Shown: positions 1-37,105, numbered from the stretch's first letter. The stretch is 37,105 nt of DNA from Candidatus Fervidifonticultor quintus (GCA_031459535.1 JAVKIJ010000023.1:1-37105), one strand, 5' to 3'. Numbers and translations are program-made. Notes: generated by a model from the sequence alone, not told the origin.

Positions 1-172
1 TGTCTTCCAGGAGGACCACGCCGGCCGCCGCCATCTGGCGGCCCCCAATCCCCTCGAGCCTGACGCCGGGATCCATGGCGCGGAGGTGGCGCGCCACCTC
101 CGCGCCATGGAGATCTCCCGAGACCTCTCCGGCAACGAAGAAGACGCGCCGGACGCGGTCAGGCCGCGCCAT
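1..172 (-). CDS. lpxB: Lipid-A-disaccharide synthase, N-terminal part (runs off window start)
   Basis: Manual translation from ATG at 172: MARPDRVRRVFFVAGEVSGDLHGAEVARHLRAMDPGVRLEGIGGRQMAAAG, containing the LpxB AGExSGD and GIGG motifs; follows lpxI. Not in the ORF track. Confidence 0.9.
   Translation of the reverse strand, partial: MARPDRVRRVFFVAGEVSGDLHGAEVARHLRAMDPGVRLEGIGGRQMAAAGVVLLED
72..111. repeat. Perfect 40-bp palindrome within lpxB
   Basis: TCCATGGCGCGGAGGTGGCG followed directly by its reverse complement CGCCACCTCCGCGCCATGGA. Confidence 0.95.
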
Positions 173-998
173 GAACCGGGCTGCCCAGCGGCGGGACGTC
201 GGCGGCGACCACGGTGATGTCGGCCGCGTTCGCCTCGGCGATCATCCGGTCCCGGTGGATCAGCACGGTGCGTCGGGCGTCGATCCCCAGGACGCGGGCC
301 GCAACATCGCGCATGGCCTCCACGGTATCCGGGCCCACGGCCGGGATGTCGAAACGGGGATCCTGATGGTTGCGGCTGGCCTTCACGACCACGGCGCCGG
401 GTGCCATGGCGCCGCCGCGCCGGATGGTGGCGTCCGTGCCTTCCGCAGCCTCGACGGCCAGGATGATGCCGCGGCGCACGACGACCGTCTGCCCGACGTC
501 GAGGTCGGCGATCCGGCGCGCGACCGCCCGGCCGAACTCCACGTCGGCTTCCTCGTCGGGGGTCGGCGCCCGGTCGGTCAGCACACCCGGCGGCGCCAGG
601 AGGTCGCCGACGAAGCTCGTCTGATCCAGCAGGACCATGCCCATCTCGGCCAGCAGGGCCGCCAGGCGTTCCAGCAGCGGCACGTCTCGGCGGTCTCGTT
701 GCACCCGCATGACCGCGTCCCGCAACGCATCCCCCTCACCCAGCAAGTCGGTGCGCAGGAACCGCCCGGCGACCAGCACCTGGACGACGCGGTGCGTCCG
801 CAGCACGCCCAGCAGCTGGCTCAACGCGCCCGGCGCGCACCGCTGGTAGTGGTCCGCGAGCGCGGCCAGGGCCGGAGATTCGCCCGACACCTGCACGCAG
901 ACCAGACCGCGGCCCCTGGACTTGACGGCTCTGGCGATGACCTCCGGGAACGCGCCGACCCCGGCGACGAGTCCTATGGCTCCGTCTCGCTCCGCCAC
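159..998 (-). CDS. lpxI: UDP-2,3-diacylglucosamine diphosphatase LpxI (DUF1009)
   Basis: IGLVAGxGxFP, DVGQTVVV, AVEAAEGTDATIRR and QDPRFDIPAVG motifs; lies between lpxA and lpxB. Confidence 0.92.
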   Translation of the reverse strand: MAERDGAIGLVAGVGAFPEVIARAVKSRGRGLVCVQVSGESPALAALADHYQRCAPGALSQLLGVLRTHRVVQVLVAGRFLRTDLLGEGDALRDAVMRVQRDRRDVPLLERLAALLAEMGMVLLDQTSFVGDLLAPPGVLTDRAPTPDEEADVEFGRAVARRIADLDVGQTVVVRRGIILAVEAAEGTDATIRRGGAMAPGAVVVKASRNHQDPRFDIPAVGPDTVEAMRDVAARVLGIDARRTVLIHRDRMIAEANAADITVVAADVPPLGSPVHGAA

Positions 999-1801
999 CG
1001 CACGATCCCCCGGTTGCGCTGCCTGGCAGCGCGGATGAACGACACGAAGTGCTGCACGGGCAGGCTGTCCCCGACCTCCCTTTCCACGGCCTCGGCCGCC
1101 TCCGCCGGCGGAAGCCCGGACATGAAGAAGAGGCGGAAGGCACGGTCCAGGGCGGCCCGGTCTGCCGGCGACACCCCGTGCCGCCGCAGCCCGACCCGGT
1201 TCAGGCCGACCGCGCGGCCGCGAGGGCCGGCGACCATCACGTAGGGGGGGACATCCTGCCGCACCGCGCTGAGCCCGGCGATCATCGCCAGGCGCCCGAT
1301 GTGCACGAACTGGTGCACCCCGCTGACACCACCCACGTAGGCGTGCTCACCCACATGCACCCAACCGCCGAGCTGCACCCCGCTGACGATAATGGCGCCG
1401 TCGCCGATCTCGCAGTTGTGGCTGACCTTGGCGAACGACATGACATAGGCACCGTTGCCGATACGGGTCTCCAGGCCTTCCCCGGTGGCGCGGTCCACGC
1501 TGCAAAACTCGCTGAACAGGTTGTCGTCGCCGATGACGATGCGCGTGGGCTCGCCCCGGTAGGCGCGGTCCTGCGGGCGGCCGCCGATCACCACGTGGGC
1601 CGCCAGCCGGTTCCGCCGGCCGATGGTGACGTGAGCGTGCACCACCGAGTGCGGCCCCACCACCGTATCGTCCCCGATGACCACGTCCTCCTCGACCACG
1701 GCGTAGGGGCCCACCTCCACACCTTCACCCAAGACGGCGTCTGGATGCACCACCGCGGTCTGGTGCACCCGGGGGCTGCGGCGTTGTCGATCAGCGTTCA
1801 C
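974..1801 (-). CDS. lpxA: Acyl-ACP--UDP-N-acetylglucosamine O-acyltransferase
   Basis: Hexapeptide repeats, IGGRPQD, HNC, VHQF, QDVPPY and GLNRVGLRR; GTG at 1801 preceded by GGAGG chosen as start (ORF open to 1846). Confidence 0.95.
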   Translation of the reverse strand: MNADRQRRSPRVHQTAVVHPDAVLGEGVEVGPYAVVEEDVVIGDDTVVGPHSVVHAHVTIGRRNRLAAHVVIGGRPQDRAYRGEPTRIVIGDDNLFSEFCSVDRATGEGLETRIGNGAYVMSFAKVSHNCEIGDGAIIVSGVQLGGWVHVGEHAYVGGVSGVHQFVHIGRLAMIAGLSAVRQDVPPYVMVAGPRGRAVGLNRVGLRRHGVSPADRAALDRAFRLFFMSGLPPAEAAEAVEREVGDSLPVQHFVSFIRAARQRNRGIVRWRSETEP

Positions 1802-1823
1802 CGGCGTCCTCCGCCCGTCTCCA

Positions 1824-2684
1824 TCACCCATCGCCCGCGCCCCCAAGTCGCCAGGCGATCTGTCGGGCCAGGGCGATGTGCAAGCCGTGCCCGGCGCGCA
1901 CGGCGATCACGTGGGCGTGCAGGGGACGGCCCAGCAGCGACAGGTCGCCGATGGCGTCGAGGATCTTGTGCCGCGCCAGTTCGTTGGGGAACCGCGGCTC
2001 GTTGACGAACCCCTCGGGCCCGATGACGAGCGTGGTGGCCAGCGACGCGCCCCGGGCGAGCCCTCTGGCACGCAGCGCCTCTACCTCCGCGGCCAGCCCC
2101 CAGGTGCGCGCCGGGGCAATGGCGCGGGCGTACTCGTCGACATCTTCGTGGAACTCCGCGATCTGCGGCTCGAGGGTGGCGCCGTCGGCGGTCACCACGT
2201 AGGTGATCTGCAGCCGACGGGCCGGCACCGCCACGATCATGCTCCCGCCATTGCTGGCCCAGACTGGCGCATCCAGGACGATGGGCCGCCGCGGGGCAGG
2301 CTGCGGGGCCAGCCCCGCGTGTTCCAGCGCATCCACGTAGATGCGGGCGCTCCCATCTCCGCACGGGAGCTCTTCGCCGTCGAGTTCGACTCGGAGATTG
2401 TCAATGCCCAGGCCCCTGGCCGCAGACAGCAGGTGCTCGACGGTCGCTACCCGCGCGGTATGGCCCAGCACCACGCCGCGCGCGGTCGCCACCACCTCCC
2501 CCAGCGCGGCGCGCACGGTCGGTGCGCCCGGCACGTCTATCCGGCAGAACGTGACCCCTTCGTCCTGGGCCGCGGGCACCAGCCGGGCCACGGCCGCGCC
2601 GCCGGTATGGAGCCCCACGCCGGACACCACCACGGGCCGCGCGATGGTCCGCTGAGCAGCGTCGGGCGTCACCGCGGCTGCCAC
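1824..2684 (-). CDS. lpxC: UDP-3-O-acyl-N-acetylglucosamine deacetylase
   Basis: QRTI..GVGLHTG, TVEHLLSA, DGSA, IAPART, RHKILDAIGD and GHxLH motifs. Confidence 0.96.
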   Translation of the reverse strand: MAAAVTPDAAQRTIARPVVVSGVGLHTGGAAVARLVPAAQDEGVTFCRIDVPGAPTVRAALGEVVATARGVVLGHTARVATVEHLLSAARGLGIDNLRVELDGEELPCGDGSARIYVDALEHAGLAPQPAPRRPIVLDAPVWASNGGSMIVAVPARRLQITYVVTADGATLEPQIAEFHEDVDEYARAIAPARTWGLAAEVEALRARGLARGASLATTLVIGPEGFVNEPRFPNELARHKILDAIGDLSLLGRPLHAHVIAVRAGHGLHIALARQIAWRLGGAGDG

Positions 2685-4462
2685 CCCAGGCGAACAGGGT
2701 AGAACGAGCCGGCCACAGGCATGGTGAGGATGGAGACGTCCCTGGCGCCGCCCGGCTCCACGGGAAGCGCGACGATCTCGCGATCTTCGTTTGGCCGCAA
2801 CACCCCCACGTCCACCGGCGCGCCATTGATGAAGAAGAGTCCCCGCGCCGGCCCACCTGCAGCGTTCGCCACCAGCGCCGTCGTGACCTGGCGCTCTGTG
2901 GGGTTGACCAGTCGAAGCCGGAAGCGATACAGCACCCCGTAGTCACCTACCAGCGGCTCGCCGGTGCGGACGTCGCGCAGGCCAGACATCACGCCCAGCT
3001 CGGCCACTGCCGCAGCGCGGTGAGCCAGGTACTCGGCGGTGATCTCGACCACGGATCCAGGAAAGGTTCCCCGGGGGTGCGGGAAAGCATAGGGGCCCAG
3101 GTCGGCGGTCACCGTGCGGTCGAGCAGCCACGGCACGCGCACGTGCACCATGAGCTCCACCGGACCACCCTCGATGACCTGAAACTGCATCAAACCCGAC
3201 ACCAGCGCCAGCGGCGGCAGGGCGTAGGCGGTGAACGTGGTGGTGCCGCCGGGCGGAACCTCGACGATATAGCCCCGACCGGCCACCAGCGCCTGGAGGA
3301 AGCGCTGCGTGGCTGCGAAGCCGATAAAGAGAGGATCGCCCGAAGGACCGGCGTGCCCGCCCATGTAGTGCACGCGCGCGCGTCCGGACCCGGGGTTGCA
3401 TAGCGTGATCTTGAGGACGCGGGCCTGGTGTGCCGTGCCGTTAAGGTGGTGATAGAGCAGGCGCGCGGGCCTCCCTGGCGCCAGGCGCTCTTCGAAGAGC
3501 AGCCCGTTGTCGGTGATCTTCTCCGGCCGGTTGCTGACCAGCAGGACCTCGGGATCGGCGAGCTGCACCGGCATGTTGATGACCCGCATCTGGATCACGC
3601 CATCCACCGGGCCGGCGTACGGGCTGCGGAGCCGCACCGTCACCGGGAGCGTCACAGACTGACCCACCGGTAGCGGCGCGAGAACCGCTGCGGCCACCGA
3701 TTCCATCGTGGCGCCCGGTTGCCGCCACACCACTTCCTGGAGCCGTCGTGCCACGGCTTCGCGCACCAGCTCCGGGGTCGCGGGATTGCCGGTGAGGAAG
3801 ACCTCGGCGCCGGCAGGGATACGGCCGGCCGGCGGTCGCACCGAGACCGGCAGATCGGTGCGGTACGGGCCGAGACGGAAGGTTACCGTCGTGCTGCCTA
3901 CCGTCCGGGCCTCCACCTCGGCCTGACCGTCGGTGAGCCGCACGCTCACGATGCGGGGGTCGCGAGCCGTTGCCATCACCGGCGCCGCGCCGGCAGCCAC
4001 GATGGACACGGATTCGACGCGCCCCGGGGAGAGCACCAGTTCCCTGCGCGACAGCACCAGGGGTCGGACGGCGAGGGCCTCTTCAAGTGCGCGCGCCCAC
4101 TGTTCGACCAGCGGGCCGGGCAGGCCGTGTCGGCGGACCTCCCGCCGCGTCACGGTGAGCACGGGCTGGCCGTCCACGATGAGTGTGGCCACCCTGCCGG
4201 TGGCCCGCGTCCTTACCACTGTCGGCGGTGGGAGGAGCGGGTCGAGACGGGCCGCGACGCCACGGAGTCGCGCCAGGGCGCCTCGTCCGAGCAGTCGGAT
4301 CACCGGCCTGCCGCGCACCCACAGCTCCGCTCCGGCGTCCGGGCCCGCCCATCCCCTCACAGCGATCTCGCCCGCGGAGGCCGGGCCACAGGCCGCGGGA
4401 TCGGACAGCGCGGCCAGCCACATCCCGGCCAGGAGGAGACCCATGGCGCCGTGCCGCGTCAC
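2669..4462 (-). CDS. Hypothetical exported protein (597 aa) with Ig-like/pilus-N-like segment and C-terminal SNxPE domain
   Basis: Long ORF with signal peptide, overlapping lpxD stop (ATGA) and lpxC start; [17 protein letters not shown] and GDYGVLY segments look conserved-like. Confidence 0.75.
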
Positions 4463-5484
4463 TCCCGTCGCCTGCGATCGAGGGCGTCCACCCTGGCCTC
4501 AAGCGCCCGGAGCCGTTCTAGGGCCTCGGGCAGCAGCGCACCGGCGGCCTCGATGCGGAGCTCATCGCGGTGCGGCCGCGCCGGGAATCCGGAGACCACC
4601 AGCCCGGGGGCCACATCCTTGGTCACGCCGGCCCGGCCCAGCACCGTGGCGCCGGCCCCGATGGTCACGTGGTCGCGCACGCCGACCTGCCCGGCAAGCA
4701 CCGCACCTTCACCGATGGTGACGCTCCCGGAAATCCCGGTCAGCGCCGCAATAATGGTCCCCGGCCCCAGCACGACGTTGTGGGCGATCTGCACCAGGTT
4801 GTCGATCTTGCTGCCGCGGCCGATACGGGTCTCGCCGAGCGTGGCCCGGTCAATGGTCGCATTCGCCCCGATCTCCACGTCGTCTTCGATCACGACCCGG
4901 CCGAGATGCGGAATCTTCAGATGCACGCCGTCCTCGGTCGCGTATCCGAACCCGTCGCTGCCGATGACGGCGCCGCTGTGCACGATCACGCGGTCGCCGA
5001 GCGCGCAGTCGGCATACACCGTCACCAGCGGGTGGAGCACGCACTCGACGCCGATGCGGGTGCGGGCGCCGATCACGGTGCCGGCGCCGATCACGCTCCT
5101 CGCGCCGACCACCACGCCACCGGCCAGCACGGCGTGCGGCTCCACGGTGGCCTCTGGGTGCACCTCGGTGTCGCTGGCCACCACCGCGGTGGGGTGGATG
5201 CCGGGCGCAGGACGCCGGGGCGGCGCCAGCACGGCGAGCACCCGGGCGAACGCCGCCCTGGGATTGCGGGCCCGCAGGGCCGGCTTGCGCGTGTGCGGAA
5301 CCTGCGTGCCGACCAGCAGGGCGCCCGCGGGCGATGCTTCGGCCTCGGGGAGGCGTCGTGGGTCGGCGACCAGCACCAGGGCTCGAGGGTGGGCCTGGGC
5401 CAGCTCGGTGACGGCCTCGATCTCCAGTTCACCCTCGCCGGCCAGCTCGGCCCGCGCGTGCCGCGCGAGTTCCGCCAGCTTCAT
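4459..5484 (-). CDS. lpxD: UDP-3-O-(3-hydroxyacyl)glucosamine N-acyltransferase
   Basis: [27 protein letters not shown] and [12 protein letters not shown] motifs plus hexapeptide repeats. Confidence 0.97.
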
Positions 5485-5503
5485 CGCAACCCCCGTGAGC
5501 TGG

Positions 5504-5929
5504 TTACTTGAGTCGGTCGATGATCTCCTGGGTGATATCGACCGTTGTGCCGGGCCGGCTGTAGACCACCGGCCCCTTGGCGAGGACGCCCCGCAGGCGC
5601 TTTTCGCGCACCACCTGTTGGAGCGCCTGTTGAACTTCGCGGTTCAGCGTCTGTTCCAGTTCCGCGCGCAGCCCCTGCAGTTCCCTCAGGTACTGGAGCC
5701 GGCGGGCCTCCAGGTCCTCCTTGGACAGTTGACCGGCGAGGAGCTGGAGATCCGCGGTCATCGCGCGCTCCCGATCATCCAGTTCCTTCTGATAGCGCAG
5801 GGCCTTGGCACTTTCGGTCAGGATGCGGCGGTTGTCAACGAGACCGACCCGGCCGCCCACGCACCCCGAAGCCAGCACCACCGCCAGCACGAGGCCCGTG
5901 ATGGCCAACAATCCCGTTCCGTTCCTCAT
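5504..5929 (-). CDS. OmpH/Skp-family periplasmic chaperone, predicted lipoprotein
   Basis: Lipobox-like LASGC, VGLVD N-terminal strand, coiled coil, [11 protein letters not shown]-terminus. Confidence 0.8.
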
Positions 5930-5946
5930 GCTCGACTCTCCGTCAC

Positions 5947-7080
5947 CTACGATCGCCGCAGGCGCGCGATGACCGCCGGCGTGATGTCGATCACGCCCCG
6001 ATGGGCGATGGTCTGCGTGACCACCACATCGATGCGCCGCTCCTGTGCCACCGTCGCCACCTCGATCTTGATCTCGGCCAGCATGCTGTCCTCCAGGCGC
6101 ACGCGCTGACCGTCCAGAGCCTGCAGTTCCGCCCGCAGGCGCGCCGCTTCGGCCTCCACCTGACGCGCGTACTGCTCCTGGGCGGCCCGCAGCTGGGTCT
6201 GCGCGGTGTCCATCACCAGCTTGCGGCGGCTCTCCATCGCTGTGCGGAATGTCTCCTCGCGCTGGCGCACCGCACTGTCGAACTCTGCTCTCGCCTCGCG
6301 CTCCTTGGCTTCGATCTTGACCCTGGCTTCATCTTCCAGGGAAGCGACGTAGGCATTGAACGTCGCTTCCGCCTCGGCGGTGCTCGTCCGCACGAACTCC
6401 TGCATCTGCCGGTCGAGGGCCTGGGCGTGGGCGCGCACCTTCTCGTCGCGCTCCTTGTGAAGACGGTCGCTCTCGGCCTGGATACGCTTGACTTCTTCTT
6501 CGTTGGCGATACCCACCACGTCGGCCTTCACGCGCAGGTTCAGCAGGGGGATCCGGTACTCGGCCATCGTGGCGAGCTCGAACCTCTCCAGCTCGCGCTG
6601 CAGCTCGTCGCGCTTGGCCTCCACGGTCTTGCTCAGGGCCACGTTCAGCTCGCGCTGTCGGTCCGCCAGCTTGGCCTCCTGTTCAGCCTTCACGTCATTG
6701 GCATACGCTTCGACCCGGCGCTGGAGCTGCTGGCGCAACTCCTCCAGTTCGGCCTTCAACGACGCCTGCAGCCGGTCCGCTTCGGCCTGCAGGTCCGGAC
6801 CGACCTCGGTCTTGGGGGGCTCGGGTGCCGGCGGCGGACTCGCCAGCCGCACCTGCAGTGCACCGATCCGCCGGTGGAGCGCCTCGAGTTCGCCCCACCG
6901 CCGGTGCGCACGCAGCAGCGCCCCCAGATCGACCACCGCCACCCGGTATGCCGCAGGACGTGGAGACCCCGCCGGGGCTGGTCGCGGCGTCGGGGCCGGC
7001 GCGCCTCCTCCCGACGGTCGACACCCCACCAGGGTGGCGACCACCAGCAGCAGGAGGCCGGTTCCCCCGATGCGCCGCAC
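5947..7080 (-). CDS. Elongated OmpH/Skp-like lipoprotein with long coiled coil
   Basis: Lipobox LVGC, VAVVD..L..H N-terminus, IDITPAVIARL C-terminus, about 270 aa heptad-rich middle. Confidence 0.7.
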   Translation of the reverse strand: MRRIGGTGLLLLVVATLVGCRPSGGGAPAPTPRPAPAGSPRPAAYRVAVVDLGALLRAHRRWGELEALHRRIGALQVRLASPPPAPEPPKTEVGPDLQAEADRLQASLKAELEELRQQLQRRVEAYANDVKAEQEAKLADRQRELNVALSKTVEAKRDELQRELERFELATMAEYRIPLLNLRVKADVVGIANEEEVKRIQAESDRLHKERDEKVRAHAQALDRQMQEFVRTSTAEAEATFNAYVASLEDEARVKIEAKEREARAEFDSAVRQREETFRTAMESRRKLVMDTAQTQLRAAQEQYARQVEAEAARLRAELQALDGQRVRLEDSMLAEIKIEVATVAQERRIDVVVTQTIAHRGVIDITPAVIARLRRS

Positions 7081-7082
7081 GG

Positions 7083-7532
7083 CTACTTGCCCTTGATCTG
7101 TTTGATGACGGCCTCGGTCAGGTCGTTCCCGCCGTAGAGGACGACCGACCGCTCCAGCACCACCGACACACCCGCCTGCTTGGCGGCATCCTCGACCGCC
7201 GCACGGATCTCCTTGTCGAGTCCGCCGAGCAGCTCATTCCGCTTGTCCAGGATCTGCTGTTGGAGTCGGCGATCGAGCTCCTGGCGCTGGAACGCCGTCA
7301 TACCCTTGCTGCGCTCCTGGAACTCGCGCTGCTTGGCCTGGAAGAACTCCTGCAGCGCTCGCTCAGAGCTGGCCCTGCGGGGATGGCTGTCGAGGGCCCG
7401 CTGCATGTCCACATAGCCCACCGAGAACGACTGGCCGAGCGCGGGCGCCTGCCGCAGGAGCAGTACGGCGGCGACGGCCACGATCACGATGACGCCGGCG
7501 GCGATGATCACCTTCCGTGCGTCAAATCCCAT
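7083..7532 (-). CDS. OmpH/Skp-family periplasmic chaperone
   Basis: VGYVDMQRALDSHP and VVLYGGNDLTEAVIKQI; strong AAGGAGGTGA RBS. Confidence 0.88.
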   Translation of the reverse strand: MGFDARKVIIAAGVIVIVAVAAVLLLRQAPALGQSFSVGYVDMQRALDSHPRRASSERALQEFFQAKQREFQERSKGMTAFQRQELDRRLQQQILDKRNELLGGLDKEIRAAVEDAAKQAGVSVVLERSVVLYGGNDLTEAVIKQIKGK

Positions 7533-7607
7533 GCCCTCACCTCCTTTGCGCCTTCATCAGCCATGGCTCATTGTATCGTACCGTGTCAACGGAGACCGGT
7601 GGCCGCG

Positions 7608-8909
7608 CTAGAGATTGCTGACGAGGCGCAACCACACGAATCCGTTGGAGGTCGCTACCCCTTCCCAAGACAGAAACTCGTTGAGCCGGTACGAGATGGT
7701 ACCTTCGAAGGCCGTGGGGCGTGACGCGTAGCGACCGTGGAGCGTAAAGTCGGGCGACAGCCGATAGGTGAGGAACGGCGCCAGCCCTTCACCGTCGAAG
7801 CCCGTGGTGGCACCCACGCTCAGGCGCGTCCCCAGCTCGAACCGCATCCCGAGGACTGTACGGAAGGCAAGATTCGACGGGACCACGGTGAACTCCGCGA
7901 AGGGTTCCAGCGAGCCGAAGGCCCGGCCTAGTGTGGCCCGCACGTCAGGCGGAGGTGCTGTGGTCCCGAAGTTCAGCCGGGCCTCGAGCCTGCCGCGGTA
8001 GAGCGTGGACTCAGCCAGGACCGTGATGAAGGTGACCTCGGCCACCTGGAGCAGCGGCCTGGCCACCACGGCGTACTCCCTAACCGGGGGATAGGTGTCG
8101 AGATGACGCTTGATCAGCGCTTCCAGGTCGGCGCGGTGGGCGGAGGCGAACACGACGGGGAGCCCGCGCAGCGGTTCGGCCATGGAGGCGACCTGCGGCG
8201 CATGCCCGGACAGCAGGACATACGGTATGGACGTGGAGCGGAAGCGGACGCCGATGTCGCGGACGACGCGGTCATCCCGCGCGGTCACAGTGATGGCGAG
8301 ACGCGCCGGGGCCACCTGGATGCGCGCCGCACCACCGAACCCCGGCGCCGCGGCCGCAACGATCTCCGCCGCCCGTTGCTCCAGGATCGGGGCGGCCCAC
8401 TCCAGCGCCGCCAGCGGAAGGCGATCCGCCAGCCGTCGCAGCTCCGGCGTCTGGCGGTCGAGAGCAGCGCGCACCAGCGGCTGCACCTCGGCGTGGACGG
8501 CCGGCATCACGAACTCCGTCGGAAGCTCCCCAAGCACCGGCGGCCGGGGCTGCATCCGCAGAACCACTCCGGTGACCACGCCGGCCTGCAGCGCGACCTC
8601 GGCTACCCGGTAGCCGCCGACCACGCGATCGACGACCTCGCGCAGGACGGCCACCAGCGCCGCCTCCTGACGCGCGACGAGGTCGCTGTCGCGGCCGACC
8701 AGCAGGCGGGCCGCGGCGGAGCCGACGGACTCGGTGATCCGGCGCACGATCAGCGGGTGGGGCTCCCCGTCCTCGATGACCACCCGCGTTTCGACCCGCT
8801 GGACGGGATCGGCGGCGCGGACTGGAGAGACGGCGGCGCCGACGAACAGCAGGAGCAGGCCTAGCCTCCCCCACAGGCGCCGTCGCGGCCGTCCGGTGAG
8901 ACCGGTCAG
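7608..8909 (-). CDS. Hypothetical exported protein with C-terminal beta-strand-rich (possible OM barrel) region; probable CTG start
   Basis: ORF track starts at GTG 8783, but the frame is open upstream and encodes a signal-peptide-like RPRRRLWGRLGLLLLFVGAAVSPVRA|AD; in-frame CTG at 8909 overlaps the bamA TGA. Confidence 0.7.
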   Translation of the reverse strand: MTGLTGRPRRRLWGRLGLLLLFVGAAVSPVRAADPVQRVETRVVIEDGEPHPLIVRRITESVGSAAARLLVGRDSDLVARQEAALVAVLREVVDRVVGGYRVAEVALQAGVVTGVVLRMQPRPPVLGELPTEFVMPAVHAEVQPLVRAALDRQTPELRRLADRLPLAALEWAAPILEQRAAEIVAAAAPGFGGAARIQVAPARLAITVTARDDRVVRDIGVRFRSTSIPYVLLSGHAPQVASMAEPLRGLPVVFASAHRADLEALIKRHLDTYPPVREYAVVARPLLQVAEVTFITVLAESTLYRGRLEARLNFGTTAPPPDVRATLGRAFGSLEPFAEFTVVPSNLAFRTVLGMRFELGTRLSVGATTGFDGEGLAPFLTYRLSPDFTLHGRYASRPTAFEGTISYRLNEFLSWEGVATSNGFVWLRLVSNL

Positions 8910-10756
8910 AACGGATGGCCGATGGTCACCCAGGTCTGGGTCCCTCCGGATCCCACGGCGTAGTCGATGCGGATGGCGCCGACGACGGTCTTGACGGTGA
9001 CGCCCAGACCGTACCCGACCTGGACGCCGCTCGCCGACACCGGTGCGTTGCCCACGTCCACGTAGGCGATGCCGGTGAAGTCGCGGAGCTGGCGGGCGAT
9101 GAATCCCAATGGGACGCGGTACTCGACGTTCAACAGGGCCACGCTGGACCCGCGCAGGCGGCCGCCCGGCAGGGCCCGTAGCGTGGAGGGGCCGCCGAGG
9201 GTGAACTGCTCCTGCAGGGGTAGCGTGCCGTAGCTGAAGCCCAGTAGCCCGCGGCCCACGATGACGCCGGACCCGGCGGGGAAGTAGCGCGCGTACTCGA
9301 CGCTGTGCTTGCCAAACCCGAACTCCCCGCCCAGGACCGGGAGGCCGAAATCGTTGGTCAGGCTGAGCCGCTGCCCCTTGGTGGGCGCGAGGCGGTCGTC
9401 CCGGCTATCTTTGACCCCGGTCAGGCTCAAGGCGATCGTCCGGCCAGGCGTGAAGAAGCTCGGCAGCCGCTTGAGGCAGGCCGGGTCGTCCGGATTGGTG
9501 TCGCAGGGCGGCGTCGTGGGGCTGAGGGGCAGCGCCGCGATGGTCGCGCGTTCGGACCGCAGGCGCAGCGTGAGCGCGGTCTGCGGGTCCACCGGCCGCG
9601 TGAACGCGATCGAGCTCCCCAGGCGATCCAGCGTGAACCGGGAGAAGAGCTCGGCGCCTTGATACTCGGCCTCGGCGGTGACCAACTGGTAGAGCGCTAC
9701 CTCCATCGAAGTCCCTCGCGCGTCGAGGTACGGCTCCCGGAAGCTGAGGACGTAGTTGGTGGTCACGGCCCCGCCGATCCCGGTACCGGTCAGGTTGCTG
9801 AGCCCTCGCTCGAAGCGGACGGTGAGGGCCTGGTTGCGGCCCTTCCAGTTCTTCTCGGTGTACTCCAGGAGACCGACCAGACCGGTCTGTTCGCTGTAGC
9901 CCAGGCCGAATCGCGCCTGCTGGGTTCGCTGCTCTTTGACTTCGATCTCCACCACCACGGCGTCGGGCGTGGAGCCCGGCCGCGGCCGCGCCTGCACCGA
10001 TTCGAACAGATCCAGGTTGACGAGCTGTTGCAGATCCTGGTTCAGCTCATTGACGTTGAAGATGCCGCCGACCTGGGTCTTGCGTCGGCGTGCCACCACG
10101 AAGGGCTGCGTCTTGGTCAGCCCCTTATACTCGATGGCCTCGATGCGTCCTTCAGCGACGCGCATCCGCAGCCGCGTGACGCCGTTGGCGACCACGCCCA
10201 CATCCGCCACGCGAGCGAGCACGTAGCCCCGCTCCTCGTAGAGCTTCTCCACGGCACGGGCGCCGTCGCGGAGCCTGACGACGTTGAGCACCTGCCCGGT
10301 GGGCACGTTCAGTGCCCGCAGGAGTTCAGCGGTGGCGATCCTCGTGTTGCCCTCGAGGACGATCTCGTGGATCAGAGGATTCTCCACCACGAGGAACGTC
10401 ACGCGGACGCCCTCGCGGGCCGGGTCCACGCGGACGTTGGCGTCGGCGAACCAGCCCGTGGCCACAATGTTGGCTACGTCAGCGCGCAGGCGCTCCTCGG
10501 ACAGCAACTCACCCACGCGCACGCCGACCGAGTCCAGCACCACGGACTGGGGTACGTGCTCGAGCCCTCGGACGGTCACCTCCACGACCTTGGGCGGGGG
10601 ACCGGGCGTGGGGGATGGTAGAGGCGATGGCTGGGAGCTGGGCGCCGGCTGGGGGGCAGGCGCCGGCTGCGCCAGCGCGCCCGATGCCACAGCCAGCACG
10701 AGAATCGCCACCGCGGCGGCAATGGTGCTCCGTCGCGAACACGCGCAGTGCGGCAA
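8906..10756 (-). CDS. bamA: Omp85/BamA outer membrane protein assembly factor (about 3 POTRA domains + barrel)
   Basis: TTG start with GAAGGAGG RBS, signal peptide, POTRA repeats (TGWFADA, YEERGY, LDLFESV), GLGYS..G, NWKGRNQ, IRIDYA and C-terminal IGHPF. Confidence 0.9.
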   Translation of the reverse strand: MPHCACSRRSTIAAAVAILVLAVASGALAQPAPAPQPAPSSQPSPLPSPTPGPPPKVVEVTVRGLEHVPQSVVLDSVGVRVGELLSEERLRADVANIVATGWFADANVRVDPAREGVRVTFLVVENPLIHEIVLEGNTRIATAELLRALNVPTGQVLNVVRLRDGARAVEKLYEERGYVLARVADVGVVANGVTRLRMRVAEGRIEAIEYKGLTKTQPFVVARRRKTQVGGIFNVNELNQDLQQLVNLDLFESVQARPRPGSTPDAVVVEIEVKEQRTQQARFGLGYSEQTGLVGLLEYTEKNWKGRNQALTVRFERGLSNLTGTGIGGAVTTNYVLSFREPYLDARGTSMEVALYQLVTAEAEYQGAELFSRFTLDRLGSSIAFTRPVDPQTALTLRLRSERATIAALPLSPTTPPCDTNPDDPACLKRLPSFFTPGRTIALSLTGVKDSRDDRLAPTKGQRLSLTNDFGLPVLGGEFGFGKHSVEYARYFPAGSGVIVGRGLLGFSYGTLPLQEQFTLGGPSTLRALPGGRLRGSSVALLNVEYRVPLGFIARQLRDFTGIAYVDVGNAPVSASGVQVGYGLGVTVKTVVGAIRIDYAVGSGGTQTWVTIGHPF

Positions 10757-10800
10757 GCGTTTCCTCCTTCAGCAGAAGACCACCGCGGATGGACGCGGTG

Positions 10801-11469
10801 CTATTGATTGCCCGCCCGGCGAAGCGAGCGCTCCGCCGCCAGGACCATGTCGATCACTTCGGCCTCGCTCAGCACGGCCGCAGCTGGCGCTGGCTGCGCC
10901 GCGGGAACGGGCGGCGCCACAGAGACCGCCGGCGGGGCGGGCACCGGTTGGACGACCGGTGGCGACCGCCACTCGGGCAGCGCGGCCGGCGCGCTGGGTG
11001 CGGGCGGCGCAACAGGCGCGGGCGGCGCGGCGCGGCGCGCGTGGGCGGGCACAGGCACGGGAATCCGGATGACTCTCGACTGGACGATTGTGCGCTCGGT
11101 GGGAGGCTGTGGTGCAGTCACCATCCGCAAGAGATCTCCGGTGCCCGATGCAAGCCTCAGGGTCGGCGCAACCGGCTGCGCGAGAGCAGCGGGGTCGGGC
11201 GGCAACGCCGCCACCAGCGAGAGGACAAGCACGACGCCGCCAAGGGCCAGTGCGGCCAGGGCGGCCCACGGCAGCCAGCACCGCGCCTGGGCCTCGGACC
11301 GCGCGGCCGCAAGCCCGGTCTCGCGAGCACGGTAGAGTTCGGCCTCAGCCAGGAGCATGGCCAGGGTGCCGCCGGCAACCTCCCCCTGTTGCAGCTGCCG
11401 ACGGGCCCGATCGAGCCAGTCCTCGGCGAAGACGATGCGCTCGGTCAGGGTGATCGTGTGCTTGTCCAT
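10801..11469 (-). CDS. Single-pass membrane protein with Pro/Ala-rich region; candidate anti-sigma factor
   Basis: N-terminal helical domain, one TM helix (LPWAALAALALGGVVLVLSLVAAL), PA-rich tail; directly downstream of the sigma gene; GGAGGAG RBS before ATG 11469. Confidence 0.6.
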   Translation of the reverse strand: MDKHTITLTERIVFAEDWLDRARRQLQQGEVAGGTLAMLLAEAELYRARETGLAAARSEAQARCWLPWAALAALALGGVVLVLSLVAALPPDPAALAQPVAPTLRLASGTGDLLRMVTAPQPPTERTIVQSRVIRIPVPVPAHARRAAPPAPVAPPAPSAPAALPEWRSPPVVQPVPAPPAVSVAPPVPAAQPAPAAAVLSEAEVIDMVLAAERSLRRAGNQ

Positions 11470-11498
11470 CGTCTCTCCTCCCAGCCGCGGCTCCACCT

Positions 11499-12149
11499 CT
11501 AGTATCCGGAGGCGCGCTGCGGCCGGTGCACGTGCTCGAACCCAAGCAGTGCCCGCAGGTGATCTACGGCCTGCTTCTGGAGCCGGTAGAAATGTGACAG
11601 GCTGATACGCAGCTCACTGGCCGCGCGCCGCGGCGGCGTGGCGCCCACCACCGCGCGCAGCACCGCCCGCTCGCGGGGCGGGAGCCGGTCTATGACGTCC
11701 AGGACCCGCGCGACCACCGCGCGGTCCTCGATGCGGGCCAGCTCCGCGGCGGTCCCGGAATCGGCCAGCGCGTGGAACGGCGCGCCCTCGTCACCGGAGT
11801 CGAGCGCCTGATCCAGCGAAACATCTGCCCTGATGCGATCCAGCGCGTTGAGAACCCGGCCCCGGATGCGGTAGGACGCAAACGTCGAGAACCGCACCCC
11901 CCGGTTCGGGTCGAACCGCTCGACGGATTCGATCAGCCCCACGGCCCCCTCCTGAATCAGGTCCATCAGGAGGGGCTCTGGCGGACGCAGGCCCATCACG
12001 AGCTTGAAGACCAGCGGCTGGTAGGCCTCGATGAGCCGTCGCCGGCTGTCGAGATCGCCAGCGCGCCGATACGCCTGCCACAGCGCGGCCTCTTGGGGCG
12101 GATCCAGCAGCACCACCTTCTGCAGTTCACGCACGTAGTCGTCAAACAT
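11499..12149 (-). CDS. Alternative (group 3-like) RNA polymerase sigma-70 factor
   Basis: Region 1.2 YVREL..LL, region 2 DLIQEGAVGLIESVERFDPNRGVRFSTFASYRIRG, region 4 LPPRER..ISLSHFYRLQKQA. Confidence 0.9.
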   Translation of the reverse strand: MFDDYVRELQKVVLLDPPQEAALWQAYRRAGDLDSRRRLIEAYQPLVFKLVMGLRPPEPLLMDLIQEGAVGLIESVERFDPNRGVRFSTFASYRIRGRVLNALDRIRADVSLDQALDSGDEGAPFHALADSGTAAELARIEDRAVVARVLDVIDRLPPRERAVLRAVVGATPPRRAASELRISLSHFYRLQKQAVDHLRALLGFEHVHRPQRASGY

Positions 12150-12227
12150 GCCCGGGCATGCCTCCGGCGAGACTCGGGCTCCGTTCTGGGAGCCTTCGAC
12201 CTGGCGGCCTCGAGTCCTGTCAGAACG

Positions 12228-15200
12228 TCAGAAACGCGTCGTGTACCAGACCACGGCAGCGCGCTGACCCTCGGGCCCCAGCCGCAGTGCCGCCTGCCAG
12301 CCGCGCGCGAACCGGTACTCCATCGCCCACAGCCAGTTCGGCGTGTCGTCGAAGATCTTGAACGCAGTGAGATACAGGTTCGGCAGCAACGCCTTGCCGA
12401 TGGTCAGCCGCAGCGGGCGATCGAACTCGTACTCTATGGTCAACTCCGACAGTCCGAGCGCGCGGCCCAGGGCCATGGTCGCGGGCGCGAAGAGGCGGCG
12501 ACTGATCTCCGCGCGCAGTAGCCCCGTGACATCCCCGGTGAGCAACTGGGAGATCCCGGCCTGCCGGCCCAGCAGCCCAACGATCTCCGAGCGCGGCAGC
12601 GGCGGGTCGGATTCCAGGTCCAGGGTTAGCGCATCGGGGGCGACCCCGCGTACGGTGAGCATGATCGCGGTGGATCCCACGCGGGTCGCGGCGCGCGCGA
12701 GCACTTGCGGCCGGATACCCAGCACCGGGCGGAACGTGGCTTCGCCTTCCTGCAAGTCGAACGCGTTGCCCAGCGCCACCACTGTGCCGCGCTGGGCTTC
12801 CACGGTGCCTTCCAGTCTCGGAGCCTGCGGGGTACCGCTCAGCGTCAGAGCACCCTCGGGCTTCAGGACGAACCGCAGATCACCGACACGCACCGCCAGA
12901 TCGCGGCCGGCATCCACCTGCAGCCCCTGGAAGGCCAGGGGTACGCCGTGGCCCGGCCCCTGGCCGCTCCCTGACGGCGCGGGAGCCGTCACCGCCACCG
13001 TCCCCTCTGACGCGACGAGGTGCCCGCCGAGCGTCGGCGGCCGACGGCGGTCGCCCAGCGTCCCCCAGAGCCGGAGGGTACCGTCGAGGCGCGCATCGAC
13101 GATCGGTGGCACGACCATGCGTATCCCTGCAGCCTGCAGCGAAAGCGGCGCCTCCGGTGCGGCCTCCAACAACATGCCATTGGAAGGCGACAGCGACAGG
13201 CGCATGGTCCCGTCCAACCGCGCCTGCCCACCGCCGACTCGCGCCGTGCCCTGGGTCACGCGGACCGTACCCTCGTCGACGTGCAGCCCGAGGTCGAGCG
13301 CTTCGATGTCGGTCCCCATGCCCCGGAACCGCACCGATCCGCCGCGGGCGCGGATCTGCCCGGCAAGGCGCGGCGACGCGATCGTTCCGGTCACCGACAG
13401 CGCCCCCTCGACCGGTCCCCTGGCTGCGTCCACCCGATCGGTGAGGAGTCGCAGCAGGCTCAGGTCCACGTCCGCCAGCGTCAGCCGCAGGTCCAGCGGC
13501 GCCTGCGGATCGACCCGAAAACTCTTGGGGTTGAACGGCACGCTGCCAGACGCCCGCAGCTTGTGGCCGTTCTGCACCAGCAGGCCCTGCACGAGCTGCA
13601 GGACGCCGTCCCGGTAGAATCCAGCGGCCACGAGGGAATCGAAGGTCGCACCCTCGAGCCCGCCCCTGGTGATCTCCAGGTCCAGGCCCAGCTCCGGGCT
13701 CGCCAGCGTGCCGCCGAGCTGCACCGTGAAGTCCAGGCGGCCCAGCAACGGCCGACGGAACCGGAACACCGGGCGCAGGACGTCCAGTTCGAGATCCGAC
13801 CCGCTGACCTCGATCTGGCTGGCTCCGCGGAGGTCGTACCGGCCGGTGGCGGCGATCCGGCCCCGGCGCAACACGAACTCAAGGTCCTGGATCGTCACGC
13901 TTCCGTGCTCGAGGACGAGATCCGCACGCCCGCTGAGCGGGTGGTCCCCCAGATACCCGGAAGCGAGTTTTAGGTCCAGCCGCGCGGCCGGATTCGCGAG
14001 CGGTCCTTCCAGCGAGGCGACACCGGTAATGGTGCCGTCCAGCGGCATCGTCAATCGGACCCCGGCGAGCCCGAGCAAGGTGGACAGCCGGCCATCGGTC
14101 ACCGTCGAGGTCAGGGAGATGCCCGGCACCGACGCCAGGGTGAGGCTGCCGCGCAACTCGTACTGTTCACCGTTGACGCGCAGCGCCAGCGGTTCGACGC
14201 TCAGCGTGCGGTCCGCCCATCGCAGCACACCCATGGCCTGCGTGAAGCGCAGGCCCCCTGCCGTCAGGTTCGCGGAGGTGGCCTCAACAGCCAGCACCGG
14301 CGAATTGATCCTGCCTGTGATCCGCCCTCTCGCGTCCAGTTGGCCCTCGATTCGCGTGGGCCCGATGACAGGGTGCGCGACGTCGCGCAGGTCGAGTCCC
14401 GCTGCCGTCAGGTCCAGCGCCAGACCGGTGAGCCGATCTACCGATCCGGCCAGGTGGACCTCCGAACGATTCCGCCGCGCCCGGGCGTTGGCCAGGGTCA
14501 GACGCCGGCCGTCCCACTGGAATTCCGCCGAGGCCTCATCGATCTTCTGGCCGAGCACCTCGGCTTCGCGCAGCGTTACCGCGCCGCTCACCCGGGGTCG
14601 GGTGGCCGCCCCCTCGACCCGAGCGCGGCCCGTGACAATGCCACCCACCGGCAGCTCGAACCCGCCCAGACGCCTCAGATCGCCGGCGGCGGCGCGCTCG
14701 GCCTCGAGGTCCACGGCGATTTGCCTGCCCACCGTGCCCGAAGCCCGATAGCGAGCCCAACCTGATCTCGCGGAGGCGTCCTCCAGACGCAGCCGGTCGG
14801 CCTGGTAGACGATCCGACCCCACGCCGAGTCCACAGGGAGCCCGGCGATGTGCCCGCGGCCCATCTGCACGAGGCCGCTGATCTGGGGCGCCCGGACTGT
14901 ACCATCGATCGTGCCGGCAAAATCCATCTGGCCGTCCAGGCGCGTTGCCACCGACGGGACCGGCAGGGCTGATGCGTCAGCGGCACCGGCCAGCGCCCGC
15001 AGGTCCAGGGCGCCGCCGGCGGAGATGGTGCCGCTGGCCGACACCCGAAAGGAGTGACCGCGGGCCCGCAGGTGATCGATCGTCAGGCCCGTAGGATCGG
15101 AGCGAAACGACGCCTCGAGTTCGTCGAGCGGAATCCCGCGCAGGCGCGCACTCGCTGCTCGCACCTGCCCGGTGACTTCGAGCGCACCTCCGCCGCGCGC

Positions 15201-16628
15201 GGCGGTCAACGTACCCCGCACCGGGCCGTCGAACGTCGGAACGGCGATCGGCGCCCATCGCCGCACAAGTGACGCGTCCGCGCCGTCGACGTCCAGCGAG
15301 AGGAAGAACCGCGGTGAGCCCAGCGTGAGGAGGCCGCCGCCGCTCACTGCAGCGCCGGCTACGCGACCGCGTCCCTGCGTCAGGCTCAGCAGGCCGCCGT
15401 AGAGCGTGATGTCCGCTGAGGCCTGCTCAAAGGGCAGCCGATCGAAGCGTCCACGGGCCGCGGCGATCCGCCCTTCCAATCGCGGCGCGCCCATGGGCCC
15501 GGTGACCCGGACCTCTCCCCGCGCCACCCCTGACAACCGTGACGCCAGTCCCGGGAAGAACAGGCGTCCCAGGGCCGCGAGGTCCGCGGCATCGGAACGG
15601 ACGGCCAGATCGAGCCGCGGCTCACCGTAGAAGGCCGCTTCGCCGCGCACCTCCACGCGCGACCCGTTGAGGATGCCGCGCACGCCCGGCGTGGTCAGCG
15701 TGCCGTCAGCCACGTGCACCTCGCCCTCGACGGCCCAGAGCACGGCGCCGCGTGCCGGGAAGGCGGCGGCCCCGCCGTGGATCGCCAGGCGTCCGGAGAC
15801 GTCGAAGCGGACGCCAGCATCCGTTCGCGTCCTCAGCACATGCAACCTGGGATCCACCTGGCCCCGGGTGACGCGGAAGCCTGGCGTGCTGAGGATGTAC
15901 CGCGCCCACGGCGCCGCCTCGACGCCGGAGGCGTCCAGGTCGAGATCGAGGAGGTGGCCGTCGAGGTGGTAGGCGCCTCGTAGCCGGCCAGGAGCGCGCC
16001 GGCCTGCGCGTTCCTCGACGAAGGACGCTCGAAACATCAGCCGCGGGCTGCTGGCGAAGTCCGCCGTCCCGTTCACGTCCGCGAAACGGGCATCGAACCC
16101 CCGGGGGGCCAGACGGGCGCGATCGACGAGGAGGACGACGCCGTTCATCACCCTCAGCCGGCCGGTGAACCCCGACGCCGCGCCGGCGCGCTGGTGCGAG
16201 GGCAACAAGTCCGCCACGCTCCAGCGGCCCGCAGCGTCCCGCGTCACGCGCAGGACCGGATCGTCAACGAGCATCTCGGTGATGTTCCCTGCAATACTGG
16301 GAGCCAGGCCGCGCCGGCCCAGCAGGTCACGGAGCATCGCCCGGACGTCCAGATGGATGGTGATGCGGCGCGCCGCCAAGAGCGGCGGCTCCCCGGCTCG
16401 GGTCGAGGGGATTCGGATGTGCTCGAAGAGTATGCCGCGCCACGCGTCGCCAGAGACCTGGCCGATCTCGATCTCGCGGCGCAGCACCGCGGAGAGGGCA
16501 ACCGTGGCCATCGCGCGCGAGCGAAGCGAGAGCGCACCGACGAGCCACGATGCGGCGGCGCCCGTGGCGGCCAGGGCGACTATGAAGGCGATGACGGCCG
16601 TCGTCGCGGCGGTCGAGCGTCCGGCCAC
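12228..16628 (-). CDS. tamB: TamB/AsmA-like translocation and assembly module protein
   Basis: About 1470 aa, N-terminal anchor, repeated Gly-rich beta segments, DUF490-like C-terminus (LESDPPLPRSEIVGLL ... YTTRF); GTG 16628 with GGAGG RBS chosen as start. Confidence 0.85.
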   Translation of the reverse strand: MAGRSTAATTAVIAFIVALAATGAAASWLVGALSLRSRAMATVALSAVLRREIEIGQVSGDAWRGILFEHIRIPSTRAGEPPLLAARRITIHLDVRAMLRDLLGRRGLAPSIAGNITEMLVDDPVLRVTRDAAGRWSVADLLPSHQRAGAASGFTGRLRVMNGVVLLVDRARLAPRGFDARFADVNGTADFASSPRLMFRASFVEERAGRRAPGRLRGAYHLDGHLLDLDLDASGVEAAPWARYILSTPGFRVTRGQVDPRLHVLRTRTDAGVRFDVSGRLAIHGGAAAFPARGAVLWAVEGEVHVADGTLTTPGVRGILNGSRVEVRGEAAFYGEPRLDLAVRSDAADLAALGRLFFPGLASRLSGVARGEVRVTGPMGAPRLEGRIAAARGRFDRLPFEQASADITLYGGLLSLTQGRGRVAGAAVSGGGLLTLGSPRFFLSLDVDGADASLVRRWAPIAVPTFDGPVRGTLTAARGGGALEVTGQVRAASARLRGIPLDELEASFRSDPTGLTIDHLRARGHSFRVSASGTISAGGALDLRALAGAADASALPVPSVATRLDGQMDFAGTIDGTVRAPQISGLVQMGRGHIAGLPVDSAWGRIVYQADRLRLEDASARSGWARYRASGTVGRQIAVDLEAERAAAGDLRRLGGFELPVGGIVTGRARVEGAATRPRVSGAVTLREAEVLGQKIDEASAEFQWDGRRLTLANARARRNRSEVHLAGSVDRLTGLALDLTAAGLDLRDVAHPVIGPTRIEGQLDARGRITGRINSPVLAVEATSANLTAGGLRFTQAMGVLRWADRTLSVEPLALRVNGEQYELRGSLTLASVPGISLTSTVTDGRLSTLLGLAGVRLTMPLDGTITGVASLEGPLANPAARLDLKLASGYLGDHPLSGRADLVLEHGSVTIQDLEFVLRRGRIAATGRYDLRGASQIEVSGSDLELDVLRPVFRFRRPLLGRLDFTVQLGGTLASPELGLDLEITRGGLEGATFDSLVAAGFYRDGVLQLVQGLLVQNGHKLRASGSVPFNPKSFRVDPQAPLDLRLTLADVDLSLLRLLTDRVDAARGPVEGALSVTGTIASPRLAGQIRARGGSVRFRGMGTDIEALDLGLHVDEGTVRVTQGTARVGGGQARLDGTMRLSLSPSNGMLLEAAPEAPLSLQAAGIRMVVPPIVDARLDGTLRLWGTLGDRRRPPTLGGHLVASEGTVAVTAPAPSGSGQGPGHGVPLAFQGLQVDAGRDLAVRVGDLRFVLKPEGALTLSGTPQAPRLEGTVEAQRGTVVALGNAFDLQEGEATFRPVLGIRPQVLARAATRVGSTAIMLTVRGVAPDALTLDLESDPPLPRSEIVGLLGRQAGISQLLTGDVTGLLRAEISRRLFAPATMALGRALGLSELTIEYEFDRPLRLTIGKALLPNLYLTAFKIFDDTPNWLWAMEYRFARGWQAALRLGPEGQRAAVVWYTTRF

Positions 16629-16650
16629 CAGCGGGCCTCCCTGCGGTGAT

Positions 16651-18450
16651 CTATTGCGAGTCGACCGCGACCGGAAGCTGTACGCGCCCCCGCACCACCC
16701 ACGAGGTGGCCGCGCGGGTCCGCACGGTCTGCACCGGCGAGTCGCCCGTCCCATCCGGGATACGAGCGGCACCGGGGATCAGTTCGACCACAAGATCGGT
16801 GTTGCGGTCGCGGTCGGCGAAGCTGGCGAGCTGCGCGGCTGCAGACGCCGCCGGCGCCTCGACGGGCTCGGAGGCCAGCAGCGCGGCCAGTCCTTGCTCG
16901 GGCATCGCCCGTCCACCGGCCCGCACCAGCACCGTGGCGGCCCCGAGCGGGAACGCCTCGGGCACAGCCAGCTCAATGCTGCGCGTGGTGGACGCTCCTT
17001 GGAACGGCCGCAGCGCGATCTTCACCACGAGGACATCGCCGCGGCGCACCCGTCGGGTGTGAAGCGTCGCCTCGGTGATCACGGCGGTCTGGCGGCTCGC
17101 TTCGACCTCCGCCTCGATCTGGACGTCCACGGGCCCGACCGGCACAAACTCGTTGGCAAACAGCAGCCGCAGCGCCTCGGGGAGCTCCAGCAGGGCCGCG
17201 GATCCGATGTCGCGACTGTGATAGAACACGTTCTCGCGCACCAGCGGTCGGTCCAGACCGCGGCCGCGCAGAGTCAGCCTCACGCGGGCCGTGCCTTCCC
17301 CGATCCGGTCGAGTGCCCGGTCCGTGGCCTCGACGGCCGACGCCAGCGCCAGCGCCGGGCCGAGCTGGCGATCGCTGGCCACGCGGATGCCCATGATGGC
17401 CGTGCGACCGCGATCTCGATCCGTCACGGATGCCCGCACGGCGACCAGCGGTGGGAGGACCCCCACTCGACCCCCGATCGCTGCACGGCGGTCCTCGGTG
17501 ATGATCCCCACCGGTCCGCCTGCCGACCCGATCTTGAAGGGGAAAGCCGCACTGCGCACGACCCCATGGATCACGGCCGGCGTCAGCAGGAACGCTGCTG
17601 GCCCCCGATTCAGGAAGGGATGGCCAAAGCCTAGGATGAGATCGCCCTGCCGGTAGGTCAGCGTACCGATGGCGACCGCGTTCAGATCACCCCGCATCAC
17701 CTGCACGCCGATGGCACTGCCCGGGACGAGCGCCGGCCGGTCTTCCGTGGATGAGCCGGTCGCGCCCTCGACGAGCACCAGCCCCATGGCATCGAACTGG
17801 TGCTGCAACACCTGCCTTGCGCGAGGACCGGCGCCCGACAGCAGCAGGGGCCTGGCCAGCGGGACCATGACCGCGGTGCGCGGCGCTTCCGCCTCACGCC
17901 GCGCGGCCGCTTCCCGCGTCGGCGCTAGGGCCACATGGGTCAGGATGTGTCCGTCGACATCCACCGGGCGTGGCAGGGGCCGATGCGCGATCGGCGGGAT
18001 GACGCGATCCCCCGCCCGACGGCCCGGCAGGGCCCGAAGCATGTCTGCGATGGGTGTCACCAACCCAATCGAGTGATCGGAGAACGCCCAGCCGAACCCG
18101 ATAGCGCCCACCAGGCGGCCGCCGATGAAGACCGGGCTCCCGCTCATACCAGCGGCGATGCCCCCGCTACGCTGGATCAGCGGGCCCGATGCCCGGACGA
18201 GGATGAGATCGCCCGCCGGCCCGGACCCGGGTACGATCGAGAGCACCTCGATATCGAACGGCTCGACGGTAGTGCCCCGGACGACCGTGAGCGCCCGGCC
18301 TCGCATCCCGGGCCGGACCTCCGACAACGGCATCCAGGACGCTGGCGCCGCGCCCAGCCCCCGGGGAAGCTGAGCCAGCAACAACCCCGCGATCAGCAGC
18401 AACAGGGCCGGGCCGGTGACTCGCCTGTGCCCACGTGTCGCCGCGTTCAT
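16651..18450 (-). CDS. SpoIVB-like peptidase S55 domain protein, exported
   Basis: GM.G..LTV..GT..E.F..E, GIAAGMSGSPV, GFGHPF; signal peptide. Confidence 0.88.
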   Translation of the reverse strand: MNAATRGHRRVTGPALLLLIAGLLLAQLPRGLGAAPASWMPLSEVRPGMRGRALTVVRGTTVEPFDIEVLSIVPGSGPAGDLILVRASGPLIQRSGGIAAGMSGSPVFIGGRLVGAIGFGWAFSDHSIGLVTPIADMLRALPGRRAGDRVIPPIAHRPLPRPVDVDGHILTHVALAPTREAAARREAEAPRTAVMVPLARPLLLSGAGPRARQVLQHQFDAMGLVLVEGATGSSTEDRPALVPGSAIGVQVMRGDLNAVAIGTLTYRQGDLILGFGHPFLNRGPAAFLLTPAVIHGVVRSAAFPFKIGSAGGPVGIITEDRRAAIGGRVGVLPPLVAVRASVTDRDRGRTAIMGIRVASDRQLGPALALASAVEATDRALDRIGEGTARVRLTLRGRGLDRPLVRENVFYHSRDIGSAALLELPEALRLLFANEFVPVGPVDVQIEAEVEASRQTAVITEATLHTRRVRRGDVLVVKIALRPFQGASTTRSIELAVPEAFPLGAATVLVRAGGRAMPEQGLAALLASEPVEAPAASAAAQLASFADRDRNTDLVVELIPGAARIPDGTGDSPVQTVRTRAATSWVVRGRVQLPVAVDSQ

Positions 18451-20225
18451 CGGACCACAACGGGGATCCGCTCCGCGCCCTGAATCACCCAGTCGGTCCG
18501 CACAGTCCGACCGGCCGGCACGTCGAACCGGGTGAAGTCCTGGGCCGTCGTCGGCAGTCCGAACGGCAGGACCCGCACGAAGATATCGGTGTTCTTCCCG
18601 AAGTTCTCGAACAGCCGCAGTGCGGTCTCCAGGCTGTCCACCCCCCAGGGAATCGGCTCGCCGCTCAGGGCCTGGCCCAGCTGGGATTCCACCGGCACGC
18701 CGGGCTGGTCGATCCCTGCCGACCGCACGATCACGAAAGCCGGGCCCCGCGGGAAGTCCGGGGGCACCGGGACCTCGACGATCCGGGTCACCGTGCTCTC
18801 CGACAGATACGGCCGGAGCAGCACGCGCACGCCCAGCGTCGCGCCCGGTGAGATCTCGCGTGAAGACACCTCCGCGTCCACGATCGAGGCTGTCTGCCGT
18901 CGCCGGGTGATCACGGTTTCCACGGTGAGATCAAAGGGCTCGAGCTGCTTCAGGTCATTGTAGAAGGCCAGCTCCATGGCGTCCACGACGTCGAGCACCG
19001 CGGCAGTCGCCACGTCCCGGGTGCTGTAGAAGGTGTTCTCCCGGACGATGGGCGACGGCAGCCCCCGTGCCCGCAGGGTGAGTTTCGTGATCGCCGTTCC
19101 CTCGCCGCCCGACTGATTGCGTGCTCGCTCAATCGCCGACAGCGCCACCAGCGGCGCGAACAGGCGGACCATGTCGCGCCGGCGGGCCATCTGAGCGCCC
19201 AGATCGACCCGGGTGCCCGTGTCCTGATCCGTCACGACCACACGCACGTTGAAGAGCCGCGGCAGACGCCCCAGCGTGCCGGCCACGGCGGCGCCGCGAT
19301 CCTGGTCCACGATGCCGATGATCTGCCCGAGGTTGCCCACCTTGAAGGGTCGGGGAAGGGCGCGGACCACCGTGATGACCTCCGAGGCGGCCAGGACGTA
19401 CTCCACATCGCCCAGGTTCTCCCATGGGTGGCCGCAGATCAAGACGCGGTTGCCGATGCGGGCTGTGACGGTGCAGATGCCGCCGAAGTCTACATCGCCG
19501 CGCACCTCCTGGATGCCGACCGAACTTCCGGGCTCCACGGGGCGGGCGGCGAAGTCTGCCCGGCCGCCGTGCCCCTGCAGGATCTCATAGCCCATCGGCT
19601 TGAGCACCTCGGTCAGAACCCGCTCGGCGCGTGGGCTCAGGCCGCGTGAGAAGGTGGCGACCGCGGGGGCGGCCACGGCCACACCCGCGAGCCCGACGGC
19701 CTGCAGACGGCGTGCCTGCCGGAGATCGGACGCGACGACCACGCGCTCGACCAGGCGACCGCCGATGAGGTGCGGCCGGCTGGCCCGGTAGACCGGGAGC
19801 GCTGCGCCGGATCGCCGGTCCAGGACCTTCAACATGTCGGCAATGGGCGTGGCCAGGGCGATATCGCGCTGCGGGGACTGCCACGTGAACGCCGCGCTGA
19901 GGGCGCCGATCAGTCTTCCGTTGATATAGAGAGGGCTGCCGCTCATCCCGGCCGCCGTGCCGCCAGTCCGCTCCGGCAGGGGCCCGAACATTCGAAAGAG
20001 GACCAGCCGGTCCGCCCCGATCGATCCACCGCCCGACTGCAGGATGTCGAGCACCTCGAATCCGAACTCGTCGATCCTCTGACCGGAGATGACGGTCTTT
20101 CCGATCCCGCGCATGCCCGGCTGGACCCTCTCAAGCGGCAGGATCGCCGGGGCCTGCGCTGGCTGGCCGGCGACCGGGGCCGTCAGAGCCAGGGTCAAGA
20201 TGAGCACTGCAAGCGTACGCGTCAC
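18447..20225 (-). CDS. SpoIVB-like peptidase S55 domain protein, exported (paralogue)
   Basis: GMRGIGKTV, GTAAGMSGSPLY, ICGHPW; signal peptide. Confidence 0.88.
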   Translation of the reverse strand: MTRTLAVLILTLALTAPVAGQPAQAPAILPLERVQPGMRGIGKTVISGQRIDEFGFEVLDILQSGGGSIGADRLVLFRMFGPLPERTGGTAAGMSGSPLYINGRLIGALSAAFTWQSPQRDIALATPIADMLKVLDRRSGAALPVYRASRPHLIGGRLVERVVVASDLRQARRLQAVGLAGVAVAAPAVATFSRGLSPRAERVLTEVLKPMGYEILQGHGGRADFAARPVEPGSSVGIQEVRGDVDFGGICTVTARIGNRVLICGHPWENLGDVEYVLAASEVITVVRALPRPFKVGNLGQIIGIVDQDRGAAVAGTLGRLPRLFNVRVVVTDQDTGTRVDLGAQMARRRDMVRLFAPLVALSAIERARNQSGGEGTAITKLTLRARGLPSPIVRENTFYSTRDVATAAVLDVVDAMELAFYNDLKQLEPFDLTVETVITRRRQTASIVDAEVSSREISPGATLGVRVLLRPYLSESTVTRIVEVPVPPDFPRGPAFVIVRSAGIDQPGVPVESQLGQALSGEPIPWGVDSLETALRLFENFGKNTDIFVRVLPFGLPTTAQDFTRFDVPAGRTVRTDWVIQGAERIPVVVR

Positions 20226-20330
20226 ACTGCGTCCCCCTTTCGCATGGACCGGGCCGCCGCTCGAACCCGCACGGTGCGGGACATCCCCGTAGCGCGGGCG
20301 TCTATGGGAAAGACTGACTCGGCTGGGCGC

Positions 20331-20639
20331 TTACCTGGGTTCGAGGCGGGCCACCACTGTGCCAAGCTCGCGAATCACCACTCCGGGTTTGACCAGCACC
20401 TCGATCACGCGGCCGTCCGCCGGCGCGCGGGCCGCCACACCGCGGCCGGTCTGCGTCTTCACATAGACCAACGGAGCGCCCTCTCGTACTTCGTCCCCCG
20501 GGGTGGCAAGACCGTCGGCGAGCACCTCGCCCCGCAGCGTCGCCTTGACATCGATCGGCGGCCGCGGGGCGCCAATCACCGTCGCCGTCAGGATGACAGC
20601 GATCGCGACCCCCAGGCCAGCGACGACGCGCGCACGCAT
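20331..20639 (-). CDS. Small exported biotinyl/lipoyl-fold (barrel-sandwich) protein
   Basis: N-terminal hydrophobic helix, GDEVREG.PL, RAPADGRVIEVLVKPG; lacks the MKM acceptor motif. Confidence 0.75.
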   Translation of the reverse strand: MRARVVAGLGVAIAVILTATVIGAPRPPIDVKATLRGEVLADGLATPGDEVREGAPLVYVKTQTGRGVAARAPADGRVIEVLVKPGVVIRELGTVVARLEPR

Positions 20640-20652
20640 GGCACGTCACCTC

Positions 20653-20661
20653 ATTATAACA
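20653..20661 (-). promoter_or_regulatory. Extended -10 promoter (TGnTATAAT) at head of OM cluster
   Basis: Minus strand reads TGTTATAAT GAGGTGA CGTGCC ATG, an AT-rich consensus in a high-GC background. Confidence 0.65.
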
Positions 20662-20684
20662 TACGGCCATTGCGCCGCCCGCGT

Positions 20685-21836
20685 TCACGGCTGGAACTCG
20701 TCCGGTCGGGCCGCGGCGCGGCCGAACCACAGTCGAATGGCCTCGACGATGCGCCGCGCGGCGCGCCCATCGCCATACGGGTTGCGGACCGAGGCCATCG
20801 CCGCTCGCGCAGCGGGATCGGCGAGCAGGCGAGCCGCCCGCTCGAAGATCTTCCGACGTGATGTGCCCACCAGCTCCACCGAACCAGCGACTACCCCCTC
20901 CGGGCGTTCGGTCACCTCGCGCAGCACCAGGACTGGAGTGCCCAGCGCCGGCGCCTCCTCCTGCACCCCGCCGGAGTCCGACAGGATCAGGTAGGCCGCA
21001 CCCATCAAGCGAACGAACGGCCCGTAGTCAGGAGGTTCGATCAGATGGGCCCGAGGATGGCCGCCCAGCACGTCGGTGGCCACCCGACGCACCGTGGGGT
21101 TGGGATGCACCGAGAACACCACCACCACGTCGGCGAAGCGCTCGAGGAGATCGAGCAGCGCCTGGTAGATCTCGCGCAGCGGCTCGCCCCAGTTCTCCCG
21201 CCGGTGTGTGGTCACCAGCAGCATGCGGGCGCCGCGCAGGGGCGGGATGCCGGGCGGGAGGGCCAGGTCGGGCCGCGCCACCACATCCTGGAGGGCGTCG
21301 ATCACGGTGTTGCCGGTCACGAAGATCCGGTCCGGCGGCGTGCCCTCGGCCAGCAGATTGGCCCTGGCCTGCGGCGTGGGCGCAAAGTGGAGGTCGGTCA
21401 GCACCGAGGTGAGACGCCGGTTCATCTCCTCAGGAAAGGGCCGGTACTTGTCGTGGGTGCGCAGGCCCGCCTCCACGTGACCGACGGGTATCTTGTGGTA
21501 GAAGGCTGCCAGCGCCCCCAGCATCGTCGACGCGGCGTCGCCCTGGACCAGGACCATCGCAGGCCGCAACTCGGCCAGCACGGGGTCCAGCCGCGCCAGG
21601 GCCCGTGTCGCGATGTCGAACAGCGACTGCTCGGGCAGCATGATGTCCAGGTCGCGGTCAGGGGTGATCGCAAACAGGCGGAGCACCTGGTCGAGCATCT
21701 GGCGGTGCTGGGCGGTGACGACCACGACCGGCCGCAGGTCCGGGCTCTCGCGCAGCCGCGCGACGACCGGCGCCATCTTCACGGCCTCGGGCCGGGTGCC
21801 GAAGATGACCATGATCGGCAGGCGGTCGGCGCTCAC
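20685..21836 (-). CDS. wecB: UDP-N-acetylglucosamine 2-epimerase (non-hydrolysing)
   Basis: FGTRPEAVKMAP, HVEAGLRT, PFPEEMNR, TGNTVIDA, HRREN, DSGGVQEEAP and NPYGDG motifs. Confidence 0.97.
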   Translation of the reverse strand: MSADRLPIMVIFGTRPEAVKMAPVVARLRESPDLRPVVVVTAQHRQMLDQVLRLFAITPDRDLDIMLPEQSLFDIATRALARLDPVLAELRPAMVLVQGDAASTMLGALAAFYHKIPVGHVEAGLRTHDKYRPFPEEMNRRLTSVLTDLHFAPTPQARANLLAEGTPPDRIFVTGNTVIDALQDVVARPDLALPPGIPPLRGARMLLVTTHRRENWGEPLREIYQALLDLLERFADVVVVFSVHPNPTVRRVATDVLGGHPRAHLIEPPDYGPFVRLMGAAYLILSDSGGVQEEAPALGTPVLVLREVTERPEGVVAGSVELVGTSRRKIFERAARLLADPAARAAMASVRNPYGDGRAARRIVEAIRLWFGRAAARPDEFQP

Positions 21837-22918
21837 CGAACCAGCAACCCCATGCGCTGCGCGCCCACGATCAACGCGGCGGCAATGGCCCCGAGTGTGA
21901 TGATCGCAGCCGGGCGATTCACGCCGGCCAGCGCCAGGGCACCCAGGCCGAGCAGGGCGCTGACCAGATAGAGCAGGAAGACCGTCTGGCGTTGCGACAG
22001 GCCGCGGTCCAGCAGCCGGTGGTGCAGGTGCCCGCGGTCGGGCAGGTAGATCGGCCGGCCGCTGCGCGCGCGGCGGAAAATGGCGAAGGCGGTATCCGCG
22101 ATCGGCACACCCAGGGCCAGGATAGGCACGATCAACGAGATCGCAGTGTAGGACTTGTACAGCCCCATGACCGACAGGCCACCGAGGACGTAGCCTAGGA
22201 ACATCGAGCCCGAGTCGCCCATGAAGATGCGAGCCGGGCTGAAGTTGTGGCGCAGGAATCCCAGGGCGCTGCCCACCAGCGCCGCAGCCAGCGTCACGGA
22301 CACCACATCGCCTTTGGCGCCGGCGGTGAGCAGCAGGGTGGTCCCAGCGATGGCGACAATCCCGGCGGCGAGCCCGTCGAGGCCGTCAATGAAATTGATG
22401 ACGTTCACCACCGCCACGACCCAGAGCATGGTGAGCCCCACGCCCCAGGGTCCCAGGAAGATGGTCTTCCCTGTGAGCGGGTGCGTGATGAACCGCGTGG
22501 TCAAGCCGAAGGGGATCAGCGCCGCGGCAGCGGCGGTCATGGCCAGGAACTTGAGCCCGGGCGGCATCGGCCTGAGGTCATCGTAGACGCCGACCAGGAG
22601 CAGGAAGGTTCCGCCCAGCATGATCCCCAGGATGGCCTGGTCGGTCCTGGGCGCGATGGGGATCCGGATGAAGGTCTCGGTGGGAGTGCGCACCAGATCG
22701 ATCGGCCTCGTGACCACCATCGCGACCACCGCGGCCGCCAGGAACCCCAGGTAGATTGCGACCCCGCCCAACCGGGGCGTGGGCCGGGTGTTCACGCGCC
22801 GGCCCCCAGGGTAGTCGATCGCGCCCAGGCGCCGGGCCATCCGCCGCACCGCGGGCGTGAGCGCGTTGGTCACCAGCGCAGCCACCAGGGCAGCCACCAG
22901 CGGGCCAGGGAAGGACAT
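21833..22918 (-). CDS. Undecaprenyl-phosphate GlcNAc-1-phosphate transferase (WecA/TagO, MraY family)
   Basis: PRLGG, GVYDD, NFIDGLDGL, IFMGDSGS and DRGHLHHRL motifs; multi-TM. Confidence 0.93.
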   Translation of the reverse strand: MSFPGPLVAALVAALVTNALTPAVRRMARRLGAIDYPGGRRVNTRPTPRLGGVAIYLGFLAAAVVAMVVTRPIDLVRTPTETFIRIPIAPRTDQAILGIMLGGTFLLLVGVYDDLRPMPPGLKFLAMTAAAAALIPFGLTTRFITHPLTGKTIFLGPWGVGLTMLWVVAVVNVINFIDGLDGLAAGIVAIAGTTLLLTAGAKGDVVSVTLAAALVGSALGFLRHNFSPARIFMGDSGSMFLGYVLGGLSVMGLYKSYTAISLIVPILALGVPIADTAFAIFRRARSGRPIYLPDRGHLHHRLLDRGLSQRQTVFLLYLVSALLGLGALALAGVNRPAAIITLGAIAAALIVGAQRMGLLVR

Positions 22919-22946
22919 CAGCCGGCCTCCGGGGCGTCCAACCCGG

Positions 22947-23903
22947 CTACGGCGTCGTCGGCACCGCGAACAGGGTGCTCACCGACCGATCTTCATGGAT
23001 TCGGCGGATCGCCTCTGCCAGCATCGGCGCGATGGAAACCACATGGATCTTGTCGATGCGCTTGGCCTGGGAGACCGGCACCGTATTGGTGGTGACCAGC
23101 TCCCGGATGGCGCTGGCGGCGATGCGGTCAATGGCCGGCCCCGAGAGCACGGCGTGGGAGCAGCACGCGTAGACCGCTTCCACACCGCGTGCGGCCAGCG
23201 CCGCGGCCGCCGCCGTGAGCGTGCCCGCCGTGTCCACGATGTCATCGACGAGGATGGCGGTGCGGCGGTAGACCTTGCCGATCACGTGGGTGACCTCCTT
23301 GACGTGGTTGGGGCGGTCCCGCCGCTTGTCGATGATGGCAATGGGCGCGCCAAGTTCGGCGGCGAATTCCCGCGCCCTGGCGGTCCCCCCGATGTCGGGC
23401 GACACCACCACCAGATTCCGCAGGCCCTTGTCGCGGAAGTAGGCGGAGAGCATGGGCCGCGACGGCAGATGGTCCAGGGGGATATCGAAGAACCCCCAGA
23501 TCTGGCCCGCGTGGAGGTCAACGGTGAGGATCCGGGTGGCGCCAGCCGCGGTGAGCAGATTCGCCACCAGCTTGGACGTGATGGGTTCCCGCGGCTGCGT
23601 CTTACGGTCCTGGCGCGCGTAGCCGAAGTAGGGAATGACGGCGGTGATCCGGCCGGCGGACGCGCGCCGCAGGGCGTCCAGGATCACCAGGAGTTCCACC
23701 AAGTGTTCGTTGACCGGCGGGCTCGTGGGCTGGATGACGAAGACGTCCTCCCCCCGCACGCTCTCGGCGATCCGCACGCTGACCTCGCCGTCCGCGAAGC
23801 GATACGTCTCCATCTCGCCGAGCGGGATACCCACCAGCTCCGCCACTTCCTCGGCTAGTTCCGGGTTGGCGGAACCGCTGAAGATCTTCAAGCGGGGCGA
23901 CAT
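22947..23903 (-). CDS. prs: Ribose-phosphate pyrophosphokinase
   Basis: FADGE, PYFGYARQDRK, DLHAGQI, VSPDIGG and VDDIVDTAGT motifs. Confidence 0.98.
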   Translation of the reverse strand: MSPRLKIFSGSANPELAEEVAELVGIPLGEMETYRFADGEVSVRIAESVRGEDVFVIQPTSPPVNEHLVELLVILDALRRASAGRITAVIPYFGYARQDRKTQPREPITSKLVANLLTAAGATRILTVDLHAGQIWGFFDIPLDHLPSRPMLSAYFRDKGLRNLVVVSPDIGGTARAREFAAELGAPIAIIDKRRDRPNHVKEVTHVIGKVYRRTAILVDDIVDTAGTLTAAAAALAARGVEAVYACCSHAVLSGPAIDRIAASAIRELVTTNTVPVSQAKRIDKIHVVSIAPMLAEAIRRIHEDRSVSTLFAVPTTP

Positions 23904-23913
23904 CGGCGCACGC

Positions 23914-25296
23914 TCAGGGGGTCGGCTTGGAGGCCGGCGACTCCGGTGCGTGCTGGCGCCGGATCACCCGGGCCGGCATGCCCACCGCCACGCCGCCCGG
24001 CGGCACGTCGCGCTTGACGACTGATCCGGCTCCGGTGTAGGCGCCCTCGCCGACCACCACGGGCGCGATGAGCATGGTGTCGCTGCCGATGAACGCCCGG
24101 TCTCCGATGACCGTCCGATGCTTGGCGCGGCCGTCGTAGTTGCAGGTAATGGTTCCTGCCCCGATGTTGACGTCGGCGCCCACGGTGGCGTCTCCAATGT
24201 AGCTCACGTGGTGCACCTTGGTGCGGTCGCCGATGGTGGAGTTCTTGATCTCCGCGTAGTTCCCGATCTCCACGAACCGGCCGATGCGCGCGCCGGGCCG
24301 CAGGTGGCTGTAGGGGCCGATGGTCGAGCCTTCGGCGACGGTGCTGCGTTCGATGGTGGAGGCCACGATGGTGACCCGATCGCCCACCTCGGCGTCGATG
24401 AGCCGGGCGTGCGGCCCGATGGTGCACTCCGCCCCGATGGTCGTCTGTCCCTCCAGCGCGGTGCCGGGATGGAGCACGGTGTCGCGGCCGACGCGGACGC
24501 CGGCGTGCACGTACGTCGCCTGCGGATCGATCACGGTCACGCCGGCCCGCATGAGCTCGTCCAGCAGCATGGCGCGCATGGCGGCCTCGGCGCGGGCCAG
24601 CTCGGCCCGGCTGTTGATCCCGGTGGCCTCCCCGCTGGAGGAGACGACCACCGCGGCCACGGTGTGCTCTTGCTGCAGCAGGGCGTGGATCGCATCGGTA
24701 AGATAGTACTCGCCCTGGGCATTGGCCGGTTCCAGGGTCCGCAGTGCGTCCCGCAGCGCACCGGCCTCGATGGCGTACATGCCCACGTTGACCTCACGGA
24801 TCTCGCGCTCCGCCGGAGACGCATCGGTCTCCTCCACGATGCGCCGGACATTGCCGCGTCCATCGCGCACGACGCGGCCGTACCCGGTGGGGTCATCGCG
24901 CAGGCCGGTGAGGATCGTGGCCGCGGCACCCTGCGCGCGGTGATGGGCCAGCAGGGTCTCAATGGTCTGCGCCCGCAGGAAGGGCACGTCGCCGTAGACG
25001 ATGAGCACCGTGCCAGCATGGTCCTCCAGCAGCGGCAGCGCCTGGGCGACGGCATGGCCCGTCCCCAGCTGTTCGGCCTGGACGGCGTAGCGAACGCCAT
25101 CGCCCAGGACGACGCGCACCTGCTCCGCGCCGTGGCCCACCACGACCACGGGCGACGCGATCCCGACCTGCGCCAGGGTGTCCAATACATAGGCGATCAT
25201 CGGCCGGCCACAGATCTTGTGGAGGACTTTGGGCAGCGCAGACGCCATCCGCTTGCCCTTGCCAGCGGCCAGCACGACCGCTTCGATCTCATGCAT
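23914..25296 (-). CDS. glmU: Bifunctional UDP-GlcNAc pyrophosphorylase / glucosamine-1-P acetyltransferase
   Basis: LAAGKGKRM, QLGTGHAV, YGDVP, EYYLTD, GAGTITCNYDG and hexapeptide repeats. Confidence 0.98.
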   Translation of the reverse strand: MHEIEAVVLAAGKGKRMASALPKVLHKICGRPMIAYVLDTLAQVGIASPVVVVGHGAEQVRVVLGDGVRYAVQAEQLGTGHAVAQALPLLEDHAGTVLIVYGDVPFLRAQTIETLLAHHRAQGAAATILTGLRDDPTGYGRVVRDGRGNVRRIVEETDASPAEREIREVNVGMYAIEAGALRDALRTLEPANAQGEYYLTDAIHALLQQEHTVAAVVVSSSGEATGINSRAELARAEAAMRAMLLDELMRAGVTVIDPQATYVHAGVRVGRDTVLHPGTALEGQTTIGAECTIGPHARLIDAEVGDRVTIVASTIERSTVAEGSTIGPYSHLRPGARIGRFVEIGNYAEIKNSTIGDRTKVHHVSYIGDATVGADVNIGAGTITCNYDGRAKHRTVIGDRAFIGSDTMLIAPVVVGEGAYTGAGSVVKRDVPPGGVAVGMPARVIRRQHAPESPASKPTP

Positions 25297-25411
25297 CGAC
25301 GGGCTCCCCCAGCGTTCCAGCCTGGGGATTTCTGTCCGGTATGAGGGATTCCCTCCGAAGATCGCCCGGTCTACCGGCCTCCCCTCATGGGAACATCACT
25401 CACAGGCCCGC

Positions 25412-26716
25412 ATGGTGCCCCGTCTCCGTGCACACCCGACCCTGCTCGGCCGCGTCACGGCCGCCAGCGCCCTCATTGCGGTCGCCTTCGCGCTGGCCCT
25501 CGGGTGGCTCACCAGCCGGCAGGTCACTGCCGCCGCAGAGCGAGAGGCGGTCGCATCAACCGCGCTGGCCGCGGACATGCTGCTTGGGCCCTACCTGGTC
25601 AAAGGCGACTTCATCTACCCCCTCTGGGCCGCGCGCCTCGACGATCTCGACCGATTGATCGGCCGCCATCTGAGGGGTCAGGGCATCATGCACGTGCGGC
25701 TGTGGAACCGGATCGGCACCGTCGTCTACTCCACCGATCGTCGCAGCGTCGGACTGCGATCTGCGGGAGCCCCGGAGCTGGCCGCAACGCTCGCTGGCCG
25801 CATTCTGGCCCGCATCGGCCCATCGCCGGCTGGCATTCAGGGAGAGGGCGGTGGGTCGGGGGACGTGCTGGCAGTGTTCGCCCCGGTGCGTCTGGCGGGC
25901 ATGACGCAGCCCGAGGGCGTCTACGAGGTGCACCGCGACCCCGCTCCGCTGCTGGCGCACGTGCGCGCCATACGGCTCCGCGTGTGGGTCCTGGTGCTGG
26001 TGGGCACCGCCGTTTTGTACGGCTCCCTGTTTGGCCTCGTGCGTCGCGCGTCCGACACCTTGCTGGCGCAGCAGCAGGCGCTGCGGCAGGCCTTCGAGGG
26101 TACCGTGCAGTCCCTGGCCGCCGCTGTGGATGCGAAGGATGCGTACACGGGCGACCACTCATCGCGGGTCTCCCGCTACGCGGAGGCCATCGCTTGCGCC
26201 CTGGGGCTCCCCCAGGAGGACATCGAGGTGGTCCGCCTGGCGAGCTACCTCCACGACCTGGGCAAGATCGGCATACCGGACCGTGTGCTGCTCAAGACCG
26301 GCGTGCTCGACGAGCGGGACTGGGTCGCGGTGCGCGGGCACTCACTGATCGGTTACGAGATCCTGCGGCCGGTGCCCATCGATGAACGCGTCAAGCTCGC
26401 CGTGCGGCACACCCACGAGCGCTGGGACGGCGCAGGCTATCCCGACGGCCTGCGTGGCGAGGCCATCCCGGTCCACGCGCGCATCCTCATGGTGGCCGAT
26501 ACTTTCGAAGCCATGACCTCGGACCGTCCTTATCGCACGGCCCTGGATGTGGCGGCGGCCGTCGCCGAACTGCGGCGCCATTGCGGCAGCCAATTCGATC
26601 CCCGTGTGGTCGAAGCGTTCCTCGCCACGCTGGAACAAGACCCCGTCGCTGTGCAAACCTCCATGTCAGCGACGCGGGCGCGCCGGTTCGCATCCGTGCA
26701 ACCCGCCGTCGAGTGA
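25412..26716 (+). CDS. Membrane-bound HD-GYP cyclic-dinucleotide phosphodiesterase with extracytoplasmic sensor domain
   Basis: Two TM helices flanking a sensor region; DAKDAYTGDHSSRV, LHDLGKIG, HERWDGAGYPDGL, ADTFEAMTSDRPY; start uncertain (ORF open from 25217). Confidence 0.9.
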   Translation: MVPRLRAHPTLLGRVTAASALIAVAFALALGWLTSRQVTAAAEREAVASTALAADMLLGPYLVKGDFIYPLWAARLDDLDRLIGRHLRGQGIMHVRLWNRIGTVVYSTDRRSVGLRSAGAPELAATLAGRILARIGPSPAGIQGEGGGSGDVLAVFAPVRLAGMTQPEGVYEVHRDPAPLLAHVRAIRLRVWVLVLVGTAVLYGSLFGLVRRASDTLLAQQQALRQAFEGTVQSLAAAVDAKDAYTGDHSSRVSRYAEAIACALGLPQEDIEVVRLASYLHDLGKIGIPDRVLLKTGVLDERDWVAVRGHSLIGYEILRPVPIDERVKLAVRHTHERWDGAGYPDGLRGEAIPVHARILMVADTFEAMTSDRPYRTALDVAAAVAELRRHCGSQFDPRVVEAFLATLEQDPVAVQTSMSATRARRFASVQPAVE

Positions 26717-26767
26717 GGGTCAGGTCCATCACGGTACGCGGTACAGGGAAGTGAGGACGAGCTACGG

Positions 26768-26841
26768 TGGCTGCGGGGCCAGGACTCGAACCTGGATTTG
26801 GAGGTTCAAAGCCTCCCGGCATCCCCTTAGCCCACCCCGCA
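26768..26841 (-). tRNA. tRNA-Gln(TTG), 74 nt, encoded CCA
   Basis: Acceptor TGCGGGG/CCCCGCA, anticodon arm GGAGG-CTTTGAA-CCTCC, T arm CCAGG-TTCGAGT-CCTGG, 3' GCCA. Confidence 0.93.
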
Positions 26842-27211
26842 ACAATCCACGAAGCCCTGAACCCACCCGGCGATGCGGTGGTTCAACGCCGTGCTACGGC
26901 GGACAAGCATCTTGATAGTACCATAAGTAGGCCTCACCGGTGTTCTTCCGCTTTGGCGAAGGATTGTGCCTCTTGAAGCAGAGTCGTAGGCGACCAGGGG
27001 TCAGGTCGAGGTGCCGTCCCCAGAACCCGCAAGCGACCTCTGGCCTGGCACTCCGGTGGATGTAGAGCGCGTACGTGATATCAGACTCGTTTACTCCGCA
27101 GCAGCAACGGAGCCAGTTTCGAAAGTCCAGGAGCATATGCGGGTCCGTATTGCTATGACAGACCTGCCTGCGGAGGTCCACGGCCTTGAGCCTCTGCAGC
27201 GGCTTGCCCAT
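26827..27211 (-). pseudogene. Decayed tRNA-associated HTH/LAGLIDADG-like protein (internal deletion + frameshift)
   Basis: MGKPLQRLKAVDLRRQ..SNTDPHML..F..WL...YIH....FW...FKRHNPSPKRKNTGEAY; removing one T near 26925 continues YGTIKMLVRRSTALNHRIAGWVQGFVDCCGVG*; visibly lower GC. Confidence 0.65.
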
Positions 27212-27319
27212 CTGCCAACCGTGGGCGCACGCACGGCGCCCATTACGTGAATCGGCTGCCCCTGGGGTCCTGCAGGGGATGGGCAGTGCCTGTTGGAGCC
27301 TACGAGGTCGCGGCTCGGC

Positions 27320-27700
27320 CTATGCCAGCGCGATGCACTCGATCTCCACCAGCGCGTCCCGGGGCAGGCGCGACACCTGCACCGTCGAGCGCGCCGGCGG
27401 CAGTTCCCGGAAGACGCTCTGGTACTCCTCGTTCATCGCGCCGAAATCGTTGAGGTCCTTCAGGAAGACCGTGGTCTTCAACACCCGATCCATGGACGAG
27501 CCGGCGGCCTCAAGGACCGCGGCGAGGTTGGTCAGGACCTGGCGTGTCTGCGTCTTGATGTCGGCACCGACCATCTGACCCGTGGCCGGATCCAGCGCCA
27601 CCTGCCCTGAGAGGAACAGCAGACCGCCGGCGCGGATGGCCTGGGAATACGGACCGATCGGCAGCGGCGCGCGGTCGCTGCGTACGACATCCTTGGACAT
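27320..27700 (-). CDS. ridA: RidA family enamine/imine deaminase
   Basis: PIGPYSQA, LSGQ, VLKTTVFL, MNEEY, PARS and LVEIECIA motifs. Confidence 0.95.
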   Translation of the reverse strand: MSKDVVRSDRAPLPIGPYSQAIRAGGLLFLSGQVALDPATGQMVGADIKTQTRQVLTNLAAVLEAAGSSMDRVLKTTVFLKDLNDFGAMNEEYQSVFRELPPARSTVQVSRLPRDALVEIECIALA

Positions 27701-27755
27701 GGATCCCTCCCCTAAGCTGAGCGTGGCACGGACGCGGTCCGCCGCGCCCGCGCAC

Positions 27756-27992
27756 CTATGGAGTGTTTCCCAGGATCCGGCGCAACTCCTCGCGGAGTCT
27801 GTAGGGGGCTCGCTCGGCGCCGCACTTGGTCTGGATGATCCCGCGCAGCCGGACCTCGAAGTCCACCTGATGGCGGCACCCCAGGCAGCGGGCGATGTGA
27901 GCCTCGAGCTCCTGACAGGCCGCCTCGTCCAGCTCCCCGTCCAGATAGCCCCAGAGGCGCTGCAGCACTTCGTTGCAGTCCAACCCGCTCAT
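27756..27992 (-). CDS. Zinc-binding anti-sigma factor (ZAS, RsrA/RshA-like)
   Basis: C..V...L..YLDGEL and HIARCLGC (HxxxCxxC); coupled to the ECF sigma stop. Confidence 0.9.
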   Translation of the reverse strand: MSGLDCNEVLQRLWGYLDGELDEAACQELEAHIARCLGCRHQVDFEVRLRGIIQTKCGAERAPYRLREELRRILGNTP

Positions 27993-28609
27993 GCCCCAGA
28001 TGGCTGCGGTGGAGGGCTCTCTTTCCGGGATCCGGCCTCACCGTTGGCGTAGCCGGCCCGCTTGGCGTAGTCCCAGAGCAGCCGCTGCAGATGCCGGCGG
28101 CCTCGGTACAGACGAGACATAACCGTGCCGATAGGGACATCGAGGATCTCGGCGATCTCACGGTAGGAGAAATCCTGCAGGTCGGCCAGGATCACCGCGG
28201 CGCGGAACGGCTCGGGCACCTGGTCCAGGGCGGCCTTGACGTCGGCGTCCATGATCCGCGCCAGCAGGATCTCCTCGGGATCGCCGGCGCGGCGCAGTTC
28301 CTCGCTCTCCTGCGCCTTGGCGTAGAGGTAGAACTCACCCACATCGTCGTGATCCACCAGCTCGGGCGCGCGGGCAGACCGGCGGTAGCTGTCGATATAG
28401 GCATTCATGAGGATCTTGTAGAGCCAGGCCCTGGCGTTGGTCCCGGCCTGGAAGGTGCGGAACGACCGCCACGCCTTGAGGAACGTGTCCTGCACCAGGT
28501 CTTCGGCGGTCGTCCGGTTGCGGGTCAGGCGCAGCGCGCTTCCGTAGAGGCCGTCCAGGTGCTCGCTGACCAGGGCCTCGAAGCGCTCGCGCTCCTCGTT
28601 GGTCACCAT
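27989..28609 (-). CDS. ECF sigma factor, SigR/SigH-like
   Basis: AEDLVQDTFLKAW, FQAGTNARAWLYKILMN, FSYREIAEILDVPIGTVMSRLYRGR; start at 28609 or 28648. Confidence 0.92.
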   Translation of the reverse strand: MVTNEERERFEALVSEHLDGLYGSALRLTRNRTTAEDLVQDTFLKAWRSFRTFQAGTNARAWLYKILMNAYIDSYRRSARAPELVDHDDVGEFYLYAKAQESEELRRAGDPEEILLARIMDADVKAALDQVPEPFRAAVILADLQDFSYREIAEILDVPIGTVMSRLYRGRRHLQRLLWDYAKRAGYANGEAGSRKESPPPQPSGA

Positions 28610-28663
28610 CAACCCGGAATGATTGGCGCTCACCGCGCAGACACCCATGGGCACGCCCGCTGT

Positions 28664-28690
28664 AACGCCACGATGAGCCTGCTGATTCCC
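28664..28690 (-). promoter_or_regulatory. SigR/SigH-type promoter (GGAAT-N18-GTT), autoregulatory
   Basis: Minus strand GGGAAT cagcaggctcatcgtgg CGTT in the intergenic region upstream of the ECF sigma. Confidence 0.75.
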
Positions 28691-28713
28691 ATGATCCGCC
28701 TCGTTCCTGCCCG

Positions 28714-29145
28714 CTACCGGCGGGCCGCGGGCTGTCGCTCTCGCTGTGGGTACAGATCGGCCAGCGTCAGCCGGTCCAGCACCCCGGCTGCGGCGGCGTG
28801 GAGCGCGTGCCAGACCGGACGCAACCCACAGCCGTGGACGTGCTGGCAGTCCGGGTCGTCGGTCTCGACGCACCACCATGGCGACGTGGTACCTTCCAGC
28901 ACAGCGAAGGCCTCGCGCAGGCGGATCTCCGCCGGCGGCCGGGCCAGCGCATGTCCTCCGGTCGGGCCACGTTTGCTGGTGACCAGACCAGCCTGCCGGA
29001 GTGTGGCCATCAACTGGTTGAGATATGGTTCGGGCAGGCCCTGGCGCTGGGCAATAGCGTGGGTCTGTACCGGCCCCTGCCCGTAGTGGACGGCCAGTTC
29101 GATCAGAGCGCGAATCCCGTATTCGGCCCGCGTGGAGACCTTCAT
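28714..29145 (-). CDS. Rrf2 family regulator with three Cys (IscR-like Fe-S type)
   Basis: STRAEYGIRAL, YLNQLM..L..AGLV.SKRGPTGG, C-x7-C-x5-C, TLADL. Confidence 0.92.
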   Translation of the reverse strand: MKVSTRAEYGIRALIELAVHYGQGPVQTHAIAQRQGLPEPYLNQLMATLRQAGLVTSKRGPTGGHALARPPAEIRLREAFAVLEGTTSPWWCVETDDPDCQHVHGCGLRPVWHALHAAAAGVLDRLTLADLYPQRERQPAARR

Positions 29146-29558
29146 CCCTCCACCACCAGCTCCTCCTCGGTGATCTGGCCGTCCCTGATCCGGAATGCCC
29201 GGATCTGGGCGTCTTGCGCCGGCGCCTGCGCATCGCGCAGCGACACGATCACGTACGCGGCATCCGGGTACAGCGCCCGCGCCACGTCGGTCCGCGACGG
29301 GAACGCCGGCGACTGGGTGTGCGAATGATAGATGCCGAGCAGGTCCAACCCCTCGGCGTCCATGGCCTTGAAGAACGCCAGCTGCTCCTGGGGGTCGAGC
29401 CGGTACGTGTACGGGCTCCGATCAACGTTGTGGCCCCGGAACAATCGCTCCACCCGCCTGCCCCGGCCGGCCAGCAGGCCGCAGCACTCGTTGGGAAACT
29501 CCTCGCGCGCGTGTTCCACCATGGCCTCTGCCAGTGCCCTGGGCAATTCTAGACTCAT
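29142..29558 (-). CDS. JAMM/MPN+ (M67) metalloprotease, Mec-like CysO-cysteine peptidase
   Basis: PNECCGLL and YHSHT...PSRTD JAMM motif. Confidence 0.92.
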   Translation of the reverse strand: MSLELPRALAEAMVEHAREEFPNECCGLLAGRGRRVERLFRGHNVDRSPYTYRLDPQEQLAFFKAMDAEGLDLLGIYHSHTQSPAFPSRTDVARALYPDAAYVIVSLRDAQAPAQDAQIRAFRIRDGQITEEELVVEG

Positions 29559-29565
29559 TTACTCA

Positions 29566-29574
29566 ATAATAGCA
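29566..29574 (-). promoter_or_regulatory. Extended -10 promoter, probably leaderless, for JAMM-rrf2
   Basis: TGcTATTAT followed by 7 nt (tgagtaa) then ATG; no SD sequence. Confidence 0.6.
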
Positions 29575-29639
29575 CGTCGGGCGGACTGGCCAAAGAGGGC
29601 GGGAGCCGGCATGCCGGACGGGCCACGCGGCCGGGTGGG

Positions 29640-30605
29640 TCACCCGGCCTCCGGGATTGCCCGCCACAGGGGGGTTGAGAGGTATCGCTCGCCCGAGTCC
29701 GGGAAGATCACGACCACGACCCCCTCGCGCAGATCGCGCGCCACGGCCAGGGCCGCGGCCGTGGCGGCGCCCGACGACGTGCCGGCAAAGATCCCTTCCT
29801 CGACCGCCAGCCGCCGGGCGGTGGCATAGGCGTCGTCGGTACGTACCCTGACCGTGTGGTGGGCGACCGAAGGATCGTAGATGCCGGGTGTGACCGCCGT
29901 GGGGAGATGCTTCAAACCCTCGATGCCGTGAAACGCGTCATCGGGCTCGACGGCGACGATCTGGATGGCAGCGTCGGCCTCGCGCAGCCGCCGTCCCACC
30001 CCCACCAGCGTCCCAGTCGTGCCCACTCCGATCACCACATGGGTGAGTCGCCCGTGCGTCTGCGCCAGGATCTCGGGCCCCGTCCCGTCGTAGTGGGCGC
30101 GCCAGTTGCTCGGGTTGTTGTACTGGTTGAGATAGAGGTACTGGCCGGGGTGCGCCTCGGCCAGGGCTTGCGCCATCCGCATGGCCCCGTCGGAGCCCTC
30201 CAGGGGATCGGACAGGATGAGCCGGGCGCCGTACGCGCGCATGGTGCTCTTGCGCTCTTCACTGGCGTTGGCAGGCACGACGAGTGTCACGCGGTAGCCC
30301 CGGACCGCGCCGATCATCGCATAGGCGATCCCTGCGTTTCCGCTGGAGGAGTCCAACAGGACGGGCGGCGCGCCACCGGACCCCGGCAGCAGGCCGGCGC
30401 GCTCGGCATCCTCGATCATCCGCAGCACCGGTCGATCCTTCACCGACCCACCCGGGTTGAACCCTTCGAGCTTCGCGTAGACCTCGACCGATGGGCTCAG
30501 ACCGGAGGCGACCCGGCGGAGGCGTACCAGGGGCGTGTGCCCCACGCGGTCGAGCAGGCTCTCGCCGATCGGCCTGGGTGATGGCGGTGCGAACCGGTAG
30601 GCCAT
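29640..30605 (-). CDS. cysM: PLP-dependent cysteine synthase family protein (CysM / O-phosphoserine sulfhydrylase-like)
   Basis: VGHTPLV, KLEGFNPGGSVKDR, SSGNAG, NQYNN, GVGTTGT and FPDSGERYLST; ATG 30605 overlaps the upstream TGA. Confidence 0.88.
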   Translation of the reverse strand: MAYRFAPPSPRPIGESLLDRVGHTPLVRLRRVASGLSPSVEVYAKLEGFNPGGSVKDRPVLRMIEDAERAGLLPGSGGAPPVLLDSSSGNAGIAYAMIGAVRGYRVTLVVPANASEERKSTMRAYGARLILSDPLEGSDGAMRMAQALAEAHPGQYLYLNQYNNPSNWRAHYDGTGPEILAQTHGRLTHVVIGVGTTGTLVGVGRRLREADAAIQIVAVEPDDAFHGIEGLKHLPTAVTPGIYDPSVAHHTVRVRTDDAYATARRLAVEEGIFAGTSSGAATAAALAVARDLREGVVVVIFPDSGERYLSTPLWRAIPEAG

Positions 30606-31426
30606 CAATCGTCGAACAGGACCGTGGACTCGGGATAGGCCCGGACGCGGTGGGCTGCCAGGCGCGACCGGATCAAGTCGTCGAGTTGGGCCTGTTTGGC
30701 GCCCAGGGAGACGCGGCTTTGGAGCAGCGCCAGATCCACATTGATGCGCAGGGCCCGGTTGTGCACGATGAACCGGCTGATGCCGCTGGGCAGCTTGACG
30801 GGCAGGTGCGCGATGGCGCGGATCTCGGCCTTCCGCAGCCTGGGAAACAGCACCAGGGCGCCGACGCGGCCGTACTCGCGGCGCAGCACGTCGAGCCCGT
30901 TGGGTTGGACACGATAGAACGGCGCGCGCCGCTGGTAGGCCGAGACCACGCCGGCGATGGCCGCCACGCGCCCCGCCAGGTCCGGAGGCGCGGCGAGGCC
31001 GCGCGCGTCGGCATCGGTGACCACGCCGCAGGCGAGGGTCCCGTCGTCGAGCCCGGCGCGCACGGCCTCGGCCGAAAGCCGCCGCCACAGCGGGCCCGGC
31101 GTGGGTAGCACGTCCTCGACCAGCAGGTGGGCCCAGACCTCCAGGATTACCCAGGGCTGATCGGCATCGACCACCTGCACGACCTGATCGGGATAGCCCG
31201 CCTGGGCCAGCGCGGTGACGCGGTTGGCGCCGTCGAGCACCACGTAGGACCCGCCGTCGAGCGGGGCTGCGACCGGAGGGTTTCGAAGGACGCCTTCGTC
31301 GGCAAACGAGCGGAGCAGGCGCTCCACCCTGGCGGGATCCGACGCCTCATGGGGCAACAGGGCCGCGGAGGGGATCACCCGCAGGTCTGGCAACCGGCCG
31401 GCCGCGGGCACCCGTGATCCCGTCAT
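30605..31426 (-). CDS. ParB/Srx-fold protein, SerK/SbnI-like putative free-serine kinase
   Basis: LLPHE..DP.RVERL......GVLRNPPV......YVVLDGANRVTAL...VQ...W pattern resembles the SbnI/SerK catalytic domain; no HTH seen. Confidence 0.65.
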   Translation of the reverse strand: MTGSRVPAAGRLPDLRVIPSAALLPHEASDPARVERLLRSFADEGVLRNPPVAAPLDGGSYVVLDGANRVTALAQAGYPDQVVQVVDADQPWVILEVWAHLLVEDVLPTPGPLWRRLSAEAVRAGLDDGTLACGVVTDADARGLAAPPDLAGRVAAIAGVVSAYQRRAPFYRVQPNGLDVLRREYGRVGALVLFPRLRKAEIRAIAHLPVKLPSGISRFIVHNRALRINVDLALLQSRVSLGAKQAQLDDLIRSRLAAHRVRAYPESTVLFDD

Positions 31427-31443
31427 CGCCCGAGAGCCAACCG

Positions 31444-31737
31444 TCACCGGAACGCCGATCGAAGGGCGCCTCCGGCCATGGCGGGGATGATCGCGACTTC
31501 GTCCATCGGCCCCACCGGGGTCTGTAACCCACCAGAGTCGCGGATCTCGATCTGGTTGACAAAGACCGTCACATATGCTCGCAGGGCGCCCGCCTCGTCG
31601 AAGAGGTAGCTGCGCAGACCCGGGTGCTGCGCGTCCAGCCGGTGGAGCAACTCGCCTACCGTGGAGGCGCCGATCTCGACCCGAGCCTGTCCGCCTGTGA
31701 GACGGCGCAGCGGTGAGGGAATCAAGACGATCGCCAC
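31444..31737 (-). CDS. MoaD/ThiS/CysO-family ubiquitin-like sulfur carrier with C-terminal extension
   Basis: IPSPLRRLTGG, TVGELL..L...HPGL, VFVN..EIR...GL.T, AIIPAMAGG followed by ALRSAFR. Confidence 0.9.
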   Translation of the reverse strand: MAIVLIPSPLRRLTGGQARVEIGASTVGELLHRLDAQHPGLRSYLFDEAGALRAYVTVFVNQIEIRDSGGLQTPVGPMDEVAIIPAMAGGALRSAFR

Positions 31738-31743
31738 AACCGA

Positions 31744-32463
31744 TCACGCTCCTGCGGGCGCAGCGGCCAACATGCGCCGCACCGCCTCGAGGCTCGTCCG
31801 CTCCAGTCGGAGACGGAAGTGTGCCGCGGCCCGGTCGGCACAGACCCGGCGTACGGCACGCAGGTCCACGTGCCGGCCGAGCAGGTGCACCATGGACGTG
31901 ACCGGCCGGCCCAGCCCGCAGGGGTTGATGAGCGCGAAGCCGTCGAGATCGGTGCTGACGTTGAGCGCGAACCCATGCATGGTGACGTGTCGCTTGATGG
32001 CGACCCCTAACGCAGCAATCTTGGCCTCGCCCACCCAGACCCCTGGATACCCCGGCCGACGGCTCGCCTGCAGCCCAAACGCCGCCAGCGTGTCGATGAC
32101 CACCGCCTCAAGGGTGCGGACATAGGCGCCCGCATCGTCGCCGAACCGGCGCAGGTCGAAGATGGGATAGCCCACGAGCTGACCCGGACCGTGATACGTC
32201 GCGCTGCCTCCGCGCTCGACTTCGAAGACCTCGATCCCCCGGGCAGCAAGATCTGCACGGGAGACCAGCAGATGTTCGCGAGCCGCGCTGCGGCCGAGCG
32301 TCACCACCGGCCGGTGTTCGAGCAGCAGCAGCACGTCCGGGATCAGGCCTTCCTGCCGGGCCCGCAGCAACTCCCGCTGCAGCGCCCAGATCTCAGCGTA
32401 CGCCACCGGCCCGCGCTCAAGATCGAGCAACCAGCCGTCCGCGGGCTCAACGGTCGTGTTCAT
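31744..32463 (-). CDS. lipB: Lipoyl(octanoyl) transferase
   Basis: LLEHRPVVTLGR, RGGSATYHGPGQLVGYPI, KIAALG, HGFALNV and INPCG motifs. Confidence 0.96.
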   Translation of the reverse strand: MNTTVEPADGWLLDLERGPVAYAEIWALQRELLRARQEGLIPDVLLLLEHRPVVTLGRSAAREHLLVSRADLAARGIEVFEVERGGSATYHGPGQLVGYPIFDLRRFGDDAGAYVRTLEAVVIDTLAAFGLQASRRPGYPGVWVGEAKIAALGVAIKRHVTMHGFALNVSTDLDGFALINPCGLGRPVTSMVHLLGRHVDLRAVRRVCADRAAAHFRLRLERTSLEAVRRMLAAAPAGA

Positions 32464-32488
32464 CGGGTATTCTGTTCATCGGGTATTC
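32457..32488. repeat. Perfect 16-bp tandem duplication across lipB start / ABC ATPase stop
   Basis: TGTTCATCGGGTATTC at 32457-32472 and again at 32473-32488. Confidence 0.95.
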
Positions 32489-33686
32489 GATGAAACCGCG
32501 GCGGCCCGGCCGACATTCCGTCCCAGGTCTCGACCGCTTCGCCATCCTTGAAACAGGCGAGCAGGTGCCCGGGGGCCAGGCGCACCGCTACCCGGGCGCC
32601 GCGCTCCAGTCGGGCCGTGTGGGGCTGTCGGCAGTGCACCACGCGGCCCGAGGGCATCCGAACCCGGTAGATGATGTCGGCGCCGACGAACAGCCGGTCT
32701 ACAACCGTCCCCTGGCCGTCTGGCGAAGGGCTGATGTGGAGATCATCCGGCCGCACCAGGATCTCCAGCCGGCCGTCTGGCCCGCCGCCTTGCGGGGCAG
32801 CCACGCGTTGAGGCAGTAGCCCGGCTTCGGTGAGCAAGCCGTCGGCTGTGGCCGCCGCCGCCAGGAAGTCGGCCCGGCCGAAGAAGGCCGCTATGGCCTG
32901 CGTCTTCGGCGCGTGGAAGATCGCCTCGGGCGTGTCGATCTGCTCGAGCCGGCCCTGGCGGATCAAGGCCACCCGGTCTCCCAATAGCAGGGCCTCCTCC
33001 TGATCGTGGGTGACGAAGACGGCACTGGTCCCCGTGGCCCCCAGGATGGCGCGAACATCTTCGCGCACCTGCGCACGCAGGTCGGCGTCGAGGTTGGAGA
33101 AGGGCTCGTCCAGCAACACCGCAAACGGCCGAGGCGCCAGCGCCCGAGCCAGCGCTACCCGCTGCTGTTGCCCGCCGGACAACTCGTGCGGGTATCGTGA
33201 GGCGTAGCCCTCCATGCCCACGAGACGCAGCACCTCAGCCGTGCGAGGCCTGCGCTCGGCCGCCAGCACACAATGGAGCCCGAACGCCACGTTCTCCGCC
33301 ACGGTCAGATGCGGGAAGAGCGTGTAGTCTTGAAAGACCATGCCGACCCCGCGGGCCTCGGGCGGCACCCACGCGGCGGGACCCGCGACCTGGCGGCCCG
33401 CGATCCACACCTCGCCGGCATCCGGTCGCTCGAAGCCAGCGATCAGCCGAAGCACCGTGGTCTTGCCGCTCCCGCTGGGACCCACCAACGACAGGACCTC
33501 GCCGCGCCCAACGTCCAGTGAGAGGTCTGCGACCGCCGGCGCCTCACCCCCCGCGAAGTGTCGCCACACCTGGCGCAGGCTGATCACGGGCGCGGCAGCC
33601 GCCGGACGTGGCTGCAGGGGCTTTGAGCCGCCACCGGCGCCGACCTCGTCCGTACAGGAAGCGTACCAGAGGGGGGTATTCATCAC
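32460..33686 (-). CDS. Fe3+ ABC transporter ATP-binding protein (FbpC/FutC-like)
   Basis: GPSGSGKT, LSGGQQQRVALARA, LLDEPFSNLD, VTHDQEEA, C-terminal TOBE-like region. Confidence 0.92.
   Translation of the reverse strand: MMNTPLWYASCTDEVGAGGGSKPLQPRPAAAAPVISLRQVWRHFAGGEAPAVADLSLDVGRGEVLSLVGPSGSGKTTVLRLIAGFERPDAGEVWIAGRQVAGPAAWVPPEARGVGMVFQDYTLFPHLTVAENVAFGLHCVLAAERRPRTAEVLRLVGMEGYASRYPHELSGGQQQRVALARALAPRPFAVLLDEPFSNLDADLRAQVREDVRAILGATGTSAVFVTHDQEEALLLGDRVALIRQGRLEQIDTPEAIFHAPKTQAIAAFFGRADFLAAAATADGLLTEAGLLPQRVAAPQGGGPDGRLEILVRPDDLHISPSPDGQGTVVDRLFVGADIIYRVRMPSGRVVHCRQPHTARLERGARVAVRLAPGHLLACFKDGEAVETWDGMSAGPPRFHRIPDEQNTR
32494..32520 (-). promoter_or_regulatory. Second SigR/SigH-type promoter upstream of lipB
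   Basis: Minus strand CGGAAT gtcggccgggccgccgcg GTT (exactly N18), about 30 nt before the lipB ATG. Confidence 0.6.
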
Positions 33687-35401
33687 AAGGCGACGGGACG
33701 GCCCCGATCGCGCACGCGCGCCGAGGCCCGGATCATCACGAAAACGGGCAACAGCCCGATCCCCACGATGGCCAGCGCGGCGGTCGAAGCCTGCGCCAGT
33801 CGCTCATCCGACGCCAGTTGGTAGACCCGGATCGCCAGCGTGTCGAAGTTGAACGGCCGCAGGATCAAGGTGGCCGGCAGTTCCTTCAGCGTGTCCACGA
33901 AGACCAGCAGCGCGGCGGCCAGCAGGCTGCCGCTCATCAGGGGCGCGTGCACCCGCAGGAGCGTGCTGCCGGGGCCGTGGCCGAGCGTGCGGGCCGCCTC
34001 GTCCATCGCCGGCCGGATCCGCGACAGGGCGGCCTCCACGGTGTTGAACGAGACCGCGAGGAATCGGACCAGATATGCGAAGATCAGCACCACGATCGTG
34101 CCGCTCAAGAGCAGCCCGGTGGGCCGGCCGAAGGCCCCGCGCGCCCACGCATCGACGGCGTTGTCCAGGCCAGCAGCCGGCAGCATCACGCCCACCGCGA
34201 TCAGCGATCCCGGCAGCGCGTAGCCCAGCGTCGCGAGGCGCGCGGCGGCGCGCACGGCCGGGCCTGCAGCCAGCCGGACGCCGTAGGCCAGCACCGCTGC
34301 GGCGGCCACGGTGACCAGCGCGGCCAGGGCTGCGAGTCCGAGGCTGCGGCCGGCCAGTGCCACGAAGCGCTGGCCCAAGACCGGATCGCCAGCCGTGGTG
34401 GCCATGCGGAGCAAGGCGGCTGCGGGGATGAGGAATCCGACGACGGAGGGCGCAAGACAGCAGGCAAGCGCCGCCAGGCCGCGGGCACCCACGAGCGGGA
34501 TGTCGGCTGCCTGGGGGGCACGCACCGCGGTCTGGTGGAACCGTCGCCCGCCCCGCAGCGCCCGTTCGGCGACCAGGAGCACCACCACGAACATCAACAG
34601 GCCCGAGGCCAGCTTGGCCGCGCCCAGGGGCGAGCCCAGACCGAACCACGCGAGGTAGATGCCGGTGGTGAACGTCGGCACCTCGAAGTGCCGGACGGCG
34701 CCGAAATCTGCCAGCACCTCCATGAGCGCGAGCGTCAGCCCGGCCACGATTCCAGGCCGTGCCAGCGGCACCGCCACCCGGACGAAGGTGAGCCATGGGC
34801 CCAAGCCAAGGGTTCGACTCACTTCGACGGCGGAGGCCGACTGTTCGAGAAACGCCGCCCGCGCCAGCATGTAGACGTAGGGGTAGAAGGCGAACGTCAT
34901 GACGCCCACGGCGCCGCCCAGAGAACGGATCTCGGGAAACCAGTAGTCACCGCGCCCCCACCCAAACCAGTCCCGCAGGGCGGTCTGGACCGGCCCGGTG
35001 AACTGCAGCAGGTCAGCATACACGTACGCCAGCAAGTACGCTGGCACCGACAGCGGGAGGACCAGCAGCCACGTGCACAGGGCCCTGCCCGGAAACCGGT
35101 AGGCGGTAACCAGCCACGCCGTTCCCACCCCGATGACGAGCACGCCAAGGCCGGCCCCCAGCAGCAGCGCCACGGTGCTGATCACGTACTGCGGCAGGGT
35201 CAGGGCAACCAGCCGCGCCCATGCCCCGTCCGTGGGCGCCAGCAGGCTCGCGGCCACTGTCAGCACCGGCAACGCCAGCAGCACGGCGAGGGTCACGCTG
35301 CCAGCCCCCAGGGCCCAGCGGCCTCCCGCCTGTGGGAACCGGATGCTGACGCCTCGGGAGGTGACGGCGCCAGGGTCCCACACCATCGTGGTTAGCGCCA
35401 C
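33683..35401 (-). CDS. Fe3+ ABC transporter permease (FbpB/FutB-like)
   Basis: Duplicated permease with EAARTLG-like loops, YPYVY, MEVLADFG and LKELPATLILRPFNFDTLA; start 35401 or 35386. Confidence 0.92.
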   Translation of the reverse strand: MALTTMVWDPGAVTSRGVSIRFPQAGGRWALGAGSVTLAVLLALPVLTVAASLLAPTDGAWARLVALTLPQYVISTVALLLGAGLGVLVIGVGTAWLVTAYRFPGRALCTWLLVLPLSVPAYLLAYVYADLLQFTGPVQTALRDWFGWGRGDYWFPEIRSLGGAVGVMTFAFYPYVYMLARAAFLEQSASAVEVSRTLGLGPWLTFVRVAVPLARPGIVAGLTLALMEVLADFGAVRHFEVPTFTTGIYLAWFGLGSPLGAAKLASGLLMFVVVLLVAERALRGGRRFHQTAVRAPQAADIPLVGARGLAALACCLAPSVVGFLIPAAALLRMATTAGDPVLGQRFVALAGRSLGLAALAALVTVAAAAVLAYGVRLAAGPAVRAAARLATLGYALPGSLIAVGVMLPAAGLDNAVDAWARGAFGRPTGLLLSGTIVVLIFAYLVRFLAVSFNTVEAALSRIRPAMDEAARTLGHGPGSTLLRVHAPLMSGSLLAAALLVFVDTLKELPATLILRPFNFDTLAIRVYQLASDERLAQASTAALAIVGIGLLPVFVMIRASARVRDRGRPVAL

Positions 35402-36432
35402 CCCGCCTGGATCATGATGCGCAGCGCCAGCGCGTGGTTGGCGCCGTAGACGGCAGCGTTGACGGCATCGGCCACAAACGACCGCAGCCCGAGCACCGTG
35501 GGATCCCGAGGGATGCCTGCCACCACCGGGTACTCGTAGTTGCCCCGCGCGAAGATGCGCTGGGCGTCGTCCGAGGCGAGGTACTCCAGGAACGCCAGCG
35601 CGGCCTCGCGATTGGGCGCGTGAACCAGAACCCCGGCGCCGCTGATGTTGATGTGGACGCCCCGCTCGCCCGGCCTCTGGTTTGGATAGAAGAGCGCCAC
35701 CTTCTGGGCGATGTCGCGCTCTTCGGGCTGCGCCGAGTTGAGCAGGCGCGCGTAGTAGTAGTGGTTGACGATAGCCACATCACCGCCTCCGGCGGCGACG
35801 GCCTTGATCTGATCGGTATCTCCGCCCTGGGGCGGACGGGCGAAGTTCGCCACGACCCCTCGCGCCCAGCGCTCAGCCGCGGCTTCACCATGCGCCGCGA
35901 TGAGCGCGCCGACCAGGGACTGGTTGTAGACGTGACTCGAACTGCGCGCGAGCAACCTCCCCCGCCACTTGGCATCCGTCAGGGCCTCGTACGTGGAGAG
36001 ATCTGTGGGTCCCACCCGTGCCCGGGAGTACGCGAGCACCCGCGCCCGAATCGAGAACCCGTACCAGTGACCGTTCGGTTCGCGCACGTTGGCCGGGATT
36101 CGGGCTTCCAGGGTGCGGGAGGTCACCCGCTGGAAGAGCCCGGCCTCCTGCGCGCGCCACAGGCGACCGGCATCGGTCGTCAGGAGGACATCGGCCGGGC
36201 TGTTCCGGCCCTCGGCCTTGATCCGCTCGATGAGCTGGTCGGCGTCACCCTCGACGAGGTGGACTTTGATGCCCGTCCTGCTCGCAAACCCGTCGTAGAG
36301 CAGTTCGTCGCTGTCATAGTGCCGAGCGGAGTAGAGATTCAGCACCCGCACAGGTCCGGCCCCACTCCGCGCCACCGGCACGGCCGCCACGAGCGCAACC
36401 ACTACGGCCAGGAAGCTGAAGCGGACGACCAC
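35392..36432 (-). CDS. Fe3+ ABC transporter substrate-binding protein (FutA/FbpA-like)
   Basis: LYSARHY, EGRNSPADV, GGDTDQIKA, NHYYYAR and NYEYP; GTG 36432 with GAAGGAGG RBS. Confidence 0.92.
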   Translation of the reverse strand: MVVRFSFLAVVVALVAAVPVARSGAGPVRVLNLYSARHYDSDELLYDGFASRTGIKVHLVEGDADQLIERIKAEGRNSPADVLLTTDAGRLWRAQEAGLFQRVTSRTLEARIPANVREPNGHWYGFSIRARVLAYSRARVGPTDLSTYEALTDAKWRGRLLARSSSHVYNQSLVGALIAAHGEAAAERWARGVVANFARPPQGGDTDQIKAVAAGGGDVAIVNHYYYARLLNSAQPEERDIAQKVALFYPNQRPGERGVHINISGAGVLVHAPNREAALAFLEYLASDDAQRIFARGNYEYPVVAGIPRDPTVLGLRSFVADAVNAAVYGANHALALRIMIQAGWR

Positions 36433-36479
36433 ACTGCGACCCTCCTTCCGATGTGTGCACCAGGCGAGGCGCCCACCCA

Positions 36480-36498
36480 CTGTCTTAGGCTATCCTAA
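36480..36498. promoter_or_regulatory. DtxR/IdeR-type iron box
   Basis: Minus strand TTAGGATAGCCTAAGACAG, 14/19 to consensus TTAGGTTAGCCTAACCTAA; weaker copy nearby at about 36503-36522. Confidence 0.7.
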
Positions 36499-36629
36499 TT
36501 CTTGACTTGAGGCAATCCAATTGCCAGAGGCCTGGGGAAGACCACACGCCCTCTGAGCGCCAGGTGGCCGCATCTGCCGGCCTGTTGCTGCGCGCCGCCG
36601 CCTATGCAACAATTACTGTTAGGTAGCAA

Positions 36630-37049
36630 ATGAGTCACCGGGGCGGAGCACTCGCGGAGCAGTTCCGACGGCACGGGATGCGCCTCACACCCCAGCGGGC
36701 GTTAATCTGCCGCATGCTGGAAGGTACCAGGGCGCACCCCTCGGCCGAGGTGCTGCACCGGCGGGCCTGCGAGGAGATGCCCACGCTGTCCCTGCGCACG
36801 GTGTACGCCATCCTCCGCGAGCTGGAGATGATCGGTGCGATCCGATCACTCGACCTCGGCACCGGCAGCACGCGCTACGACCCCAACCCGCAGCCGCACC
36901 AGCATGCGGTGTGCAGGCGCTGCGGCCGCGTCTGGGACCTGCACGCCCCGCCGGGCACCATCGCGTGGTCGGCGGCCGAGCAGCAGGGATTCCGAGTCAC
37001 GGGCGTGGATGTGATTCTGAGGGGTTACTGCCGGGAGTGCCGACGATGA
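36630..37049 (+). CDS. Fur family transcriptional regulator (PerR-like)
   Basis: RLTPQR, HPSAE, SLRTVY, RYD...HQHAVCRRCG, GYCREC. Confidence 0.93.
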   Translation: MSHRGGALAEQFRRHGMRLTPQRALICRMLEGTRAHPSAEVLHRRACEEMPTLSLRTVYAILRELEMIGAIRSLDLGTGSTRYDPNPQPHQHAVCRRCGRVWDLHAPPGTIAWSAAEQQGFRVTGVDVILRGYCRECRR

Positions 37050-37105
37050 GCGTCCACGACATCGCCAAGACCGAACGCACGGAGATGTACCTGAAGGCAG
37101 TCTAC
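37046..37105 (+). CDS. DtxR/IdeR/MntR family metal-dependent repressor, N-terminus (runs off window end)
   Basis: ATGA overlap with the Fur gene stop; MSVHDIAKTERTEMYLKAVY matches the DtxR-type TEMYL..IY start; only 20 codons visible. Confidence 0.7.
   Translation, partial: MSVHDIAKTERTEMYLKAVY

Follow-up and report, generated by a model that had tools for sequence, protein, structure and literature searches.

What does a ParB-fold protein do in the middle of a gene set for carrier-dependent cysteine synthesis? The question is raised by a 37,105-nucleotide stretch of DNA from the hot-spring bacterium Candidatus Fervidifonticultor quintus (GCA_031459535.1 JAVKIJ010000023.1:1-37105; hereafter, the window), whose minus strand carries lipB, a ThiS-family cysO, a 273-aa ParB-fold gene, cysM, a JAMM protease gene (mec) and the gene of an Rrf2 regulator (Table 1). 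In Mycobacterium tuberculosis, mec-cysO-cysM (Rv1334-1336) and MoeZ make cysteine from O-phosphoserine (OPS) and CysO-thiocarboxylate, and the OPS is supplied by SerA and SerC. The M. tuberculosis operon has no kinase, whereas here a putative kinase gene lies between cysO and cysM. We consider it likely that the operon provides a pathway of its own for converting L-serine to L-cysteine, in which this predicted kinase would make OPS for CysM and CysO-thiocarboxylate. The proposal draws on what was observed of gene order and homology, of the fold and its conserved motifs, and of fusions and phyletic distribution; from these we infer all catalytic steps, the phosphate donor and the specificity of CysM for OPS and CysO. 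A literature search found no paper on a serine kinase paired with a CysO-CysM-Mec operon, in line with the initial annotation, which knew of no characterisation of the combination.

Table 1 Features of the operon in the window
Feature	Coordinates	Strand	Evidence and remarks
lipB (octanoyltransferase)	31744..32463	-	Pfam LplA-B_cat 2.6e-51; NCBIfam LipB 169.5 bits, above the cut-off of 155
cysO	31444..31737	-	97 aa, GTG start; Pfam ThiS 1.9e-13, aligned 4-90
ParB-fold gene, predicted free L-serine kinase	30605..31426	-	273 aa; SbnI/SerK homology and fold
cysM	29640..30605	-	321 aa; PALP 2.4e-69
mec (JAMM metalloprotease)	29142..29558	-	138 aa; Prok-JAB 3.2e-27
Rrf2-family regulator (CymR/IscR-like)	28714..29145	-	Pfam Rrf2 9.1e-38; CymR model 100 bits, below the cut-off of 195
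Promoter-like site, TTGGCC-16-TATTAT with TG	29566..29593	-	Consensus match only, in the 81-nt cysM-mec gap

The initial annotation had described cysO, the ParB-fold gene, cysM and mec, and all four lie on the minus strand where it placed them. The unit extends beyond them on both sides, to lipB on one and the Rrf2 gene on the other. lipB is the first gene of the tightly packed string, its stop 6 nt ahead of the cysO start, and is probably context, outside the cysteine pathway. The kinase stop and the cysM ATG overlap in TGATG (30607-30603), the coupling that had been pointed out, and the mec stop overlaps the Rrf2 gene in ATGA. The promoter-like site in the cysM-mec gap is the sole sigma-70-like match within 27000-33000, against an average of 0.3 in shuffled sequence. 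The operon is covered by contigs of a single metatranscriptome, and both the kinase/cysM (30268-30662) and the lipB/cysO (31550-32323) junctions are bridged; depth in this library is low and even over the whole 6.6 kb, and DNA carry-over is possible. A SigH/RsrA-like pair adjoins the operon, as in M. tuberculosis.

To place the ParB-fold protein, we compared a profile of its family (87 members) with the PDB. Its only full-length matches were SbnI entries (1.6e-29, 1.9e-24 and 7.1e-24) and SerK (1.3e-13, over 17-241; range for SerK and its Pyrococcus furiosus homologue, 2.6e-14 to 2.6e-12); the next match was ParB, with an E-value of 0.098. The single sequence also finds SbnI with phmmer (5.3e-11) and is matched over its full length by the NCBIfam SbnI model (1.2e-14). 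It scores far below the equivalog cut-offs for both enzymes (SbnI NF033589, 54.3 bits against 350; SerK NF053625, 21.7 against 380), and on sequence comparison it belongs to a distinct clade of the SbnI/SerK superfamily, an orthologue of neither enzyme.

The fold agrees with this placement. An AlphaFold2 model (pLDDT 94.1, pTM 0.90) contains both parts of the architecture, the N-terminal ParB/Srx fold and the family-specific C-terminal domain. SbnI and SerK entries fill the first nine Foldseek ranks (TMt 0.68-0.79 over 234-270 aligned columns), which bears out the SerK/SbnI-like identity that the initial annotation had proposed, over both domains. That annotation had named sulfiredoxin and DNA-binding ParB as competing structural matches; in Foldseek, Noc, sulfiredoxin (Srx) and ParB align over about 80 N-terminal columns only, with E-values of 1.8e-4 or worse. 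Like these proteins, the N-terminal part has the ParB/Srx nucleotide-binding fold and a GxxRxxA-like motif (G66-A67-N68-R69-V70-T71-A72). The sulfiredoxin motif at the same place is FGGCHR, and unlike it the motif here has no cysteine. No Pfam match was obtained for the protein, and neither ParBc nor a helix-turn-helix (HTH) was detected; in contrast to ParB and Noc, an HTH/dimerisation domain is likewise missing by Pfam. We thus rejected identity as a DNA-binding ParB clamp.

Motif conservation points in the same direction. The glutamate and DGxxR motifs that had been noted are present, in LLPHEASD and VLDGANRV, and H26, E27 and D65-G66-A67-N68-R69 are invariant in 87/87 family sequences. E27 aligns with SerK Glu30 and SbnI E20, the role of the SerK residue being read from PDB titles that name E30A and E30Q mutants, and DGANR aligns with DGHHR in SerK and DGVHR in SbnI. 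W98 and the (T/S)R at R218 align across SerK, SbnI and the ParB-fold protein and are also invariant in 87/87. A 2018 JBC paper on SbnI is said to have found E20 and D58 essential; D58 corresponds to D65 here. From sequence and model together, the protein is most likely a member of the SbnI/SerK superfamily that phosphorylates free L-serine.

Two characterised enzymes frame this prediction. SbnI (Staphylococcus aureus/S. pseudintermedius; PDB 5UJE, 5UJD, 6NR6) is an ATP-dependent free L-serine kinase that supplies OPS to the PLP enzyme SbnA. From end to end the two-domain fold is shared (261-270 aligned columns, TMq 0.68-0.74), and, besides the HE and DGxHR/DGANR pairs, the WxH and PxG(I/V)(T/S)RF...R.L motifs align. 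In both cases the kinase gene adjoins a gene for a fold-type II PLP enzyme; SbnI's partner consumes OPS, and here OPS use is predicted. Identity is only 19-24%, however; where SbnI has the siderophore enzyme SbnA as its partner, the operon pairs the predicted kinase with a cysteine synthase and a sulfur carrier, and nothing here points to heme or DNA binding. SerK of Thermococcus kodakarensis (TK0378; PDB 5X0B and others) is an ADP-dependent free serine kinase of archaeal cysteine synthesis. It has the same fold (E 7.5e-14 to 2.6e-12, 234-243 columns) and an aligned TRH motif, but it is only 14-16% identical, archaeal, ADP-dependent and encoded outside any cysO/cysM/mec operon. Q84, Y164, R172 and R224 are common to the ParB-fold family and SbnI and are unmatched in SerK. 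Because it is closer to SbnI, the predicted kinase is probably ATP-dependent. As in the proposal for SerK by Makino et al. 2016, serine would be activated for cysteine synthesis by phosphorylation, not acetylation; the same paper states that clear SerK homologues were not found in bacteria.

The neighbouring genes encode the remaining parts of such a route. As in M. tuberculosis, one operon brings together the genes for a ThiS-fold carrier with a GG motif, a JAMM protease and a PLP enzyme of the CysM type. CysO matches the SAMP1 and MoaD models below their cut-offs and ends in ...AMAGG followed by a 7-residue tail, ALRSAFR. The tail sets it apart from M. tuberculosis CysO, as does fusion with a further protein in relatives: of the 36 orthologues listed, 34 have a frame that continues for 1-24 codons beyond GG or leads into a fused PLP enzyme, another ends with the residue following GG and the last at GG itself. 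Since GG is followed by 7 residues, CysO is predicted to be a precursor that needs processing to a free GG end. In the Mec translation HSH-x7-S-x2-D is intact (Desampylase model 100.2 bits, cut-off 130), and Mec is predicted to trim the CysO precursor and to release cysteine from the CysO-Cys adduct. A MoeZ-like E1, again as in M. tuberculosis, is encoded elsewhere in the genome: the single ThiF-family gene (G000:C68:6118-7371) has a C-terminal rhodanese match and scores 401.9 bits with the MoeZ model, against a cut-off of 647.

CysM exceeds the TIGR01136 cysKM cut-off (347.3 bits against 344.15) and falls below that of TIGR01138 cysM (369.6 against 394.2). Its PLP lysine, K56 in SVKDR, is invariant in 42/42 orthologues, and by tblastn it is the sole CysK/CysM-type gene in the window's genome. 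By sequence, enteric CysM, which uses O-acetylserine, is the nearer relative (1.4e-76), and the CysM of M. tuberculosis, which uses OPS, matches at 1.2e-61. At the positions of Arg210-Arg211 in enteric CysM the protein has Lys232-His233, with lysine in 40 and arginine in 2 of the 42 orthologues at the first position and histidine in all 42 at the second; we take the Lys232 column to be that of Arg220 of M. tuberculosis CysM. We regard the enzyme as a fold-type II PLP beta-replacement enzyme and a predicted O-phosphoserine sulfhydrylase that would use CysO-thiocarboxylate.

A relative of the kinase is encoded in 413 genomes, and we surveyed the gene neighbourhoods of the best 80 loci. The linkage of kinase homologues to cysM, cysO and mec that the initial annotation had expected was recovered: cys genes flank the kinase in 58/80, with mec in 50/80 and cysO in 36/80. 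cysM lies directly downstream in 41/80 and a CysK/CBS-type PLP gene at most 700 nt upstream in 29/80, one or the other being present in 48/80. Among the 44 closest loci, 38 have cysM directly downstream and 42 have mec. With the same order recurring in related genomes, the genes have not come to lie together by chance. Five close loci (L005, L006, L009, L015, L018) have kinase-mec-rrf2 without cysM, and 22/80 are without flanking cys genes, all of them among the more distant homologues L050-L080. Of these best 80 loci, 34 have a LipB match on the upstream side of the kinase and 42 an Rrf2 match nearby. Fusions join some of the same functions: CysO-GG-linker-kinase proteins account for 6 among the 120 homologues listed, one cluster representative is a JAMM-kinase fusion, and in some relatives CysO is fused to a second PLP enzyme, a CBS-like one. 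In a further type, a PGDH-like (2-hydroxyacid/3-phosphoglycerate dehydrogenase) domain is joined to the kinase, as in P0122 (367.6 bits with the PGDH model) and in further cluster representatives, four of full length and three partial at the N terminus.

Phyletic patterns bear on what the kinase would replace. The kinase is present in 88/94 genomes of the phylum and in 53/54 of the high-quality ones, and cysE is above cut-off in 1/94. A search of the window's own genome (88.85% complete) did not find cysE. The bypass of CysE that had been proposed agrees with these counts, and the scarcity of cysE is also indirect support for the predicted preference of CysM for OPS. For the accompanying proposal that SerA/SerC is bypassed, the support is indirect: neither serC (TIGR01364) nor serB (TIGR00338) is above cut-off in any of the 94 genomes, but both models are narrow and pass in only 4 and 8, respectively, of 14 control genomes. 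The window's genome also encodes several class-V aminotransferases and short 2-hydroxyacid dehydrogenases, which together with the narrow models makes a non-canonical phosphoserine pathway possible. An independent sample, drawn from the class around locus L045, comprised 151 genomes of 90% completeness or more; in it, cysE is above cut-off in 15/54 genomes with the kinase versus 57/97 without it (odds ratio 0.27, uncorrected for relatedness).

In the pathway that we propose, the ParB-fold protein would convert L-serine and NTP to O-phospho-L-serine. CysM, translationally coupled to the kinase, would turn OPS into PLP-aminoacrylate and then add the CysO thiocarboxylate. The JAMM protease may act twice, first baring the GG end of CysO by cutting off the precursor's C-terminal tail and later hydrolysing the CysO-Cys adduct to free cysteine; CysO would be charged by the single MoeZ-type E1. 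The Rrf2 protein is a candidate regulator of the unit. Serine is probably derived from glycine via SHMT, which the window's genome encodes, and not from phosphoserine; on that premise, OPS would have to come from the kinase. Across the phylum, the kinase route would stand in for the CysE/O-acetylserine pathway.

Other assignments of the kinase were weighed against this pathway. It might interconvert serine and phosphoserine without chiefly feeding CysM, either in serine assimilation (Ser to OPS, 3-phosphohydroxypyruvate and 3-phosphoglycerate, as proposed for archaeal SerK) or, in reverse, as a SerB substitute (OPS + NDP to Ser + NTP). The PGDH-like-kinase fusions P0122, P0214, P0228, P0255 and P0258 tie the family to the SerA step and not to CysM, 22/80 loci are without cys neighbours, and Makino et al. 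link SerK to serine assimilation, with serK beside 3-phosphoglycerate dehydrogenase homologues. For the reverse direction, the missing serB matches are suggestive, and the GapMind 2026 paper proposes that a kinase-like DUF1015 family replaces serB; the same paper gives an unfavourable equilibrium constant of about 4e-4 for the reverse reaction. In the window's clade, however, the kinase is coupled to cysM and kept between cysO and cysM or mec, relatives have it fused to CysO and to JAMM, and no canonical SerC that would make or consume OPS was found among the 94 genomes (TIGR01364). We therefore regard serine interconversion as its main role as unlikely.

The CysO-kinase and JAMM-kinase fusions could also reflect contact with the carrier, so that the protein would act on CysO or another acceptor, for instance by phosphorylating the carrier's C-terminal carboxylate, or would be a non-catalytic regulator or scaffold, like SbnI in its regulatory role. 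DNA-binding ParB belongs to its fold family, as does sulfiredoxin, whose phosphorylation target is a protein side chain, and the NCBIfam name of SbnI is that of a bifunctional regulator (DNA- and heme-binding) and synthase. Yet the full two-domain architecture fits the serine kinases, a MoeZ-type E1 is present for CysO activation, the PGDH-like fusions and the many genomes without a nearby cysO suit a small-molecule kinase, and, for a regulator, Pfam detects no HTH or ParBc domain and the operon already has an Rrf2 protein; we give these roles very little credence. Nor do we favour a division of labour in which the kinase makes OPS and CysM joins it to free sulfide or thiosulfate, leaving CysO and Mec to another sulfur-transfer task or a stress-time route. 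CysM is indeed most similar to the sulfide- or thiosulfate-using enteric enzyme, Lys232-His233 are conserved at its Arg210-Arg211 positions, and the CBS-like enzyme fused to CysO in some relatives may be the true CysO partner. Against this, the kinase is conserved together with cysO, cysM and mec, M. tuberculosis provides an established case of OPS-dependent CysM working with CysO (PMC11361707), and the window's genome has one CysM-type gene and no CBS-like paralogue by tblastn, which makes this arrangement very unlikely in our judgement.

Extended beyond this operon, the kinase-CysM-CysO pathway suggests a wider replacement, which we put forward as being as probable as its converse. The whole phylum (relatives labelled Armatimonadota or Sysuimicrobiota (CSP1-3) in public databases) and many Chloroflexota would have exchanged the universal bacterial CysE/O-acetylserine route for activation by phosphorylation and sulfur delivery from a carrier protein. 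OPS would be made from glycine-derived serine by free serine kinases of a bacterial clade not characterised before (about 1,200 sequence clusters, E-value 1e-10 or better), and a ubiquitin-like carrier precursor, tailed or fused to the kinase or to the CBS-like enzyme, would be cut by the JAMM protease. In the same genome, a ThrC-like enzyme and a second CysO gene would do likewise for homocysteine from O-phosphohomoserine.

In public records the relatives go by the names 'hypothetical protein' or 'ParB N-terminal domain-containing protein', partly as the initial annotation had guessed in expecting only a ParB label; the guess did not extend to JGI, where two among the 120 listed relatives already bear the name 'L-serine kinase (ATP) / ParB family transcriptional regulator'.

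The minus strand of the window (70% G+C) carries six tightly packed genes, lipB-cysO-kinase-cysM-mec-rrf2. This is a real, conserved operon, very probably for a serine-kinase-fed, carrier-dependent cysteine pathway. The initial annotation had proposed a SerK/SbnI-like serine kinase embedded in a CysO–CysM–Mec module and feeding O-phosphoserine (OPS) to CysM; the PHE and DGANR motifs it named are present as described, as is the TGATG coupling. The cysM product scores 347.3 bits with the cysKM subfamily model, against a cut-off of 344.15. A promoter-like element in the AT-rich cysM–mec gap is the region's only sigma-70-like match, and mec and rrf2 might be transcribed separately from it. Rfam detected no riboswitch before the operon, its sole match being a tRNA, and a terminator scan gave two weak matches, not above shuffled sequence.

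Features of the operon and its flanks, with the metatranscriptome (X4) contigs that match it
Feature	Coordinates	Strand	Evidence or context
ABC importer (ATPase, double-length permease, binding protein)	32460-36480	-	upstream of lipB
lipB	31744-32463	-	LipB model above cut-off; 6-nt gap to cysO
cysO (sulfur carrier)	31444-31737	-	ThiS 1.9e-13; 17-nt gap to kinase gene
ParB-fold gene (P0001, 273 aa)	30605-31426	-	TGATG overlap with cysM
cysM	29640-30605	-	PALP 2.4e-69; 81-nt gap to mec
Promoter-like TTGGCC-16-(TG)TATTAT	29566-29593	-	cysM–mec gap
mec (JAMM protease)	29142-29558	-	Prok-JAB 3.2e-27; ATGA overlap with rrf2
rrf2 (regulator)	28714-29145	-	Rrf2 9.1e-38; best specific model CymR
ECF sigma (SigH/SigR-like), RsrA-type zinc anti-sigma, RidA enamine/imine deaminase	27320-28606	-	directly downstream of rrf2
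tRNA gene	26771-26841	-	58.3 bits; flanks region
HD-GYP-type c-di-GMP phosphodiesterase-like protein	25217-26716	+	NosR-family model 135 bits, below cut-off; flanks region
X4 contig	31550-32323		bridges cysO/lipB junction
X4 contig	30766-31171
X4 contig	30268-30662		bridges kinase/cysM junction
X4 contig	29664-30054
X4 contig	29110-29559		mec and mec/rrf2 junction

The sigma factor (TIGR02947, 195.9 bits), RsrA (75.6 bits, passing its cut-off of 62.5) and RidA (164 bits) form a predicted thiol-stress regulon adjoining the cysteine operon, an arrangement likewise seen in actinomycetes. RidA could quench aminoacrylate set free by CysM. The ABC importer matches models of aminoethylphosphonate, ferric, thiamine and sulfate transport only weakly, always below cut-off.

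Metatranscriptome X4 contained 68% of the operon's sampled words, and its contigs match the operon at 95–100% identity. These contigs are compatible with transcription of the operon; they cover the 6.6 kb with uniformly shallow depth, and DNA carry-over is therefore also possible. Runs X5 and X6 contained just 0.05 of the sampled words, too small a share to bear on habitat. Joints in the DNA run X1 had sides of only 20–21 letters and were treated as other organisms or repeats.

Pfam gave zero matches to P0001, the ParB-fold protein. The NCBIfam SbnI model matched it over its full length (residues 15–269 against model positions 8–250 of 254) at a sub-threshold 1.2e-14, and the archaeal SerK model matched its N-terminal part (9.4e-5). 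A single-sequence PDB search returned three SbnI entries only (~1e-10). Homologue collection gave 213 sequences; 120 of them were listed and 87 aligned. Searched against the PDB, the 87-sequence profile matched SbnI entries at 1.6e-29, 1.9e-24 and 7.1e-24, and SerK and a Pyrococcus homologue at 2.6e-14 to 2.6e-12. These matches cover essentially the full length, and the next was ParB, with an E value of 0.098. An AlphaFold2 model built from the same alignment (pLDDT 94.1, pTM 0.90) was compared with the PDB using Foldseek, in which ranks 1–9 were all SbnI or SerK (234–270 columns, target-normalised TM 0.68–0.79). Noc, ParB and sulfiredoxin came after, with ~80 columns and E values of 1.8e-4 or worse. 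Because SbnI and SerK lead this ranking and the other folds align over only ~80 columns, a sulfiredoxin or DNA-binding ParB identity, which the initial annotation had named as the outcome that would speak against a kinase, is disfavoured.

Residue conservation agrees with the fold. E27 of P0001 aligns with Glu30 of SerK, the residue mutated in PDB entries titled E30A and E30Q, and its DGANR motif aligns with DGHHR in SerK and DGVHR in SbnI; further aligned positions are W98 and the (T/S)-R that includes R218. Invariant in all 87 sequences are H26, E27, D30, R33, N49-P51, L64-R69, Q84, W98, H100, Y164, R172, P213, G215, R218, R224, R262, Y264, E266 and D272. Since Q84, Y164, R172 and R224 are common to the family and SbnI and unmatched in SerK, the family is nearer to the ATP-dependent SbnI, which has a regulatory role besides its kinase activity. 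By sequence, P0001 is an orthologue of neither protein; identity is 14–24%, with bit scores far under the NCBIfam equivalog cut-offs. The family is large, with 1,930 cluster representatives at E ≤0.001 in an exhaustive profile search, 1,222 at ≤1e-10 and 459 at ≤1e-30.

Relatives of the kinase were confirmed in 413 stretches of a species-representative genome collection. We kept the best 80 loci (L001–L080) and searched the ORFs of all six frames there for matches to the window's proteins. The linkage of homologues to cysM and cysO that the initial proposal implied was found in many of these 80 loci, most often in the closest 44.

Genes near the kinase in the best 80 of 413 loci
Gene and position	All	L001-L044	L045-L080
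cysM orthologue directly downstream	41/80	38/44	3/36
CysK/CBS-type PLP gene ≤700 nt upstream	29/80	22/44	7/36
cysM downstream or PLP gene upstream	48/80	39/44	9/36
mec nearby	50/80	42/44	8/36
cysO nearby	36/80	29/44	7/36
Rrf2 gene nearby	42/80
lipB nearby	34/80

Many close loci have a second, cystathionine-beta-synthase (CBS)-like PLP enzyme between cysO and the kinase (TIGR01137, 457.5 bits). Five loci (L005, L006, L009, L015 and L018) read lipB-kinase-mec-rrf2, without cysM or cysO. The assemblies of L005 and L009 carry a second kinase copy, downstream of a CBS-like PLP gene (L074) or of cysO and a CBS-like PLP gene (L019). This arrangement suggests that the CBS-like enzyme is able to replace CysM. 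For L045–L080, from Chloroflexota, Eisenbacteria and Dormibacterota by record title, no cys gene was found in the flanks of 22 of 36 loci. Clustering of flanking ORFs, with Pfam on 10 of them, left the gene of the CBS-like PLP enzyme as the only conserved partner; six of these ORFs tested with Pfam were negative and may be spurious high-GC frames. In the Dormibacterota locus L080, the kinase homologue is immediately preceded by the gene of a HAD-family hydrolase (4877-5935, plus strand; PF00702, 4.7e-9), which could be a phosphoserine phosphatase partner.

Members of the family also occur as gene fusions. Among the 120 homologues listed, six proteins of 371–376 aa from JGI, ENA and Logan assemblies join CysO, through its GG and a linker, in frame to the kinase. 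P0122 (589 aa) has an N-terminal part of 310 residues that best matches 3-phosphoglycerate dehydrogenase (367.6 bits, positions 1–309 of 525) and a C-terminal part that matches SbnI (3.4e-29). The same combination of a 3-phosphoglycerate-dehydrogenase-like domain and kinase occurs in P0214, P0228, P0255 and P0258, and such fusions appear common in one Chloroflexota class. Ten longer forms among the top 150 of the exhaustive profile search were scanned for fused domains, yielding four full and three N-terminally truncated 2-hydroxyacid-dehydrogenase–kinase fusions and one JAMM–kinase fusion; the extensions of the other two had no Pfam match. In P0155 (438 aa), an N-terminal JAMM domain (Prok-JAB, 4.9e-23) is joined to the kinase domain. 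Cys neighbours aside, the dehydrogenase fusions link the predicted kinase family with phosphoserine metabolism; the carrier fusions link it to the CysO system.

Relatives also have CysO fused in frame, after GG, to a full-length CBS-like enzyme, for example in L011, L026, L031, L032, L033, L037, L038, L043 and L064. These fusions lie just upstream of the kinase (about 4100–5600 in each locus), with 456–487 codons after the aligned CysO. The window's CysO carries the tail ALRSAFR behind its GG. Among 36 listed CysO orthologues, 34 have a frame that runs 1–24 codons past GG or into a fused enzyme; of the remaining two, one ends one residue beyond GG and one exactly at GG. The carrier fusions imply JAMM cleavage behind GG and provide a clear prokaryotic example of a ubiquitin-like carrier whose release would need such a protease.

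We then compared the kinase with classical serine and cysteine genes in 94 species genomes of the phylum, including two flagged as unpublished (G016 and G024). The kinase occurs in 88 of 94 genomes, and in 53 of the 54 that are ≥90% complete and ≤5% contaminated. Only one genome (G010) has cysE (TIGR01172) over cut-off. None of the 94 has, over cut-off, serB (TIGR00338), a model that passes in only 8 of 14 control genomes, or serC (TIGR01364; matches ≤36 bits), which passes in only 4 of 14. Without G016 and G024, the tallies are 86/92 (kinase), 1/92 (cysE), 0/92 (serB) and 0/92 (serC). An independent sample comprised 151 genomes, ≥90% complete, of the class holding L045, where cysE was over cut-off in 15 of 54 genomes with the kinase versus 57 of 97 without it (odds ratio 0.27; Fisher p 3e-4, which ignores relatedness and is hence overstated). 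In 11 genomes of this class the kinase lies in an open frame of 561–641 codons, a putative dehydrogenase–kinase fusion (G139, G176, G207, G187, G218, G190, G151, G238, G157, G220 and G178), and none of the 11 has cysE.

Every part of the operon has known relatives, namely SbnI/SerK, the M. tuberculosis CysO-CysM-Mec-MoeZ system and the CymR-type Rrf2 regulator. A search of one literature collection found no paper combining CysO, CysM and 'serine kinase', and none on the present operon. Makino et al. state that bacteria lack clear SerK homologues, a 2025 survey of the ParB-CTPase fold treats SerK and SbnI as no more than isolated cases of ATP binding, and GapMind 2026 proposes another family, DUF1015, as a serine kinase. 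The main texts of two genomics papers on the phylum (CSP1-3/Sysuimicrobiota), PMC11604079 and PMC11962464, mention neither a serine kinase nor a sulfur carrier, nor cysM or cysK; 'cysteine' is absent from the former and occurs once in the latter. The absence of cysE leads many uncultured lineages to be scored with a cysteine-synthesis gap. Should the ParB-like protein prove to be a serine kinase, this gap would close for the phylum and probably for many Chloroflexota, and predictions of cysteine auxotrophy there would be wrong. Free serine kinases, with archaeal SerK and staphylococcal SbnI as the two characterised examples, would then include a large bacterial family, and the OPS source of CysO/CysM-type pathways would be explained in organisms that derive serine from glycine. 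The operon would also offer a compact, portable serine-to-cysteine module for engineering.

In the proposed route, the kinase would phosphorylate serine, probably obtained from glycine through SHMT, and CysM would eliminate the phosphate to give aminoacrylate. A MoeZ-like E1 would charge CysO, whose thiocarboxylate would add to the aminoacrylate; after an S-to-N acyl shift, the JAMM protease would release cysteine, and the same protease would mature CysO precursors that carry a tail or a fused partner. Burns et al. 2005 reportedly described the parts played by Mec and the S–N acyl shift. The window's own genome (88.85% complete) has a clear SHMT (523 bits) and one ThiF-family E1, MoeZ-like with a C-terminal rhodanese domain. 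It has 12 PALP-family genes, one alone of CysK/CysM type by tblastn. In this genome we found no cysE (best match 31 bits), no full-length PGDH, the dehydrogenases seen being glyoxylate-reductase-like, and no recognisable SerC among the class-V aminotransferases, where only SufS-like and PhnW-like proteins were seen. According to the abstract of PMC11604079, autotrophy is encoded in three of the phylum's five families, by way of the reductive glycine, Wood-Ljungdahl or Calvin pathway; the first of these would be consistent with glycine as the origin of serine.

The introduction of PMC11361707 names O-phosphoserine and CysO as substrates of M. tuberculosis CysM. The window's CysM is closer to enteric, OAS-using CysM (1.4e-76) than to M. 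tuberculosis CysM (1.2e-61). Its Lys232-His233 occupy the position of Arg210-Arg211 in enteric CysM; among 42 kinase-linked CysM orthologues, position 232 is K in 40 and R in two, and position 233 is H in all 42.

Elsewhere in the same genome, a threonine-synthase-like gene (G000:C95:768-2357; TIGR00260, 268 bits) encodes an N-terminal Cys4 zinc ribbon and is directly followed by the gene of another CysO-like carrier, which shares 47% identity with the CysO of the window and ends in GG + CDTVLS. The two resemble a MetM/MetO-like homocysteine synthase that depends on a thiocarboxylate and takes O-phosphohomoserine as substrate; if so, they would parallel the phospho-activated cysteine route.
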